A stretch of 64,000 nt of DNA, from positions 9,483-73,482 of the IMG/VR virus record IMGVR_UViG_3300043666_000001. One strand, 5' to 3'. Below are positions 1 to 64,000 of the stretch, piece after piece; positions within the stretch are counted from its first letter, which is position 1, and every line of letters starts with the position of its first letter. This stretch comes from a virus (Duplodnaviria; Caudoviricetes). Both the position numbers and the translations under genes were made by a program. The notes below the pieces were generated by a model, which was given only the letters and a program-made list of their open reading frames with translations, was not told where the DNA came from and searched no databases.

Positions 1-13
1 CCTGAAAACCAGG

Positions 14-397
14 ATGAAACTTGGCTGGAGTCCTGAGGAGGTTGTAAACCTCAGGCCCAATACTCGCCCGAGACAGGGTAGGAAATGTAAGCATTCTCTC
101 ACTGTTGATGGGGTGACACTCACCATTCCAGAGTGGAGTTTTGCAACAGGCATACATCAAAAGGCACTCTATCAACGTCTTGCGAAGGGGTTGACTGGGA
201 AGGATGTTATAACTCCCAAGCCAAAGGTTATGATTGAGGTGGACGGCTCCATGTACACCATAAAAGAGATGATGGCAAAAACAGGCTTGAAGTATGGGAC
301 CATCTATAATAGAATCAAGCGAGGCTGGCCTGTAAAGGCAGCTATCAATCCAGAGTTAGTTCCTCAACTAGAGACAAGTAAAGGTAGGTGGTGGTGA
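14..397 (+). CDS. HTH-repeat DNA-binding protein of the type found C-terminal to phage HNH endonucleases; probably 5'-truncated by the window edge
   Basis: Two repeats (TIPEWSFATGIHQKALYQRLAKG / TIKEMMAKTGLKYGTIYNRIKRGW); frame is open upstream to the window start. Confidence 0.55.
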   Translation: MKLGWSPEEVVNLRPNTRPRQGRKCKHSLTVDGVTLTIPEWSFATGIHQKALYQRLAKGLTGKDVITPKPKVMIEVDGSMYTIKEMMAKTGLKYGTIYNRIKRGWPVKAAINPELVPQLETSKGRWW

Positions 398-756
398 GTC
401 TAAATAATCTACGTGATACTGCGTTGGAGATTGCGACCAGCAAGGGGTTCAAGGATGCCAGCTTTTTGGAGTGCATTGCACTCATCCATAGTGAGCTTAG
501 TGAGGCGGTGGAGGATTACCGCAATGGCCTCCTCCCTAAGGAATATGAGTATCAACCCCCGAATGGGACTCGGGGCGCGGTAAGTATTAGCTTTGTGCCA
601 GGCTGGAAGCCATGTGGTATCCCCAGTGAGCTTGCGGATGTCATCATTCGAGTGTTGCACCTCTGTGGCCAGGAGGGGATTGATATTGAGCGTGCAGTGA
701 CAGAGAAAATGGCCTACAATCGCACACGCCCCTTCAAACATGGGAAAAAAATCTAA
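388..756 (+). CDS. MazG-like nucleotide pyrophosphohydrolase
   Basis: ALIHSELSEAVE and ELADVIIRVLHLC motifs, ending EKMAYNRTRP. Confidence 0.8.
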   Translation: MVVSLNNLRDTALEIATSKGFKDASFLECIALIHSELSEAVEDYRNGLLPKEYEYQPPNGTRGAVSISFVPGWKPCGIPSELADVIIRVLHLCGQEGIDIERAVTEKMAYNRTRPFKHGKKI

Positions 757-938
757 TGTCCAGGAAATATACAGAGGATGACCTTGCTATTAGAATCGGT
801 GAGTTCAAGGTCAATTCCGTCCTGCGCCGGGAGCTTGCAAAGGGAACCATCGTATGTATAGATGGTGTTTATTACACCCCTGAGAACGCTCCATACCCTC
901 AGGATGATATCGAGGGAAACACTGGGATGTGGGATTGA
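756..938 (+). CDS. hypothetical protein
   Basis: Start overlaps the upstream stop (TAATG). Confidence 0.5.
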   Translation: MSRKYTEDDLAIRIGEFKVNSVLRRELAKGTIVCIDGVYYTPENAPYPQDDIEGNTGMWD

Positions 939-964
939 TATCCGGAAATTATAAAGGAAAACAA

Positions 965-1315
965 ATGTCTATTTACAATAAGATTGAAAAAGAATTCACC
1001 AACGCTGTTGAAGACCTCAAACTTGTGGAACAACCACAGCCAAAAGCCAAAACCAAATCACCTCCTCAATATAAAGACGCAAGTGTTGAGGCATTGGTTG
1101 CTCGCATTGAGGAGCTGAATCGTAGTCTGCGTAAAGTACAGGACCGGTTGGGGAAAGTTCGTGTCAGTAACAAGTCCTTGAAAAAGCTCAATACTCAGCT
1201 TGAGGAAATAAATCTTGAGCTAAATGATGAGAATGTTGAGCTAACTGAGGTTCTTGATAAACACTGCGAGGAGCACTACCTCCATGTTGGGCTTGGGTTC
1301 TATCGTAAGGGGTAA
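965..1315 (+). CDS. coiled-coil hypothetical protein
   Basis: Heptad-rich sequence; start moved to ATG 965 after GGA-containing RBS (ORF track start 929). Confidence 0.55.
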   Translation: MSIYNKIEKEFTNAVEDLKLVEQPQPKAKTKSPPQYKDASVEALVARIEELNRSLRKVQDRLGKVRVSNKSLKKLNTQLEEINLELNDENVELTEVLDKHCEEHYLHVGLGFYRKG

Positions 1316-1318
1316 AAT

Positions 1319-1594
1319 ATGTTCCCCATGTATTGGACTCTACCTGTAGCTGAGACACCTAAAGTTATTGAACCAATGAATGTTACATTCTACTATAAAC
1401 TTGAAGAGCAGGGAACAAGACTGTGGCACAGTACTGAACATACAGACCAGTACTATCGAAAGTGGTTCCTGAAGCTTGCTTCACAGGCATTCCCAAATGC
1501 CCGCGCAAAAACCAAGGTAGAGGTTTATGACCATGAGGGTAAGCTCCTGGGAACCACATTTACCCCAAATAAAAACATAGATGGTCCCCCTTGA
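1319..1594 (+). CDS. hypothetical protein
   Basis: Tightly packed in the plus-strand operon. Confidence 0.55.
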   Translation: MFPMYWTLPVAETPKVIEPMNVTFYYKLEEQGTRLWHSTEHTDQYYRKWFLKLASQAFPNARAKTKVEVYDHEGKLLGTTFTPNKNIDGPP

Positions 1595-1896
1595 GCGCTC
1601 TAACCCCAGAACAGCAGGAGCATTACGATAGGGCATATAGATATATCAAGGGAAAACCCATTAAGGGTTACATGATGGAGTCCTACCTACCCAATCATCA
1701 CCCATCCATCACAACAATGAAGCTGTGTCTGGATATTTATGTGGATACAGCTCCACATATTGATTTATTTATAATGCACCCATCCTGGAAGAAGACATTC
1801 ATGCAAGTCTCAGGCACGGCTAGGATACAATTCATGGGTACACATTGGTACAAGTATCGCGATAGATATGTAGAGTTCAAGAAAAAGGTCACTTGA
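1591..1896 (+). CDS. hypothetical protein
   Basis: 4-nt overlap with upstream gene. Confidence 0.5.
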   Translation: MSALTPEQQEHYDRAYRYIKGKPIKGYMMESYLPNHHPSITTMKLCLDIYVDTAPHIDLFIMHPSWKKTFMQVSGTARIQFMGTHWYKYRDRYVEFKKKVT

Positions 1897-1920
1897 CACT
1901 GGTAGATTGATAGCTATCAT
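1893..1920 (+). promoter_or_regulatory. sigma70-type promoter, leaderless
   Basis: TTGACA-N16-TATCAT, ATG 7 nt downstream (1928); TGGTAGA in spacer. Confidence 0.7.
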
Positions 1921-1927
1921 GTTGGAT

Positions 1928-2281
1928 ATGAAGAACATGATTTTGATGGTCCTGGCGATGAGCATTACTGGTTGTTCCTTTGCTGGGGAGGTGACCAACA
2001 ACCCCAATTCCGCAAAGGTAGAGTGCAACACTGTATATTATCATGGTGGTGCACTTACCTACATTGCTGCAAAGGATTATCAGGAGGGGGTAGATTTGAG
2101 CCTCATCAGTGTTGAGGGTGAGGAGGGGAGTTACTATAATATGGGAACTCCCTCTTACCCCAACACACACACTCTATCTCCCATCATTCATGGCACTCAG
2201 GTGTATGTTGAGTGTGGAGCTGGGGGTGAGAAAGACTACACTGGTTTCAAGAGTGTTATTTTTACTGAGGTGCAAAAATGA
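1928..2281 (+). CDS. putative lipoprotein
   Basis: MKNMILMVLAMSITGC signal peptide with lipobox. Confidence 0.65.
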   Translation: MKNMILMVLAMSITGCSFAGEVTNNPNSAKVECNTVYYHGGALTYIAAKDYQEGVDLSLISVEGEEGSYYNMGTPSYPNTHTLSPIIHGTQVYVECGAGGEKDYTGFKSVIFTEVQK

Positions 2282-2586
2282 GTGATGGTATCAAACTGAC
2301 TCAACGGCAGATTTACCTTTTGAGGGCATCATTTATCAATGGAGACAGTAGTGGTTGTGGCTCAAATGGAGGCGAGGGGTTCATTAACCCTCCATGGCTA
2401 TCCAGTGACCGAGGTGACCTCAAAATCCTTGAGCGACATCTTCTAATGAAGAAAGACTCACTATATAATGGTTGGACTATTAGTGGTCTAGGGAAAGACC
2501 TACTCAGAAAGATTGTTGAGCTTGATAAGGATTGGCTAAAGGAGCTCGCTGAAGATCACATCAGTGGCCCTCTCCCCTATCGCTGA
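2278..2586 (+). CDS. hypothetical protein
   Basis: ATGA overlap with upstream gene; last gene before the convergent terminator. Confidence 0.55.
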   Translation: MSDGIKLTQRQIYLLRASFINGDSSGCGSNGGEGFINPPWLSSDRGDLKILERHLLMKKDSLYNGWTISGLGKDLLRKIVELDKDWLKELAEDHISGPLPYR

Positions 2587-2588
2587 GC

Positions 2589-2628
2589 AAAAGAAAAACC
2601 CCACTGGTGAGGGAAGACCAGTGGGGTT
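2589..2628 (-). terminator. intrinsic terminator at the convergence of late and plus-strand operons
   Basis: 12-bp stem AACCCCACTGGT/ACCAGTGGGGTT with an A-tract on the left (U-tract on minus strand). Confidence 0.8.
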
Positions 2629-2654
2629 AAGGAAGTAAGATAGAGGGGTGTGGT

Positions 2655-3485
2655 TTACTTGTAAAGGACTCCACCAACAACCACGGCGCCATTAACAATG
2701 GGACATGTGTTGAGGTGTACTACTCCATTGTTTTGCTTATAGCCAACTCCGAATCCGGAAACCCACTGCTTTGCCTTCAAAGAATGTGTGTAGTCGATGT
2801 ACTTATCATCCCCCAGCCAGCCAAATGCAGCGCCTACATGTGTCTCACCCTTGTAGTTTGACTTGAAGCTTAGGCCCATGGTGTGGATGTGATTGATAAT
2901 AGCGTTGCCACCATAATCATTCCTCGCGGCAACATACGCGGTTGGACCACTTGAACCCACATCATGTGTTACGTTTATTTTGCCAATCCTAATATCATTG
3001 CGATAGGGGACATGCTTCCATCCACGTGACTTGAGGTTTAGCAACTCTGGGATGGATAAGCCAGGGATACCAACCAACGCAGGGGCATTCTTGGTAATGT
3101 ATTTATCCAAGCGAAAACAATGATTCCCTGAGAGGAATATTTTCTTCTCAGCACCAAGGCCATCAACCAAGTCAAGCAATTGATTCCCCACCTTTATCTC
3201 ATTAAGGAGATTGCCCTGGCGCATGCGACGTGGGTCCTTATCAAACAAGGATATCTCATAGCAATCCAGAAAATCACCACCAATACAGATTCCATCTGGG
3301 CGAAAACCCTCAGCTGCACGTAGCATGAGATTGAAGTGTTTCTTACTATGAAACGGCGCGTGGGTGTCTGGGATAAACAACCACTTCTCTAAAGAGTTGC
3401 TCTTGTCAGCTTGCTCAATATCACGCCATGACTTAATCTGTTTGCTCATATTGCCCTCAATGCAAACATACACAATCTCAGGCAT
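2655..3485 (-). CDS. calcineurin-like metallophosphoesterase
   Basis: DTH, GGDFLD, GNH, HD and NHIH motifs; alternative start at 3449 has a GAGGG RBS. Confidence 0.85.
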   Translation of the reverse strand: MPEIVYVCIEGNMSKQIKSWRDIEQADKSNSLEKWLFIPDTHAPFHSKKHFNLMLRAAEGFRPDGICIGGDFLDCYEISLFDKDPRRMRQGNLLNEIKVGNQLLDLVDGLGAEKKIFLSGNHCFRLDKYITKNAPALVGIPGLSIPELLNLKSRGWKHVPYRNDIRIGKINVTHDVGSSGPTAYVAARNDYGGNAIINHIHTMGLSFKSNYKGETHVGAAFGWLGDDKYIDYTHSLKAKQWVSGFGVGYKQNNGVVHLNTCPIVNGAVVVGGVLYK

Positions 3486-3494
3486 AAACGCAAG

Positions 3495-3833
3495 TCATAA
3501 AATCCACAATTTGCGCTTGTTTGACTTAATCAATTGCACAATACGTGGGCTGATGGTAGAGATGAAACTCTCCTCCCAATCTACCTTGTTGGTTTTTGCT
3601 GGTAGTGTAAGTGCTAGAAATGGCTTGATGCCCATTTCCTCAAATAGCGCATGACCTACCTCGTGCACCAAAGTATCTTGCTGAACCTCTGGGCTATCTG
3701 TTTCACGGATATAGATGACCTTTGCATCTAGGTCTGTATATCCATATCGGTCTTTTAAATCCTCACATGCTGTTTCGTTGGTGAACACAACCCTGTATAT
3801 TGTGCCGACCACATCCAGCTTACGAGCTCTCAT
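3495..3833 (-). CDS. HExxH zinc metallopeptidase-like protein
   Basis: DTLVHEVGHALF motif. Confidence 0.7.
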   Translation of the reverse strand: MRARKLDVVGTIYRVVFTNETACEDLKDRYGYTDLDAKVIYIRETDSPEVQQDTLVHEVGHALFEEMGIKPFLALTLPAKTNKVDWEESFISTISPRIVQLIKSNKRKLWIL

Positions 3834-4465
3834 GCGCCAACCTCCAACGCAAGCATCCCCTTAGTCATTGGCCCCGCGATACCATCCACTGTAAGCCCAC
3901 GTGCTGCTTGGTAGGATTTAACATCACTGTAACCAACAGAGATAAGCGCTGCGATGAGCTCATCCTGGGTTGTGAGTTTACCCTTACCAGCAATCCCATA
4001 AAATCTAGACTCCATGGCTTTGATGTAGTCTGCGAGTGGAGCAGTGTAGTAATGGGCTTCCTTGAGTTTTATGGCAAATTCCCTTGGGTCACCAGCTAAG
4101 ACCAGTGGCCAGGCTTTGGCAAAGTTACCATTCTTCAATCCCTTGAGGTAATCCACACACCCAGCGGTGAGGTCGGGGTATGCGCGGAAGTCACCAAGTT
4201 GATTCACCCTTTGGCCATGCTCAATCTCCCAGGTCATAAAGGTGCAATAGTCCCCGGTGTACCCCTTTCCAGTGCGCTTATTACCCACATTGAAACATAC
4301 AAGACTCTGGCCATCACCTGTCTCCAACGCATAGTGTGCCTGAAGGATAAGGATGCTTTTATAGGTAGGAATATCCCCCCACAACTTGGTCCAGGCTACT
4401 GAGAGGGCAATGCCCATATCGTGAACACTAACTGGTGTTTTTATAGCAGCAACCTTGGTTCCCAT
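3830..4465 (-). CDS. endolysin: glucosaminidase/FlgJ-like catalytic domain plus C-terminal peptidoglycan-binding domain
   Basis: QAHYALETG, FNVGNK, FRAY, LKEAHYYTA; C-terminal VKSYQAARGLTVDGIAGPMT. Confidence 0.85.
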   Translation of the reverse strand: MGTKVAAIKTPVSVHDMGIALSVAWTKLWGDIPTYKSILILQAHYALETGDGQSLVCFNVGNKRTGKGYTGDYCTFMTWEIEHGQRVNQLGDFRAYPDLTAGCVDYLKGLKNGNFAKAWPLVLAGDPREFAIKLKEAHYYTAPLADYIKAMESRFYGIAGKGKLTTQDELIAALISVGYSDVKSYQAARGLTVDGIAGPMTKGMLALEVGA

Positions 4466-4468
4466 GTC

Positions 4469-4633
4469 TCATCCTACCTTTTTCTCTTCTAAAGCTTCAC
4501 TATATGCAATCCGAAACACACTAGAGACAATTCTGGCGTTCTCGCACAGCCAGCAAAAATCATCCTCATCATGAGTTGTGCACCGTGGGCACTCCTCAAT
4601 GCTAACCGGCTCAAGGGGCCTGATGCTGGACAT
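4469..4633 (-). CDS. 54-aa Cys-containing (CPRC...CWLC) protein, not in ORF track
   Basis: Hand translation MSSIRPLEPVSIEECPRCTTHDEDDFCWLCENARIVSSVFRIAYSEALEEKKVG; ends 3 nt before the lysin start. Confidence 0.6.
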   Translation of the reverse strand: MSSIRPLEPVSIEECPRCTTHDEDDFCWLCENARIVSSVFRIAYSEALEEKKVG

Positions 4634-4748
4634 CCTGGACCTCTTGTTTTTGAGGTGGTGGGCAGCTGGCGATAGACGCGGTGATTATCATGGAGATAAG
4701 GGCTCCAAGAGTAAACCACAGCGTCTTTAATTTCACCAGGTCAAGCAC
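4611..4748 (-). CDS. 45-aa membrane/lipoprotein candidate, not in ORF track
   Basis: Hand translation MLDLVKLKTLWFTLGALISMIITASIASCPPPQKQEVQDVQHQAP; GTG start overlaps upstream TAG. Confidence 0.5.
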   Translation of the reverse strand: MLDLVKLKTLWFTLGALISMIITASIASCPPPQKQEVQDVQHQAP

Positions 4749-4924
4749 TAGCCACCTAGCTGGTGCTGTGCAGCGCGTGACGCGGATTGCTCAGGGAGAA
4801 TATCCTTCACCCTTAAACTAACAGGGTCCGTTTTGCCACTGGTCAAATCGTGCAACCAGTCAACCAACTCAGGGGCAATCTCAAGCACAATCTGCAAAAG
4901 CTTCAACGCAATCTCAAGATTCAT
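4748..4924 (-). CDS. 58-aa hypothetical protein, not in ORF track
   Basis: Hand translation begins MNLEIALKLLQIVLEIAPELVDWL; ATGA overlap with upstream gene. Confidence 0.65.
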   Translation of the reverse strand: MNLEIALKLLQIVLEIAPELVDWLHDLTSGKTDPVSLRVKDILPEQSASRAAQHQLGG

Positions 4925-5397
4925 TCCACACCCCCGTCATTACTGGTATTACAGGTGAATTTCACACTGGAGGCAAGTTGCAGCGCGTCTGTTACAATGG
5001 TAGGGAGTGCAAGCTTCTCTTTAGCCAAGACAGCAGAGACTTGCACCAAAGCACTCACACCATTGTTCACAGCACAACCAAGCTTGTTTTGTGCCACATC
5101 ATCCCAGGTATCAACCCCTGTCTCTGCCGCTAGCAGAGAAGGCCGGGCAAGGTCATAGGCATCTGCACATGCTTTAGCAACTGCAACCTCTTTAGTTTGC
5201 AAAGCATAGGTGGCGCAGAGGTTATCACTCACCTGGACAGCTTTCGCCACCATAAGAACAATGCTTCTAGCTGTGGCACGTTCTGGAGACTCTGCCCCTT
5301 TCACTGGAATACACCCATTGCCCCCCATAGCAAGTGCTCCAACTATTGCACCTCCAACCACTAAGCCCCAGAAACCAGATTTGATATAATCAATCAC
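4921..5397 (-). CDS. putative lipoprotein in lysis cassette (spanin candidate)
   Basis: Hydrophobic N-terminus ending AMGGNGC; several further Cys. Confidence 0.55.
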   Translation of the reverse strand: MIDYIKSGFWGLVVGGAIVGALAMGGNGCIPVKGAESPERATARSIVLMVAKAVQVSDNLCATYALQTKEVAVAKACADAYDLARPSLLAAETGVDTWDDVAQNKLGCAVNNGVSALVQVSAVLAKEKLALPTIVTDALQLASSVKFTCNTSNDGGVE

Positions 5398-5591
5398 TCC
5401 TTGACCTCATCATCTTTCTTTGGGATAACACTGCCTGTTATGGCCTGAACACCGAAACTGCCAGCAAGTGCAGCTTGGGCCCAAGGTGGAAGACCACCCG
5501 TTTTGAGATAAATAACTCCACACACCACCACGACTACAATTACATGCAGCTGATTGGCGGTCAAGCCCAATGACTTCAATTTATCAATCAT
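5394..5591 (-). CDS. putative holin (2 TM)
   Basis: 65 aa, two hydrophobic segments, charged C-tail KKDDEVKE, upstream of the lysin. Confidence 0.6.
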   Translation of the reverse strand: MIDKLKSLGLTANQLHVIVVVVVCGVIYLKTGGLPPWAQAALAGSFGVQAITGSVIPKKDDEVKE

Positions 5592-5974
5592 AATTTAATC
5601 CTAGAGGCACAGCTAGCTCCAGCTGCACCTAGCAATGTAGTGAATATACCCACAACAATAGTAACCCAAGCAAGTCTTCGCTTGTGGGTGCCATCAATTT
5701 GAGTGCCACGTATTTCTAGCAAGCTAGTGCGCTCCCTGACACGTTCATTGATTCTCTGTTCCTCTATGGCGCGGCGAGCAACCTGCTCAGCTTCAAGCTC
5801 AATTTTAGCCTTCTCTCTTGCCTCCTGTAAATCCAGTATATATTTACATGCACGAGATGTGCTAAGCGCCTCAGTGATTTGCAACGTCAATGTAGTCAAC
5901 GTTGCCTCCACCTGCATGATTTTGCCCCTAATTGTATCCAGCTCAGCCCTAGATGCAGGCTTTGGATGTTCCAT
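5588..5974 (-). CDS. coiled-coil protein with C-terminal TM helix (holin/antiholin-like)
   Basis: Coiled coil followed by LAWVTIVVGIFTTLLGAAG; first gene after the fibres. Confidence 0.55.
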   Translation of the reverse strand: MEHPKPASRAELDTIRGKIMQVEATLTTLTLQITEALSTSRACKYILDLQEAREKAKIELEAEQVARRAIEEQRINERVRERTSLLEIRGTQIDGTHKRRLAWVTIVVGIFTTLLGAAGASCASRIKL

Positions 5975-5980
5975 TACTCA

Positions 5981-7324
5981 TTATACACCCCAGTCAAGTT
6001 TAAGTTGTGCAATAACCATGCCACGCTCAAGGGCAGTCAAAACCCTTGGCATTATCACTATCTCAGCAACATTCCCTGTATAAAATGAAGTCTGTGGAGC
6101 TCCACACCCAAGCCTGAATGTTGCAGGCCAACCAACAACATTAGTGGTTGTTGCATAGAATGGCTGGTCCCCCGCCAGAGACATCGTCCATAACCCAGCA
6201 CTGCTCCTCACATTGTAGAGATGCGCGTTGGTGAATGTTATGGCAGGTGGCACCCCACCATTCTTCGCAGTGGTGCTGCCAAAGTCATCAAACATAATCC
6301 CAGTGCCATTTTGCGGAAGGTAGATGTCACTGCCACTCCCACCCGATGTCCATAAAAACCCATCCCCAGCTCCGTTCTTTTTAACAACAAATCCCTCAGC
6401 CGCTGTCGCGGGACCAGCGAAAGAAGTCTTGAACAATTGCTGATTAGGGGCATAAAGCAAGGTCTGCTTTCCATTAATGCTTGCAGCCGCGAGTGTTGGA
6501 CCTGCGTTGGTTCCACTGGAGACAAGGTCACGACCATTTCCAGTAAGGTCAGTGAGTGTGCCGACATGTGTTCCAGCTCCAGCATTATCCAGCACATAAT
6601 CACCAACCAAACCTCTGTAGCGCATATATCCAGCAAGTGCTAGATAGCCACTAGGCAGTGTCCCACTACCAGCAGAGGGATTGGTTACCACAACGTTACA
6701 CAACCCCTCACCACCAACAGTGCCAGTTGTGCATGTTATGTTTGTACTAGAGTTTACGGTTACTCCAGTGGCGGAGACACCACCAATGGCAACAGTGGCA
6801 CCAGTGAGAAATCCAGTGCCTGTGATTGTTACCGCTTGCCCACCCAGCCTAAACCCAACATTGGGGGAGATTGCTGTTACGGTTGGAGAGGTGACAGTTG
6901 CACGTATGATTGGGTTGATGGTTGTAATCCAGCCAAATAGGCTGTTACCCTCACCCCTTTCGTTGACAGCGACAACCCTATTTCCCGCGGCCGTGAGTGT
7001 ATAAACTGCTAGGGTAGTTGTGAGGCTTGAGTCTACCTTCTGTGTAGCAGGGTCAAGACCTCCATTTACCACTGAGGTAAATATCATAGCCTTTCCATCG
7101 GCTGGGGCTGTAAGGGTCGCTACTTTGGTGGTTTGGTTGATGCTCAGGCCAGCGGTGATGGTTGCCGCTACAGTGGTCTCATCTGTTGAGGTGCAAGAGA
7201 TGCTCCACGCTGGTGAGTTTGGACCGCTTGCCAAAGCGATAGTAACCGTTGCCCCAGGGGTTACGTTCAAGCCATTTACACTTGAGCCACCATTGATAGT
7301 GCAGATGGGGGAATATGTAGACAT
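5981..7324 (-). CDS. tail fibre/receptor-binding protein: adaptor domain, IPT/TIG domain, ConA/LamG-like C-terminus
   Basis: PTVTAISPNVG...GGQAVTITGTGF...VVVTNP IPT signature; C-terminal GNVAEIVI. Confidence 0.7.
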   Translation of the reverse strand: MSTYSPICTINGGSSVNGLNVTPGATVTIALASGPNSPAWSISCTSTDETTVAATITAGLSINQTTKVATLTAPADGKAMIFTSVVNGGLDPATQKVDSSLTTTLAVYTLTAAGNRVVAVNERGEGNSLFGWITTINPIIRATVTSPTVTAISPNVGFRLGGQAVTITGTGFLTGATVAIGGVSATGVTVNSSTNITCTTGTVGGEGLCNVVVTNPSAGSGTLPSGYLALAGYMRYRGLVGDYVLDNAGAGTHVGTLTDLTGNGRDLVSSGTNAGPTLAAASINGKQTLLYAPNQQLFKTSFAGPATAAEGFVVKKNGAGDGFLWTSGGSGSDIYLPQNGTGIMFDDFGSTTAKNGGVPPAITFTNAHLYNVRSSAGLWTMSLAGDQPFYATTTNVVGWPATFRLGCGAPQTSFYTGNVAEIVIMPRVLTALERGMVIAQLKLDWGV

Positions 7325-7749
7325 CAGTGAGCCCTTATCATCGCGTTAATTGTTGTGACCCAACCAAAATTTGGGTCACTATCAAATTTCTCATTGACCG
7401 CCATCACCCTAAGTGGTCCTATTGGGACGTGTACCTCAAATGTGGTGATTAGGTTTTTATTCAAAACCCCATCTTGAATGCCACCATTCACCACACTTCG
7501 AAAGATGAGGGCTCTCCCCGCACCAGCACCTCCAAACAGTGCTGTTTTATTTACATAATCCACTGTCAAGCCAGTGGTTATCAGACTTGCGCTAAGTGTC
7601 TCATCAGTGCCAATACAGGTTATTTGCCATGCCTTAACTCCTGTACGTGATGCAAGGGAGATGGTTGCAGGAGTAAGCGCAGCTAGATTAAATCCACCCA
7701 CAGTGGATTGTGAATTAACTAGACATATAGGTGACGGTAAAGTCATCAC
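7324..7749 (-). CDS. tail accessory protein, paralog of the N-terminal domain of 5981..7324
   Basis: Shared SPIC, TDET, IFxSVVNGG, RVxAVNE and FGWxTTIN motifs. Confidence 0.7.
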   Translation of the reverse strand: MMTLPSPICLVNSQSTVGGFNLAALTPATISLASRTGVKAWQITCIGTDETLSASLITTGLTVDYVNKTALFGGAGAGRALIFRSVVNGGIQDGVLNKNLITTFEVHVPIGPLRVMAVNEKFDSDPNFGWVTTINAMIRAH

Positions 7750-9110
7750 GCCACATAGGTAATAATCATAAAACCACTACCCCCTGTACCACCATTGCCA
7801 CCAGTTCCAGTGCCAGTGCTACCAGCTCCACCAGCACCCCCGCCACCCCCTCCAGCCCCTGTATTCGCCGCAGGAGAGGATGCGCTAGAACCATTCACGC
7901 CAGTGCCAGCATTGTTTGCGTTGCCACCGCTTGCACCATTGGCTCCAACTCCAAATGCACCCCCAGCTCCACCACCCCCAGCTCCACCACCTCGATAGAT
8001 TGGTGCACTTCCAGCAGAAAGACCATTTAATGCTCCCTGGGAACCACCATCAAACCCTGTAGTGGAAACACACCCGTGGGTTGCAGCTATGATTGCATTT
8101 GGGGTATTATCATTCATTACACCGCCACCCCCCTTACCAGGGAAATTCTGAAGCTGCAAAACCTCAAATAGCGCAGTAGTGGCGAAAACAACTTCTCGTG
8201 GCACCGCAGCACCACACCTTGTAGACCCCCCTCCGGTATATCCACCGGCGTATGATGTTGAAAGATATGTACCTACACCACCTTGCCCACCTTGAGCTCC
8301 AGGAAAAGTAGCAAGTGTGGGACCACTTCCAAATGTTGTATCACCACCATTGCCACCATTACCACCAGCTGTGCTACTCGAGCCAGCGCCAGCAGCTCCC
8401 GCAGCTCCAATCACAAATGGAATGACAGCCCCAGGAGTAACAGCAACCACCTGTGTGGATATTTGTGCACCACCTCCACCTCCGCCTCCAGCAGCCCATG
8501 TACTTGGAACGGCTCCACCAGTTCCACACCCACCCCCACCTCCACCTCCACCACCACACGCTGTGATTGTGAGTATGTTTACATTTGCAGGGACAGTGAA
8601 ATTTCCGTTCGCGGTCTTGAGTGATTCAACCCATTGAATGCGATGATTGAATGTGCTTGCAATGACCCACCCTCCATTGACCCAACTAAATCTTGCAGAG
8701 ACAGGGTAAATGCCCCCCGAGTTGTTTGGGTCAAGCGTGGTTAGGGTTGTACCACCATTATCTTTTATGGTTACAGTGTAGGTGACACTAAAATTCCAGA
8801 CACTAATAACATCCCCGGCGCTGGCAGATGTATTGCTCAGTGTGTAAATTCGATTATTGGTAAGTGTCGCTGGAGCAAAGACAATGTTCTGCCCCTGAGT
8901 GATGTTGATGGTAGTATCAGCATCAACGCCAGCAAGTTGAGATGGGATGAGTCTACCAGCACCAGAGCTTGCTATCAAGCCAGTGATTGTATCCCCAGTC
9001 TTGTTCAGCGCTAGGGTGTTAATCTGGGTATCCATGGTGTTCATCTGAGCAGATGTGAGTGGGTCACCACTTCCCCACCCAGCACCATTTACACGAGGTA
9101 TTGCAGCCAT
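7746..9110 (-). CDS. glycine-rich tail fibre protein
   Basis: Long GGGGG/GGxGG tracts; follows the baseplate genes. Confidence 0.7.
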   Translation of the reverse strand: MAAIPRVNGAGWGSGDPLTSAQMNTMDTQINTLALNKTGDTITGLIASSGAGRLIPSQLAGVDADTTINITQGQNIVFAPATLTNNRIYTLSNTSASAGDVISVWNFSVTYTVTIKDNGGTTLTTLDPNNSGGIYPVSARFSWVNGGWVIASTFNHRIQWVESLKTANGNFTVPANVNILTITACGGGGGGGGGCGTGGAVPSTWAAGGGGGGGAQISTQVVAVTPGAVIPFVIGAAGAAGAGSSSTAGGNGGNGGDTTFGSGPTLATFPGAQGGQGGVGTYLSTSYAGGYTGGGSTRCGAAVPREVVFATTALFEVLQLQNFPGKGGGGVMNDNTPNAIIAATHGCVSTTGFDGGSQGALNGLSAGSAPIYRGGGAGGGGAGGAFGVGANGASGGNANNAGTGVNGSSASSPAANTGAGGGGGGAGGAGSTGTGTGGNGGTGGSGFMIITYVA

Positions 9111-9126
9111 TATATATCAATCCAGT

Positions 9127-9858
9127 CTAAGCAAAGACGTTGTAATCAAGAGAGTTGGGGGTGTCTAGGTAAAATCCTGCCATACTTGGGCCACCGGGGG
9201 TGTTAATTGCAACCCTACCCTCAGGAGCATGATAGAATGTGTAGGTGCAGTCTGCTGGCAAGACAGGGTCAATAAATTGTGACCCCCTTCCCACCGCTTC
9301 ACGATATTGCCCTTCACTCCAATTTGTCGGCTTTTGCGTAAGTATGAGTATGTGCTGAACAGTGCTATACCATGGGAATCCATCAGCAACTGTACCCCAT
9401 GGGTATGTTCCATCGGGCACATGAATTACCGCGTTTGCAAAGCTGATAAACTCCAGCTGGACAAATACACCATCCATTGCAGCTATTAGCCCATCCGTGA
9501 TGAATTGCTGGTCTACATCTTGCCCACGCTTTGCATAAACAGCCTGAATGCGTTGACGTCGTTGTGTATCATTGAGACTTGGGTCCATAGGTAAAGAGAG
9601 ATACTTCTCCACCCTGTTTAAAAATGCAGTCATCTTTAAGGGTTGCCCCTGTAAAGATAGCATGTTATTCAATGCCCACGCGCTCCATATAGCTCTTGCT
9701 ATGGCATAGTTCTGCACATAAACACTGCTGTTGATGTCAGTGTTATATCCGGTTCCCATTTGCAAATTCAAGCTATCGAGTATAGCTTTGATGGGTGAGG
9801 TGTTTCCCCCATATCTACGTGGGAATGGGGCGAAACCACCAAATGTGCCTGTACTCAT
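9127..9858 (-). CDS. baseplate wedge protein (Mu gp48-like position)
   Basis: Synteny; LSLPMDPSLNDTQRRQRIQAVY motif typical of this class. Confidence 0.6.
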   Translation of the reverse strand: MSTGTFGGFAPFPRRYGGNTSPIKAILDSLNLQMGTGYNTDINSSVYVQNYAIARAIWSAWALNNMLSLQGQPLKMTAFLNRVEKYLSLPMDPSLNDTQRRQRIQAVYAKRGQDVDQQFITDGLIAAMDGVFVQLEFISFANAVIHVPDGTYPWGTVADGFPWYSTVQHILILTQKPTNWSEGQYREAVGRGSQFIDPVLPADCTYTFYHAPEGRVAINTPGGPSMAGFYLDTPNSLDYNVFA

Positions 9859-10331
9859 ATAAAGAACACGTCAATGTTGACGCCTACAAGGTCACTGGCT
9901 ACGTTGCTTGCAGAGCAAAATATCTGTGTGGAATTGGATGTATCTTTTTGGAAATTGGCATTACTGGCACCACTCGCGGTTTGCACATTGCAAAACCCAC
10001 CTCGAACATTGAGAGTATGAGCAACCCCTAGCTCATCATTAACAGATGTTGGCCATACAATGCGATACTGTCCAGCTCCAACCCTACTCACTGTAGGGGT
10101 TACTGGTGCTGAGTTACCCCACAGGGAATCATGTGCCACCAACACTGGTGTTGTGGCGTTGCCTGTAAATTGAACCCATCCTCTAATCACAGTGTGTGTG
10201 CTCATGGCGACCGAGGCACTTAGTTGATTAAACTGCGCCGAGGCTTGGTCGGTAAGTGGATTCTCTACTGGGCTTGCGTCTATAAAAACGCCGCCATAGG
10301 TTTGAATGGTATCGGTAGAAGGTAAAGTCAT
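9855..10331 (-). CDS. baseplate/tail structural protein
   Basis: Synteny; beta-rich composition. Confidence 0.5.
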   Translation of the reverse strand: MTLPSTDTIQTYGGVFIDASPVENPLTDQASAQFNQLSASVAMSTHTVIRGWVQFTGNATTPVLVAHDSLWGNSAPVTPTVSRVGAGQYRIVWPTSVNDELGVAHTLNVRGGFCNVQTASGASNANFQKDTSNSTQIFCSASNVASDLVGVNIDVFFI

Positions 10332-10340
10332 TTGTTTGCT

Positions 10341-11867
10341 CTATGGGGTTGGGTAAAAGCCAAATCGAAATGGAACAAAAATATTAGGTGGGTCTGTGAC
10401 CACTCCGGGAATCGCGGGGAAGAAATTACCACCCTGCGTGGTTACAGTTGTGGTACCATCATTCCTATAATTGAATTGAGCACTTTGAACTTCACCACCA
10501 GCCTGGGTAATGGCTTGAAGGAAATTAGCCCCCATGGCACTGGGCCAAGATGATGTGGGGATTGGGTGTCTAAATCCTCGAATGAGAGCACTGGCATTGG
10601 TTGTCTTTTCCCCTGGACCAAGCAACTCACCCGCAGCAAGCACCGCGGCAACATATTGTAATTGATTCTGACTTTGAGGGAAAATCACATCACCAACACT
10701 CATGGCAAGGTCATTCAATGGTTGGTCTAATGTGACCACCCCTGAGCCTGAATTATACCCTATTACCGTTGCGGTGTAAAGCTTATTTTCTGCAAAATCG
10801 AACCTGGCAACCCTTGACACTCCAACTATTGGAGCAACTGTGGTATTCACCACGAAGTGTGTACTATCTGTACTGGAGGTTACAGTGACCACATTTATTC
10901 CACCAGTGGGGTTGAGGGGTGGCCAAGGGGTTCCATCGAGCCACCCTCCTCCAGGACCACTAGGGCTTGCGGTTGGAGCTGCTGGGAGGTTCAGCCCAAA
11001 AGCCATGGTGATAAACACGTTGTTTACTGTGGTAATGACCTGCAAACTACGTGATGGGAGCTTGCCAAGGATGTAGGGGATGATTGTCCCTGTCATCAAT
11101 ATGGAGTTAATATCCCTTCGGAGATTGGTCGCTGTTGGTGCTGCACATACAGCGATGTGCTCAGTTCCAGGTCCTTGTACCGCGGGGTAAGTAAAAGCCT
11201 TTTGAACACTTGGGCTACTGGCCTCCGCAATTTCATTGCAATGCTCAGGATTGCCACTCGCGGGAACATTGGCCTCGTTTGCCAACACCCTTTGACGAAA
11301 GTTCTCCTCAGTCTCAGCGTCAACACCATTTATCAAACCACCAACACCTACAAGTGCGGTTGGGGCAAAGAATGGTGGAGCCCCAGCCCATTGAAGGCTA
11401 GAGCCCTCAGGGAGGTTGGTAGCGTCTCCAGTATCCAACGCCTGGATGGGAATGCTATCACCCACCGCATAGGTTCCACCAACAGTGACCTCATACCTCA
11501 GGCCACTATCGTCAGTGAGTTGCTTCCCTGCTGGCACAAGCCCTGGAGCTGAGGAGTTGGCGATGATGTTCCCCAAACTGCCCGCGGCATTTCTTGGGAA
11601 AACACCGATAATGGCACCCAGGTCGATTAGCTGTTGACCCGTCGCGGTATCAGGGTTAACTTGGTCTGCGGAGAGAATGCCATTGCTTGCATTGACACTA
11701 AGTTCATTCGCAACCCCAAGAGTAACAACATAAAAGTCAGAGCTTGGAGAAACATTGGGGTTGGTTATGCCCCGGCGAATAAGTGCATTGCTTATGGTGG
11801 TAAGCATTGCTTTTTGATACTCTTCTGGAGTGGGGGTCTGTAGGGTAAAAAGAGGTGCGCTTGCCAT
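10341..11867 (-). CDS. baseplate J-like protein (Mu gp47 family)
   Basis: DTATGQQLIDLGAIIGV, GVDAETEENFRQRVL, SGNPEH motifs. Confidence 0.85.
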   Translation of the reverse strand: MASAPLFTLQTPTPEEYQKAMLTTISNALIRRGITNPNVSPSSDFYVVTLGVANELSVNASNGILSADQVNPDTATGQQLIDLGAIIGVFPRNAAGSLGNIIANSSAPGLVPAGKQLTDDSGLRYEVTVGGTYAVGDSIPIQALDTGDATNLPEGSSLQWAGAPPFFAPTALVGVGGLINGVDAETEENFRQRVLANEANVPASGNPEHCNEIAEASSPSVQKAFTYPAVQGPGTEHIAVCAAPTATNLRRDINSILMTGTIIPYILGKLPSRSLQVITTVNNVFITMAFGLNLPAAPTASPSGPGGGWLDGTPWPPLNPTGGINVVTVTSSTDSTHFVVNTTVAPIVGVSRVARFDFAENKLYTATVIGYNSGSGVVTLDQPLNDLAMSVGDVIFPQSQNQLQYVAAVLAAGELLGPGEKTTNASALIRGFRHPIPTSSWPSAMGANFLQAITQAGGEVQSAQFNYRNDGTTTVTTQGGNFFPAIPGVVTDPPNIFVPFRFGFYPTP

Positions 11868-12340
11868 TATATAACCTTTACCTGCTCAATTTGAGTGCCC
11901 AAATCAACCCAACGTGTTATAAAGTACCCACCTGTTGTCCCAAATCTATCAACAGTGATAGATGTGATGGAGATGATTTTCCTATTTACCAAATCACTCA
12001 ACGCGGATTGAATGAGCTGTGTCACATCTTTAGTAAAACTATCAGTAATAACCCTAATGGATGCCAAGTCATTCCCCATGCCCAGTACTGAGGAGGAGTT
12101 CAATACTGTAACAAATGCTAGCTCCACAAGTTGTTGTGCAGTGGTCATTCCATAAAGATTGCCAGTGGTTGACATTACATAGTCTTTGGTAACTGGGTCA
12201 ATCCTCCTGCCTGTCAAACTCCCAGGGCCAAAAGGGTCATTTAACAAGTAAGGTGCTTTTATTGGGGCTTGAAATGTTTGCCCATAACCTGCGTCTGTAC
12301 TACCCGCGTAACTCAAGCCACAGCCGTAATAAAATGCCAT
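11867..12340 (-). CDS. baseplate protein (gp46/gp25-like)
   Basis: Between spike and baseplate J; IQSALSDLV...ISITSITV. Confidence 0.6.
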   Translation of the reverse strand: MAFYYGCGLSYAGSTDAGYGQTFQAPIKAPYLLNDPFGPGSLTGRRIDPVTKDYVMSTTGNLYGMTTAQQLVELAFVTVLNSSSVLGMGNDLASIRVITDSFTKDVTQLIQSALSDLVNRKIISITSITVDRFGTTGGYFITRWVDLGTQIEQVKVI

Positions 12341-12349
12341 CTTATAAGT

Positions 12350-12460
12350 CTAACCCTTGTCTTTTGCGGAAAGCCCGTTCTTTTTAGAAGGACGCGGCGT
12401 AAATGCTGTATGGTCTTTCATGATTTTGCATGAAGCGCAAAGTGCGCCATAAAATGCCAT
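12350..12460 (-). pseudogene. 36-codon remnant resembling the zinc-finger N-terminus of EndoVII/HNH-type endonucleases
   Basis: Hand translation MAFYGALCASCKIMKDHTAFTPRPSKKNGLSAKDKG*; first 12 nt identical to the start of the downstream gene. Confidence 0.45.
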
Positions 12461-12470
12461 GGTTTATTCT

Positions 12471-12794
12471 TCAATCTAAGGGGCATGAGGGAATAGAGAT
12501 AGAAACTGTTGGTAACCCAGGCAATCCAGGGATAGGGACCACAATAGGTGGAATGCTGAAACTTGGTGGTGATGGGAGTGTAATGTCAATAGAGGGGATG
12601 GTTAGTGATACCAACCCCAACCCTGGGATTCCAGGTATTGGAATGAGTATTGGTGGAATACTCAAACCTGGTATGGGTGGTAGGGTAATGTCTATCTGTG
12701 GAATTGTGACTCCAATGGTCAGCAAACCTGGTAAACCTGGGATTGCTAGAACAATTGGAAGTACAAGGAAAAGGAAGAATGCGCATAGACTCAC
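12471..12794 (-). CDS. Pro/Ile-rich repeat protein (spike-tip candidate)
   Basis: About 2.5 copies of a 35-aa repeat; ATGA overlap with the spike gene. Confidence 0.65.
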   Translation of the reverse strand: MSLCAFFLFLVLPIVLAIPGLPGLLTIGVTIPQIDITLPPIPGLSIPPILIPIPGIPGLGLVSLTIPSIDITLPSPPSFSIPPIVVPIPGLPGLPTVSISIPSCPLD

Positions 12795-13468
12795 AACGCC
12801 GCCTTTACACTTGTGCTACCAATTCCAGTAGGTCCAGTACCAACAAGCACAGGTGTCACCGCGTTGGCGCCTAAGCTTACATTTGCACCATTTAATGCAA
12901 TCCCCTGCCCAATCAATGTAATCCCCTGGTCGTTAAGCTGAATAGCAGAACCCCCACCCCATGCAAGCTTTATTCCATCTTGACCAATGCTTAATGCACC
13001 CCATGGTGTGCTGAGGGTAATTCCACTGGTGGCATTAACTTGCACCATGATACTATCACCTCCCTCAACATTACCTCTTGATGTATAGAGTGCCGCGTTG
13101 CCATTGGCTTTGAGCATCAATCTTGCCTGTGCTTTGCCATCAACCCCAGCCGCGTAAACACATGTCTCCCCAGGCTGAAGACTTCCCGCGATTTTCTGAC
13201 TGCGGATATCCCTTGTTCCCAGGCAAACATCGTTGTTTGATTGTCGGACAATAAATGCCTGGCACGCACCGTTTGCGTGACCGGGTTGTGGATTGCTCGG
13301 CCGTGAGAGAACGCCTGTTGTCTGCCAACTCTCCACATTATCAGCTTCGGAGAATTGATTGGCCACATCGCCAGTTTGAAGGATAATGGTGCCAGTGGAG
13401 GCGTCAACTATACTGCCAAGTATATCTGTACCTGTTTGGAAATTGCCTGAGGCTGCCGGGGATGCCAT
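12791..13468 (-). CDS. baseplate central spike (Mu gp45-like)
   Basis: WQTTGVLSRPSNP, DIRSQKIAGSLQPGETCVY, C-terminal beta-repeats. Confidence 0.75.
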   Translation of the reverse strand: MASPAASGNFQTGTDILGSIVDASTGTIILQTGDVANQFSEADNVESWQTTGVLSRPSNPQPGHANGACQAFIVRQSNNDVCLGTRDIRSQKIAGSLQPGETCVYAAGVDGKAQARLMLKANGNAALYTSRGNVEGGDSIMVQVNATSGITLSTPWGALSIGQDGIKLAWGGGSAIQLNDQGITLIGQGIALNGANVSLGANAVTPVLVGTGPTGIGSTSVKAAL

Positions 13469-13478
13469 TTGCTATCTC

Positions 13479-14732
13479 TCAGAATGTAAGGGAATTTTTG
13501 CGTATGAGTTGAAGCTCAGTGGTTGTACCACCTTGACGTGATTTTTTAAATGTACGTGCCAAAATATACATATCCTCATTCACCCCACTGACCTCATCAT
13601 TGAAATTCACTGTTTTATCAACTGTCCAGATGGTTGGAACAGCATCAACTTGTGATACTTGACTATGTCCCTTAACCACGACGTGCACATCTAGCCCCCG
13701 GCGCAGTCTAAGACTCATCTCCCTAAGCACAAATCCATTAAGTTGCTCTTGAGTTTTCGCCTCATCGTCATGCAAAAACATGGGCTTTGCGTTTGGTAGC
13801 TTTATCTTGTTGCCAAAGAATGGAATGACTTGTTTGACCATACCAGCTTTGGCATATTTCTTCAACACCGCAGTGTTGTCCACATCAAGGAAGGGATTCT
13901 CTACATAAGCCCTCATCCTGGCTCTACCAAACTCATACCCACCACTGAACCCATCCGCGATGATGACACTGGGTTGCTCCCCCACATCATAGGTGACATC
14001 ACCACTTAGGATGTTATTGAACCCATTGAACTCCCTGCGAAGGGAGAACACCGCTGGTTGGTCATAATTAGGCTTTCCTGCAACGATGTTTTTCCCATCC
14101 GCTGTTAGCCAAAGCCAAAGCCCAAGTCTCTGGGTGACCCTTGTGGCAAACTCAAATGCCCCCTCATTTGGGTAAGGGCGAAGTTGGTGGATGTTATAGC
14201 TAAGCAATGGCTTACCACCACCTTTACCGCCGACATTCTGCTGGCGTGTTTTCACACCCTTGACATTCTTACTCATGATAGCGACGTTGTCGCTATTATC
14301 TATCACAAAGCTATTCTCGTTGAACCCAAATGGAGAGAACACCGCGGTGAGAAATTGCAGCAAATTCATTCCTGCATTGAACTTCAATAATGGGTCAATG
14401 CCACTATCTATCAGGGCTGCAATCTTGTCTCTACCCTGTATAACCATCTCAGTTCCACCACTCCGATTTACACGGTAGGTGATGCTATCTATACGTGCAT
14501 CCACCTGTACAGCCCCATTAACTGTACATCGGACATTTGCTCCAGGAACAAGCGCTGTTCTGTTGATGGTGTTTATCTCATCCCCCACAACGGTAAAACT
14601 AAACGCATCGGTTGGAATGAGGAAATTGCTAGTAAAGCTGTACTCTTTCCATCGATTGAGCTTCACTCCACTGTCAACCACCTGCATCTCAACTACATCA
14701 TCCCCTGGCAATCCAATAGGGAGAACACTCAT
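13479..14732 (-). CDS. baseplate hub (Mu gp44/gpP-like)
   Basis: WKEYSFTSNFLIPTDAFSF, QGRDKIAALIDS, NNILSG, GTTTELQL motifs. Confidence 0.85.
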   Translation of the reverse strand: MSVLPIGLPGDDVVEMQVVDSGVKLNRWKEYSFTSNFLIPTDAFSFTVVGDEINTINRTALVPGANVRCTVNGAVQVDARIDSITYRVNRSGGTEMVIQGRDKIAALIDSGIDPLLKFNAGMNLLQFLTAVFSPFGFNENSFVIDNSDNVAIMSKNVKGVKTRQQNVGGKGGGKPLLSYNIHQLRPYPNEGAFEFATRVTQRLGLWLWLTADGKNIVAGKPNYDQPAVFSLRREFNGFNNILSGDVTYDVGEQPSVIIADGFSGGYEFGRARMRAYVENPFLDVDNTAVLKKYAKAGMVKQVIPFFGNKIKLPNAKPMFLHDDEAKTQEQLNGFVLREMSLRLRRGLDVHVVVKGHSQVSQVDAVPTIWTVDKTVNFNDEVSGVNEDMYILARTFKKSRQGGTTTELQLIRKNSLTF

Positions 14733-15733
14733 TTTTGCACCGGAGAATAATATCTCACTGTTGCGCCAGTGGGAATATATGGTGTCCTAACCAACCCAGG
14801 GTTGAGGTTCATCAAATCCTGAACTGGTGCCTTGGTCGCGATGGTTATCCCCGCAAGGGAGATTGGCTGTGGCACACGATAGAACACAATGGGCCTTCCA
14901 CTCTCAAGTAGAGTTTGCCTGAAATTATCCAGTGCAGCTTTCATGCTCTCAACACTTTGCCGTAAAGGCCAATACATTGTGGTGAGTGCACGATTGGTTT
15001 GAGATGGAAATGGGTTGATGATGCTTGCAACAGTGGTGCGAGGGGGAGTTACTGCCCTTCCAATCGCGTCACCAATTCTATTGAGCCTGTATCCCATTTG
15101 GTCAATTTTCCCCACCACTCGATGGGATTGAATGGTGACTTGGTCAAACACACTGGTCGCTTGAGTCAATGTGTCAAAAAAGTCAGGCTTGAACTCTGGC
15201 CTTGAGGCATAGATAGTGCTGCCCAATTCTCTATCCAGGTCCCCAGCAAAGGTCTGCACATTATTAACTGGGGAGATATTTCCATTAATCCTGGAGATAT
15301 CATTCTGAGTAAGTGTCTCTTTCCAGACACAGTCAACCTCAACACCATCACGTGTTGTGGCCCTCCAGTCAGTATTGACTGACATCACCTTACAGTTAAT
15401 TGGTCCAAACTCTGGGTGACCTAGCACCCCAGTGCTACCATCACTTGCTGAGAGGAAAAATCCCCTATATACACTTGGGTATAGAGTGGAGAAATTCTCA
15501 TTTTTCCCAGGTGTGATGTGGTTTTTAAACAATGCCTTACAGGAGAACACCAGCGCATTTCTACCAGTATTCTCCAGCTCTTCCCCATCTACCTTCCAAA
15601 ATTTATGCTCAGCCATGTCATGACTCATGCCAACAGTCATTTCAGTAACTGGAAACTCATACTTGGTTCCTTGTCCCCCTTGCCCTGTCCAGGAAAAAGC
15701 GCCAAGTTGTGATAGGATATCATTACCAGCCAT
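14729..15733 (-). CDS. Mu DNA-circularization-type tail protein (gp43/gpN-like) with LysM-like C-terminus
   Basis: AEHKFWKVDGEELENTGR, GVLGHPEFG; C-terminal DLMNLNPGL. Confidence 0.8.
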   Translation of the reverse strand: MAGNDILSQLGAFSWTGQGGQGTKYEFPVTEMTVGMSHDMAEHKFWKVDGEELENTGRNALVFSCKALFKNHITPGKNENFSTLYPSVYRGFFLSASDGSTGVLGHPEFGPINCKVMSVNTDWRATTRDGVEVDCVWKETLTQNDISRINGNISPVNNVQTFAGDLDRELGSTIYASRPEFKPDFFDTLTQATSVFDQVTIQSHRVVGKIDQMGYRLNRIGDAIGRAVTPPRTTVASIINPFPSQTNRALTTMYWPLRQSVESMKAALDNFRQTLLESGRPIVFYRVPQPISLAGITIATKAPVQDLMNLNPGLVRTPYIPTGATVRYYSPVQK

Positions 15734-15738
15734 TGTGT

Positions 15739-18000
15739 TTATCTTCCATTACTACCACCACGTTGAGCTATTGGGGCTTCTCGATTGCCACGGCCAGCAT
15801 CTCCACTGTAGTCATCCATACCGCCCATGGCTTGACCAGTTTTTTCAATTACAGCTGTAAGAACCTTTATTGCACCACTGAGCTCTTTGCTCTCTTGAAT
15901 CTCACGGTCTTTAACAATCTGTCCAGCTTGGTCCCGCATAGAGTGTCCACTATAGCCAAACACCCCCGCGGCTCCCTCAGCAGTTGCAGCAATCCCGGTT
16001 CCAAATGAGTTTAGAAATCCAGTATTTGTCTTGCTTGCTCTGTCGGACTCTGCATTCAATTCAGCCAGTTTGGATTTAGCAGCTTCCATATCCGCAGATG
16101 TTGCTTTTGAAGGATTAAATATTGCTTTGGTAACTCTATCAGCACCAGAGATGCTGTCTTCTATTTGCTTGTCTGCCGCGGATAGCGCATTACCTCTGAT
16201 GTCCCAATTTCCAGCAGCTCCAATAGCGACAGAACCAGCAGCTGCCGCAGCCCCAACAACACCAAGCCCAACACCCAAACCTGAGCCACCAGGTGGGTTA
16301 GCGCCACCACCTACGGCTATACCACCACCTACAATTTTGGAAACTCCACCTTGCAACCCAGCCATAGCAAATGCTATAGCAAGCTCCTTAAGCAAAAAGG
16401 CCCCTATGAGGGCACCCACTCCAATGAATGGGTTTTGCGAAAACCAGCTCACAAATTTTGCAAGTGCACTGGTCATATCAACGATGAATGGGATAAGCTT
16501 GGTCAACTCTGGAACAAGTTTGAGCACCTCTGGCAAAAGCTGCTCACCAACCGCGATTTTCAGCTTCTCTGTAACAATAGCGAACTGCTTATCTGCCTCT
16601 GCTCGGCGTGCTGTTGCCTGCTCAAGTGCCTTATCCTCTGATAGCATTTTGCTACTAAGGTCTGTAAGCTCCTTAACCACTGCGGCTCTAGCTTGCTCTG
16701 TATTCATCCCTGCTTTTATAGCATTGCGGAATGTCTCCATGGGCCCATTGATAGCGCGAACGGATTGGGCACTGAATGTGTGATCTAGGTTTTCAGCCTT
16801 ACCTTTTGAAGCAACAGTGACATCCGTGATGATATCTTGGGCACTCTTCATATCCCCATTTTTATCTCGGAGTTTAATACCAAGTGAATCTTGGATTTTG
16901 CTGAAATGATTTGCCACGTCATTGCCAAAGCTTTGGATGGATGTAAGTGCTTGTGTGGGGGTTGCAGCACCACCGTGTGCCTTGTTGATTTCACCAACAG
17001 CTCCAAGGGTGAAAGCATTCTGCATTTTACTCACACCCCCAAACCTACCCGCGGTTGATGTGATTTTAGCAAACCCTTTTGCAAAATCCTTCAACTCAAC
17101 AGCTCCAGATTTACCCATTTCAACGTAGGTGCCAAGCGCAGTGCCAAGCTCCTTGGCCTTGGTGATTGTCCCTGAGGCAAAAAGCTCACCAGCCGCGTTT
17201 GCCATGTCAGTAAGACTGCTACCGCTTGCATCGGCATAGTCAGAGATGGTTTTGAGCACCTCTTTCCCTTTATCCAAGTCACCGGTTAGGTCAGTGAATT
17301 TTCCAAGGGCCTTTAGAGTTTCCTCTGTTCCCCTGCCATTCCTAATACCCTCACTTGTAGCGGTGCCAAGAACGTCACCAGTCTGGAATTGCTTCCCACC
17401 AGTCTTGGAGCCTTGGATTGCAATTTGACTCGCAAGGCCATGCATATTTGCCCTATCCCGGACACTGTCTGCAATGCCAAAGCCACCCATAATGCCAACC
17501 GCAGCTGTTGCAAGGCCACTAGCAGCATTGATGCCACGCGTTACACCATTCGCGAACCTCCTACCAACATTGTCCGCAAATCTCTTTCGAGCTCTATTTC
17601 CGGCCTCTATTGCCCTAGCCTCCTCCTCAGCTTGGCGCTTAATCCCAGCCATGATAGAGTTAGCCGTGCGCATATACGCTTGCTGTTGTTGTCGCTGCTC
17701 ACGCTCAGTTATACGTGTTTTGGCCTTCTCTGCACGCTCATGGTCCTTTACAGCCTTGTTCTGTGCCTTCTCCTCATTCTTATCAGCCTGGGTCTTTATA
17801 CGTTCCTCTTGCTTAACTCTGTCTATAGTTGCTTTTAGAGCATCCTTCTCTGCCTTGGTTACTGCCTTTGCAGTGTTATTCGCAGACTTGGTGCGCAATT
17901 TCTCCAGGTTGGCGATGGCCTGTTCAACCGTTTTTATATCACGGAGAAAGTCCTTTAGCCCAACATTGACATTTATTGTAACAGGCTGAATACTTGGCAT
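15739..18000 (-). CDS. tail tape measure protein
   Basis: 753 aa, helical Ala/Gly-rich, GAVELKDFAK core; follows the chaperones. Confidence 0.85.
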   Translation of the reverse strand: MPSIQPVTINVNVGLKDFLRDIKTVEQAIANLEKLRTKSANNTAKAVTKAEKDALKATIDRVKQEERIKTQADKNEEKAQNKAVKDHERAEKAKTRITEREQRQQQQAYMRTANSIMAGIKRQAEEEARAIEAGNRARKRFADNVGRRFANGVTRGINAASGLATAAVGIMGGFGIADSVRDRANMHGLASQIAIQGSKTGGKQFQTGDVLGTATSEGIRNGRGTEETLKALGKFTDLTGDLDKGKEVLKTISDYADASGSSLTDMANAAGELFASGTITKAKELGTALGTYVEMGKSGAVELKDFAKGFAKITSTAGRFGGVSKMQNAFTLGAVGEINKAHGGAATPTQALTSIQSFGNDVANHFSKIQDSLGIKLRDKNGDMKSAQDIITDVTVASKGKAENLDHTFSAQSVRAINGPMETFRNAIKAGMNTEQARAAVVKELTDLSSKMLSEDKALEQATARRAEADKQFAIVTEKLKIAVGEQLLPEVLKLVPELTKLIPFIVDMTSALAKFVSWFSQNPFIGVGALIGAFLLKELAIAFAMAGLQGGVSKIVGGGIAVGGGANPPGGSGLGVGLGVVGAAAAAGSVAIGAAGNWDIRGNALSAADKQIEDSISGADRVTKAIFNPSKATSADMEAAKSKLAELNAESDRASKTNTGFLNSFGTGIAATAEGAAGVFGYSGHSMRDQAGQIVKDREIQESKELSGAIKVLTAVIEKTGQAMGGMDDYSGDAGRGNREAPIAQRGGSNGR

Positions 18001-18002
18001 AG

Positions 18003-18212
18003 CTACCTAACTTGCGATTTACGTTTGTTCTCAGCCTCAATCTGGGCTTTCTCTACGGCTCTGTTGTGTTCTCTTCGACAGGCAAGCCAGGCGAGGCATT
18101 GACCTTCCGTGAGCTCCAGAGCTGTTGTGCCGAATACTTCAGCAGGTCGTTTTTCTGCTCCGACGTGAGCAAATAAAAAGGAGAAGTGATTTGAGCCCCA
18201 AGTGCTAGCTTC
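18003..18212 (-). CDS. -1 frame extension of the tail assembly chaperone (G-T frameshift product)
   Basis: Met-less open -1 frame reading ...RPAEVFGTTALELTEGQCLAWLACRREHNRAVEKAQIEAENKRKSQVR*, ending 2 nt before the tape measure ATG. Confidence 0.7.
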   Translation of the reverse strand, partial: EASTWGSNHFSFLFAHVGAEKRPAEVFGTTALELTEGQCLAWLACRREHNRAVEKAQIEAENKRKSQVR

Positions 18213-18670
18213 TCAAGCCATGCCTCCATATCAGATTCACTCATGGTGCTGGTCATGGGACCAATCTCACCCGTCATTTGCGCATAGGCTTGGACAAGTA
18301 CAGCAACCTCATCACTTGTAAGATGGTCCCTGATTGCCTGTGAGGATGGGAAGAACTTGGCATTGAAGTCTTGAGAACTCCTCGCGGATTGATAGAGGAA
18401 CTCTGTCGCAGCTGCACTATCATACACTGTGCTATACCCAGTTCCACGCTCATCGGTCTTTTGAACCCCAAACTTGGATTGAACATATTTCTCTGCCTCT
18501 GATGCGCTTCTAACCTGCTCACTTGGTGTAAGTGATGTAAGTATCAGTTTGCATATTGGATTCCCCTCAGCATCCTTCCTGGGAAAATCAACCTCTCGAT
18601 GAGGTCGAGGGAGTTTGGTTAGCTCACTCCACAATTGTGCAGGGGAAAGGGAATCACTGGGTAGAGACAT
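18053..18670 (-). CDS. tail assembly chaperone
   Basis: Directly upstream of tape measure; start moved to ATG 18670 (GAGG upstream). Confidence 0.75.
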   Translation of the reverse strand: MSLPSDSLSPAQLWSELTKLPRPHREVDFPRKDAEGNPICKLILTSLTPSEQVRSASEAEKYVQSKFGVQKTDERGTGYSTVYDSAAATEFLYQSARSSQDFNAKFFPSSQAIRDHLTSDEVAVLVQAYAQMTGEIGPMTSTMSESDMEAWLEKLALGAQITSPFYLLTSEQKNDLLKYSAQQLWSSRKVNASPGLPVEENTTEP

Positions 18671-19226
18671 CGTTAAACTCCTCAATCTTCTTTGCAAAAG
18701 CAATCAACAAATTCACCATGGCATCATGACTCATCCCCGCGAGTATCTCTTCGGGGTTTTGTAAAAGCATGAATGGAAGTATCTCCAGCTCCCCCTCATT
18801 AAATACATGCCGAATTGCACCCTTTGTTGCCTGTAGGTTTAGGTATGCTGTTATAAGATAACTCAATTCATCATCGGTCATTCTCATTTTCATGAGCTTG
18901 ACTGGTGGGAACATGATGCTAAGTTTCCCTGTGTCTTGATATTTCTCCTCTGAGAAGCTTGCTCTTTGAACAATCTCAAGACTCAAGTGTGACTTGTATA
19001 GGTCCTCATAGCTTGGACCACTGCTTAGCTTAGCATCCTCCTTGGCATGCTTCTCAGCAAGAGTTATCGCATGGGTCTGCTCCTCTTGGCTTAATAACTG
19101 CATACGGATTTTGCCAAAAGTAAACCCCTTAATAGGGTCTTTTCGTGGATATTCAACAACAATGCTTGGTCGAGGAGTGTTCTCCACCATCCTCCACACA
19201 CTGTCACCCTGAAATTCCTCAGTCAT
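18654..19226 (-). CDS. second tail assembly chaperone paralog
   Basis: Aligns with 18053..18670 (PRPxxxVxxPRKD; LxxxEQ; DExxxLxxAY); start moved to ATG 19226 because the ORF-track start lies inside the terminator. Confidence 0.65.
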   Translation of the reverse strand: MTEEFQGDSVWRMVENTPRPSIVVEYPRKDPIKGFTFGKIRMQLLSQEEQTHAITLAEKHAKEDAKLSSGPSYEDLYKSHLSLEIVQRASFSEEKYQDTGKLSIMFPPVKLMKMRMTDDELSYLITAYLNLQATKGAIRHVFNEGELEILPFMLLQNPEEILAGMSHDAMVNLLIAFAKKIEEFNDVSTQ

Positions 19227-19240
19227 TGAACACCGTAAAT

Positions 19241-19279
19241 AAAAAAAGCGCACCCCCTCCAGTAGGAAAGAGTGCGCTT
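19241..19279 (-). terminator. intrinsic terminator after the tail tube gene
   Basis: Minus strand AAGCGCACTCTTTCC-TACT-GGAGGGGGTGCGCTT then a T run; G-U pairs work only on the minus strand. Confidence 0.8.
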
Positions 19280-19343
19280 AAGTGAGTAAGGCAAGTCATT
19301 TACACTTGCATATCATGTGCCAGAAACAAGTCAAGGGTTTATG

Positions 19344-19727
19344 TCAAATAAAATCCGCCCATTCTCCAAGGAATGAGAAGGATGTTTTTGCTTCACTATT
19401 GACCGCGTGATTGCTAGAGTCACTCATGATGAACCCCTTGCTAATCAACTGCTCCCCACTAAGGGGGTTGATGATAGTGAGAACCACTACATTTGCGAAA
19501 AGCATATCATTGCCAATGCGCTTTACCTCAAATCCACCAGCAGGGATACCACTATCAACACTGATAGAGATGCTTGGAGAGCCTTGAGACACCCCCGCGA
19601 AGCCCTTTGCAACAGTATCAACCCGTTGCAAACCAGGGTCACGGTTGATTGTGACACTTGCCTCTTCACTGAGAAGAGACCCCTCATAGGTTACCCAGAA
19701 TTTAGAATATAGGGAAAAATCACTCAT
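19344..19727 (-). CDS. tail tube protein
   Basis: 127 aa immediately after the sheath; beta-rich. Confidence 0.75.
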   Translation of the reverse strand: MSDFSLYSKFWVTYEGSLLSEEASVTINRDPGLQRVDTVAKGFAGVSQGSPSISISVDSGIPAGGFEVKRIGNDMLFANVVVLTIINPLSGEQLISKGFIMSDSSNHAVNSEAKTSFSFLGEWADFI

Positions 19728-21250
19728 TAGCCCACCTGGTCCACTTCATTGGCAGATTGCAGGAAGATATCAATTGTATTGAGGGGTATGCGAGAGCTCA
19801 TCCTTGTTGCTGGATTTGTCTCACGTTGAACTACAATCCCTGCCCGGATTGCTGGAACATTCTGAAGTAGGTCATTTTTCTCATAAGTGCTGATGATATT
19901 GAAGATTGCACCCTTGAAGATTGTGGGTGTGACCACATCACTTCCAGGTGCACGACCACCCCTCGGTGGGTCATCAGAGATTTTTTTCCCACCAAACTGA
20001 GAATTGATGCTAGCCAGCAAATCATCCGAGAAAAAGTCACATATGGTCACCTTGTGACTATCACGAATTCTATAATCTTGCGTGCTGCCACTCAAGCTGC
20101 GAGTAGTGATGCGATTGACCAAGTATGTGCTACCATTTTGGTTGCATCCGATTGGCGAAATACCATTGTTCAGCGCAGATTTGATATCATTGCGTGTGGG
20201 GAATGCGGTTTGGTCCCTGCTGGCTTTGATAACCCAGAACGCTGAGGTAACAGCATCATTCCCAAATCCACTAAAGTTACAGCGTGGGCTATCACCTTGG
20301 TCTTCAAAAAGACTAACCACCGCGGCTTGATTTGCAGCGAGGTCACATGGGAGATGTGGGCCAGATTTCTCCCACACAATCTCTGCACGAGCGTTATTGA
20401 TGCCAGTAGCGAGGGTAATTGTATTCGCTAGAGTATCCCCACTGGCTGCAAAAGCCCTCTGTCGGATACCAACAATTGGTTGTGCCTGAAGTCCAACTTG
20501 TGTAGCAAGAGCTCCAAGTTGGGTTGCATCGTTAGCGGCACTGACAATACGGTAGTATTTGCTTGCAACAATGGTTGCAAGAGCTGTGACATTGCTATCA
20601 GCTGTTGTGCCAGAGGCAAAGGCAGTATCTGTTGTACCTGTGGTTGTGGTGGTGATACCACTTGTAAGTAAACACTGGTAGCGGATTTGATTCCCACGTG
20701 GACCAGGGATTTTAGCTGTGAGTAGAATAACCCCCGCGGTATTGTTCGCAGTGAATGGAAGCCAAGTCACCGCATTAAGCACCGCGCAAATATTGGTCGC
20801 AATAACTGTGACAGTATCACCCGTTACAATGCCACAGTCATAGAAAGTTCCATCATAGAAGAAACGGAAGTTTCCATTACCTGTTGCAGTTCCACCCGCG
20901 ATGGTGATTGTTGCAACGGCAGAGGAGCCTACAGAGGAGGTTACCGCGATGGCTCGGAGAGTTGTGGCCTGATTCACCGCCGTGAAGGAACGGAACATGA
21001 TATGCAGCTCACTACCTGGACCAAACAGGTTGATAGCATCTTGCTCAGTCTGCAAGGGTACTTGAGTATCAGGGCCATAGACCACTGTATCTCGTGTTGC
21101 ACTCCCCGCAGCAGAGGCATTGCCCATAAGCAAAACCTCTCTTGGAGAGCTACTCCCCGCGCTCACACCTTGAGCAAAGTTTATCTGTAGATAATTACCA
21201 GGAACTGGGTCATTAGCCGCCAGACCTGTAAGAACAATACTAGCAGCCAT
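19727..21250 (-). CDS. contractile tail sheath protein (Mu gpL-like)
   Basis: PVPGNYLQIN N-terminus, LTAKIPGPRGNQI, ALNNGISPI, NRITT. Confidence 0.9.
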   Translation of the reverse strand: MAASIVLTGLAANDPVPGNYLQINFAQGVSAGSSSPREVLLMGNASAAGSATRDTVVYGPDTQVPLQTEQDAINLFGPGSELHIMFRSFTAVNQATTLRAIAVTSSVGSSAVATITIAGGTATGNGNFRFFYDGTFYDCGIVTGDTVTVIATNICAVLNAVTWLPFTANNTAGVILLTAKIPGPRGNQIRYQCLLTSGITTTTTGTTDTAFASGTTADSNVTALATIVASKYYRIVSAANDATQLGALATQVGLQAQPIVGIRQRAFAASGDTLANTITLATGINNARAEIVWEKSGPHLPCDLAANQAAVVSLFEDQGDSPRCNFSGFGNDAVTSAFWVIKASRDQTAFPTRNDIKSALNNGISPIGCNQNGSTYLVNRITTRSLSGSTQDYRIRDSHKVTICDFFSDDLLASINSQFGGKKISDDPPRGGRAPGSDVVTPTIFKGAIFNIISTYEKNDLLQNVPAIRAGIVVQRETNPATRMSSRIPLNTIDIFLQSANEVDQVG

Positions 21251-21573
21251 TACTCAGACCCCTTGTCTTTTGGATATTCCCCAAAGCTGGGGTCAAATTT
21301 CACGCCGCAGTATTCAGCTGTTTCAAAGTCCGCGGCCCAGAGGTCACCATCCTTGACACTTCGCATGTACTCGTGATAGCTTGGGACCTCCACATCCCCA
21401 TCAACCACACCAAATACAGCTTGTTGCCGTGATACACCCTCAAAGTCAGTGTATTTCTCCCCCTGAGACTTGTCTAAAAATCGACCAATAAACGCGCGCC
21501 GATGACCATTCATGGCATCAATATCTGGAACCATGGCAGTTCCACGCGCCTTAACACGTAGTTTCATATTCAA
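21250..21573 (-). CDS. Mu gp38/DUF2635-like protein
   Basis: LRVKARG...VEVPSYHEYMRSVKDGDL, directly upstream of the sheath. Confidence 0.6.
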   Translation of the reverse strand: MNMKLRVKARGTAMVPDIDAMNGHRRAFIGRFLDKSQGEKYTDFEGVSRQQAVFGVVDGDVEVPSYHEYMRSVKDGDLWAADFETAEYCGVKFDPSFGEYPKDKGSE

Positions 21574-21588
21574 TCTTTCAGTAAGTGT

Positions 21589-22335
21589 TTATCCTACATC
21601 ACTCGCGAATTGGACGACATCCAGTATTGTCGTGTTGGTTGGGTCATCTCTCAAATCTATATGGACATCTGCGCCAGAGTATTCCTGGAATGCCGAGGAT
21701 ACCCACCCTGCACGCTCAACCAAATTAATGGTCCCCTGCCATGCCGGGAAATATAGTGTTTCCCCAGCACTGAAACCTGTATAACGGCCGTTTGCCAATC
21801 CAACCATATCCCACCCACCCAGCTCACCAACACGCTGTCCTATAGTGCCTCCTGGCGGCGTATAGCTTGGGTCTGAACCCTCCTCCAGTCTCTCAAATAT
21901 TACAGTGGAGATTCCATGGAGTAATGGTGTCAATCTCTCCGCCTGGGATGGGGTGAGAGGTGGTAAAACGTAGAGCACATTCACACTTGTTGCAACCCTG
22001 CGGTAAGTTGCAGATTTCTCACTAAAGAGGTCGTTGTCCCTGTAAATGGCAAAAAGAGGAAACCTAACCTGGTTTTGAGCAAGATATTGTGTGGGGTCAT
22101 ATGCAACCTTACTTGTCACTATATTGGTGACAATATGTCCATCCACGCCCTTGAGGGATGATTTGGTTGCCTCAGCTGCAAATCTAGCACCCACATGCCG
22201 CACCAACATCGCAGACAGGTAATCCAGGAGGTAATAACTCCCTGGGTCTATATCCCTCAACGCTGAATTAGCAGTTGAGGGTGTGAGTGGATAGATTACC
22301 CCACCACTCGTAAATGTCCCATAATCTGTTGCCAT
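21589..22335 (-). CDS. tail terminator/neck protein
   Basis: Synteny; RFPLFAIYR motif. Confidence 0.55.
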   Translation of the reverse strand: MATDYGTFTSGGVIYPLTPSTANSALRDIDPGSYYLLDYLSAMLVRHVGARFAAEATKSSLKGVDGHIVTNIVTSKVAYDPTQYLAQNQVRFPLFAIYRDNDLFSEKSATYRRVATSVNVLYVLPPLTPSQAERLTPLLHGISTVIFERLEEGSDPSYTPPGGTIGQRVGELGGWDMVGLANGRYTGFSAGETLYFPAWQGTINLVERAGWVSSAFQEYSGADVHIDLRDDPTNTTILDVVQFASDVG

Positions 22336-22784
22336 TACTTTATTACAGCATTGATATAATGCTCTATTCCATATTCAAGGGTTTTCTGTGCCATATCCCT
22401 GGCGATGTTCATGAAAAACCTAGGGTTTATTCCCCTTCTGCCGGTTTCTTTGAACATGTTTGCAACAGGGGTTGGGGAGAATAAGGTTCCAACAGGTGGG
22501 CTAATCTCAACTCTATTGTCACGTGTGCCCCAATTTAACCAGTTGGTTGCTCCACCCGCGACTATCATCATATTCTGTGGAGAGATGTTCACACCACGTA
22601 TGCTGTCACGAGTGAATAATCTCCTAGGCTTAACCCCATCATCAAATAGCTTGGTGGCTTTGGCGTCTTGAACCCCTGCGTCAACAGCAGCCTTCACCGC
22701 CTTATTGGCAGCCTCAGAGATGTCACGAGCGAAGTAATGCAGTGACTGGATGGTCTGGGTGGTGAATACCTGAATCTGCATCAT
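22335..22784 (-). CDS. neck/tail completion protein (HK97 gp10-like)
   Basis: TRDSIR, WLNWGT, GINPRFFM motifs; start moved to ATGA overlap at 22784. Confidence 0.6.
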   Translation of the reverse strand: MMQIQVFTTQTIQSLHYFARDISEAANKAVKAAVDAGVQDAKATKLFDDGVKPRRLFTRDSIRGVNISPQNMMIVAGGATNWLNWGTRDNRVEISPPVGTLFSPTPVANMFKETGRRGINPRFFMNIARDMAQKTLEYGIEHYINAVIK

Positions 22785-23245
22785 CTGGCTTGCTCCCCAG
22801 TGGATTCCAGAAACAGCCATGAGCTGTAGTTTTGAATTGACTGGTCATTAAAGCGCTTGAACCACCTACCATCCCTTCCCATCCCCAACCCCTTGACCAA
22901 GAAAAACACCTCTTGTGGTTTGGAGCTAACCGGTGGGTCAAAGTCTGGATTATCCAAACCACCACCTGGGTATTTAGGTGTGAATGGCCCAAGCTTCAAG
23001 CTTGATTGAGTCAATAGCCCACCACTGGCCACAATATCCTTAGATGTAACCTGTCTTACACGGATATTTCTATCATGATTTATATACAGTCTGTGTGTGA
23101 AGGTGGTCTTAACACCTATACCAACCACATCGCCACTCCATTGAACAATAACCATGTCAATGGTGTTTTGCCTCATATCATAGGCAGATTGAGGAATCCT
23201 TCGAATCCTATCAACCCTTGCCAAAAGACCAGTTCGAAAGCTCAT
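22781..23245 (-). CDS. head-tail adaptor/stopper protein
   Basis: Synteny in the neck module. Confidence 0.5.
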   Translation of the reverse strand: MSFRTGLLARVDRIRRIPQSAYDMRQNTIDMVIVQWSGDVVGIGVKTTFTHRLYINHDRNIRVRQVTSKDIVASGGLLTQSSLKLGPFTPKYPGGGLDNPDFDPPVSSKPQEVFFLVKGLGMGRDGRWFKRFNDQSIQNYSSWLFLESTGEQAR

Positions 23246-23514
23246 GTATTGTGCACCTAATGGTTATTCTGGATGAGAGACATCATCGTGAGTGAAAATG
23301 GCCTCTGAGCACTGGTAAATTTGGCTCTAAAAAATAACTGTTGACAGGGAAATTTGGATGGTGTCTCTTAAGACTTACTTCGTAAATCTCTCCCTCTCAG
23401 ATTCTTTCTCAGATTATCAGCACCTAATATCATCACCAACCGAACGGAGTGAGTGTTGTGATGGCCCTAGTGGCAACGATCAGGGTATCCCTCTGGTTCT
23501 TAAGGAAAGAACCA

Positions 23515-24396
23515 TCAGTAAACTGATAGACACCCACCACCTCGACGGTCATTAAGTCTGTAGATGCCAAGACACTGATAAAGCTCATCCCTCCAATACT
23601 CTATAAGGGCAAATGTCTGCTGAAGTGTATTCCCTGCCAGGGAAGCACCTGCACCACCTACAATACTTGGGCCAAAGAACTCAATCTCATCCACCTTCTT
23701 AATCCCTGCCCCATCAGCAGCTTGACCAAGATATCCCCCAAGTGTCCTTGCATTCCCACCCAATGGCTGTAGAGTTTGAAGGATTTGCAGGATGCCGCGA
23801 ACAATGCTCTCCCCACCCTCAACTGTGACTTGGTAGGTTCCAGCATGACCCTTTGCCAAATACACCGTGATAGTGTTGCCACTTACCGCAATAACTTTGG
23901 TGCTCTCTTGCCTTGCATCATCATCAACAATTACAGTGTCATTGATGTGAAATCCCACCGCGGAAGCGAGTGTAAGCACCACCTGCGCTGGGGGTTGAGG
24001 AATTGCAGTGACAATGGTGTTACTTGTAGTGCTAACACTTGTGGTTACATCCACGACAGGGTATGTTCCCGTATGCGGCAACTCAAGCAATACGGTTATG
24101 GTTGTGCCAAGAATAGCTTGAATGGTCACACTCTCAGCAAGCCCATCCACATCTACAATTACACTATCACCAACGTTGAAATTCAATGTGGAGACAAGGG
24201 TGAGAATTGTGGGTGTTGGGAGTGCACGTGGTGTGGGAACCTGTGTGCTACAGGTGGTCAACGCACCCCCAAGCATGAAGGGCTTTATCACCTGGGTAAA
24301 AATCGCCACCCACTGGATGTACGGTTCTGCCCCTATATCCAGCTGAGAATACCCACCCTCAAACTTAATTCTTGCCACTTCCGCATCTGTTAACAT
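23515..24396 (-). CDS. head-tail connector with two inserted beta-domain repeats
   Basis: MLTDAEVARIK N-terminus, GIKKVDEIEFF C-terminal part, internal ~55-aa duplication; AAGGAG RBS. Confidence 0.6.
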   Translation of the reverse strand: MLTDAEVARIKFEGGYSQLDIGAEPYIQWVAIFTQVIKPFMLGGALTTCSTQVPTPRALPTPTILTLVSTLNFNVGDSVIVDVDGLAESVTIQAILGTTITVLLELPHTGTYPVVDVTTSVSTTSNTIVTAIPQPPAQVVLTLASAVGFHINDTVIVDDDARQESTKVIAVSGNTITVYLAKGHAGTYQVTVEGGESIVRGILQILQTLQPLGGNARTLGGYLGQAADGAGIKKVDEIEFFGPSIVGGAGASLAGNTLQQTFALIEYWRDELYQCLGIYRLNDRRGGGCLSVY

Positions 24397-24444
24397 GTAA
24401 ATTCTCCTTGACCTGTAAGCTCATCACATGCCACACTGGAGGAC

Positions 24445-24543
24445 ATGAATTGTAAAAATATTGGATTAACATGCAATGTCGCTGCATGTTCCGGAGAAGC
24501 AAAAAAGTGGGCCAGGTGGTTCATATCTCAATATGAGGATTGA
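24445..24543 (+). CDS. 32-aa Cys-containing peptide, not in ORF track
   Basis: GGAGG RBS; MNCKNIGLTCNVAACSGEAKKWARWFISQYED. Confidence 0.4.
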   Translation: MNCKNIGLTCNVAACSGEAKKWARWFISQYED

Positions 24544-24568
24544 CTCTTTATCTATCTAGGTTTATGGT
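24540..24568 (+). promoter_or_regulatory. sigma70-type promoter, leaderless, antisense to the late operon
   Basis: TTGACT-N17-TATGGT, ATG 6 nt downstream (24575). Confidence 0.6.
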
Positions 24569-24574
24569 AAGTGA

Positions 24575-24784
24575 ATGGACGACTTGACAGAATGTATGGT
24601 TGAGATTGCTGCTAAGGGAAAAGTACAGATATCTGTCACAGGCAATGGTGGGTATTTGGTGAGATTTACACCATATAACACGATTGACTCTGACAAATTC
24701 CTGACCGTTCGGGAGGACAATTTGGAACTTGCGATGAACGTAATGGTGGAGAAGGTTAGAGGGCAAACTATTTTCACCCTCTAA
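24575..24784 (+). CDS. hypothetical protein (moron)
   Basis: Fills a gap in the minus operon and has its own promoter. Confidence 0.6.
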   Translation: MDDLTECMVEIAAKGKVQISVTGNGGYLVRFTPYNTIDSDKFLTVREDNLELAMNVMVEKVRGQTIFTL

Positions 24785-24798
24785 TCTTCACTCATTAC

Positions 24799-25215
24799 TC
24801 AGCCATCAAGGCTACGGGAAGTGCGTTGACTATAAGAGATGCTGTATAAATCACCGCTTGCACCAGTCGCGACACCAGTGACAATCACAGCCCTAGCCCA
24901 ACGCCAGCCAAGGATACCCGCGGGGGCATCAATCGCTTTGGTGACAATTGCAGAGGTACCAGTAGCGAGAACCACTGAGGTCGCGTTGCTACTGCCAACA
25001 ATATCAACCCAAACAGAGTTGTCATTGCTTACCTGCCACTTGACTGTAGCAGTTAGAGTTGCAGTTGCGGCGGTAAACGACACAAGTGCTGTAATGCTTT
25101 TGAGTTTAGTGCGAACACTGTCACCGACATTGATAGAGCTGCCAGCGATAACGCTGCCACTAACCAGGCCATTGGCATTGCCAGTGACTGGAAAAACCGC
25201 ATATTGAAGCGCCAT
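24799..25215 (-). CDS. capsid decoration-like beta-sandwich protein
   Basis: After the MCP; TVKWQVSNDNSVW and WRWARAVI motifs. Confidence 0.55.
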   Translation of the reverse strand: MALQYAVFPVTGNANGLVSGSVIAGSSINVGDSVRTKLKSITALVSFTAATATLTATVKWQVSNDNSVWVDIVGSSNATSVVLATGTSAIVTKAIDAPAGILGWRWARAVIVTGVATGASGDLYSISYSQRTSRSLDG

Positions 25216-25241
25216 TTTCTATTATCCTTTAAATTATTATA

Positions 25242-26324
25242 TTAAGCGGAGCGAACACTTCGGATAAACCGAGAGTCCGCAAGACCAAAGGCAAGGTCGG
25301 CGAGCCAAATAACTTTGACTTGCTCACCAAAGTTATCATCCGTTGTAGCTGCAATCTTCGGTGGCCGACCCATTCCACCCATGTATGCACTTGGAGCAAA
25401 TGCAATCCCATGGTCCACCGCAACAGACGAGCTGTTCAATGGAGACAGGAGGGTTGTGCACTCAAAGATGTGAAAATTACTAACCGTGCGGAAGTAATTG
25501 GGGAACAGGAGGTTGAACTCTGGGTGATACGTGGACTGCTGCAAGGTCTCAGGGTCATGGAACAGCTGCTTGATTTGCTTTGGAGTGAGCGCAAGGCCCA
25601 GTTTCCCATCAGCAAATCGTGGCAAATTCTGTTCTGTCATGAGCTGCCATGTGCGAGAAATCTGCTCAAGTGTCAAGGGGAAGCTGCCGGCAGTGACAGC
25701 ATCATTATCCGATGCCATGGAGTCAGGGTAAATCGCGGCCCCTGCTTCAGAGAGGGTGATATACACCGCGTCAAGGAACTTGTGGAAATCTCGCATAAGC
25801 TGATTACCAACCTCGTCACTCGCGGAGTGAACACCCATGTTGGCGTCAAAAGACTCAATCGCGAAGGGGGCTACTCGGCTATTAACCGAGTCATAGGGAC
25901 CGCCATACCTGATGAGCGTAAGGGAGGTTTGCTCGGTCCCAAAGGTAATGGGCGTCGTCGAGATGGGGGTGCTTGTCATCACCTGGCGTGATGCCAGGGT
26001 GTAAGTTGTGTTCTGGTAAGCCGGGCGGTTAATACGGATTGTATTACCTGGGGTTTTACCAAAGTCACGGGAGATTGCCATGAGCTCACTTGGGAGACTA
26101 CGGGCAAGCTCAAGCCTATCAGCGTCATAATTGGTAAATGGAGCCCCAGCTTTGGGCGCCTGGCGACCATCAAGACCAATCCCCGCGGGCATTGGCAATG
26201 CTGTCCCTACAGCGTCAAGAAACCATCGGCCGAACAGATACTGTGGCTCTGGTTGTTTGAGCAGCTTCGCAACTGTAACATCATAGTAATTTTGGGGAAT
26301 AGACCCACGAGAAAACGAAGGCAT
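25242..26324 (-). CDS. major capsid protein
   Basis: 360 aa after the scaffold; PGNTIRINRP, LPRFADG, LTPKQIKQL, WLADLAFG. Confidence 0.8.
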   Translation of the reverse strand: MPSFSRGSIPQNYYDVTVAKLLKQPEPQYLFGRWFLDAVGTALPMPAGIGLDGRQAPKAGAPFTNYDADRLELARSLPSELMAISRDFGKTPGNTIRINRPAYQNTTYTLASRQVMTSTPISTTPITFGTEQTSLTLIRYGGPYDSVNSRVAPFAIESFDANMGVHSASDEVGNQLMRDFHKFLDAVYITLSEAGAAIYPDSMASDNDAVTAGSFPLTLEQISRTWQLMTEQNLPRFADGKLGLALTPKQIKQLFHDPETLQQSTYHPEFNLLFPNYFRTVSNFHIFECTTLLSPLNSSSVAVDHGIAFAPSAYMGGMGRPPKIAATTDDNFGEQVKVIWLADLAFGLADSRFIRSVRSA

Positions 26325-26386
26325 TTGTTATTTTATCCTAGTAATTTCAAGGGGATGTTCCCACTCGAATAAATGAGAGTCAAAAA

Positions 26387-27034
26387 TTATTCACCGTCTG
26401 GGTAAATCTCAGACTGGTATTGCAATAGAAACCTACCTGCATAGATAGGGTTGGTCTCTTTCATGCGCTCATACTCTGCCTTGCGGTTGGTTGGACTTGT
26501 AACAGCCCCCGCGGGCATGTCTTTGGACGAGGAGGTGTTAGCTACTGGTGGTTTGACAACTGCTTCTTTGGGTGCCTCAACTGGTGCAACCCATGTTGGA
26601 GCAAGTGCCTCAATGGTCTCCAACTGTGCAGCTGGGTCATTCTTAGCAATTGCCTTAACTGCAGCTTGTTGCTCTGGAGAAAGAGATGCCATTTTTGCAC
26701 TAGCAAATGTCTTCAAGCTGGAGGCCAACTTCTCCCCATGTTCCTTGCTTGAGGCAAGTTGAGTGGCAAGCTCTTGAGCTTTCAACTCATGGGATTTATC
26801 AGCTTCCTTGCGGGTTTTAATCTCCTTCATGAAAGCTTTCGCCTCATCAAGGTTCTCAACACCCAGCTCTTTCAAAAGCTTGCGCTGCTCACGTTCAAGA
26901 CGCTCCGCAACCCAGGCATGGTCAGGTTCACCACTGGATTTTGCCTCAGCCTTTGGCTTTTCAGCCTTGACTTCAACCTCCTTGGTAGCTACAACCTCAG
27001 AGACAACCACTTCATTCTCAGTAGACATATTCAT
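26387..27034 (-). CDS. capsid scaffolding protein
   Basis: Charged coiled coil (ERLEREQRKLLKELGV) upstream of the MCP. Confidence 0.7.
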   Translation of the reverse strand: MNMSTENEVVVSEVVATKEVEVKAEKPKAEAKSSGEPDHAWVAERLEREQRKLLKELGVENLDEAKAFMKEIKTRKEADKSHELKAQELATQLASSKEHGEKLASSLKTFASAKMASLSPEQQAAVKAIAKNDPAAQLETIEALAPTWVAPVEAPKEAVVKPPVANTSSSKDMPAGAVTSPTNRKAEYERMKETNPIYAGRFLLQYQSEIYPDGE

Positions 27035-27102
27035 TCACCCATCTCGCCCAAATTAACCGCTTGGCGTCAACGTATTGGGAATTGTTAGAGAGTTAAAACC
27101 AA

Positions 27103-27483
27103 TTACGAGACTGTAACCACAACCACAAGTCCCACAGGATTGAGGGTTGCAGTTGAGCTCGTCAACTCAGTTGTTCGGTCAACCGTGGTAAGATTAAACG
27201 TCAACGCATCTGTACTTACAGTAGTGGCACCAATGTACACATTCTGGAGATTGCTATCAACACCAGGGAATGCACACACCGCACCACGGAGTGTGTAGGT
27301 TTTTCCACTGCGCGTATTGGCAGCAATAAGTGCACCCACACCTGTAACTGTCGCACTATCTGTGGAGCCAGTATACGCGGCGAAGTTGTAATCAATCAAG
27401 TAGACATGCTCAGTAACACTCACACCAGTCGCGTTGCCACTGAGCAGTGTAACCCCTGTCGAGACACCAGTAATAAGAGACAT
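27103..27483 (-). CDS. head decoration/structural protein
   Basis: Thr/Val-rich beta protein in the head module. Confidence 0.5.
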   Translation of the reverse strand: MSLITGVSTGVTLLSGNATGVSVTEHVYLIDYNFAAYTGSTDSATVTGVGALIAANTRSGKTYTLRGAVCAFPGVDSNLQNVYIGATTVSTDALTFNLTTVDRTTELTSSTATLNPVGLVVVVTVS

Positions 27484-27493
27484 TTATATAATC

Positions 27494-27889
27494 CTATTTG
27501 CTTTTGGCTGATTTAGCCTGTTTGAATTCATGTACAATTGCTAAGGGTTTCCCCGCAGCGTCCAAAAGACGAGTGAGCTCCAAGTGCTCTTTCTCTAACA
27601 TCCTCAAGCGCTTAATCTCCCCCTCAAGCCACTTCTTTCTTTGCTTTGCCAGCTTGATGACATTGAATGTCTCTGCCTTGCAAATCTTAGTGGTCTCAAT
27701 AACTGGAGAGAGATTTGCCGGGGAATGGATGATTGTGGTAGTGGGTGTAATCGCTACCTTAGCTGGAGTGTTAATTATCCCATTAGTTGAGAGATATTCC
27801 TCATACCCCTCAGCCTCCATTCCAGTATCAACATCCCTAAACAGGGCCCCAGTGGTATCCATGCCACCCATAAACTGAATAGCGCCCAT
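27494..27889 (-). CDS. hypothetical protein
   Basis: Overlaps the upstream stop; C-terminal coiled coil. Confidence 0.55.
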   Translation of the reverse strand: MGAIQFMGGMDTTGALFRDVDTGMEAEGYEEYLSTNGIINTPAKVAITPTTTIIHSPANLSPVIETTKICKAETFNVIKLAKQRKKWLEGEIKRLRMLEKEHLELTRLLDAAGKPLAIVHEFKQAKSAKSK

Positions 27890-28356
27890 CAGGTAATCTC
27901 ATCATATGCTGTGAAATAAAGTGTTTGAAGTGCGCCAAGGGTTGTTCCAGCACCCGCGTTCATGACAACCCTAACTGGTCCACCAGCAATGGCATCCACA
28001 AAACTACCAGCGGGAAGGCCAAGACTACCGGAGGTGCTATCGGTCCCATTACTTAGATTGGTGATTGAGTTCAATCTACTGCCACCATCTATCGTAAGAT
28101 TGCATGCAACTCCACCCCCCGCGTTGATTTGAGGGAAATGCACCCAGTCAAACCACACATTGGGAGCAACATTCCTCTGCAAGACAATGTCCAAAACCCC
28201 ACCAGTGGCGCCCACAATAATTGCATCTATGACAATCTTGTCAGATGTACTCAACCACCCACCAGTAATAAGCTGGGTAGGTGCATTATAGATGGTAATC
28301 ACATTGCTAGATGGAGAGGTGTACGTGTATGTATAGGTACCCCTTTTACTTCGCAT
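27889..28356 (-). CDS. beta-sandwich structural protein (decoration-like)
   Basis: DIVLQR...WFDWVHFPQ and VRVVM motifs; head module. Confidence 0.5.
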   Translation of the reverse strand: MRSKRGTYTYTYTSPSSNVITIYNAPTQLITGGWLSTSDKIVIDAIIVGATGGVLDIVLQRNVAPNVWFDWVHFPQINAGGGVACNLTIDGGSRLNSITNLSNGTDSTSGSLGLPAGSFVDAIAGGPVRVVMNAGAGTTLGALQTLYFTAYDEIT

Positions 28357-28489
28357 TGGTTCTCACCTTTTTATTCGGTGGTGTCTTCTCAACAGCAATA
28401 CCCCAAGTGGCTTCACCACACAGTGGGCATGTGTCATTCTCTGTAGGCTCAACAACTTGTGAGTCACAGGGCAAACATGTCTTACTCAT
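28346..28489 (-). CDS. 47-aa zinc-ribbon protein, not in ORF track
   Basis: MSKTCLPCDSQVVEPTENDTCPLCGEATWG...; ATGA overlap with the portal stop. Confidence 0.6.
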   Translation of the reverse strand: MSKTCLPCDSQVVEPTENDTCPLCGEATWGIAVEKTPPNKKVRTNAK

Positions 28490-30234
28490 TTACTCCCCAC
28501 TTTGGGTTTTGGTTTATTCTTTGCTTTGACTGTTTCAAGCTCAAGGGCATTTTTATGTCCCACTTGATTGAGCTCCAGGGCCCGGGAGTGCTCAGCTTGG
28601 GCACCCATCTCAGTAGAGGTGTGTAGCTGTTTAGCCTCATCCTCTTTTTGCTGCTTGAGCTCCTCAAGGTAGTCATCTATATTCTCAATCATGAGAATGC
28701 CCTTCAGCATCTTGACAGCGACCTTGTCAGTTAATAGTCCAATGCCCCTCAAGGCGATGACACTGTCAACAAGGGCTTTCTCCTCCTCAGGGTCTGGAGA
28801 CTGATACTCCCCCCAAGAGAACTCAAATGGCGGAGAATTCCAGTTCCACTTTTTGCCCATCTCCTCAATGAGTGCCTTGGCCTCAGTTATGCCAGGGAGC
28901 TCCATGTCAACAGAGATTGCAATCCTTAAAAGCATTGCATACACTGGAGCCATGCAGTTGTCTGCAAAGTTAGACCTTATCCGGTCACAACTAGCGAACA
29001 TTCTCCGCATGAGCTTTTTCATGCTACTAGCCGCCAACGCATTGCCCTTTGGCAACTTCTCAGGGTCAAGACTCACAACCCCAAACTTGGCCTCTAGCTT
29101 GCTGAGGATATCCTTGGTATTCTTGTCCAAAGCATCTAACGCATCACCTGGAAGAGTGTGCAGGGTTATCTTCGCGTCTGGGGATGTGTAGGTCCAAACC
29201 TCACCCGGTCCCTTTTTGCGCACCTTACCATTTCCACCTTGAGCCATTGACACATAGCCACCTTTATGTGGCATGTTGGTCTCAGTTGGTGGGCCTCCAA
29301 GGACAGAGGATTGGTGAATGACCTTCGCGTTCCTGCCCTTTGCTTGAGGACCCTCTCCTGGGGAGACACCAGTCTCTGTCCATTGTGGGTCTCCACTGTA
29401 CAACGCAGCACGATGACGTTGAGATAAGCTAAAGTTCATAGCATCCACCTCATCCAGCTCATTGCGGTGGATTGCATAACCATCAACCCTCCCAGCAACA
29501 TTCCCCTTTTTCATGAAGGGATACCAGCGCACAGGGCAAAAACCAAGCCCATGGACCACTTCCTCCTCAATACTCCAGGTGTAGTCACCCACATCATTCC
29601 CAGCCTTTATCTCAACTGGGTTAAAGGTAATGTCCGCCTGGGCATCGATGATTCTCCGGAAGAGCATTGGAACAGCTTTCCAAACGTTTCTCTCCTTGAC
29701 CTCCTCAATGTAGCCGTACATAATCTCTAGAGAGAGACATTCACCGTTTTTCTTGAGCTTGGGCAAGCACCACTCTGCTGGGATTGTCTCAACAAAGAGA
29801 TTCTCATCCCTCACACCACACAGGAAAACCCCTGTGCTACACCCCATAGCCTCCTCTAAAACCTCGGCAAAGTGAGTCTTGAGGTTAGCCTCAGTCTCAA
29901 TGGCAGAGAGGAGTTTATCAATCTCCGTTGACTCACTCTCCTCAACTGTCTCTGTATCATCACCCCATGCAGACCTTGCACTTATATCAGGGTAACGTTC
30001 CTCACCTAGGATAAGGTCAACCTTTTGATTTATCGCATCCTCTACTACAGTGTAGACAACACATGGTTGTCGCTCCCATAGTGGGACATCTGCGCTAAAC
30101 CAACTTGGCCTCCCGTCATATTGTGTGCCATCAACATACTTCCTGAGCTTAGCGATTGCTTTAGCTCTAGCGGAGGTCTGTTGATTTATCAACTCTACAG
30201 CCTGAGAATAATTTTGAATGGAATTATCGTGCAT
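28486..30234 (-). CDS. portal protein
   Basis: 582 aa directly after terL; coiled-coil C-terminus. Confidence 0.8.
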   Translation of the reverse strand: MHDNSIQNYSQAVELINQQTSARAKAIAKLRKYVDGTQYDGRPSWFSADVPLWERQPCVVYTVVEDAINQKVDLILGEERYPDISARSAWGDDTETVEESESTEIDKLLSAIETEANLKTHFAEVLEEAMGCSTGVFLCGVRDENLFVETIPAEWCLPKLKKNGECLSLEIMYGYIEEVKERNVWKAVPMLFRRIIDAQADITFNPVEIKAGNDVGDYTWSIEEEVVHGLGFCPVRWYPFMKKGNVAGRVDGYAIHRNELDEVDAMNFSLSQRHRAALYSGDPQWTETGVSPGEGPQAKGRNAKVIHQSSVLGGPPTETNMPHKGGYVSMAQGGNGKVRKKGPGEVWTYTSPDAKITLHTLPGDALDALDKNTKDILSKLEAKFGVVSLDPEKLPKGNALAASSMKKLMRRMFASCDRIRSNFADNCMAPVYAMLLRIAISVDMELPGITEAKALIEEMGKKWNWNSPPFEFSWGEYQSPDPEEEKALVDSVIALRGIGLLTDKVAVKMLKGILMIENIDDYLEELKQQKEDEAKQLHTSTEMGAQAEHSRALELNQVGHKNALELETVKAKNKPKPKVGSK

Positions 30235-30263
30235 TGTTTATTCTCATAGACTGGTTGACAACC

Positions 30264-31709
30264 CTAGTCATCATCCTCATCATAATGATCTGAGGCAAAA
30301 TCCTCTGTGACTGTCTTGGTAGAGTAAATTCCACCAAACACATGGTAGATTGCATATCTCAATGCATCTTGACAGTGGTTGTTCTTATCCTCAATCTCAT
30401 CAAGGATAAGCTCTTTATTCTTTGGGTCTCTCTTGCGACGATACATCCCCATCTCCCTAATAAGATTAGGACATTCTGGGGAGACATACATGTGTGGTGA
30501 TTTCCTACCACTTGGGCTGGGTTTGAGAGATAGCATTGTTGCTACAACAGGTACACCCTCCTCAATTTTATGAGTGGCATGGACTATGCCTATCTGTGCC
30601 TGCTTCTCATATTCAGCGATTTGACTTGGACCACTGCTATCCGCGTACCAACGAACATAACCCCTGAACTCATCAGCCCATTCCTTGACAACCATCGCTA
30701 TATCATTGTAGGTAGTGTGAGATTTGCAGTATTCACGGATGACATGAACCACAGCATCCCTCCCATATCCACTTACACCCATAAGCAACAACACAGCTGG
30801 GTCCTCCCAACCATGGTCCATGCCAACCAAAAAACTGTGGAATGGCAAGAATGGTGCCCTGATATGCACATCCTCATTAAACATGGGGTACACTAACCCC
30901 TCTGCACTGTCAAAGTCACACATCCACTCACGTGCAAAAACACTTGGCAGAGTTTTGCGCTTGACCCTTGCAAGATACCGTGGGTCAACCAACTTTGGTG
31001 CATCATATGCAGTGGCATGAAAGCTGAAGTGAGATGAGGTCATGTCCTTTATCTCCTCCTCACTCAAGCCACCCTCATCATGCTGGCGCCAATAGGACTC
31101 ACTTGGCCAAAGCTTTGCAGCCTTGTACAATAGCCCATATCTACCACGTCGTGGTGTGCCACCTATGATGGTTATGCGCAAGCTCCTGGGCTCACTGAAC
31201 CATGGCTGTGTGACAGACTCAACAATCTCAGGGTCAACATCATCAGCCTCATCCACAAACACCACGTCGCATCTTATGCCACGTGCATTGTCCGCAACAT
31301 CTGCACTGACAAACTGTATCCAACTACCACCAGGGAAAGAAACACGCCACTCCGTCTTATTTACCACCCCACCTAGAAATTTCCACTTACCCTCCAGCTC
31401 TGCTACCAGCAGCTGAGAATGGACTTTCTTGGCTTGTACAAGTGTAGGCATGAGTACGACTATGCGCACCCCTGTCTCATCAGTGTCTTGTCTTGCTTTC
31501 CAATCCCATTGATAGACAAGCAAGTAGCATACCAGTCTGGTAAACCAACTCTTTCCAATCCCACGCCCCCAAGGGATGCAAACTGTGTTCCCTGGCTGTA
31601 TGTGTTGGTGTGCCAGTTGTTGGGCATAGCACTTGCTAAGGTCAATATCCATGAGCCGTAAAATCCGTGTTTTTCCAGTGTGGCCAGGGGAATGTGCAGC
31701 ATTGAACAT
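30264..31709 (-). CDS. terL: terminase large subunit
   Basis: Walker A WGRGIGKS, Walker B VVFVDEAD, nuclease GMDHGWED and NHCQDALRY. Confidence 0.95.
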   Translation of the reverse strand: MFNAAHSPGHTGKTRILRLMDIDLSKCYAQQLAHQHIQPGNTVCIPWGRGIGKSWFTRLVCYLLVYQWDWKARQDTDETGVRIVVLMPTLVQAKKVHSQLLVAELEGKWKFLGGVVNKTEWRVSFPGGSWIQFVSADVADNARGIRCDVVFVDEADDVDPEIVESVTQPWFSEPRSLRITIIGGTPRRGRYGLLYKAAKLWPSESYWRQHDEGGLSEEEIKDMTSSHFSFHATAYDAPKLVDPRYLARVKRKTLPSVFAREWMCDFDSAEGLVYPMFNEDVHIRAPFLPFHSFLVGMDHGWEDPAVLLLMGVSGYGRDAVVHVIREYCKSHTTYNDIAMVVKEWADEFRGYVRWYADSSGPSQIAEYEKQAQIGIVHATHKIEEGVPVVATMLSLKPSPSGRKSPHMYVSPECPNLIREMGMYRRKRDPKNKELILDEIEDKNNHCQDALRYAIYHVFGGIYSTKTVTEDFASDHYDEDDD

Positions 31710-32011
31710 TCCCCAAGCCCAAGTCTTGGCACACTATGTGGCTAAACATGGACCAAGTTATATCAAGCACACCTGAGTTGACCAATCCCCACACTGTAGG
31801 ATTTACCTATTTGGTAAATGGCCATAGTGGCATAAGAGTTGCCACTTGCTATTTCTATACCACGGCAAGGGCTTGCGTGGATTTATGGAGTTGGGGAGAT
31901 AACACATGCGGATGTGAGACCTCTGCGCCACATCAATACTCATGCCATGAGATTAAGCATGGGTGTTGCATAGATGGAATTACCCATACTAGTACACATC
32001 TTGCCATTGTG

Positions 32012-32103
32012 GTCTACATAGTGGATTTGAACCACTGACCTGGGCAGCTATGTCATAAATCATGCCACAGGGCCCGACTCTGTCCAGCTGAGCTAATGCA
32101 AAC
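32012..32103 (-). tRNA. tRNA-His(GTG)-like gene with a 17-nt insertion in the anticodon loop
   Basis: G-1, acceptor TTTGCAT/ATGTAGA, C73, D-arm GCTC/GAGT, T-arm AGTGG-TTCAAAT-CCACT; loop CTGTGG+CATGATTTATGACATAG+C. Confidence 0.65.
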
Positions 32104-32107
32104 CTTG

Positions 32108-32178
32108 AGCCATATGTAGGTGCTGCCCCCACGTCAACCGAGTACAAATCGGTAGCTCTACTGTTGAGCTAATATGGC
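32108..32178 (-). tRNA. tRNA-Thr(TGT), atypical T-loop
   Basis: GCCATAT/ATATGGC; ACCGA-TTTGTAC-TCGGT; T-loop GGCAGCA. Confidence 0.75.
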
Positions 32179-32182
32179 ATGA

Positions 32183-32536
32183 TTATTTATTCTTTTCCTT
32201 TAACCTAACCCTCTGTGTAGGTTGGTATGCTCTTCTGTACTTCCTGTACTTCTCCCTACATAACTCACACTTGCACCCAATCTTCCCTCTTGACCCACCA
32301 CCGTGGCCTATCTCCCTATAGGCATAGTCATTGCAGATGCGTGTTTTGACTAGATGGCATGGCTTACATCTAAGTACACACTTTTCTAGCTCTGCTTCCC
32401 ACCTGGCCCTTGCCTGGGAGAAGAGTGTGCTCATATTGCACAGCTTATCCGATGAGATTACGTGGTCGAATTCCAGTGCATCAATTGTGCCACAATCAAC
32501 GCAAGAGTCTTCGCATGGTAGAGCAACGAATCTCAC
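32183..32536 (-). CDS. HNH endonuclease
   Basis: CVDCG...EFDHV...KCVLRCKPCH. Confidence 0.85.
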   Translation of the reverse strand: MRFVALPCEDSCVDCGTIDALEFDHVISSDKLCNMSTLFSQARARWEAELEKCVLRCKPCHLVKTRICNDYAYREIGHGGGSRGKIGCKCELCREKYRKYRRAYQPTQRVRLKEKNK

Positions 32537-32576
32537 CCATGAACCAAATTGGCATAGTCATTGACTATACCATTAG

Positions 32577-32647
32577 CAGACCAGGTAGGAATCGAACCTA
32601 CTCGATAGGGTTTTGGAGGCCCAACGGTCACCATGACTCTCTGGAAT
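32577..32647 (-). tRNA. degenerate tRNA-Trp(CCA)
   Basis: CTCCAAA loop and GTAGG-TTCGATT-CCTAC T-arm; mismatches in acceptor and anticodon stems. Confidence 0.6.
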
Positions 32648-32652
32648 ATAAG

Positions 32653-32985
32653 TTGCTAAGGCACTGCCCCTTAGCTGCCAGGCCTCATCCCAGGTTGACC
32701 GCAAGACTGAGGTTGAGTTACGGTCAGCTACGTTTCCACCCTTGCTTGCGCTGTAGCTACATGGATTGGCACATTCCTTGCCTGAGTAGTCAGACATAGT
32801 CAAGCGCCAGAGAGTATACTGGCATGTACCTTGCTATATTGCACCATTCAAACAGTGCCTATCTCCATGGATACCCCTGTAGGGGTTTCACCTACCTAGT
32901 GCACTAGTGTGCTTATCAACATCTATGCCATGTGTATGCCTTGCAAAGCCTATACCAATCAGTGAGTTGTTGACTGGCACAAGTT
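32653..32985 (-). ncRNA. candidate structured non-coding RNA(s), unidentified
   Basis: At least seven inverted repeats and no convincing ORF between tRNA-Pro and tRNA-Trp. Confidence 0.35.
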
Positions 32986-32990
32986 TCTCC

Positions 32991-33064
32991 GGTCTAGTTA
33001 GAGGGACTTGAACCCCCGTAGTCTTGCTCCCAAAGCAAGTGCCTTGCCACTCGGCCACAACTAG
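32991..33064 (-). tRNA. tRNA-Pro(TGG)
   Basis: CTAGTTG/TAACTAG; CTTGC-TTTGGGA-GCAAG; GGGGG-TTCAAGT-CCCTC. Confidence 0.85.
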
Positions 33065-33140
33065 ATATTTGGCTGGGTTAACCAGTAGCCTCACTCACCT
33101 GGAAGGGTTCTTGCATTCAAGGGCCCATAAGCAACTCTTG

Positions 33141-33214
33141 TGCCACAACCTGGATTCGAGCCAGGACTTTACAGGTTCTAGACCTGCTGCCTCTGCCAAT
33201 TGGGCTACTGTGGC
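33141..33214 (-). tRNA. tRNA-Leu(TAG)-like, short variable loop, C33 and C54 variants
   Basis: GCCACAG/TTGTGGC, A73; GCAGG-TCTAGAA-CCTGT; T-loop CTCGAAT. Confidence 0.7.
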
Positions 33215-33223
33215 AATAATCAG

Positions 33224-33293
33224 ACCATCCTAGTGGAATCGAACCACTGTTTGCTCATGCGAAGAGCTGTCCTAACCTCTAGACGAAAGATGG
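33224..33293 (-). tRNA. tRNA-Glu-type body with a shortened (15-nt) anticodon arm; isotype undetermined
   Basis: CCATCTT-TC-GTCTAGAGGTTAGGAC; arm GCTC-TTCGCAT-GAGC; intact T-arm. Confidence 0.55.
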
Positions 33294-33385
33294 TTGCAAT
33301 GCATAAGCCTTGCCAGTGAGATGTTTATATCGCCCCTCTCCACCATGAGGGCTTGGCCCACTGTTTGCTAGCTGCAATGGGTTAG

Positions 33386-33474
33386 TGGCATGTGTAGGAT
33401 TCGAACCTACTGAGCCTTTAGGCTAGTTGAAGCTTGCACCTCAACCGAGAACTCCATAGTCATATATCATGCCA
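33386..33474 (-). tRNA. class II (Ser-type) tRNA-like gene with a 10-nt anticodon loop containing GCA
   Basis: GGCATG/CATGCC; GTTGA-GGTGCAAGCT-TCAAC; variable arm AGCC-TAAA-GGCT; GTAGG-TTCGAAT-CCTAC; weak D-arm. Confidence 0.55.
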
Positions 33475-33478
33475 TATA

Positions 33479-33634
33479 TCAAGGCTTATTTGAGGGTAGA
33501 CCCTCAATGGCACCTAGCAAGCGCTGTACCAATTCCTGCTCACTAACTTTCATGCCAAAACCCTTGGTGATGTCATACACTGTAGCCCAACTTAGGATAA
33601 GTTGTAGCTCTTCCTGGCTAAGCTCAATCTTCAT
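33479..33634 (-). CDS. 51-aa hypothetical protein, not in ORF track
   Basis: Begins MKIELSQEELQLILSWATV; leaderless promoter upstream; precedes the tRNA array. Confidence 0.65.
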   Translation of the reverse strand: MKIELSQEELQLILSWATVYDITKGFGMKVSEQELVQRLLGAIEGLPSNKP

Positions 33635-33640
33635 ATCTAG

Positions 33641-33669
33641 ATGATAGCGAGGAGCACATGTCTGGTCAA
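33641..33669 (-). promoter_or_regulatory. sigma70-type promoter, leaderless; likely drives the tRNA array
   Basis: TTGACC-N17-TATCAT, ATG 6 nt downstream (33634). Confidence 0.7.
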
Positions 33670-33706
33670 GGAGAAAGTGCAGCCCATAACCATCTCCAAT
33701 CCCCCC

Positions 33707-33734
33707 TTGACATCTCCTGTGATGTGACTACCTT
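33707..33734 (+). promoter_or_regulatory. sigma70-type promoter
   Basis: TTGACA-N16-TACCTT, ATG 9 nt downstream (33744). Confidence 0.6.
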
Positions 33735-33743
33735 GCCAACCTC

Positions 33744-33935
33744 ATGAGCCAAACACCGCAGCAACAGGTTGACACACTTATTGCAACCATGCAAACCATA
33801 TACCATATGGCAAAGAAAGGCAGGATGGGGCACTACAGCAAGGAGCAAACCCTCTATGAGATTTGCTGCATCTCAGGCAGAGTCTGCAATGAATATGCTA
33901 ATGAAAAAGATAGACTTGACCCATTGACTCCCTAG
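33744..33935 (+). CDS. hypothetical protein
   Basis: Own promoter. Confidence 0.6.
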   Translation: MSQTPQQQVDTLIATMQTIYHMAKKGRMGHYSKEQTLYEICCISGRVCNEYANEKDRLDPLTP

Positions 33936-33951
33936 AGGGAGGTGCTATCTT
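33924..33951 (+). promoter_or_regulatory. sigma70-type promoter, leaderless
   Basis: TTGACT-N16-TATCTT, ATG 7 nt downstream (33959); spacer contains the inverted repeat CTCCCT-AG-AGGGAG. Confidence 0.7.
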
Positions 33952-33958
33952 ATTCTCT

Positions 33959-34153
33959 ATGAACCTCGCGTCGAGCAAGACCCTCAATCTCGTCATCGTC
34001 AACAGCCTTGGCATGACTATCTCCAGCATCCTATCCAGCCAGCTTCCCCTCACCAAGGAAGAGATGATTGAGATGGCAGACAAGGCTTGTGCCAATGGCT
34101 TCCAGGCCAAGGTGTGGGACCTGGATGAGCTGGACCCCATCTACAGCTGCTAA
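33959..34153 (+). CDS. hypothetical protein
   Basis: Own promoter. Confidence 0.65.
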   Translation: MNLASSKTLNLVIVNSLGMTISSILSSQLPLTKEEMIEMADKACANGFQAKVWDLDELDPIYSC

Positions 34154-34668
34154 GCCTTACTGGGCTCCTTAGGGGGCCCTTTCTCCCCCTCTGGGGGTGG
34201 GTTGGCATAAATCAACTTCACCTCCATTGGCACCCTATTTGCCTTCTCCTCAACTGTCAATTTCAACTCAGCCCCACTGTAACGACCATATAGCTCAGTT
34301 GCCTTTAAAGCACTAGCGTAATCCGGTAAGCCTGTAATCTTACTTGGCGTGGTCATTGCTTGATAGAGGATGTGCTTCACGGTTGAGGCTAGCTCACTAC
34401 GTAACGCGTCTAAATCCTCAGGGGGTGTTGCTAGGCGCCTGGAGGCCTCAGCAGACTCCTTGAGCAAACTCTCCTCCCCTATAGCCCATACCCTCATAAG
34501 GGCCCTAATGGTCATCCTAGAGCGATAGCGACCACTTGCCATCAAATCCGCGATGTAGTTAACCCTATCAGCCTTGTTCGCCTTAGGGGGTGCATCTGTA
34601 TATGGTGCAATATCCGCGCCATTATACTCAGATGTGACTAAGTCACGATGTGGCTTGGCTTTTGCCAT
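34150..34668 (-). CDS. putative terminase small subunit
   Basis: Helical N-terminus and ALKATELYGRYSG motif, co-oriented upstream of terL; start moved to ATG 34668. Confidence 0.5.
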   Translation of the reverse strand: MAKAKPHRDLVTSEYNGADIAPYTDAPPKANKADRVNYIADLMASGRYRSRMTIRALMRVWAIGEESLLKESAEASRRLATPPEDLDALRSELASTVKHILYQAMTTPSKITGLPDYASALKATELYGRYSGAELKLTVEEKANRVPMEVKLIYANPPPEGEKGPPKEPSKA

Positions 34669-34723
34669 GATATCTCTTTTGCGCGTGAAAGTACGTGTGG
34701 TTAGTGGGGTGGGGAGAGCCAGA

Positions 34724-34758
34724 GGGGAACCTAAAGGGGAGGGGGAACCTAAAGGGGA
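34724..34758. repeat. tandem duplication GGGGAACCTAAAGGGGA x2
   Basis: Exact 17-nt copies at 34724-34740 and 34742-34758. Confidence 0.9.
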
Positions 34759-34975
34759 AAATAGGGGGATAGCAACTCTCACGCCTCTCTCCCCCCAAGA
34801 ACAAGGGCATGCAATGTGGCACACTTCGTGAAGCAAGATAAACTCTGCAAGGCCCATGCCTAAATTGAGAACATGGGTCAGAATGCCGCGCAGTGACATC
34901 ACCCTCTATAAGGAGGAGGAACAAGGGTCCCTCTTGGCAAGCCCCAGGCAAAATCGAAAAAGATAGATTTAGACC

Positions 34976-35003
34976 TTGCACATCTTGGTAGATGGTTTAT
35001 CTT
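34976..35003 (+). promoter_or_regulatory. sigma70-type promoter, leaderless
   Basis: TTGCAC-N16-TATCTT, ATG 7 nt downstream (35011); TGGTAGA in spacer. Confidence 0.65.
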
Positions 35004-35010
35004 ATCTCTT

Positions 35011-35304
35011 ATGAACCTCGTCGCAAACAAGTCCTACCGAGTTCTCTCCACTGAACTTCACGTCAACACGTTGGCGCAACTGGCGAACAGGGCTGACAAT
35101 CGATTGGCAGCGAAGGAGTTGATGGCACGAGTTGTGCAGCACATGGGATTTCGTCGTGTGATGAGTGTCAAGGGGTTCATCAAGACTGCCCAAAAAAGGG
35201 GGTGGTCGCGTGAAGCAGCGGTAATTGCGGTTGATTTTGCCTCAATGTACAAGACCGAGGAGGAATTCAGCGTCGAGTTTGGCAAGATTCACCACATCAG
35301 CTGA
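35011..35304 (+). CDS. hypothetical protein
   Basis: Own promoter and downstream hairpin. Confidence 0.65.
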   Translation: MNLVANKSYRVLSTELHVNTLAQLANRADNRLAAKELMARVVQHMGFRRVMSVKGFIKTAQKRGWSREAAVIAVDFASMYKTEEEFSVEFGKIHHIS

Positions 35305-35326
35305 GACTCAAATCAAAAAAGATAGC

Positions 35327-35364
35327 AAGGGGAGGTTGACAGCCTCCCTTTTCACATCTATCTT
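35327..35364 (+). terminator. terminator hairpin whose loop is the -35 box of the next promoter
   Basis: AGGGGAGG-TTGACAG-CCTCCCTT-TT; TTGACA-N17-TATCTT. Confidence 0.65.
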
Positions 35365-35391
35365 TATTTGAGTCACCAAGGAGGCACGACA

Positions 35392-35565
35392 ATGGAACTG
35401 CAATTCGCAATCATCTCTGCATCAGGCATGTTCTTTTCCCGCGTTGATGGATGGATTGAGTCTTACTGCTTTGCTGATGTGTTTGGCACAATGTCTTCTG
35501 CTCAGGCAGTGATGGATGAGTTGCAACTCTCAGGCCAGATTGACCTTGTTGCAGTCTATCTTTAG
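35392..35565 (+). CDS. hypothetical protein
   Basis: AAGGAGG RBS before ATG 35392. Confidence 0.65.
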   Translation: MELQFAIISASGMFFSRVDGWIESYCFADVFGTMSSAQAVMDELQLSGQIDLVAVYL

Positions 35566-35568
35566 GAC

Positions 35569-35596
35569 TTGACATCTACCAATCTAGACATAGGAT
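35569..35596 (+). promoter_or_regulatory. sigma70-type promoter, leaderless
   Basis: TTGACA-N16-TAGGAT, ATG 6 nt downstream (35603); TCTACCA in spacer. Confidence 0.7.
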
Positions 35597-35602
35597 ATAG
35601 AT

Positions 35603-35761
35603 ATGAATTCGCTAGGTGATTTAGTTAGGGCTCACAACGAGGCTATGGTTCAGGCATATATCAGTGAGGCCAAAAATCAATCTATCCAAACCCAGAACAA
35701 GAAATGGGCCAAGGTTTTTAAGTTGGCTGATGCTGTCAAGGCGATGGGGGGTGCGTTTTGA
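35603..35761 (+). CDS. 52-aa hypothetical protein, not in ORF track
   Basis: Begins MNSLGDLVRAHNEAMVQAYI; stop overlaps the next start. Confidence 0.65.
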   Translation: MNSLGDLVRAHNEAMVQAYISEAKNQSIQTQNKKWAKVFKLADAVKAMGGAF

Positions 35762-35961
35762 AAAACCAGACCGATGAGGTGTTGGCACAATTGATGAATC
35801 TTGTGAAATCCCTAGATATGGACCGTCTGGAGTTGTGCATTCGAGCTGATGGCAGGATATATGCCAGCATTGAAACAAGCCGTGGTTACGTGAAACATTC
35901 CATCAATTGTGAAATTGATGAGGCACACAAGTTGCTGGACATCAATAATTACAAGGCATAA
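35758..35961 (+). CDS. hypothetical protein
   Basis: TTGA overlap with the upstream gene. Confidence 0.55.
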   Translation: MKNQTDEVLAQLMNLVKSLDMDRLELCIRADGRIYASIETSRGYVKHSINCEIDEAHKLLDINNYKA

Positions 35962-35980
35962 ACCAATTTGGTTGCAAATT

Positions 35981-36018
35981 AGGGGCTCCACACTCAGGTG
36001 TTGGGCCCTTTTGCTTTT
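35981..36018 (+). terminator. intrinsic terminator
   Basis: GGGGCTCCACAC-TCAG-GTGTTGGGCCC then TTTTGCTTTT. Confidence 0.7.
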
Positions 36019-36022
36019 GCCC

Positions 36023-36050
36023 TTGACATCTCAATTGGTAGATGTAGGTT
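36023..36050 (+). promoter_or_regulatory. sigma70-type promoter, leaderless
   Basis: TTGACA-N16-TAGGTT, ATG 7 nt downstream (36058); TGGTAGA in spacer. Confidence 0.7.
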
Positions 36051-36057
36051 AAGTGAC

Positions 36058-36276
36058 ATGAGCGCAACGAAAAAAGGGATGAATCGCCAGGATGATGGCA
36101 GGTTTCTTGCCCACTTTGACACAATCTGCAAATGTGGCAGGAGCATGGGAATCCACTCGGCACATCGGCCGTTTGAGTTTGATGACCTGGAGATGGAAGA
36201 GTTGCCTGAGACTCATCCCAACTACGGCAACAGATGTGCCGGGTTCAAAAAAGCTAAGCCACAATCGACCACTTGA
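36058..36276 (+). CDS. small Cys/His protein
   Basis: CKCGRSMGIH...C; start moved to the leaderless ATG. Confidence 0.65.
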   Translation: MSATKKGMNRQDDGRFLAHFDTICKCGRSMGIHSAHRPFEFDDLEMEELPETHPNYGNRCAGFKKAKPQSTT

Positions 36277-36301
36277 CATCATCACATCTACCAATTAGAT
36301 T
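36273..36301 (+). promoter_or_regulatory. sigma70-type promoter, leaderless
   Basis: TTGACA-N17-TAGATT, ATG 6 nt downstream (36308); TCTACCA in spacer. Confidence 0.75.
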
Positions 36302-36307
36302 CTAGAT

Positions 36308-36508
36308 ATGAACAGCAATCCCCGGGCGATGTCGTTTCAGTACACCCAAGTCTTCACTAAATCTCATCGTGGCATATTCAATGCAGGCGATAAGCTGGTC
36401 AATCAAATCAGCTTTCCTTCACTTACGCTGTTCACGATGTGGGTGCAGGAGATTAACGCGGCGCACAAGGCACGCAAGTTGCCTTATTACATATCCATTG
36501 ATTGCTAA
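36308..36508 (+). CDS. hypothetical protein
   Basis: Own promoter. Confidence 0.65.
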   Translation: MNSNPRAMSFQYTQVFTKSHRGIFNAGDKLVNQISFPSLTLFTMWVQEINAAHKARKLPYYISIDC

Positions 36509-36804
36509 GCCTTCAACCTGACAAGAAACAGGCCATCAACCCAAATCCTACCCTCCCCCACCAACCCCTCCAGTGCAGATAACACATCTGGTGCTGAGAG
36601 GGGTTTTCCCTTTGAGCTAAACAGGTGGTCCAGGGAAGATTTGAGGTAGTTAACCCCATAACCTGGGAGTCTATCCAAAATAGCCGCTCTTGCCTCCACA
36701 ACGCCTATTAGCGAGGTTTGCTCGTGGTAGTGATAGACTACCCCACTTGGGGACTCCTCAACTATTACAGGCCGTCTAGGGACGAGGGTGGGGGGCTTTT
36801 TCAT
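36505..36804 (-). CDS. hypothetical protein (possible winged-helix)
   Basis: DVLSALEGLVGEGRIWV C-terminus. Confidence 0.5.
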   Translation of the reverse strand: MKKPPTLVPRRPVIVEESPSGVVYHYHEQTSLIGVVEARAAILDRLPGYGVNYLKSSLDHLFSSKGKPLSAPDVLSALEGLVGEGRIWVDGLFLVRLKA

Positions 36805-36813
36805 CTAGCAAGC

Positions 36814-37053
36814 TTAACCATCATCGCGACAGAGGGCAAGTAGGTGACTCATGGCAACTCCAGGTAGGGTCGCGTCATCATCAAGGATATCCTCATCCGT
36901 GAGTTCTGCCTCAACCTGAGGTTGAGGTTCAAACCCCTGCTGCCACTTCTCATGCCGCTCTGAGTTTGGGCTAGAATCGGGGATGGGAGTCAATCTATGT
37001 GCCAAGGCTAGATAATTGAGGTAATCGGGGTGATTGTTGCTGCTAACACTCAT
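36814..37053 (-). CDS. acidic hypothetical protein
   Basis: TTGATT-N17-TAGATT promoter (37088-37060) lies 6 nt upstream of ATG 37053. Confidence 0.55.
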   Translation of the reverse strand: MSVSSNNHPDYLNYLALAHRLTPIPDSSPNSERHEKWQQGFEPQPQVEAELTDEDILDDDATLPGVAMSHLLALCRDDG

Positions 37054-37243
37054 CATCTAAATCTATGACATGGGTGATGTCAAATCAACGTCTATTAGTT
37101 AACTCCCAATAGACAGACTCAAATGTCTCACCAGTGACAATCTCTTGACACCAAGGTGCAGTTGCAATGAACATGCCATATTGGTCAATCTCCACATGAA
37201 TCTGAAGAGAAAGCACCACCGTCGATTTATCTACCAATGTACC

Positions 37244-37271
37244 TTGACTCCAATCAAATGATAGCTAATAT
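37244..37271 (+). promoter_or_regulatory. sigma70-type promoter, leaderless
   Basis: TTGACT-N16-TAATAT, ATG 7 nt downstream (37279); TCTACCA just upstream. Confidence 0.7.
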
Positions 37272-37278
37272 CTAGTCT

Positions 37279-37434
37279 ATGAACAGCGCAGGCAACAACA
37301 ATACTGTCTCTTTTACCTCCTTGCTCAACCAAGTTCAGGAGGCAAAGAAGGCTGCAAAGGTGAAGGATGTTGTGCGCACTTACCACACCATGAATGGTGT
37401 TGGCATTGTTCTTGATTTTAGCAGCTGCAAATAA
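37279..37434 (+). CDS. 51-aa hypothetical protein, not in ORF track
   Basis: Begins MNSAGNNNTVSFTSLLNQVQEAKKAAK. Confidence 0.65.
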   Translation: MNSAGNNNTVSFTSLLNQVQEAKKAAKVKDVVRTYHTMNGVGIVLDFSSCK

Positions 37435-37450
37435 TATCTACCAACTCAAG

Positions 37451-37478
37451 TTGACAACAGTCAAAAGATAGATAGGAT
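37451..37478 (+). promoter_or_regulatory. sigma70-type promoter, leaderless
   Basis: TTGACA-N16-TAGGAT, ATG 7 nt downstream (37486); TCTACCA just upstream. Confidence 0.7.
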
Positions 37479-37485
37479 ATATCAC

Positions 37486-37848
37486 ATGAACCTCGCGGCC
37501 AAAATCACTCTCTTTGTTGTTGCGCTCTCTGCCCTCACTACCAATGTGGCTGAGGCAAAGGGCAAACACCATGCCAAAAAGGCTGAGGTGAGCCAAGAGA
37601 AGGAGTCCTATTGCAGCATTGAGGATGATGGGCACACGATCTTCTACGTGTGTGAAGACCACCCTTGGTTGCCCAAGGAGACGGCCGCGGACAGTGACTG
37701 CGCTGGCAAGGTCTCTCGTGGTGAGACTAGGGATGGGACCTGGAAGATGACCTGGGATGTGGTTTGCAAGGATGGTTGGAACCACAAGGGTCACATCGAT
37801 GGCAAAGGAGTGGGCAAGGCTGATGGCAGCCCACTTTGGAGCAAGTGA
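37486..37848 (+). CDS. secreted/periplasmic protein with four Cys
   Basis: Signal peptide MNLAAKITLFVVALSALTTNVAEA. Confidence 0.7.
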   Translation: MNLAAKITLFVVALSALTTNVAEAKGKHHAKKAEVSQEKESYCSIEDDGHTIFYVCEDHPWLPKETAADSDCAGKVSRGETRDGTWKMTWDVVCKDGWNHKGHIDGKGVGKADGSPLWSK

Positions 37849-37865
37849 GTCAAGTAGGTACGTTA

Positions 37866-37920
37866 ATATCCCCCACCTGAAGGAACAGTGGCCACTGTGG
37901 CGACTTAGGTGTGGGGATAT
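37866..37920. terminator. long hairpin between convergent genes
   Basis: ATATCCCCCACCTGA...TTAGGTGTGGGGATAT with inner CAGTG-GC-CACTG. Confidence 0.65.
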
Positions 37921-37954
37921 GGGCTTAGCTACTTAAACTAAGATGGTTGCAGTT

Positions 37955-38704
37955 TCAGATAATTGGGATTGTTGGCACAACTTTGCCCGCGAAGTACGCC
38001 GCGAGTGCAGCTTCTGCTTTCTGCGTACGACGGTTCGCGTTGACAAGCTCATTCGCCTGGATGAGGTCACGTGTTTTGACGCCCTCAGCAGTGATGAGCT
38101 CCTTGGTCTCACAGCAGCACTCGGCCGCGAAGGCAAGTGCAGCGGCTTGATTTTGAGTGGCCAACAGAATCGCAGCAGATGCATTGGTTTGCGCTTGAAT
38201 ATTGGTCTGGTACCAATTCTTGTCAGCCTGAACACCCAACGCGTTGAAGTTTTTTGCAGCCTCAAGCAAGGCTCGACCTTCAACCTGATATGCCAAAGCG
38301 GCTGAGTCTTTAAACCCAACAACCGTAGCGGTAGCCGCGTCACTTAGCTGCTTTTGGATAAAGGAGAACTCATCTGAGCCCTTCTCAATCCCATGACGCA
38401 CGGAGCTAAGAACCTTATCAGTCGACTCACCCACCGCATCCTGAGTCTTACAGGCAGCAAGTGCAGCAGCCGTGCCAGTCTTCTCCACAACGGACACCAC
38501 ATCATATCGAGAATCCTTGATAGAACCCTCAACCGATTTGAAATCCTCCGCGGCGACTCGAAAGCCCGCGGCTTGCTCACGAGCAATCAACTCGTCAAGG
38601 TGATTGCGGTGAGATTTATGTCCGTTGTTGTCATTCGCGTATGCATGAACTCGGTGGAGCGGCGAGGTCACGTCATTTGTGTCAGAGATTACGCTTGTAG
38701 TCAT
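37955..38704 (-). CDS. uncharacterised helical viral protein with AECCCETK motif
   Basis: Ala-rich helical protein with C-terminal AAECCCETKELITAEGVKTRDLI. Confidence 0.7.
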   Translation of the reverse strand: MTTSVISDTNDVTSPLHRVHAYANDNNGHKSHRNHLDELIAREQAAGFRVAAEDFKSVEGSIKDSRYDVVSVVEKTGTAAALAACKTQDAVGESTDKVLSSVRHGIEKGSDEFSFIQKQLSDAATATVVGFKDSAALAYQVEGRALLEAAKNFNALGVQADKNWYQTNIQAQTNASAAILLATQNQAAALAFAAECCCETKELITAEGVKTRDLIQANELVNANRRTQKAEAALAAYFAGKVVPTIPII

Positions 38705-38802
38705 ATCCTGTACCTATTTGTGATGAGAGTGTAATGCAATTAAGCTAAGCACTTTCATCACTGGCGAGTACAGTGACTCTTTATGTATTTCTATAAATGT
38801 AA

Positions 38803-38925
38803 CTACTTTTTGCCTTTGGCCTTATTCTTGCTGGAGTTCATTTGGTTATAGGGGTTCTCGGCACGTGGGTCTGGTAACTTCACACCAGGCTTGGGTGCTG
38901 GTTTGGGGGCTTTCTTGGACGCCAT
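38803..38925 (-). CDS. 40-aa Lys/Pro-rich basic peptide, not in ORF track
   Basis: AGGTGA RBS; MASKKAPKPAPKPGVKLPDPRAENPYNQMNSSKNKAKGKK. Confidence 0.55.
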   Translation of the reverse strand: MASKKAPKPAPKPGVKLPDPRAENPYNQMNSSKNKAKGKK

Positions 38926-39038
38926 ATGGTTTCACCTATTCACTTTCTGTAAAGGAGCAGCAGAGTCTAGCTGAGGGCGACTGGATGCTTCCCCGTCGCT
39001 TCCGGTTTATCCCATGTCAGTGGAAACACGCATGAGCC

Positions 39039-39323
39039 TCAAGTCTTTGGTATGTTATTTGTCCACCCCAATAGCCACTGCTTTGAGGGGATACAGCCGA
39101 ATATGCGCAAATGTAGGTTGACCTCATACTCAAGGCTATCTACAAGCTTGTCACGAGATGTGCCACTGGGACAACCGGTATACTCAACCAATTGAGTGAA
39201 CACATCCTCATCCTCAATGGCAAGGTCAATGATTGTGCCTGCAAGTCTAGGCTTGACACCGTCTTGAATGAGAGATTGGTGTGCCTTTTGCAGCTTGCCA
39301 ACCAATGTGTCAAAGTTGCTCAT
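39039..39323 (-). CDS. hypothetical protein
   Basis: ATGA overlap. Confidence 0.6.
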   Translation of the reverse strand: MSNFDTLVGKLQKAHQSLIQDGVKPRLAGTIIDLAIEDEDVFTQLVEYTGCPSGTSRDKLVDSLEYEVNLHLRIFGCIPSKQWLLGWTNNIPKT

Positions 39324-39772
39324 TTGATGTATTTTACCGCGCCAACCTTGGATTTTAACGCGTCAAGGCAGGCGTAGCTACAGAATCGTTGTGAGCCATT
39401 ATAGGCAGTCATGGAACGACTGCCATCATCGGCAAACTCTGGGCAATATCGACCGCAATAAAGACAATGGTGGTGAGCTGGTTCTGTTGGCTTGGTTTCT
39501 GCAAGAGGGGATGGGTTTCTCGATGCACCAAGTATGCCATATCCACCGATATCCTCGTAGCTGTCCTCAAGCTGCCCATTCGCGATGCGAAAGAGTTTAT
39601 CCACAATTCGGGTGACACACAACATATCAGTGTATTGCTCAGGCTTCACACCATCTGGGTATAGCACTTGCAATATCAGACCAGCCTTGTTAAAGCTGTC
39701 CCCATATTGGGCATTCTTTTTGCTAACCAGCTCGCCTAGCTTTTTGGCGGTCTCTTTGAATTTATCAATCAT
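39320..39772 (-). CDS. DUF1599-like (nucleotide-modification-associated) protein with C-terminal TRASH-like zinc finger
   Basis: KKNAQYGDSF, DKLFRI, SYEDIGGY; CLYCG...FCSYAC. Confidence 0.7.
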   Translation of the reverse strand: MIDKFKETAKKLGELVSKKNAQYGDSFNKAGLILQVLYPDGVKPEQYTDMLCVTRIVDKLFRIANGQLEDSYEDIGGYGILGASRNPSPLAETKPTEPAHHHCLYCGRYCPEFADDGSRSMTAYNGSQRFCSYACLDALKSKVGAVKYIK

Positions 39773-39795
39773 AGAGAGAAGTTAGCCACACTCAC

Positions 39796-40032
39796 TCATT
39801 CTGTCAAGCCATCATCATCGCAGTCACATGCAAACGCATGATTGACATCAAGATAATCCTCAACCCCAAGGCGATGCAGCGCAAGTGTCCAGCTCAATCG
39901 TTGAATCAGGCTCACATCTTGCAAATCAGGATGAGACTTAAGTGACTCAATCATCGCAGATTCAAAGTATGTGCCAGCAACATCGCTCAATTCTTGCATA
40001 GTCGCCCTAGCCCAGCAAATAGCAAACCACAA
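39796..40032 (-). CDS. hypothetical protein
   Basis: ORF in operon; start uncertain. Confidence 0.5.
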   Translation of the reverse strand: MWFAICWARATMQELSDVAGTYFESAMIESLKSHPDLQDVSLIQRLSWTLALHRLGVEDYLDVNHAFACDCDDDGLTE

Positions 40033-40197
40033 TGAAAGTTAAACAGAGACCAAACCCTATAGCTAACGAGCTCATCTGTTGTTAATTTTGCCTGGTAGAC
40101 TATTTGCATAGTAAAACTTTAGACCAGCTGGTTTAGTCCATAACCGAAGAGGCATACATTAAAGTACCTGGTCTATTTAGCTTAAATAGCTTACCTC

Positions 40198-40485
40198 TCA
40201 TTTAGCGCGGAGCGTGACGCGCATGATGGTGTTATCCACCTCAAACTCCTCAACAATTGTCAAGTTATCTAGGATCTTTAGCCCCAATTCATGCCACTTT
40301 CCAACCTTTTGATTGAACATCCCCAGCATGTCAATGCGCCACCTTCCCCTGTAATCTTTCTTGCCTGGGACTTTCTTATTCTTGAGCCACTTGCGCCAGG
40401 TTTGTGGGCAAATTCCAGTGTACATCCAAGCCTGGTCGATGGTGCAATATTGAGCTTGGTTGAGTCTACTTTTTCGCTTGGTCAT
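40198..40485 (-). CDS. MerR-like/excisionase-type HTH protein
   Basis: TIDQAWMYTGICPQTWRKWLKNKKVPG...GRWRI; start moved to 40485. Confidence 0.7.
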   Translation of the reverse strand: MTKRKSRLNQAQYCTIDQAWMYTGICPQTWRKWLKNKKVPGKKDYRGRWRIDMLGMFNQKVGKWHELGLKILDNLTIVEEFEVDNTIMRVTLRAK

Positions 40486-40987
40486 TGAACCTCTTGAGGA
40501 ATGAGTCGGTTGCAAGATATGCATCGGCATATGCCTCTTTGCTTGCCTGTAGAGAGCCTGTAGAGCCCTCGGGATACGCGGAAGGATTGATGCTATGTAG
40601 TCTTCGTGAAACCGTTGTTAAACCCCTTGCAGGGTCCCTAACACCGAACTCCTGATAATCTCGAAGGATGCAACTTACCAACTCTCCCATCTTCCAGTGC
40701 CCACCATTGCGCAAGGCATTGTCACGGACTTTGCTAAGCGCAGGGTAAACTCTGCCCCATTTGCCATCAACCGGTGGACCATCCTCTCTCAACTTAGCAG
40801 CAGCACGGAACAGCTCTGCTTGGTGCAAGTTGCCCTCAATCTTGCCAATTGGGTCACTATCAAACTGATAGCTCTTCTCAGATTCAAGCTCTATGCCTTG
40901 CAGTTGATTCCCCAGCGTGCTTGGTGTGTGGGTGTAGGAGGTGGTGAAGTGGTCAATAAGCTCAAGCAACTCTATGGTCATGACCAT
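40466..40987 (-). CDS. hypothetical protein
   Basis: Long ORF in operon. Confidence 0.6.
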   Translation of the reverse strand: MVMTIELLELIDHFTTSYTHTPSTLGNQLQGIELESEKSYQFDSDPIGKIEGNLHQAELFRAAAKLREDGPPVDGKWGRVYPALSKVRDNALRNGGHWKMGELVSCILRDYQEFGVRDPARGLTTVSRRLHSINPSAYPEGSTGSLQASKEAYADAYLATDSFLKRFNDQAKK

Positions 40988-41035
40988 ATATTGTCATAAC
41001 CATACATGTAGTCAAGGGTTATTTTAACAACAGGC

Positions 41036-41161
41036 TCATTCCTTGCTATCCAATTTATGATAGCAATCCTTCTCATTCCAAATGATGGGGAATATATAGG
41101 AGGAGATGAGGAATGAGATGGTAAAACTAATGGCACAGAATATGGCGAGGTGTTTATGCAT
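41036..41161 (-). CDS. 41-aa single-TM peptide, not in ORF track
   Basis: MHKHLAIFCAISFTISFLISSYIFPIIWNEKDCYHKLDSKE; starts 3 nt after the vWA stop. Confidence 0.45.
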   Translation of the reverse strand: MHKHLAIFCAISFTISFLISSYIFPIIWNEKDCYHKLDSKE

Positions 41162-41164
41162 GGG

Positions 41165-42166
41165 CTAAGTGAACAGTAGCACACTAGTGCCAGGAACCAG
41201 CTTGCGATTTACACTTGTGCTCTGAATGAAGATGTTGAATTCAGGGTGAGATGTGGGGGAAACCTTGACCTCTTGATTGGGAAGCTGGAGCATTGCTCGC
41301 GTTTGAGGTCCCGTGAATACCTCACCTGTATTCTTGGACACAAGGGCGACTTGCTTACTTGCTTGCACCTTTTCAGGTTTAGTCAACTGATAATATGCGC
41401 TGCCGATTTGATAGGATTTGCCGGTGGTCACCTCGATGAAAGTGCTAATCATGCCCTCTTTGGATACATGAAGCAAAAAGTGTTTGCCTACATGCTTATC
41501 CAGCACCTTAACCACATTCTTGGCATTAATCTTACTGATATCTAAGTTGAAGATATTTCGGCTACCTCGCACACCCCGTGACCGAGCGGCCATAAAGTTG
41601 TCAGTGGCTTGCCGAATGGTCTCTCCAACCCCCTCAATCCCCTGCTTTGCATTGATATCCCACACCTGGATATTATCTTTGGGAAACCCAAAGCGTTTCG
41701 CCTCATGCACCCCAGTGATGTTTGGCACAAATACTGCCACGGTCCAATGGTCAGGAAGCTTATTCAATCTTTGGGACAGCTCAATTGGCTTGGTTTTGGA
41801 GTCGTTATCTTCCCCATCTGTCAAGACGTATACCAAAAAAGCATGCTCCCCATACAGTTCAGGAGTCTTTGACAAATCATCTAGAGATTGCAATGTAGCA
41901 TCAATCAATGCCGTCGTGCCATCAACTCGGTAGAGGTTGCTTATAGATGGAAGTCGAAGCACATCCTTGTCATAAACAAGGCAGGTTGTCTTGTTGGCGA
42001 AAGAGTAAATTGTGACCCTTGTTTCTTGGTCAAGCTCTTGACTGCGTTGAGCAATATGTTTGACAAGATTGTCAGCAACTTTGACAACCTCCTGTGTCTT
42101 GCTTCCCATAGAAGCAGATGCATCCAAAACAAGGGCGATGTGGTTGATGTAGTTATTGACTTGCAT
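41165..42166 (-). CDS. vWA-domain protein
   Basis: MIDAS elements VLDASASM, TALIDA, VLTDGEDN. Confidence 0.85.
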   Translation of the reverse strand: MQVNNYINHIALVLDASASMGSKTQEVVKVADNLVKHIAQRSQELDQETRVTIYSFANKTTCLVYDKDVLRLPSISNLYRVDGTTALIDATLQSLDDLSKTPELYGEHAFLVYVLTDGEDNDSKTKPIELSQRLNKLPDHWTVAVFVPNITGVHEAKRFGFPKDNIQVWDINAKQGIEGVGETIRQATDNFMAARSRGVRGSRNIFNLDISKINAKNVVKVLDKHVGKHFLLHVSKEGMISTFIEVTTGKSYQIGSAYYQLTKPEKVQASKQVALVSKNTGEVFTGPQTRAMLQLPNQEVKVSPTSHPEFNIFIQSTSVNRKLVPGTSVLLFT

Positions 42167-42573
42167 TATTCACTCCACGCAAAAACGATAATAGCATAAC
42201 CCGTTGTGCTATTGCCACAATCATACCATGCAAAGCCATCACTGACCAATGGAACCTCAACACTCACTGGAATGTCAAGTGCAGGGTATGCCACTACATG
42301 CTTTGCAATATTCGCAGCACTCTGGCCAGGGAACTGGTGATAGGCATAGAGTTTGCCATCAGCCCTGTAGTTACATTGCTCCCCATAGGCTCCAGTTTCA
42401 GGAGCATTGCCGGGGAGTGAGGGGGTTACATTTGGAGGCGCTTGAACCACAGGCGGATTTGGTTGAATATCATGGTCAGTTTCAAACTGTTCCCCTGCAC
42501 ATCCCACAACACCCAATCCCAGCAAAGCAACAGAATATTTGACCATGTCATGAGCAATGTTTAGCATGTTCAT
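42166..42573 (-). CDS. putative lipoprotein
   Basis: VALLGLGVVGC lipobox; AAGGGAG RBS; start at 42573 or 42567. Confidence 0.65.
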   Translation of the reverse strand: MNMLNIAHDMVKYSVALLGLGVVGCAGEQFETDHDIQPNPPVVQAPPNVTPSLPGNAPETGAYGEQCNYRADGKLYAYHQFPGQSAANIAKHVVAYPALDIPVSVEVPLVSDGFAWYDCGNSTTGYAIIVFAWSE

Positions 42574-42589
42574 CTCCCTTACACCACTC

Positions 42590-42617
42590 ATTATATGAAT
42601 GGTAGAATGAGAGTCAA
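42590..42617 (-). promoter_or_regulatory. sigma70-type promoter (leadered)
   Basis: TTGACT-N16-TATAAT with TCTACCA in spacer. Confidence 0.8.
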
Positions 42618-42714
42618 GTCACCAGGTCAAGATATTTAGCCATCAGAAGATTATGCCTTGCATCCACCAATATGGTTTTGCCATCTTCTAGAAATCCAGT
42701 GTCATAGAATATTT

Positions 42715-43461
42715 TCATACCAGCTCAAAAGCCTCCATTGTGTGTGGGAAGTGTGACCACAATATATGACACACCTGGTCAGCATACACACGAATTTCCT
42801 CTTGTGCATCCCCCGCGGCCCGTAAAGTCAAAAACCTAAGCCAATTAAGCAAGTTTGCACTTGCCCACATCTGGCTATATTGCCCCTGATTGAGGACAGT
42901 GCGACACACCTCTTTTTGGATGCCCAAACTCAAACCAAGTTCATAGCTCTCACGGCAGACCATGTAGGCAACACGCATGCTTGTTAGCCATAACTCAGCC
43001 TCGGCATCATTTGGCAAGCGGTCAACCACGCCCCTCGCCTGTTTGTTGGCCCCTGCACTGGCAGCACCCTCAACAATCCTAGCAACAGTTGGATGCCAGT
43101 TCTCATCCTTCATGGGCACATAACGTGCACTCATCTCACTGTAAGATTGTGTGCGATGACGATGCCACTCGCGAAATGTTAGCAGTGGGGCCTTGACCTC
43201 AACTGTCAGGCCACAATGCTCAAAGGGCACGGAATGTTTCTTGCACCATAGAAATTTGATGAACCTGTTATCGCCCTTGATAAAGGCACTGCTTGGGTGG
43301 GGGCACTCTATCTCACACCCCTCATCACACTCCCATCTATCCCAGCCACGGAATGCGCCATCAGTGGATTGCCTAGCTGCTCGGATGATTAGCTCATCAC
43401 TACCCCAGTGCTGAATTTCACATATTGAACCTTGGTCGAGTACCTTTATTTTTGCTTGCAT
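42715..43461 (-). CDS. thyX: flavin-dependent thymidylate synthase
   Basis: HSVPFEH, REWHRHRTQSYSEMSARY, NWLRFLTLR, QEEIR. Confidence 0.95.
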   Translation of the reverse strand: MQAKIKVLDQGSICEIQHWGSDELIIRAARQSTDGAFRGWDRWECDEGCEIECPHPSSAFIKGDNRFIKFLWCKKHSVPFEHCGLTVEVKAPLLTFREWHRHRTQSYSEMSARYVPMKDENWHPTVARIVEGAASAGANKQARGVVDRLPNDAEAELWLTSMRVAYMVCRESYELGLSLGIQKEVCRTVLNQGQYSQMWASANLLNWLRFLTLRAAGDAQEEIRVYADQVCHILWSHFPHTMEAFELV

Positions 43462-44081
43462 CTTTTCTCCGAAGGAGAAAGTAACCTCGCCCCCGTCCAG
43501 CCCCTAACAATTCTTTTATAAAATGAATGGTAGTTTTGACCAGATAAATCAGCCCACTCAATGGCTGTTTTTGTCACGCCATCTATTTCTATGTGAAGCG
43601 TGATTCTCCTGTTCCTGACCTGTTCAGTTTGCGTTGCCCACCTACAGTTCATGGGCTCGTAATTCGAGTTTGAGTCAATCCTGTCGATAGAGTGGGTGGC
43701 GGTTGGCGCTCTTCCCATGTCGGACAGAAAATCCGTATAACTAATTCTCCATCGCTCACACACACCTATGCCACGGCCACCGTAGTTCTTATACCCAACC
43801 TCCTTTGGATTGCCGCAACGAGATATCATTCTCGCCCACGTTCGATATTCCTTTGAAGAGTCGGCTCGTGATCCCTCACCATGCGTAGTCTTAGCTTCTG
43901 CATTCAGGCAGCCACAGGACCTGGAATTGCCACTAATGAGCTGCCATCGCTGCAAATCAGACTCGGTGCCGCATGTGCACATGCATTTGATTAGATTATT
44001 ATGGCCTTTTCGGCCGGCCCCAACGACAGTCCACCTTCCGAAAACCTGCCCCTGGTCTAGGACTTTGGTCTTAGAAGGCAT
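43446..44081 (-). CDS. HNH homing endonuclease
   Basis: YRTWARMISRC, YGGRGIGVCERW, SIDRIDSNSNYEPMNCRWAT; start moved to 44081. Confidence 0.9.
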   Translation of the reverse strand: MPSKTKVLDQGQVFGRWTVVGAGRKGHNNLIKCMCTCGTESDLQRWQLISGNSRSCGCLNAEAKTTHGEGSRADSSKEYRTWARMISRCGNPKEVGYKNYGGRGIGVCERWRISYTDFLSDMGRAPTATHSIDRIDSNSNYEPMNCRWATQTEQVRNRRITLHIEIDGVTKTAIEWADLSGQNYHSFYKRIVRGWTGARLLSPSEKRCKQK

Positions 44082-44164
44082 ATAACCCCACAATCTCCGG
44101 CGCATAACCCATGTAAACTCTGATTCTCACCGCGTGATATGGTGGGGAGTACAGCTCAATCATT

Positions 44165-44488
44165 CTAGCAATCTGGGCGATGGTCAAGTTCACTCTCAAG
44201 CTCTTCCTTTGCCAAAGCTATAACATTGAATGCCTCACGCCACTCCTTAGCCTCAGCCTTCAACCTGCGATTCTCCTCTACAAGCACCGTGCCAAGAGAT
44301 TGTAGCTCCGTCACCTGGCGCTCGTATATGGCCAAATTGCTTGTTATGACATCGATTGTCTTCCACATATCCTGAACAAGAAACGGGCCCTCAACCTTAC
44401 ACGGAGAATAGCATCCGCGATGTGCATTCATCTCATCAGAGTGAATATTCAGTACCTGGTTGCCATTGTAGGTAATCCACACATACAT
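44165..44488 (-). CDS. hypothetical coiled-coil protein
   Basis: Adjacent to the SLOG gene stop. Confidence 0.55.
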   Translation of the reverse strand: MYVWITYNGNQVLNIHSDEMNAHRGCYSPCKVEGPFLVQDMWKTIDVITSNLAIYERQVTELQSLGTVLVEENRRLKAEAKEWREAFNVIALAKEELESELDHRPDC

Positions 44489-44842
44489 TCACTTCACCTC
44501 TTCAACCTTAATTCCCGCTGCACAAGCTTGTCTTATCATATCAGCGGTGCCACGTCCCCCGGGGAATGCAATGACTAAATCGGGTTTGCCCTCAACAATC
44601 ATCTGCGTATTTCTCACAGGTCCAGCCCGTTTTCCATACTTTTTCCACTCAGCTGGGTAGAGCTCACATTTCACATTATGCTTCATGGCCCATTGCAATG
44701 CACAACTATCAATCCCATTAGCGCCGCCGGTGATGAGGATGAAAGGGGCGAGATTGTTGGTCTGGACCCATCTGATTGATAGCTCCCTACCTACGCCCTC
44801 ATGGTCCCAGTTATCCCGACCTCCACACACTAGCACTCTCAT
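44489..44842 (-). CDS. SLOG-superfamily protein (DUF2493/YspA-like)
   Basis: VLVCGGRD, GGANGID, WKKYGKRAGPVRN, AFPGGRGTADM. Confidence 0.9.
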   Translation of the reverse strand: MRVLVCGGRDNWDHEGVGRELSIRWVQTNNLAPFILITGGANGIDSCALQWAMKHNVKCELYPAEWKKYGKRAGPVRNTQMIVEGKPDLVIAFPGGRGTADMIRQACAAGIKVEEVK

Positions 44843-45687
44843 GGTAAGGAAATAATCCCAATCTTGGTCCCTTTTCCTCCCTCAGGGTCACCAACACAGT
44901 ACTCAAATGCAATAAGCTTGCCGTTGGGGGAGAAACATGGTGCTCCAGCGTAGCTACCCTTCTCTACCGCGGTGGTTTTAGTAACCACATGGGTATTCAT
45001 ATCCACAATAAACACCGTGGAGTGGTCTAGGGAGTTCCCATCACCACTATAGACCAGTTGGGCACCATCCTTGCTAAAACTTGCATCTGTGGCCTCTCCT
45101 GGCCCAGTAATGACCTTGCTCAAGCCAGTGCCATCCGGCAAGACGGTCCACAACCCATTCCCCTCAATTTGAAACACAATGTGGTTATAGGTGGGGGACC
45201 AATTAGGCTGTTTGGCATCCATCCTGCTATCAGTCAATCTTGTGTGAGTAACCCCATCAATATCAACAACGAAAATCCCACCATTACCCACACCATCTTT
45301 ACCATGTCCCTCATATGCAAGAAAATCACCAGTGGGGGAGAAGCTTGGCTCCCATGCCACCGCGTTGGCAAGATGAGTCACCTGGCGACGTGCACCCCAT
45401 GGGTCACTCACCCAAATCTGGTCACCTTTATCACCAATATCACTGCTACAGCAGAAAAGGTCATTACTTGCGCTCCAACAAGATAACCCAGGGAGGTTGA
45501 CACTCTGGGCATCTGCGCTGACAGCGAGTCCCACATTGCTACCATCTAGATTGCATACTGCAATATCACTCCTGCCAATGTTGTACCCACCACGGAACCT
45601 GGTGAATACCAGTTGTGTTCCATCTGGGGAGAATGCAGGGTTTTGGAGACTGCCGGTGAGGTTGATATTGGGGTTAGTCATGGTCAT
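44839..45687 (-). CDS. TolB-like PD40-repeat beta-propeller
   Basis: Repeated PAFSPDG, PSFSPTG, PNWSP, SFSKDG, PCFSPNG; no signal peptide. Confidence 0.9.
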   Translation of the reverse strand: MTMTNPNINLTGSLQNPAFSPDGTQLVFTRFRGGYNIGRSDIAVCNLDGSNVGLAVSADAQSVNLPGLSCWSASNDLFCCSSDIGDKGDQIWVSDPWGARRQVTHLANAVAWEPSFSPTGDFLAYEGHGKDGVGNGGIFVVDIDGVTHTRLTDSRMDAKQPNWSPTYNHIVFQIEGNGLWTVLPDGTGLSKVITGPGEATDASFSKDGAQLVYSGDGNSLDHSTVFIVDMNTHVVTKTTAVEKGSYAGAPCFSPNGKLIAFEYCVGDPEGGKGTKIGIISLP

Positions 45688-45797
45688 ACTTCGTAATGGC
45701 TTTTGGTTTGGTCAAGCCAGTCATGGATTTTCTGATAATCCTCAATCTTGCCACCCCAAGTCTTGACACTGTTCTTTCCATGAAGCCAAGGTTTCAA
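45684..45797 (-). pseudogene. truncated DUF6915-like gene
   Basis: MKPWLHGKNSVKTWGGKIEDYQKIHDWLDQTKSHYEV*; family assignment from memory of the N-terminal motif. Confidence 0.5.
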
Positions 45798-45855
45798 AGT
45801 CCCAACCCCTTCTCGATGCGCGAGTCAATCACCTCTTCCATAGTCGCTATCTTTC

Positions 45856-46167
45856 TCACGGGTCCTCCAGGATGCCTTCAATAGGCGCGGACGGTAGGGT
45901 GGGGAGTTCCTCGACGGTCGGAGGTGGCTCATGGGGATGAGCTCCAGCTATCTCCACCGGCAAGCCTGCGACCATGAACTCGTTCGCGAAGTACAGAAAT
46001 TCCTCAATGCTCTGTTGCGTCCCAGAGAAGCGAATCTCTACCGTGGCGGGGAGATGTTGGATACGGCTGATGGGGTCACCAAGGTAGCTGATACCGAAAC
46101 CAAAATGGTCCACACGAGGTATCTGAATCGAGTCGATAAGCACCAGGTTCTCCACGAGCTTACTCAT
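45856..46167 (-). CDS. hypothetical protein
   Basis: Start moved to ATG 46167, overlapping the upstream gene end. Confidence 0.55.
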   Translation of the reverse strand: MSKLVENLVLIDSIQIPRVDHFGFGISYLGDPISRIQHLPATVEIRFSGTQQSIEEFLYFANEFMVAGLPVEIAGAHPHEPPPTVEELPTLPSAPIEGILEDP

Positions 46168-46480
46168 CCCCCATCCCCAGCAACTCCCTCGCGATGTTGC
46201 GTAACACATCAACTCCAGCAAGATAGCTGTATTTTCGCATCAGTAATGCCTCTGGTGTCACTACTTGAGGGTCCCACATACCCTCAAACCCATAACAACT
46301 ACAGTGGCTTGCACTGACCTCATAAAGCACACCTTTCTTGAGAAATAGCACCTCTGCGCTGCCTTCCCATTTCCCCTCATCACATTTCGCGAGGATGACT
46401 TTGCACCCCTTTAGAACAATTGGGTCACAATCGAATGTCTTGAAAATCCACTCGTAGTCTTTTTTGGCTAGGTATTTCAT
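46160..46480 (-). CDS. conserved phage hypothetical protein
   Basis: WEGSAEVLF...LYEVSASHCSCYGFEG; ATGA overlap. Confidence 0.65.
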   Translation of the reverse strand: MKYLAKKDYEWIFKTFDCDPIVLKGCKVILAKCDEGKWEGSAEVLFLKKGVLYEVSASHCSCYGFEGMWDPQVVTPEALLMRKYSYLAGVDVLRNIARELLGMGDE

Positions 46481-47364
46481 CGTTGACATACTGGACACCA
46501 AAACATGTTTCGTCCAGCTTTATCTTTTTCTTTAATGAGGGAATGCCTTAGTGGGCAATGGGTTTTCCCATAGACGTTTAGATGGTATTGGAATCTGCCC
46601 ATCTCACCATCAGGATTGCGCCAAGTGTGAATGGTACAGCCCCCAGCTGAATATGCTGCATGGGCGGTGCTCGAGATAGATTTAAACAGCCTTTCAAGCT
46701 GAAAGCTACTCAGCTTAGGATAGGTGGTCGAAGGACGTATCTCGGCGCGGTAGAGAATCTCTGATGCTAGGTAATTTCCAATACCACTGATGATGGATTG
46801 GTCCATTATTAGCTCCCGGATGGTCTTCCAATCCCGCCGGGTCTTCAGCTTATTACTAGCGCGATTGTTGAATGAAGTCCACAGGTCTTCCCAGCATGAG
46901 GTCAAGACATCAGCGCCAAGGTTTCGCAGTTTCTCTCCGTGCCCCTCACAATTCAACAATGCAAGTGTACCAAACTTCCTGGCGTCATAGTAGATTGAGC
47001 TTTCACCACCTTGTGTGGTTATCTCCCACGCATCATGGGGCAAATGCACCACACTCTCATGATTCCTACGCCACCCACCACTCATGCCATGAGTTATATG
47101 TAGGTATCTATCCACTACTGCACGCATTGGGGCAACCTGGCTTGCGTGGAGATAAAACCACATAAGCTTACCCTTGGTGCCAACCTCAACTATCCGGAAA
47201 TTACGGATAGTTGTAACTAGGTCGCGTAAGGAATAGTTGAGGGGGTCTAAGCCATTCAAATCATAGCGACTATGTGGGTGAAACACCATAGAGGACAGTG
47301 ATTTGCCGACCAATCTCTCCCTTAGCCATTGGGCATTTATAGCAATCTCATCAACCTCAGGCAT
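46477..47364 (-). CDS. mutM: Fpg/Nei-family DNA glycosylase/AP lyase
   Basis: N-terminal MPEV, GKLMW, HGMSG, H2TH MDQSIISGIGNYLASEILY, C-terminal GRNMFWCPVCQ. Confidence 0.9.
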   Translation of the reverse strand: MPEVDEIAINAQWLRERLVGKSLSSMVFHPHSRYDLNGLDPLNYSLRDLVTTIRNFRIVEVGTKGKLMWFYLHASQVAPMRAVVDRYLHITHGMSGGWRRNHESVVHLPHDAWEITTQGGESSIYYDARKFGTLALLNCEGHGEKLRNLGADVLTSCWEDLWTSFNNRASNKLKTRRDWKTIRELIMDQSIISGIGNYLASEILYRAEIRPSTTYPKLSSFQLERLFKSISSTAHAAYSAGGCTIHTWRNPDGEMGRFQYHLNVYGKTHCPLRHSLIKEKDKAGRNMFWCPVCQR

Positions 47365-47578
47365 GACACTTCCCTCTATGCCAAGTGTTCAAGACGCACC
47401 ATTCCCCACCATCAAGGTAGTAACCACACCTCGAGGGACTCCGACAACTGCGACATCGATACTCAGGCACAATCGGATAACACCCCGCATAACAAGCCCA
47501 ACTATCACATCCCACGCAGTAATGGGATGCACGGGTTTTGCCACACTGCTCACACTCATATGGTCCAGGGTTACTCAT
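47357..47578 (-). CDS. Cys-rich zinc-finger protein
   Basis: Multiple CxxC. Confidence 0.6.
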   Translation of the reverse strand: MSNPGPYECEQCGKTRASHYCVGCDSWACYAGCYPIVPEYRCRSCRSPSRCGYYLDGGEWCVLNTWHRGKCHA

Positions 47579-47795
47579 CTACCTTTCCCTCATCATAGAT
47601 GGAGCACTTGCTATCGTAAAGGCAGGTGACACAGATTGCATCACCACACTCCTCACACTCACGATACACAGTCTCACTGGTGTTATTGCAGTGTTCACAA
47701 TAATCACCATTCTCAATGATGTCTATCTTGCGATTCGCTTGACGAAGGAGTGACTCTGCCTTTAGAGCCCTTGCTTTCCAATTCTCTCTAGTCAT
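47571..47795 (-). CDS. zinc-finger protein
   Basis: Three CxxC pairs. Confidence 0.6.
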   Translation of the reverse strand: MTRENWKARALKAESLLRQANRKIDIIENGDYCEHCNNTSETVYRECEECGDAICVTCLYDSKCSIYDEGKVDE

Positions 47796-48007
47796 TACTC
47801 TTGCCTCGAGGTGTATCTGAACCTAAAGGGCAACTCATTCGAGTCACACGCTTCTACCATTATATATATGAAGCCATCATGTCCAGAAAAAGGAACCAAT
47901 CCATATTGGTGCATTCTCCACTCCCTAGTGGCATTTACCGGAGAATCTGCCAAGATTTGGATTGGCACTGGAGGATATGTGTAGTCTTGCCACACGTTGT
48001 ATTTCAC
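47795..48007 (-). CDS. hypothetical protein
   Basis: Overlapping start and stop. Confidence 0.55.
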   Translation of the reverse strand: MKYNVWQDYTYPPVPIQILADSPVNATREWRMHQYGLVPFSGHDGFIYIMVEACDSNELPFRFRYTSRQE

Positions 48008-49014
48008 TCCTCACCCACCATTTTAATATAGAATGCCCGGTAGCGATAGAAGTCTTCGCTGACATTGTTCCAAGAGCGAGGTTTTGTGAGCTGCTGGACC
48101 TTATCAAGCACTTCTTGATAGCTGGGGGTACCAGGCATTCCAAGGATGTGAGACACCTCCCAAAACCGCCTGTACCAGTCATCAGCCCATGCCTTGTTGG
48201 TCTTGAGGTTCGATTCAAGGATATGTACCTGAGCAGCAAACTCATCACGTTTTGCGATGGCTTCATTATCTATCCACTTTTTAGCCTCAGCTTCGGCCTC
48301 TTCTTGATTCTTTAGGGCAGAGGAATAGTTAGCGCTGAGGTTATTAACCTTCTTCTGGAGCTCAATGTTCTCTTTCTCAGTCTGCGCCAATGTGTGTTTG
48401 ACCTCCTCTAATGCACGAGAAATGCCAACACCACTCAATGCCTCACCATTTTTCACATCATTCTTGATGGAATTTAGCTCAGCCTTTGCTTTATATGCCT
48501 CATCCTCAAGTTCCTCTATCTTGAGGTTTTTAGCTAGGATAGAAGCCTCCAGTTCAGCAATTCGCGCAAGATGACCCTCATATACCTCTTGCTGAATACT
48601 GGATTTTAGCACCTTCACCTCCTCCAGGAGGGCATGCTTTTCCACATCCAACATTGCAATGCTCTTATCTTGAGCTGCCCGCAAAGTGCGCAAGGATTCA
48701 AGCTCAGCCATAATCACCTTTGCCCAACTAAGCACCTCGCTTGCTGAATTGGTAAAGATACCGGGGCGCAACACCTTCCCAAGTTCCCAGAATTTCTCAT
48801 GGAACTCCGCGCGCCAGAGAAGGTCTCTATTGCTCCTTTCAAGGTCATAAACCTGGTTTACAATTTCCTGCAGTTCTTTATTTAGACTCATGTTTTCTTC
48901 CTTTACCTGAGGCCAGTATGTATCTTTGGCACACTCTTGGCATATCTTATTGGAGATCCAAATGTCCGACATCCCACAAAAATAGTTGATGCAATAACCA
49001 TTGCTATTCTTCAT
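48004..49014 (-). CDS. long coiled-coil protein
   Basis: Extended heptad repeats. Confidence 0.7.
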   Translation of the reverse strand: MKNSNGYCINYFCGMSDIWISNKICQECAKDTYWPQVKEENMSLNKELQEIVNQVYDLERSNRDLLWRAEFHEKFWELGKVLRPGIFTNSASEVLSWAKVIMAELESLRTLRAAQDKSIAMLDVEKHALLEEVKVLKSSIQQEVYEGHLARIAELEASILAKNLKIEELEDEAYKAKAELNSIKNDVKNGEALSGVGISRALEEVKHTLAQTEKENIELQKKVNNLSANYSSALKNQEEAEAEAKKWIDNEAIAKRDEFAAQVHILESNLKTNKAWADDWYRRFWEVSHILGMPGTPSYQEVLDKVQQLTKPRSWNNVSEDFYRYRAFYIKMVGEE

Positions 49015-49017
49015 ATC

Positions 49018-50151
49018 TCACATCCATGCGGATGGTGGGCAAAACTCAATAAGTTTATCAATTGGTAGACTATTAACCCAATCTCTAGCAGAGGCAACCT
49101 TTTTCCCATGCTTAGCAAATAGGAATGCCGGATATTTGGTCAATACTGCTTGAGCGGCGAACTCCTTTTGCGTATCAGGAGTGTAGTTTATCATGATGTA
49201 CTCATAGAGAAAGTCAAGTTCCTCGATAAGCCCGTCCAGGCATTTCCTGGCTTTAGCCACACTGTCGGCAAACTCAGGGAATGCAAGGCCAACCTCGGCG
49301 GTCTCCCCCTTCCTTGCAATTTCCAGGAACGCCTTGTGGCCCAAGCCATCCTTTGCATGGTGCAAGGCCACATACCCCGGGTGCTTAATCTTGACGCGAG
49401 AGAAGGAACCATCTACAACCACATAGCCCTCATTCTGCAACCCAGAGAGAGTCTCAAAGGTTGAGATGCACTCATCAAAGCTGGAAAGGGGGAATTCCTT
49501 CACCACATCAACCCCCATGATGTCCCCCATCATCTCCACATCTACCCGCTCAATCTCCCCATAGTCGAGGCCCCACCGCACCGTTGGCTCTACCTTATTG
49601 AACACAGTTAGGAGCGTGAGTTTTGCAATATCATGTGGCACCACCACACGATTCAGTGGGCCGGTTAGTTCAAATACATAGCAAAACTCTTTCGCACGCC
49701 CTGTCAAGTCCCTATCACCCCACACACTCCAGAAATACTCCGCGAAGGTCTGTTCACCACCATTCACCACGCCACTAGCATCGGGGGTACCACTGGTCGC
49801 CACATGCCACTGTAACTTGTAGTGATAGAGCACACATAGGCTGCCATCAAGCTTCTCCTGCACCCTTGCACTCCTCCAGTTAATCTCTGGGCAATACCCC
49901 TCACCAAGATTACCAAACTTATCAAAACCCCTTGAGATTACCCTCCAGTCATCTTGCTCGTCCAAGATGACTCCTCGACATTCACGCACCATGGGGTCCA
50001 TAAACGGGCTGGTTATTTGATTGTACTTGAATAATACAAGGTTAGGGTGCCCACCATGACGCTTGGCTCGGATGCCGTACTCAGCCTCCAGTTTAGCAAT
50101 TGCCCCATCCCCATGTACACGCAAAAATCCCTGCAAAAGCATCTCGCTCAT
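49018..50151 (-). CDS. T4 Rnl1-like RNA ligase
   Basis: ECRGVIL, FDKFGN, QEKLDGS, FEL, EGYVV, RVKIK. Confidence 0.9.
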   Translation of the reverse strand: MSEMLLQGFLRVHGDGAIAKLEAEYGIRAKRHGGHPNLVLFKYNQITSPFMDPMVRECRGVILDEQDDWRVISRGFDKFGNLGEGYCPEINWRSARVQEKLDGSLCVLYHYKLQWHVATSGTPDASGVVNGGEQTFAEYFWSVWGDRDLTGRAKEFCYVFELTGPLNRVVVPHDIAKLTLLTVFNKVEPTVRWGLDYGEIERVDVEMMGDIMGVDVVKEFPLSSFDECISTFETLSGLQNEGYVVVDGSFSRVKIKHPGYVALHHAKDGLGHKAFLEIARKGETAEVGLAFPEFADSVAKARKCLDGLIEELDFLYEYIMINYTPDTQKEFAAQAVLTKYPAFLFAKHGKKVASARDWVNSLPIDKLIEFCPPSAWM

Positions 50152-50157
50152 GCAGGG

Positions 50158-50185
50158 ATAATACTACTTAAAAGATAGATGTCAA
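50158..50185 (-). promoter_or_regulatory. sigma70-type promoter, leaderless, for the RNA ligase
   Basis: TTGACA-N16-TATTAT, ATG 6 nt downstream (50151). Confidence 0.75.
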
Positions 50186-50186
50186 G

Positions 50187-50522
50187 TCACTTTTTCTTGG
50201 CTTTTGCCATCGCTACAGCTTTGAACCCATCCCTCGCCGCGTTGGAGACCTCAAGCTCATGCTTTAGGTGAGCTATCTCACTCTTCAGCTTAGCAATCTC
50301 AATCTCCTCAGGGGATTGCCTGTTTGCGGTCTCCTCTTTTTCCATCAGCCACTCAATGGCGTACGCTGCAATGGCCTCAATATCCTCCTTTTCAACGTCC
50401 TCAACATCTTGCTGAAGGATGTTGGTGATGGCAATTTTATACCATTCATCCCCCATATCCACACAATAATCCACCAACCCTTTAACTCGTTCAATAATCT
50501 CATCCATGAGATGTTCCCTCAA
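50187..50522 (-). CDS. acidic hypothetical protein
   Basis: ATGA overlap. Confidence 0.6.
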   Translation of the reverse strand: MREHLMDEIIERVKGLVDYCVDMGDEWYKIAITNILQQDVEDVEKEDIEAIAAYAIEWLMEKEETANRQSPEEIEIAKLKSEIAHLKHELEVSNAARDGFKAVAMAKAKKK

Positions 50523-53500
50523 GTATATCCCAAAAAGATACCATTTATCTCCGCTGGCTCACTGACCAATGGTACAACATTGATAGTGATATGTCCACTC
50601 ACATTCCATACCAAATATTTCCCCTGGTCGAAACTTGCTAGGTTACGTTGGTCAAGGATTACACCACTTATGGCATCCTTTATCTCAACCCTTATTTGAT
50701 TGCTGGTGCTATTCCAGGCCACAAAGTATAGCGCGAGCTGACGAAGTGACCCATCCACAATATTCATATCCATGGTTGTGGTGCCAAAGAAGAATGTGGG
50801 ATATGTGATCTGGTTGTACCACCTTGCAAGCTCACGTGTGGTGGACTCATGTGCAGGGAGCTGCAATGCACGAGCATCACTGCTGCCACTTGCCAAGAGA
50901 GTCTGTATATTTGTATGAACATCAAATATTACATTCTCACCAAGATTGTTGGTATCACCCGCGATGAAGTTGCCTCTTTTACCATAGAGTGGTTTCCATG
51001 CCCCCTGGCTGGTGGTGTCAACGCGCACATATTCACAGGTTGCAGCTAGTGGCGTCGCGAATGCCTCTTCACTTTTAGCCCCCTCACCCACCTCATTTAT
51101 AGCGGTAACCCTGTAGCTGCACATGCTCCCAACTGGGGGCTCATAATCCCTGTAGTTTGGCTTATGCAAATCATAAACCACAATGGTCTCTGCCTGCCAA
51201 TCAATCCTACGATAGACACGGTAGGAGTCTGTTACCCCAAAGGGCCCCAACCATTTCAGTTGAACAAACCCATTGTCACTTGTGGCAGTTAGATTTACTG
51301 GAATCCCCGGCCAATTAGCAGTGTCACGACTGGGGGTCCAGCGATAAAGTGGCAGTTTACTCTTATATCCACTGGACTCAAATGCTAGCAGATACTCCCC
51401 TGTACTTGTTTTGAAGCTTCGGGCACTGTCTGGGTCTGTAAAAGCAACGGTGCCATTCACCTCAGCCCCTGGACACAATCGAGTGAATGGATTCCCAGTT
51501 AGAGCATCATAGACATGGATTTGTCCAAACTCTTCCCAGAAGAATACATAATCCCCCGCGACATGAAAGCTCTTGAATGCAAATAAGCTTGGGTCATTGT
51601 TGCTCCACGCGGGTTGAGTATACCAGTTGTTATCCGTTGTGAGGTTTGGTAGGGAGACTACATACCTAGGCACAGGATTGGAGTTTTTGACCACACTCCA
51701 ATTATCATACCTCGCAAACACTGCGCCAGCGAAAAAGTTGACCTCTGTGCTGGTGTTGCCACTGAGGTACATGATGTCACTAATTGAGTCATAGCAAATT
51801 CTGTACCCATTCGCGGTGCTGCTGAATTTGTTGGTGAAGGGAGCCGGGAGGGGAGTGAACTCATACCCACTTACAAGATTGTAGATGGGGTATCCAGTTG
51901 TACCAATCCCCAGGCATGTGAGGTGCATAATACCACCAGACATAAGCCAGTAGATATCCCCATTTTGGGCCACATCATAAGCCATAGAGGGAACACTTCC
52001 CGTAGCTCCCAGTGGGCTTGGGATGTGGGTGTCCTCAGTTAATGGCTGCTCAACCCCATCTCCATTCAAGTCTAGCCACAGAACTGTCATCCCTGGGGGG
52101 CTTGCGTTGGGCACAGTGCGAAGTGCACCACACAATATACTTGTCTCCCCTAACCCCTGGTCATCAAAGCGGTAAAAGGAGATATCATTTGGGCTATTAC
52201 CCAAACTCATGAACAGAAACTTCTGACCATGTATCCGGCGCATAATGGGCTGCGCGGATTGGAAGGGGCGCGGGTCTGTTGGGTGCAGAAAGGGGTTACG
52301 AGTGAACCCCTTGTACCCCCACTCACCCCCAGGGGTTGTCTGCGTCAAGTCCAGGGTGTGATGCAGGCGCATGGAGTACAGGTCCGCGCCATCGGTGGAG
52401 GGGTCAAAGTCGGGGCACCCAAACCCATCCTCATTAGCGTGCAATTGCCAGATAAGGTTTCCTTGGGAGTCAAACTTCCTCAGGTCTGTACCAGCCTGGT
52501 CACACGCGACGTAAATACTCCCCTGTTGGTCAATCCCAACCCCCACAAGTGAATAGAACCTTTGCCATCCACCGAAGTTGGCATCGTGGATTGCCCCAGG
52601 GGTTCCCCCACTGTAAATACCAAACCTTTGCCCAAAGGTGTGATGTAGTGCTGGAGTGGAGGACAGGTTTCCATACACACGGATGTTTTGGTCAGGGCCA
52701 TTCTCAGTCACATATAGAAGGTCATTATTAGGGTCAATACACAGGCTTGTGGGCATGACCATATCTGCAATAGACTTGGTGCTATCAACCCCCAGCTTGG
52801 AGTATTTGAATACCCCAGTAGCAAGGGTGGGGGCAGTTTGGTGGAAGAATGGGCTGGTCCACCCCTCTTGAATAATCCACAGGTCCCCACGGATATCCAC
52901 GGCTATAGGCCCGGGGCGCTGTTGAGTGAAACTAAATGCCCTCCCGGGCAATTCTGCATCAGTGTTGGTATCAACAACCAACACGCGGTTGTTGCTTAGG
53001 TCACTTATATATAGCTCATGAGTTGCGGTGGCACTCAACGCCATGCCAGTGATATTGGTACCAATGGTGTTAGTGAACGTTACGTTCTTTATCCAGTTCC
53101 CCTGTTTATCGACCTTGCTTAGCCGCTTGTTCCCTACAACCCCGCACCAAACATAGCTATAGCTGGAGTTGCCCACAACCCCACCCTCAACGGTTGGGTT
53201 ATTCCCAAAATGGTCGTTATCCGAAAGGGTGCGGACTATGCGACCATCCTTGTAGATTTTGCAAGCATCACCATTCTCGTCATAGCTTGCTCCCGTCCAA
53301 CAGGTGCCATCCAAATCAACCCATAGGCACTGGATGTAGAGGGAGACGTGACCATCGTCAAAAAGCCCGTCACTGCCCGCTGAGGCCTGGGAAAAGGTAT
53401 TCCCAACCCAGGTGGTGAGCATCCCCGGTTCACGTGGTTCCCCGATGTAGATGTTGTCAAACACGGCGGTGGAGAGAGTGTCTTGGGTATTGCTGGTTAC

Positions 53501-54100
53501 ATACATGCCCGCATATACCACCCCGGGCATGTTGAATTTACTCCCAAGTGGAATTGGAATCCAAATGCTCCCATCCCTGCTCCAGTATGCGCCTACATCA
53601 CCCCCGATACGGGACAGTTTAAACCAAAGTGGATTTGGCTCTGGGTTTGGTTGTGCACTAGCGATGCGCGCAAGGGACCTTTGCCCTACACCAAGATATC
53701 CACCAACGGTCCGGCATAGACCTTGAATAACTCCACGTTTTGGAGTGTTATTATCTGACTGAGGGGAGTAGTAAACCGTCACACTCCGAGGGGATGGGCC
53801 CAAATCCTCCCTCACACTTACTCCAACTTGAGTCAAGGCACCCATGGTATACGCGTTAGGAACCCTGCACACCATCTCAAAATCACCAATAAATGGGCGA
53901 TGGATGTACTGAAACTGGTCCTCACTGTAGTCATTCGCGTTGGGGCCATGGAACCTACTAACCTGTCCAATCCCACTACCTGTGATGTTGACACTGGCTG
54001 GGGGACCGTCAAAAGTATAGGTCCCCATAAGACTTGGGGCTCCGACCTGTGTCTGCAGCCACTCTTGTGGCTGGAATGTATCAACTGGCAATTGTGGCAT
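50519..54100 (-). CDS. 1193-aa multidomain protein: ConA/DUF1349-like domain, NHL-type beta-propeller, FN3, C-terminal beta-domain
   Basis: WFKLSRIGGDVGAYWSRDG...VYAGMYVTS; LYISDLSNNRVLV, PGPIAVD; PVNLTAT...YRVTAINEVGEG. Confidence 0.8.
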   Translation of the reverse strand: MPQLPVDTFQPQEWLQTQVGAPSLMGTYTFDGPPASVNITGSGIGQVSRFHGPNANDYSEDQFQYIHRPFIGDFEMVCRVPNAYTMGALTQVGVSVREDLGPSPRSVTVYYSPQSDNNTPKRGVIQGLCRTVGGYLGVGQRSLARIASAQPNPEPNPLWFKLSRIGGDVGAYWSRDGSIWIPIPLGSKFNMPGVVYAGMYVTSNTQDTLSTAVFDNIYIGEPREPGMLTTWVGNTFSQASAGSDGLFDDGHVSLYIQCLWVDLDGTCWTGASYDENGDACKIYKDGRIVRTLSDNDHFGNNPTVEGGVVGNSSYSYVWCGVVGNKRLSKVDKQGNWIKNVTFTNTIGTNITGMALSATATHELYISDLSNNRVLVVDTNTDAELPGRAFSFTQQRPGPIAVDIRGDLWIIQEGWTSPFFHQTAPTLATGVFKYSKLGVDSTKSIADMVMPTSLCIDPNNDLLYVTENGPDQNIRVYGNLSSTPALHHTFGQRFGIYSGGTPGAIHDANFGGWQRFYSLVGVGIDQQGSIYVACDQAGTDLRKFDSQGNLIWQLHANEDGFGCPDFDPSTDGADLYSMRLHHTLDLTQTTPGGEWGYKGFTRNPFLHPTDPRPFQSAQPIMRRIHGQKFLFMSLGNSPNDISFYRFDDQGLGETSILCGALRTVPNASPPGMTVLWLDLNGDGVEQPLTEDTHIPSPLGATGSVPSMAYDVAQNGDIYWLMSGGIMHLTCLGIGTTGYPIYNLVSGYEFTPLPAPFTNKFSSTANGYRICYDSISDIMYLSGNTSTEVNFFAGAVFARYDNWSVVKNSNPVPRYVVSLPNLTTDNNWYTQPAWSNNDPSLFAFKSFHVAGDYVFFWEEFGQIHVYDALTGNPFTRLCPGAEVNGTVAFTDPDSARSFKTSTGEYLLAFESSGYKSKLPLYRWTPSRDTANWPGIPVNLTATSDNGFVQLKWLGPFGVTDSYRVYRRIDWQAETIVVYDLHKPNYRDYEPPVGSMCSYRVTAINEVGEGAKSEEAFATPLAATCEYVRVDTTSQGAWKPLYGKRGNFIAGDTNNLGENVIFDVHTNIQTLLASGSSDARALQLPAHESTTRELARWYNQITYPTFFFGTTTMDMNIVDGSLRQLALYFVAWNSTSNQIRVEIKDAISGVILDQRNLASFDQGKYLVWNVSGHITINVVPLVSEPAEINGIFLGYT

Positions 54101-54103
54101 AAT

Positions 54104-54574
54104 CTAAGTCCTTATTTTTCCAAGGTATTCAAAAGAGACAGAATCATTATCAGAGAATTCTAACCGAGTGAGTCTTCCACCCTTATATTGTAAGTCTAGA
54201 TGTGACTCGTGTGGGTGAATTATATTTAAGTCAAGGTCACGCCATTCTAGCAATTCTTTTATGGGAGGGTGTGGGGATACAATAAATTCAAATCCATAGA
54301 CAAATACATATTGTATAGTGTCTTCAATCCCATCTCGAGACCACTTCCCGTCACGGCCCACAGGGGCTAGAAGCCACCCATTCATTGCAATGAATACATC
54401 TGTTCTATATTCAGGCAGAATACTGGATGGCTTGGGTGTTTCAACTGGGTCAACTGGAAAGACAGTTACCCTTCCAGGAAATAACTTATCCCTTGCCTCT
54501 TTATCAAGCATCTCAGGACAACCCAATGAGTGGGTATTCACCCCCCAACACATGGAACATTTACTGTAACTCAT
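54104..54574 (-). CDS. hypothetical protein
   Basis: Start moved to ATG 54574. Confidence 0.55.
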   Translation of the reverse strand: MSYSKCSMCWGVNTHSLGCPEMLDKEARDKLFPGRVTVFPVDPVETPKPSSILPEYRTDVFIAMNGWLLAPVGRDGKWSRDGIEDTIQYVFVYGFEFIVSPHPPIKELLEWRDLDLNIIHPHESHLDLQYKGGRLTRLEFSDNDSVSFEYLGKIRT

Positions 54575-54582
54575 TCTTGCCT

Positions 54583-55128
54583 CTAACTTGATAGCAAAAC
54601 ATCCACAACAGTTCCACCACAATCAAGCCTGATTCTCCCCCCCACCAGCTTAGGGTTACCCAACCCCTCAACTTGCTGAGATGTTACCTTACCTGCAAGG
54701 TATTGTGTGATAATATCTGTTGCCTGTACCCGTAGGGTATGATATGGGCAAATACTCACCTCAACACTGTACCCCTGGCGTTTAGTGGAGGTGCGCTGTG
54801 AGACCTCAAACCTTAGCATTTGATTGCTGTCATCCTTTAGCCCTAGGACCTCTGTTATGGAGTCCCTGACTCCTTTGAGGGCAGAGTAAAGATTGTCATC
54901 ATCCAGCCCTTTGCTGGGGGCAACACGGGTCATCTTGATGAGCACTGGTTGAAATAATCTCCCATCCACAATAAAGAAAGGGCGCCTTTCACTCAAGGCA
55001 CCCCTCATCGCCCGGCCAATCTCCTCCCGCTCAAAAGCAACACGCTTTGCCTTGACCCTGTAATGTTCCCTACTATTGACAAGGCACACGGTTTTAAGTT
55101 TAGCTGTAAAGGAGAACATGTGGCTCAT
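54583..55128 (-). CDS. RusA-like Holliday junction resolvase
   Basis: LDDDNLYSALKGVRDSITEVLGLKDD acidic motif. Confidence 0.65.
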   Translation of the reverse strand: MSHMFSFTAKLKTVCLVNSREHYRVKAKRVAFEREEIGRAMRGALSERRPFFIVDGRLFQPVLIKMTRVAPSKGLDDDNLYSALKGVRDSITEVLGLKDDSNQMLRFEVSQRTSTKRQGYSVEVSICPYHTLRVQATDIITQYLAGKVTSQQVEGLGNPKLVGGRIRLDCGGTVVDVLLSS

Positions 55129-55189
55129 ATAACATATTTGTAGTCCTTTGCAAAGTGCTTCTGAAAATACTCTTCCCTCTCTTTATTCA

Positions 55190-55414
55190 CTAGTTAAAAT
55201 ATAGAAATGAAAGAAATGTTATAATGGTAGTGACTCCACTGTCACCAGTAAGTTGCACGATGGCTTTTAGCTCTTCCTTTTTAATCCAAAAAGACCTAGT
55301 GCCACGAGAGAAACTATACCCACCGTCTGTGAATTTCACCTTCCATGGAAGGATAATTGGTCCATGAGACAACGCAGTATCAAACCCGAGCTGGAGCTTT
55401 TCACTAAGCTTCAT
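55190..55414 (-). CDS. hypothetical protein
   Basis: ATGA overlap at 55414. Confidence 0.5.
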   Translation of the reverse strand: MKLSEKLQLGFDTALSHGPIILPWKVKFTDGGYSFSRGTRSFWIKKEELKAIVQLTGDSGVTTIITFLSFLYFN

Positions 55415-55593
55415 TTTACCAACCCCAACAAGACGACTACTAACGCCACCATCCCAATGGGGATAAGGATGGGGGACATCACCCACACCCAACTCCACGC
55501 GATGTAGTTGGTCAATTTTAGACCAATAAAAAGCACAGTGAGGAGGCCAAAGAACCCAATTCCACTATTTGAACTGCTAGATGTATTACTCAT
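55411..55593 (-). CDS. conserved small phage membrane protein
   Basis: GIGFFGLLTVLFIGLKLTNYIAWSWVWVMSPI; promoter TTGACA-N17-TAATTT (55630-55602) 8 nt upstream of the ATG. Confidence 0.75.
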   Translation of the reverse strand: MSNTSSSSNSGIGFFGLLTVLFIGLKLTNYIAWSWVWVMSPILIPIGMVALVVVLLGLVK

Positions 55594-55720
55594 TGATGTA
55601 TAAATTACTCCAGTCAAACAGAATTGTCAAGACAAAAGGTAGGTCAATCTAGAGTTGCTGATTGGTCAAAGTCTAGACTTACACCAATCCACATAGGTCT
55701 CCATGAGTGGTAGACTGCAA

Positions 55721-55906
55721 TCATTTTATATTCACCCACACTTGACTTAAGCACACTGGACAAGTGAACACCACGGCGCTGCCATCCCTTTGGTCATGTG
55801 TGACTCTGCCATCCTTTTGAAGGGCTTCCACCCTTGAGAGGCACCCATTACAGGTAAATGTATATACTTGTTCGCTAGGAATGATGCCTCGATGAATAAT
55901 CTTCAT
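55721..55906 (-). CDS. zinc-ribbon protein
   Basis: CNGC...CPVC. Confidence 0.7.
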   Translation of the reverse strand: MKIIHRGIIPSEQVYTFTCNGCLSRVEALQKDGRVTHDQRDGSAVVFTCPVCLSQVWVNIK

Positions 55907-56268
55907 TATTGCCCACTACCCCAAGGGTGATGCTCAACTTTCCCAACATGTTCATCACTGAACAATCCCCCCTCAGGGGTAGGTTTCACTGCGCGGGATT
56001 TGGACTTTTTCTTCATGGCAAGTTCAATGCCCTTGGATGCATAATCCACAGGTAGAGATTGAGTTTCAAACTGAATATCTGGGATAATGCTCATTTCCTT
56101 CAGATATTGGATGACCTCTTTTTGACTACCCTGGCAGCGATCAATATAGTAGTCAGGAATGTTCATGGCAATAACCACACGTTTATTTTTGATGCTTTGA
56201 GTGGGGATGTTGTCCTCCCACCATGCGGAGAGACATCTACCATCAAACGCGATATGAAGAACCTTCAT
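55906..56268 (-). CDS. hypothetical protein
   Basis: Overlapping start and stop. Confidence 0.55.
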   Translation of the reverse strand: MKVLHIAFDGRCLSAWWEDNIPTQSIKNKRVVIAMNIPDYYIDRCQGSQKEVIQYLKEMSIIPDIQFETQSLPVDYASKGIELAMKKKSKSRAVKPTPEGGLFSDEHVGKVEHHPWGSGQ

Positions 56269-56993
56269 CGTTTTGGCTCAGAGATGGAGACATTATAGAA
56301 CTTGTGCAACCAACCCTCCTCCAGCTCAAATGTAAACTCTTCACCTATATGGGTCGCACCAATCAAGGCATGCTGACTGTTGCATCTGATTTTTATCGGG
56401 TCATGAAAGCTGGGGGAATCTACAACGAGCCAATATCTACATATTGGCACTTCATAGTGAGCTTCAATGATTTTACCGGAGAATACAATATGATGGGAGA
56501 TTGCATTGCACTTTCGACAATCACCACCATCGGTTGGTGTGATATTGTCACCTGCGGCTGTAGTAGCCATGGTTACTTTTCCAGCGATGTTCCCTATGGC
56601 GTAGAATACGCCATCAACGCTAAATCCAACCCACTGTGATTTTGGAGTGCGATATAGGTTATAGCAGCCAAATGAGTCACTGACAATCTCAATTGTGAAG
56701 CTATTTCCAGCTGGGATAGTGCTATCCCAATATCCGCCAATATTCCATGTTTTATTCAGAACCTCTACCAGCCATTCAGACGATGATATTGGGTTGGCTG
56801 GTTTTGACAGGAACACCCCACCATATGAGATGGTTGGCTTTGGAACATAATTTTTCACTACCTGTTGCTCTGAGGGAGGCAACATGTATCCACACATACA
56901 TGTTACCATAGTGCTATTGTTCACAGTGCTGCACTGACACTTCCAACCAAAACCCCTGGTGTATTGCTGGTCATCCACCAAAAGAATAGTCAT
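56265..56993 (-). CDS. hypothetical protein
   Basis: Start moved to ATG 56993. Confidence 0.55.
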   Translation of the reverse strand: MTILLVDDQQYTRGFGWKCQCSTVNNSTMVTCMCGYMLPPSEQQVVKNYVPKPTISYGGVFLSKPANPISSSEWLVEVLNKTWNIGGYWDSTIPAGNSFTIEIVSDSFGCYNLYRTPKSQWVGFSVDGVFYAIGNIAGKVTMATTAAGDNITPTDGGDCRKCNAISHHIVFSGKIIEAHYEVPICRYWLVVDSPSFHDPIKIRCNSQHALIGATHIGEEFTFELEEGWLHKFYNVSISEPKR

Positions 56994-56994
56994 T

Positions 56995-57387
56995 TTAATC
57001 CCAATCCCCCTCATCTTCACCCTGAAAAACAGTCACACAAGTTCCAGTTCCAGGCATGCGACATAGACCACAGTCACGGCAATGCCAGTTCCCCTCACCA
57101 AGATTATGCATGCTCTCATGGGTAACAAATATCTCCCCATTGTCAATTGCCTTGCACCCACGCATGGGAAGTGGAACTTTAAATGTAACCTTCCCCCACA
57201 CATGTATGGTATCCCCTGGTTCTGAGAGTAGGATAGCATGAGACATAGCCTCCTCAGTGACCTCTTTTGGTGGTAGCCTCCAGCTATCCTCTGTGATGGG
57301 TGTGACCTTCCACTGAAGATTTGCCTGGGATGGGAAGAGTTTACCCTTCAACTTATTGAAGACCTCGCGGAATCTACTCATCCTCAT
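56995..57387 (-). CDS. hypothetical protein
   Basis: In operon after dnaB. Confidence 0.5.
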   Translation of the reverse strand: MRMSRFREVFNKLKGKLFPSQANLQWKVTPITEDSWRLPPKEVTEEAMSHAILLSEPGDTIHVWGKVTFKVPLPMRGCKAIDNGEIFVTHESMHNLGEGNWHCRDCGLCRMPGTGTCVTVFQGEDEGDWD

Positions 57388-58720
57388 AGCCCTCTAGATT
57401 ACGGAATGTAGTAGATTTGGCATCAAACGCAAGGCGAACAATCCCAACCCCACCATTCCTCTGCTTTGCAACACCAACCTCCACTATTCCACGGTCACTG
57501 GACTTTTTGTTATAGTACTCATCCCTGTAGAACATCCAGACATTGTCTGCATCTTGCTCAATGTTGCCAGAGTCACGGAGGTCACTCAACATGGGGCGCT
57601 TATCATCCCTGGACTCACAAGAGCGTGAGAGTTGACAGAGGGTTACCCAGGGGACCTTAAACTCCTTTGCCGCTTGTTTCATCTGCTTGGTAATCTCACC
57701 CACCGCAAGGTCATGTCTATCAGCTTTGGGCATCCTTATCAACCCAAGATGGTCTACTATAACCAACCCCACAGTCAACCCAACCTTTGAGAGCTCAGCT
57801 TGTTTATTTCTTACTGTTGCACATATTGTGCCAATGTCTAGATTACATTTATCGGTGATGTAAATGGGCAGATTGCCTATAAGGGAAACAGCATTGCTTA
57901 ATGCAATTGCATCCTCATCCCTTATTCGATTGCGAAAGACATTTAGACTTTTACCTGCTTCTCCACTCACTGCCCTATCTGCAAGTTGCACATCTGGCAT
58001 CTCCAGGCTGAACACCAATACCGCAAGCCCTTGCTTTGCTACATTGATTGCCAGACTCATAGCTCCCGCGGTTTTCCCCATCCCAGGTCTCCCCGCGATG
58101 ATGGTAAAATCAGTTGGGTTACAGCCACCAGTGCGTTTATCTAATACTGGAAATCCGGTGCTGTAGCCACGGATACTCTTTCCACTAGCAGCAAATGCCG
58201 CATGGTCTTTTATGCTTCTACTGACCGAATCCTTGATGGGCTTTAGTTCAACACTCCCACCACGGGACATCTCCATGTCACTAATCGCTTGGGAGTGAGA
58301 CTCCAGTACCTCATCAATCCCATCTCTCAGCAAATAAAGCTTAGAGGCCGTGAGTTGACATTGCTTAATCATTGCCCTGGCAGAGCTAAACCTCTTTACA
58401 GCCTTGGCATATTCAACAACATTTGCCACATGTGGTGAGGAGTTCAATATGCTGGTGAGGTAGCTAACCCCATTCACCTCCGCAAGTCTACCACACTCCT
58501 TTAGCTCAGTGGCAAGGGTCACAATATCAACCCTCACCCCCTTCTCACATAAACTCACAATAGACTCCATTATACGTCTATGTGAGTTACTGTACATATC
58601 AGTAGGGGAGATTACATCCAGCACTTGAGGTAGGAGTGTATCATCAATCATGATACTTGAGATTACACTGACCTCACTATCAAGATCATGTGGGGGGGGC
58701 AATCCCTCGATATCAATCAT
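57374..58720 (-). CDS. dnaB: replicative DNA helicase
   Basis: PPHDLDSE N-terminus, Walker A AGRPGMGKT, FSLEM, VDHLGL, QLSR, LRDSGNIEQDAD, KQRNG. Confidence 0.95.
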   Translation of the reverse strand: MIDIEGLPPPHDLDSEVSVISSIMIDDTLLPQVLDVISPTDMYSNSHRRIMESIVSLCEKGVRVDIVTLATELKECGRLAEVNGVSYLTSILNSSPHVANVVEYAKAVKRFSSARAMIKQCQLTASKLYLLRDGIDEVLESHSQAISDMEMSRGGSVELKPIKDSVSRSIKDHAAFAASGKSIRGYSTGFPVLDKRTGGCNPTDFTIIAGRPGMGKTAGAMSLAINVAKQGLAVLVFSLEMPDVQLADRAVSGEAGKSLNVFRNRIRDEDAIALSNAVSLIGNLPIYITDKCNLDIGTICATVRNKQAELSKVGLTVGLVIVDHLGLIRMPKADRHDLAVGEITKQMKQAAKEFKVPWVTLCQLSRSCESRDDKRPMLSDLRDSGNIEQDADNVWMFYRDEYYNKKSSDRGIVEVGVAKQRNGGVGIVRLAFDAKSTTFRNLEGYEDE

Positions 58721-59004
58721 GGGTAGAGCTCCCACTCAAGACCCCTGCGAACCTTCCGCACCTTTTCAAGCTCTTTTGCCCTCTTCGGTGTGTCTCTTCG
58801 GTTATTCTCAAGCCAATCTTCTGCTTTGGTGAGCAAATTACACATAATTCTCCGGGTGGGAGCTTGGTGTGAAATATCATCTATCGAGATTTCAAGTCTC
58901 CGTGTTTCACTAAGGACCCAGGAAAGGGCCGATGGGTCAACAAGGCACCCTTTGATGTCCCCCCACCCTCGGACGCGATGGCTAAACTTTGCCAAATTTC
59001 TCAC
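58717..59004 (-). CDS. hypothetical protein
   Basis: Between initiator and helicase. Confidence 0.55.
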   Translation of the reverse strand: MRNLAKFSHRVRGWGDIKGCLVDPSALSWVLSETRRLEISIDDISHQAPTRRIMCNLLTKAEDWLENNRRDTPKRAKELEKVRKVRRGLEWELYP

Positions 59005-59043
59005 GCTTGTTTTTCCCCGGTGACATGAGTGTCAGAAATTGAA

Positions 59044-59847
59044 TCAATCCCCCTCGTCCTCGAACTCTCCCCATCCCCTGGTTGGCTCTTTGCTGCTTTT
59101 CTTCCCGATGTATTTATTCGCATTATTGGCTATGTGTGCAAGTGTAGGGTTATTCTTTACAAACCAATCATCTTGGAATGCACGAGTAATCATAGCCTTT
59201 ATTTCCTCCGGCGCAAAGCTGGCGAGCAATTCATTCGCGGCTTTCCCCTCTCTGGAGTTTATCACCGGCTTCACCCCTTTGCACTCCAAAAACGCACCAT
59301 GAAAGTATGATACCACAACTGAATACCCTGGGTGTGTAGGTGGTTTGCTTTTCTTGGCACTCTTCTTGCTCTTATTCTCAGATTCAGAATTCAGAGAACA
59401 GGTATCAGGGAACAGGGTTGTATCGTATACCCCATGGGATACCCCATAGGGTCCACCATATTTATCAATGAATTCATTGTAGTAGGAGTGATTCTTGAAG
59501 TCCTCCAAATTGTTCAAAATCGCAACACGTTTTGTGTCAGCAGCTTTCAAGGATTCCCCCACTTGATGTAGGGAAAGGTTGGGCACCCACACAATTTCAT
59601 CCACAAAGTCATACTTTAGGAAACCATGTAGTTCAAGACGTTGAAGTGTAGTCTTTGCCTGAAGCTCACCCATGCCAAGTTCACGGCAAATGGTAGAAAG
59701 TGCCAGACTGTATAGTCCAGTCATTCTACTGTCCTTACATGTCATTACATAGAATACCAATGCCTGTGCTGCATGGTCGCCACGGAGAGATTTAGCTGTA
59801 CTCCCATTCCAAAATATAGGTTTAATCACGGCGTATTTCCTCGACAT
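59044..59847 (-). CDS. phage replication initiator protein
   Basis: N-terminal winged HTH (YSLALSTICRELG...LQRLELHG), low-complexity linker, DnaD-like C-terminus; upstream of dnaB. Confidence 0.7.
   Translation of the reverse strand: MSRKYAVIKPIFWNGSTAKSLRGDHAAQALVFYVMTCKDSRMTGLYSLALSTICRELGMGELQAKTTLQRLELHGFLKYDFVDEIVWVPNLSLHQVGESLKAADTKRVAILNNLEDFKNHSYYNEFIDKYGGPYGVSHGVYDTTLFPDTCSLNSESENKSKKSAKKSKPPTHPGYSVVVSYFHGAFLECKGVKPVINSREGKAANELLASFAPEEIKAMITRAFQDDWFVKNNPTLAHIANNANKYIGKKSSKEPTRGWGEFEDEGD
59427..59450. repeat. tandem ATACCCCATRGG x2 inside the initiator gene (candidate iterons)
   Basis: ATACCCCATGGG ATACCCCATAGG; related ATACCCTGGG at 59323. Confidence 0.5.
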
Positions 59848-59853
59848 ACCAAT

Positions 59854-60030
59854 TTATTCCTCAACCCCAATCATATAAAAACTAATCCCCTCAGATTGAA
59901 GAATGCGACGGCACTCCCTCTCCGCTTCCCCAGGGGTAAATGCCTGGATTTTCCTCCACTGCCATTGCCCATGAGGGCCTTTTTTCATTCCCAGGCAATC
60001 GTAGTAATTCACCGTGTAGGTGTGACTCAT
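59854..60030 (-). CDS. 58-aa hypothetical protein, not in ORF track
   Basis: Begins MSHTYTVNYYDCLGMKKGPHGQWQW; ends 6 nt before the initiator ATG. Confidence 0.55.
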   Translation of the reverse strand: MSHTYTVNYYDCLGMKKGPHGQWQWRKIQAFTPGEAERECRRILQSEGISFYMIGVEE

Positions 60031-60112
60031 GCTTTATCCCCAGTGAAAATCACAGATGCAAACAATACACCAAAACACCACCCATAACTGAACATGAAAA
60101 TCTCAACACCGG

Positions 60113-60331
60113 TCAATTTGATTTCTCCCTGTGATTTGCTGGGGTATAGGTCCACACCATCCCTGGTCCATAAGAGTTCCTGCTGCGCTCATCGGTCCTA
60201 ATACTCAAGTCTACCTGGCAAAATGAGCAACTTGGATGGAAGGAGGTGTGACCTTTATGTCGATAGCTCAGCCAGCTTATCTCCACATACATTGCAAACA
60301 TCTCAGCAAGATTGATAAGTGCACTTTTCAT
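60113..60331 (-). CDS. hypothetical protein
   Basis: ATGA overlap. Confidence 0.5.
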   Translation of the reverse strand: MKSALINLAEMFAMYVEISWLSYRHKGHTSFHPSCSFCQVDLSIRTDERSRNSYGPGMVWTYTPANHREKSN

Positions 60332-60573
60332 GGAAAAACCTCATGACTCATATCGACTGGACCAATAACATCGAATGTTTTTCGTGGTGTTACCTTGAAT
60401 CCTTTGATATCCCCATTAGGGTATTTTACCAACACGCGCTCTTCATTATCAATGCTAAGTTCAGTGACATGTGCCCATTTCTCAGCTGCTTCCCAGCCAT
60501 ACACTGCCTGTATTTGTCTTGAATAACGTGGACAATGCTCTGCCCATACTAAGAAAGTACTCTCAGTTCCCAT
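60328..60573 (-). CDS. hypothetical protein
   Basis: TAATG overlap. Confidence 0.6.
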   Translation of the reverse strand: MGTESTFLVWAEHCPRYSRQIQAVYGWEAAEKWAHVTELSIDNEERVLVKYPNGDIKGFKVTPRKTFDVIGPVDMSHEVFP

Positions 60574-60707
60574 TACTGCAACTCCCTTGCTTTCTCACTA
60601 TCAACCCATTGCCAAGTATCCATTTGACCTTTCAAAAACCCACGTCTATAGCCAAGACAATACGCAATGCCAACTAGTAAAAATACTGCTATCGCTCCAC
60701 CTGCCAT
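60573..60707 (-). CDS. 44-aa single-TM protein, not in ORF track
   Basis: Begins MAGGAIAVFLLVGIAYCLGYRRGFLKG; overlaps both neighbours. Confidence 0.6.
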   Translation of the reverse strand: MAGGAIAVFLLVGIAYCLGYRRGFLKGQMDTWQWVDSEKARELQ

Positions 60708-61321
60708 CACTTCACATCGCGTTTCTTATTTCGGGGGTGAGCTTTGTGGTCACCGCATGTTTTGGTGTGTCCTGACATCAAGCTCCGTGTAGAGACCTCA
60801 CTTTTTCTACCACAAGAGCATTGACAATCCCATATCTTTGATTTTTTCCGCGGCCCCACAAAGCTCACCACAACCAAATCACCAAACTTTTGACCCATCA
60901 AATCTATCGTCCTAGAGAGCCTCCAGCAATCTCTACATAGAGGTAGAGCGTACATTCTTTTTTTGATTTTCACTGGGTCGGTTGCTTTGCGACTCATCTG
61001 CTTACCACATTCTCGACATTTTGGATTTTTACAGCTTGGGCACCTGAGTGCTTTTTTGCCCTTCGGGCGAATAAATAACAACGCGCAGACCACACATATT
61101 CCTTCAAGGCGCTTCTCTCCCTCCTCGACTGAAAACTCAATGTCTGCACGGGCAAGAACACTCTTTGCCAGCTCCACATCGGTAATGGTTTTGATGGCAT
61201 TGCCGTCTTTATCCACCACCGTTATTTTCCTTGCTCTACCATTATTTGCCCTAGCCCTGATGGGCGCGGCAACAATGGTACCAATTCTCAACCTATCAGT
61301 AAGTTCAAGCTTATCATTCAC
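60707..61321 (-). CDS. zinc-finger protein ending in an HNH-associated N-terminal module, no nuclease domain
   Basis: Several CxxC; DLMGQKFGDLVVV...WDCQCSCG...SGHTKTCG. Confidence 0.65.
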   Translation of the reverse strand: MNDKLELTDRLRIGTIVAAPIRARANNGRARKITVVDKDGNAIKTITDVELAKSVLARADIEFSVEEGEKRLEGICVVCALLFIRPKGKKALRCPSCKNPKCRECGKQMSRKATDPVKIKKRMYALPLCRDCWRLSRTIDLMGQKFGDLVVVSFVGPRKKSKIWDCQCSCGRKSEVSTRSLMSGHTKTCGDHKAHPRNKKRDVK

Positions 61322-61676
61322 GGGATAGCTCCATTAGTTGTGCATGAACCCTTGCGCCTTGAAGGAGGTTGAGTATCCCCTCATGGGTTACTTTGCTCCC
61401 ATGCTCACTCCCCATTCTTGGAGAGAATGCAAGCATGTGTTTTTTAATCTTGATAAACGCGTGCTCATCACCAGTCACCCTAATCGCCGCTCCCTCCACG
61501 CTCCAGGATTTTGCCAGCACATCACATGGGTCACATGAAGATGAGTTGGAACTCCACGCAAACCCCATCCATGCCTTGGCATTGCGGTTACTTAGGTCAA
61601 TCTTCCAGTGACTTGGGTCAAGTAGAAGAATATACATAGCCTGGAATATTTGGCTCGCTAACATGTCACTGTCCAA
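61314..61676 (-). CDS. conserved phage hypothetical protein
   Basis: WKIDLS...AKSWSVEGAAIRV. Confidence 0.6.
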   Translation of the reverse strand: MDSDMLASQIFQAMYILLLDPSHWKIDLSNRNAKAWMGFAWSSNSSSCDPCDVLAKSWSVEGAAIRVTGDEHAFIKIKKHMLAFSPRMGSEHGSKVTHEGILNLLQGARVHAQLMELSRE

Positions 61677-61727
61677 TGCTCAAAAGGGTCCACAGGTTTG
61701 ATAGGAGGTGTCTTGCTCATGTCCTTC

Positions 61728-61755
61728 ACACTAACTCAAAATGGTAGACGGTCAA
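61728..61755 (-). promoter_or_regulatory. sigma70-type promoter for the replication operon, leaderless
   Basis: TTGACC-N16-TAGTGT, ATG 7 nt downstream (61720, 20-aa ORF overlapping the next start); TCTACCA in spacer. Confidence 0.65.
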
Positions 61756-61792
61756 GTAAAAAGATAGAGAAAAAGAATTTGCTGGGTGGGGG

Positions 61793-61821
61793 TTGACTGG
61801 TGGGGGGTGGATTGGTAGCGT
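61793..61821 (+). promoter_or_regulatory. divergent sigma70-type promoter, leaderless
   Basis: TTGACT-N17-TAGCGT, ATG 7 nt downstream (61829). Confidence 0.65.
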
Positions 61822-61828
61822 GTTGGTT

Positions 61829-62161
61829 ATGGGATATTATACAAGTTTCGAGGGCAGTTTTAGTATTACTCCTGAGCCCACAGCAAAACTGCTGCGAGCA
61901 TTTCCTGATAGTGAATATTATGAATGGCACATCTCTAGCAATGATGAACTCCAACCCCCAAGTGAGGGAAAATACCATTACACGGATGAGGCATTAATCG
62001 CATCTCTCAGCAAGCTTGAGGCTATGGGATTCAGGGCAAATGGTGAGGTTACTTGGCAAGGGGAGGATGGGGAGGACCATGGGAAATATGTAGTGAAAAA
62101 CAATAAGCTCACAATTTATGACTGTGTACGCACTTACACTGTAAGGAAGGCAAAGAAGTGA
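61829..62161 (+). CDS. conserved phage hypothetical protein
   Basis: MGYYTSFEGSF...NGEVTWQGEDGED; start moved to the leaderless ATG. Confidence 0.7.
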   Translation: MGYYTSFEGSFSITPEPTAKLLRAFPDSEYYEWHISSNDELQPPSEGKYHYTDEALIASLSKLEAMGFRANGEVTWQGEDGEDHGKYVVKNNKLTIYDCVRTYTVRKAKK

Positions 62162-62259
62162 ATCAATTTATCAGTGATAACTTTGAATGGATTTTGCTTG
62201 GGTTGCTTGGCATAGTCATTGCCTTTGCGCCCTATAACCCAAGGAATTACGATGAATGA
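62158..62259 (+). CDS. 33-aa single-TM peptide, not in ORF track
   Basis: MNQFISDNFEWILLGLLGIVIAFAPYNPRNYDE; overlaps both neighbours. Confidence 0.45.
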   Translation: MNQFISDNFEWILLGLLGIVIAFAPYNPRNYDE

Positions 62260-62743
62260 CACCCCTATTCAAGCAACAGTAAAGCTCATGCATTGTTGTG
62301 AAATGAATGATGAGTTTTCCCTATACTCCATCTACACAAATGAGAAAACCGCACGACTTGTTAAAGTGGTAGCACCTACTGGAAAATATGCTAAGGGTGA
62401 GATGGTGTTATTCTGGGATGATGGGATGAAAAAAGATGGTAATTTTGTGAAACACAGGAAGGTGTGGGGTGAGCGGAGTGCTGGGGAGGTAGAGAAACTC
62501 TCCTGTCATTGTGGCAAAACCAATAACCCCATTATGTGTGATACCTGTAATCCAGGTGAGTCTAAAATCCCTTGCGTTGAATATGGCGTTGAACTAGGCT
62601 GGTGCAAGTGTGGTGCCTCCACTGACCCCTCGGATACTCATAAGTGCGGTAAAGCTCAATGGCACCTTGGTGGGGTCAATGAGTTCCGTGTTGATGGCTC
62701 TAAACCAGGTGGCCAAGCGTTTATTGCTGCGGTGAAGAAATGA
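62252..62743 (+). CDS. Cys-rich hypothetical protein
   Basis: CHCG and CKCG motifs; start moved to 62252. Confidence 0.55.
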   Translation: MNDTPIQATVKLMHCCEMNDEFSLYSIYTNEKTARLVKVVAPTGKYAKGEMVLFWDDGMKKDGNFVKHRKVWGERSAGEVEKLSCHCGKTNNPIMCDTCNPGESKIPCVEYGVELGWCKCGASTDPSDTHKCGKAQWHLGGVNEFRVDGSKPGGQAFIAAVKK

Positions 62744-62764
62744 AGCAAGAAAGGGCCTGGGGCT

Positions 62765-63001
62765 TTGATGTACGCTGAGATATTCTTTGATATCTATGAT
62801 GGTGAGACCAGTGTTGGCATAACCACAACCATTCAAGGCCCAGGAGCTGAAAATATACTCAGCTATGTAGAGGGAACTTTTCTGGACATTGGCATGGGGA
62901 ATGTCCATGGTATTCAAGTGTCCATTTATGGGTGTGGAATAGTGAATGGGTTTCCACTTTACAGTGTGATCATGTGGGAGTGGGTAAATGAAAACATCTG
63001 A
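62765..63001 (+). CDS. hypothetical protein
   Basis: ORF in operon. Confidence 0.45.
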   Translation: MMYAEIFFDIYDGETSVGITTTIQGPGAENILSYVEGTFLDIGMGNVHGIQVSIYGCGIVNGFPLYSVIMWEWVNENI

Positions 63002-63121
63002 TCTGCAAACTCTAATCTCTGTAGTGATTGTAAGTAATATGACAACAAAAGAACATGCAATAGATGCTGTACAATTCGCACTCATGTGCATTAACACACA
63101 TAGGGGCAACCAGCCCTATAT

Positions 63122-63469
63122 GTGGCACCGAAAGAACCGCAAGTGAGGCTTGTAATTATTGAATCACGTTACGCCGGGGATGTTGAGCTGAATGTTCGTT
63201 ATGCCAGGGCATGTCTAAGGGATAGCCTGCTACGTGGTGAGGCACCCTATGCATCCCATCTCCTCTACACCCAGCCTGGGGTATTGGATGACCTTATCCC
63301 TGATGAGCGCAACCATGGTATCAATGCTGGATTCGCGTGGCGTGCAGTCGCAGAAGCCTCTATCTTCTATGAAGATTTGGGGTATTCCAAGGGAATGATA
63401 CTTGGCCTGGAGCATGCAAGGTTTGTTGGGCAAGTGTGTGAGTTTAGGAAGATTGAGGGGTGGAAATGA
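63122..63469 (+). CDS. conserved phage protein (nucleoside deoxyribosyltransferase-like fold)
   Basis: LVIIESRYAGDVELNVRYARAC...GEAPYASHLLYTQ...DLGYSKGM. Confidence 0.7.
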   Translation: MAPKEPQVRLVIIESRYAGDVELNVRYARACLRDSLLRGEAPYASHLLYTQPGVLDDLIPDERNHGINAGFAWRAVAEASIFYEDLGYSKGMILGLEHARFVGQVCEFRKIEGWK

Positions 63470-63693
63470 CTGATTTTAAACACGTGGGGTGTCATATGCC
63501 AGGGTGTCAAGATAAGCTTTGCCACTATTGCGCCTATGATATGCTTCAAAAGACTGCCAGGGATGAGCGCGAACGCGTTATGGGTATTGTCTTAGAGTAT
63601 CTGGGAGTAAAAGAAAAAGATGAGGAATATCAAGGTCACCCGCTTTGGACGAAGGTCCTCGTGGATGTAGATGAAAGCTACCGTGAGCCATGA
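63466..63693 (+). CDS. small zinc-finger protein
   Basis: CxxPxC...CxxC; paralog of the next gene. Confidence 0.6.
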   Translation: MTDFKHVGCHMPGCQDKLCHYCAYDMLQKTARDERERVMGIVLEYLGVKEKDEEYQGHPLWTKVLVDVDESYREP

Positions 63694-63911
63694 GAAGGTG
63701 TGAAAGCCCCGAGTGCAACAACCAAGCCAAAGAGCCGGACTGGTGCTTTGATTGCTCTAATAAGGGAGAGGTTGCACTTATCAACATGGTCAAACGTGAA
63801 GAGCGTAACCGCATACTTGACATCATCATGGCTCGCCGGGTTGAGGTTGCTGGAAACCCACGGCTTTGGAACGAAGTCAATACCATCCTTGACCTAATTA
63901 AAAAACCATGA
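63690..63911 (+). CDS. small zinc-finger protein
   Basis: CxxPxC...CxxC; ATGA overlap. Confidence 0.6.
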   Translation: MRRCESPECNNQAKEPDWCFDCSNKGEVALINMVKREERNRILDIIMARRVEVAGNPRLWNEVNTILDLIKKP

Positions 63912-64000
63912 CCACCTATTCCATCACCCAGGGCAATGAGGTTTACATCTACATTTTAGGTAGACTTGTCATGAAGAGGTGGTTACATCTTGGGTTGAGT

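What the first reader, a model, noticed from the sequence alone, without database searches (positions are those of the whole stretch)
32012..32103. tRNA-His with a 17-nt insertion at the canonical 37/38 intron position
Seen: His identity elements G-1 and C73 with intact acceptor, D and T arms. The loop reads CT-GTG-G[CATGATTTATGACATAG]C; a GC repeat makes the exact boundary ambiguous by one or two nt. The insert pairs back on the anticodon (CTGTG/CATAG), but it is not a strict bulge-helix-bulge. Established: short protein-spliced introns at 37/38 are archaeal/eukaryotic, and bacterial tRNA introns are normally large self-splicing ones. Inference: a phage intron excised by an unknown nuclease and sealed by the phage RNA ligase, an anticodon-masked decoy, or simple decay.
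Basis: partly seen in the sequence, partly recalled or inferred. Interest (0 to 1): 0.7.

Follow-up and report, generated by a model that had tools for sequence, protein, structure and literature searches.

The report
Sigma-54 site inside phage tRNA gene
The 17 extra bases in this phage's histidine tRNA gene are real but probably not an intron: they complete a DNA docking site of the bacterial sigma-54 type, one of dozens that crowd the phage's packaging-gene region, so the tRNA gene was most likely disabled by, or given over to, a DNA signal.

Summary
A minus-strand tRNA-His gene (G-1, C73, intact arms) has a 24-nt anticodon loop, 17 nt too long. The intron reading is poorly supported. The 37/38 register has no bulge-helix-bulge. 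A formal one at 38/39 lies 15 kcal/mol above the best fold. The complete 73-kb myophage genome has an RNA ligase, but no splicing endonuclease or T4-type kinase was found. Instead, the insert completes a TGGCAYR-N4-TTGC (sigma-54, -24/-12) type site on both strands. This is the genome's strongest spaced motif: 59 near-consensus copies against 1 control, 25 of them in 3.4 kb around the tRNA cluster between the terminase genes. A random insert scores as well with P 0.002-0.035. Best reading: a DNA site for host sigma-54 RNA polymerase inside a tRNA gene that no longer translates. Binding, host and expression are untested, and no orthologous gene was found. This scan had already noted sigma-54 arrays in other phages, but its notes showed none inside a tRNA gene. 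Phage tRNA introns are already in print (Lak phages).

The parts
32012..32103 (-). tRNA-His gene, G-1 (32103) to C73 (32012), with a 24-nt anticodon loop
32048..32064 (-). 17-nt insert, 37/38 register (32049-32065 and 32047-32063 give the same product)
32051..32067 (-). Sigma-54-type site completed by the insert. The -24 GG is tRNA positions 36-37; the -12 element is the ATGA variant. 2 mismatches to the strict consensus
32051..32067 (+). Weaker second site on the opposite strand at the same position (1 of 5 such double sites); 2 mismatches, one of them in the -24 GG
32096..32112 (-). Further site spanning the tRNA-Thr 3' end and the His 5' acceptor strand; both G.U wobbles of the His acceptor lie in its -12 element
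   Evidence: 12.9 bits, 2.6 if the strand were fully Watson-Crick
32108..32178 (-). tRNA-Thr(UGU) with atypical D and T loops
   Evidence: Rfam 47.7 bits
32183..32536 (-). Free-standing HNH endonuclease gene inside the tRNA cluster
   Evidence: PHROG 4234, E 2.5e-22
32576..32648 (-). Weak tRNA-Trp(CCA)-like gene
   Evidence: ARAGORN only at lowered threshold; Rfam 20 bits, below cut-off
32991..33064 (-). tRNA-Pro(UGG), canonical
33140..33214 (-). tRNA-Leu(UAG); motif sites overlap both ends
33223..33293 (-). Atypical tRNA-like gene (CGC anticodon, no G3:U70)
33386..33474 (-). Degenerate tRNA-like gene. Its 5' end holds the motif site (33458-33474) closest in sequence to the His-loop site (1 mismatch in 16)
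30264..31709 (-). Terminase large subunit, about 300 nt downstream of the His gene
   Evidence: PHROG 2, E 1.3e-35
34150..34671 (-). Probable terminase small subunit (viral helix-turn-helix-like protein; assignment inferred from position and features)
28500..46000 (.). Cloud of sigma-54-type sites on both strands, densest at 30.5-36.5 kb, median near the terS-like gene
49018..50151 (-). T4 Rnl1-like RNA ligase
   Evidence: PF09511 E 1.9e-11, PHROG 562 E 7.5e-38

Best explanation
The gene descends from a normal tRNA-His(GUG). Its anticodon loop naturally contains TGGC, the -24 half of a sigma-54 site. A small DNA event (inverted duplication by template switching, or copying from a neighbouring site) added 17 bases that supply the spacer and the -12 half, making a two-faced site. 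The insert works as DNA. It is one of 59-105 docking sites (by strict pattern or by matrix) that the phage keeps on both strands around its terminase genes, where host sigma-54 RNA polymerase would sit as a stable closed complex without transcribing. The phage would use this to coat or sequester rather than to start mRNAs. The RNA is probably not spliced and does not decode. SHOWN: tRNA anatomy, the motif, its enrichment and clustering, and the insert's match.
For: An unbiased dyad scan ranks GGCA-N7-TGC first of 229,376 tests (65 seen, 15.6 expected, P 9e-21). The strict pattern with at most 1 mismatch has 59 hits against 1 for the reversed control, 25 of them in window 31600-35000. The effect is spacing-specific: 28 hits at spacer 5 against 1-6 at seven other spacers. 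Sites in coding DNA exceed a synonymous-codon shuffle: 21 against a mean of 1.1 in 14 cluster ORFs. Orientation in the cluster is 33 minus to 36 plus, unlike ordinary promoters. The loop scores 15.8 bits with the insert and 4.8 without. With a matrix built only from other phages, a random 17-mer does as well with P 0.0017-0.0027, and on both strands with P 2.5e-4. The ATGA variant is enriched on its own without this site (P 3e-4). The register matches ChIP-mapped E. coli sigma-54 sites, most of which appear transcriptionally inactive (PMC4591121 passages). Unrelated phage contigs carry dense two-orientation arrays: 21 of 80 examined loci have 7 or more sites, and 6 of 16 annotated loci have a terminase gene nearby. 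No splicing enzyme was found. Other tRNA genes of the phage are also degenerate.
Against: The His site is a second-rank one: 2 mismatches to the strict consensus, plain-mismatch P only 0.035, and ATGA makes up 8 of 390 sites in the other-phage loci. In this site-dense region any 24-nt window holds an equally good site 2-4% of the time. The own-genome matrix was seeded with a pattern shaped partly by this site. The 4-bp pair-back is not explained by the motif (0.060 given a double site, 0.063 overall). In close strains 3 of 20 listed SNPs fall in sites, 2 at core positions, so single sites are not strictly kept. 164 terminase-related loci show no enrichment (15 hits at spacer 5 against 10-35). 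The host is unknown, and no enhancer-binding protein or sigma-54 is encoded by the phage. The tRNA body is still well formed. No orthologue without the insert was found.
Confidence: 0.5

Rival explanations
1. Neutral damage: a one-off small insertion or inverted duplication in a dispensable tRNA gene; the motif match is incidental in a motif-rich region.
For: Several tRNA genes are degenerate, including some in the second cluster that has no sites. The insert was found in no other record. Local-density null 0.02-0.04; strict-mismatch P 0.035. An inverted duplication of the loop would give both the pair-back and a palindromic site in one step (7 of 9 bases match, read from the sequence).
Against: Independent-matrix P 0.002-0.003 and both-strand P 2.5e-4. 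A second site uses the acceptor strand of the same gene.
Confidence: 0.17
2. Same DNA-site role, but the reader is a phage protein (most plausibly the helix-turn-helix terminase small subunit or a repressor) rather than host sigma-54.
For: The cloud is centred on the terS-like gene (median genome position 43,957), is orientation-free and partly palindromic (5 double sites). It is absent from distant terminase relatives.
Against: The matrix reproduces the sigma-54 -24/-12 register and is mostly asymmetric. The same motif forms arrays in phages with little or no protein similarity to this one.
Confidence: 0.12
3. Unspliced tRNA-like decoy: the transcript is matured, charged through G-1:C73 and kept with its anticodon buried in a hairpin, tying up HisRS/EF-Tu or drawing a host anticodon nuclease.
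For: Acceptor, D and T arms are intact and the anticodon is paired in the best fold. An acceptor microhelix with G-1 is enough for E. coli HisRS in vitro (PMC3245924 passage). Phage tRNAs often carry anticodon-loop changes (PMC10264068 passages).
Against: No conservation evidence, no similar His gene found, and it does not explain the DNA motif. The word 'insertion' does not occur in PMC10264068's main text.
Confidence: 0.09
4. True protein-spliced intron: two cuts remove 17 nt and the phage Rnl1 seals a working tRNA-His.
For: Length and position fit archaeal introns (16-44 nt; PMC3400036 passage). Excision gives a tRNA-His that ARAGORN accepts. A formal bulge-helix-bulge exists for the 38/39 register and its cuts would give the correct product (chance 0.024); the 31:39 mismatch frees U39 for it. 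Rnl1 is present. Lak phages have tRNA introns.
Against: That conformer is +3.1 against -12.1 kcal/mol; its closing and inner pairs have probabilities of about 0 and 1e-4. The 37/38 geometry fails. No endonuclease or end-healing kinase was found. The host is bacterial (peptidoglycan lysin).
Confidence: 0.08
5. The insert protects the locus from the neighbouring HNH homing endonuclease by breaking its target.
For: The HNH gene lies about 110 nt from the loop. T4 SegB, a GIY-YIG enzyme, sits in a tRNA cluster and recognises a tRNA T-arm motif (PMC2330249 abstract).
Against: Target unknown; different nuclease family; does not predict the motif.
Confidence: 0.04

Closest known systems
Bacterial sigma-54 (RpoN) -24/-12 sites, including silent intragenic ones (PMC4591121)
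   Same: GG-N10-TGC register and TGGCAYR-N4-TTGC consensus; sites inside genes in both orientations.
   Different: Here they are in a phage, at up to 16 per 2 kb, overlapping tRNA genes, with no activator encoded; the His-loop copy has the ATGA variant; binding is untested.
Lak megaphage tRNA introns (PMC6784885, Table S6)
   Same: [quoted passage not shown]
   Different: The Lak introns listed are 79-141 nt, some tRNA-like, and conserved between genomes. This insert is 17 nt, not tRNA-like, and seen once. The same table lists a 23-nt possible intron in another large phage, so short cases are not unprecedented.
Archaeal bulge-helix-bulge tRNA introns (PMC3400036)
   Same: Length and formal position; a paper-only BHB in the 38/39 register.
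   Different: No stable BHB, no endonuclease, bacterial host.
Eukaryote-type short 37/38 introns of giant-virus tRNAs
   Same: 8-32-nt loop inserts are common in IMG/VR (34 of 80 loci examined).
   Different: Most of those are Tyr(GUA) or Lys(UUU) genes without encoded CCA, many on GVMAG contigs; that they use the host nuclear enzyme is my own knowledge. This is a bacterial myophage and the C32-intron pair fails.
Phage tRNA pseudogenes and atypical phage tRNAs
   Same: Intact arms with a non-decoding loop, among other degenerate tRNAs.
   Different: Here the lesion coincides with a statistically enriched DNA motif.

Membership tests
tRNA-His (bacterial type) | G-1 paired with discriminator C73 | tested here: met
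tRNA-His (bacterial type) | Cloverleaf with acceptor, D and T arms and short variable loop | tested here: met
   the same D-loop type occurs in an intact viral tRNA-His, L213
tRNA-His (bacterial type) | GUG in a 7-nt loop on a 5-bp stem | tested here: not met
   Loop is 24 nt and 31:39 is mismatched; a 7-nt loop appears only after in-silico excision
tRNA-His (bacterial type) | Expressed, matured and aminoacylated | not testable with these tools
   no RNA holder listed
Archaeal BHB intron | Length 16-44 nt | tested here: met
   17 nt; range from PMC3400036
Archaeal BHB intron | Bulge-helix-bulge at the splice sites | tested here: not met
   37/38 fails; the formal 38/39 motif is 15 kcal/mol above the best fold with closing pair probability about 0
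Archaeal BHB intron | Splicing endonuclease available | tested here: not met
   PF01974: 0 matches in the complete genome, while 4 of 14 control genomes pass the cut-off; host bacterial
Eukaryotic TSEN-type intron | Pair between position 32 and the third-last intron base (criterion recalled) | tested here: not met
   C32 faces U
Self-splicing group I tRNA intron | Ribozyme core of a few hundred bases (size recalled) | tested here: not met
   17 nt; no Rfam intron match
Lak-type phage tRNA intron | Long, partly tRNA-like insert conserved between genomes | tested here: not met
   17 nt, no T-loop; no second copy in IMG/VR; compared with Table S6
Sigma-54 binding site | -24 GG with TGGCAYR context | tested here: met
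   full match on the minus strand; the plus-strand copy has G to T
Sigma-54 binding site | Exact 10-nt spacing between GG and the -12 element | tested here: met
   spacer-specific enrichment
Sigma-54 binding site | -12 element TTGC | tested here: inconclusive
   Reads ATGA (2 mismatches). The variant is enriched in this genome (P 3e-4 without this site) but rare in other-phage arrays (8 of 390)
Sigma-54 binding site | Host encodes sigma-54 | tested here: inconclusive
   2 of 3 Polyangiaceae genomes holding terminase relatives have it; actual host unknown
Sigma-54 binding site | Bound by sigma-54 holoenzyme | not testable with these tools
   needs gel-shift or ChIP
Active sigma-54 promoter | Enhancer-binding activator and a downstream start site | tested here: inconclusive
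   No PF00158 in the phage; a host activator could act; sites are not oriented with genes

The most novel reading that the evidence does not exclude
Dual use: the phage hides a host sigma-54 docking site inside a removable 17-nt tRNA intron. The DNA carries the site, and an unknown nuclease plus the phage Rnl1 excise it from the RNA through the 38/39 bulge-helix-bulge-like conformer, so a working tRNA-His is kept. This would be a protein-spliced short tRNA intron in a bacterial system, kept for its DNA sequence. (A less extreme reading, that the phage coats its packaging region with sigma-54 polymerase even at the cost of tRNA genes, I put at about 0.4.)
Probability: 0.07. Interest if true: 0.85.

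Novelty: new variant of a known kind. Interest (0 to 1): 0.5.

Why it matters
It gives a testable, non-splicing explanation for a short 'intron' in a phage tRNA gene and warns that such inserts can be DNA signals. More widely, a phage that carries dozens of sigma-54 sites through its terminase and tRNA genes without encoding an activator points to a use of this host polymerase as a DNA-binding protein or as a target to soak up. In four literature searches no listed title or abstract start described phage sigma-54 arrays; I saw 25 of 366, 30 of 433, 0 of 0 and 30 of 38 results, so this is not proof of absence. A dispersed cloud in one complete genome makes the question directly testable with purified sigma-54 holoenzyme.

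Tried and rejected
Orthologue search. No hit for the His D-arm plus loop pattern in IMG/VR. A looser pattern gave 40 loci: 8 normal His genes, 23 tRNA-Asn with nested inserts, 6 short extras, 3 unresolved, and none like this gene. The D-loop pattern gave 11 loci, all without an insert. Terminase-large relatives (1 GenBank region, 80 IMG/VR, 3 genome and 80 metagenome loci) reach 52% identity over long matches (one 35-residue match at 71%) and carry no His gene. The closest relatives (56-69% TerL, 65-82% TerS) exist only as proteins whose contigs could not be fetched. The TerS alignment found 1 distant locus (27%) in IMG/VR and none in genomes. Reads: no RNA holder listed. Three freshwater runs hold near-identical fragments, but no listed piece covers the loop and 23 pieces were not shown. 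Host: no spacer-like match in 401 genomes of the Polyangiaceae-bearing phylum; 8 of 9 weak hits are to tRNAs. The Tyr(GUA) reading was rejected: it fits one register, which removes exactly the 17-nt motif, but G-1:C73, the short variable loop and the G37-C38 loop fit His. The ORF beside Rnl1 (48004-49014) is not a recognisable kinase. No RpoN-box or GAFTGA motif in six frames. The plus-strand ORF 31736-32038 has no family hit. No cultured phage matched an example array. One search used coordinates shifted by two; its landmark labels and canonical-helix line are superseded.

Full report
Setting. The window lies in a complete 73,482-nt virus record with a 127-nt end repeat. It encodes tail sheath, baseplate, terminase, a DnaB-like helicase, a glucosaminidase lysin with a peptidoglycan-binding domain and a T4 Rnl1-like RNA ligase: a myophage of bacteria. 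No close cultured relative was found. Terminase relatives at 43-46% lie in 3 Polyangiaceae genome bins, but GC differs (47.6% against 66% for the one of these loci measured) and no spacer match was found in 401 sampled genomes, so the host is open.

Observation. On the minus strand, 32103-32012 is a tRNA gene with G-1, a 7-pair acceptor (two G.U), C73, intact D and T arms and a short variable loop. G-1:C73 is the bacterial His identity element (PMC3245924 passages). The anticodon loop is 24 nt, and pair 31:39 is a C.U mismatch. Removing 17 nt in any of three registers gives the same His(GUG) loop; two other registers give Tyr(GUA). ARAGORN accepts the excised His form at default threshold. The probable source run shows the stretch in one contig without listed variants.

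Intron test. At 37/38 the central helix has 3 of 4 pairs, and the closing, inner and C32-intron pairs fail. An exhaustive search found one formal bulge-helix-bulge, for the 38/39 register, whose cuts would give the correct product. A random insert gives this 2.4% of the time; the conformer is +3.1 against -12.1 kcal/mol, and its distinguishing pairs have probabilities of about 0 and 1e-4. Six-frame searches of the complete genome found no PF01974 endonuclease, PF13671 kinase or RtcB. T4 Rnl1 needs Pnkp-healed ends (PMC3400036 passages). Phage tRNA introns are in print: Lak phages have 79-141-nt ones, and the same table lists a 23-nt case in another phage (PMC6784885 passages and supplement Table S6, part 5 of file 3 plus a term search).

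What the insert is. Searching the genome for look-alikes of the insert led to a motif, TGGCAYR-N4-WTGM. It occurs 28 times with the right spacing and 1-6 times with seven other spacings; Markov-simulated genomes give a mean of 4.75. An unbiased dyad scan puts it first of 229,376 tests. The strict form TGGCAYR-N4-TTGC, which I recall as the sigma-54 consensus and which matches in register the E. coli ChIP sites listed in PMC4591121 (passages), has 59 hits at up to 1 mismatch against 1 for the reversed control. Of these, 25 lie in 3.4 kb around the tRNA cluster, between the terminase large subunit and a terS-like gene. Cluster sites are 33 minus and 36 plus, and exceed a synonymous-codon shuffle 21 to 1.1 in 14 cluster ORFs and 17 to 2.7 in 64 others.

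The His loop supplies the -24 TGGC from positions 35-38 and the insert supplies the rest. The score is 15.8 bits with the insert and 4.8 without, and a weaker site lies on the opposite strand. With a matrix from 406 sites of other phages the chance for a random insert is 0.0017-0.0027, both strands 2.5e-4. With the phage's own 59 strict sites it is 0.006-0.008, and by plain mismatch count 0.035. Allowing for local density, 2-4% of 24-nt windows hold an equally good site. The nearest relative of this site, 1 mismatch in 16, is 1.4 kb away at the 5' end of another degenerate tRNA-like gene; 6 of 105 sites have so close a neighbour. A further site uses the His 5' acceptor strand; whether its wobble pairs arose on the 5' or 3' strand cannot be told.

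Against. The site has 2 mismatches to the strict consensus, and its ATGA form is 8 of 390 sites in other-phage loci. The 4-bp pair-back is not predicted by the motif. Of 20 SNPs listed in close strains, 3 fall in sites and 2 hit core positions. The 164 terminase-related loci show no enrichment. Degenerate tRNAs also occur in the second cluster, which has no sites. No orthologous His gene was found, so conservation is untested.

Wider picture. A tandem-motif scan of IMG/VR gave at least 126 hits. Of the 80 loci examined (selected to hold two sites), 21 have 7 or more, three of them from one contig. In the 16 densest inspected, many are arrays in both orientations between genes, and 6 of 16 have a terminase gene among the 69 selected ORFs I scanned. 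After reaching this reading I looked up the scan's notes: other phages with sigma-54 arrays were already recorded, one inside a terminase intein, and none listed lies in a tRNA gene. These notes are unchecked and not used as support.

Mechanism. Sigma-54 polymerase binds such sites without transcribing (PMC4591121). The phage encodes neither sigma-54 nor an activator, while 2 of 3 candidate host-family genomes encode sigma-54. I infer that the phage accumulates docking sites around its packaging region to be coated by, or to tie up, this holoenzyme, and that the His gene gained one at the cost of decoding. A phage-encoded reader, neutral damage, an unspliced decoy, true splicing and nuclease immunity remain rivals.

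Verdict. Real feature; descended from tRNA-His but not a working member as encoded; not shown to be an intron; works most like a sigma-54 binding site. New variant of a known kind, interest 0.5. Other papers seen: PMC10264068 (passages), PMC2330249 (abstract). Paper searches were read as listings only. bioRxiv supplements were not consulted and could hold further phage tRNA intron tables.

Noticed in passing
window 28500-46000 (genome 38-55.5 kb): Genome-wide cloud of sigma-54-type sites on both strands, inside terminase, HNH, tRNA and small genes, centred near the terS-like gene; probably more interesting than the tRNA insert itself.
   Followed up: yes
L166-L204 (23 of 40 loci): Many viral tRNA-Asn(GUU) genes are split at 34/35 or 35/36 by 35-75-nt tRNA-like inserts (acceptor-like helix and T loop), resembling the Lak introns. 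Their start mimics a GUG anticodon.
   Followed up: partly
L395:2642-2852, L410:5001-5210, L364:3441-3640, L344:4946-5262, L349:19-256, L354:5001-5168, L355:5001-5225, L414:5001-5244: Compact arrays of 7-11 near-perfect sigma-54 sites, 20-50 nt apart and mostly in alternating orientation, in unrelated phage contigs; several lie just upstream of terminase genes or at a contig end.
   Followed up: partly
L343:5242-8406 and L402:1825-7346: Single-orientation sigma-54 sites placed between successive small genes; in L343 they point against the genes.
   Followed up: no
genome 4132-4656 (outside the window, G000:C1): Second tRNA cluster: Leu(UAA), Ile(UAU) and a degenerate Asn/Tyr-like gene, with mismatched anticodon stems and no motif sites.
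   Followed up: partly
whole genome: Strong GATC avoidance (observed/expected 0.07) and CpG depletion (0.44).
   Followed up: no
window 32108-32178: tRNA-Thr(UGU) lacks the D-loop GG and has a non-standard T loop, yet all stems are perfect.
   Followed up: no
window 37955-38704: 249-aa ORF with no PHROG or Pfam hit, inside the motif cloud.
   Followed up: no
L195:1010-1067, L216:101-159, L282:101-176: Viral tRNA genes with 8-, 14- and 31-nt anticodon-loop extras that are not of the Tyr/Lys giant-virus type; virus type not checked.
   Followed up: no
L223, L225, L229 and about 20 similar loci: Recurrent viral tRNA-Ile(UAU) genes with a long variable arm.
   Followed up: no
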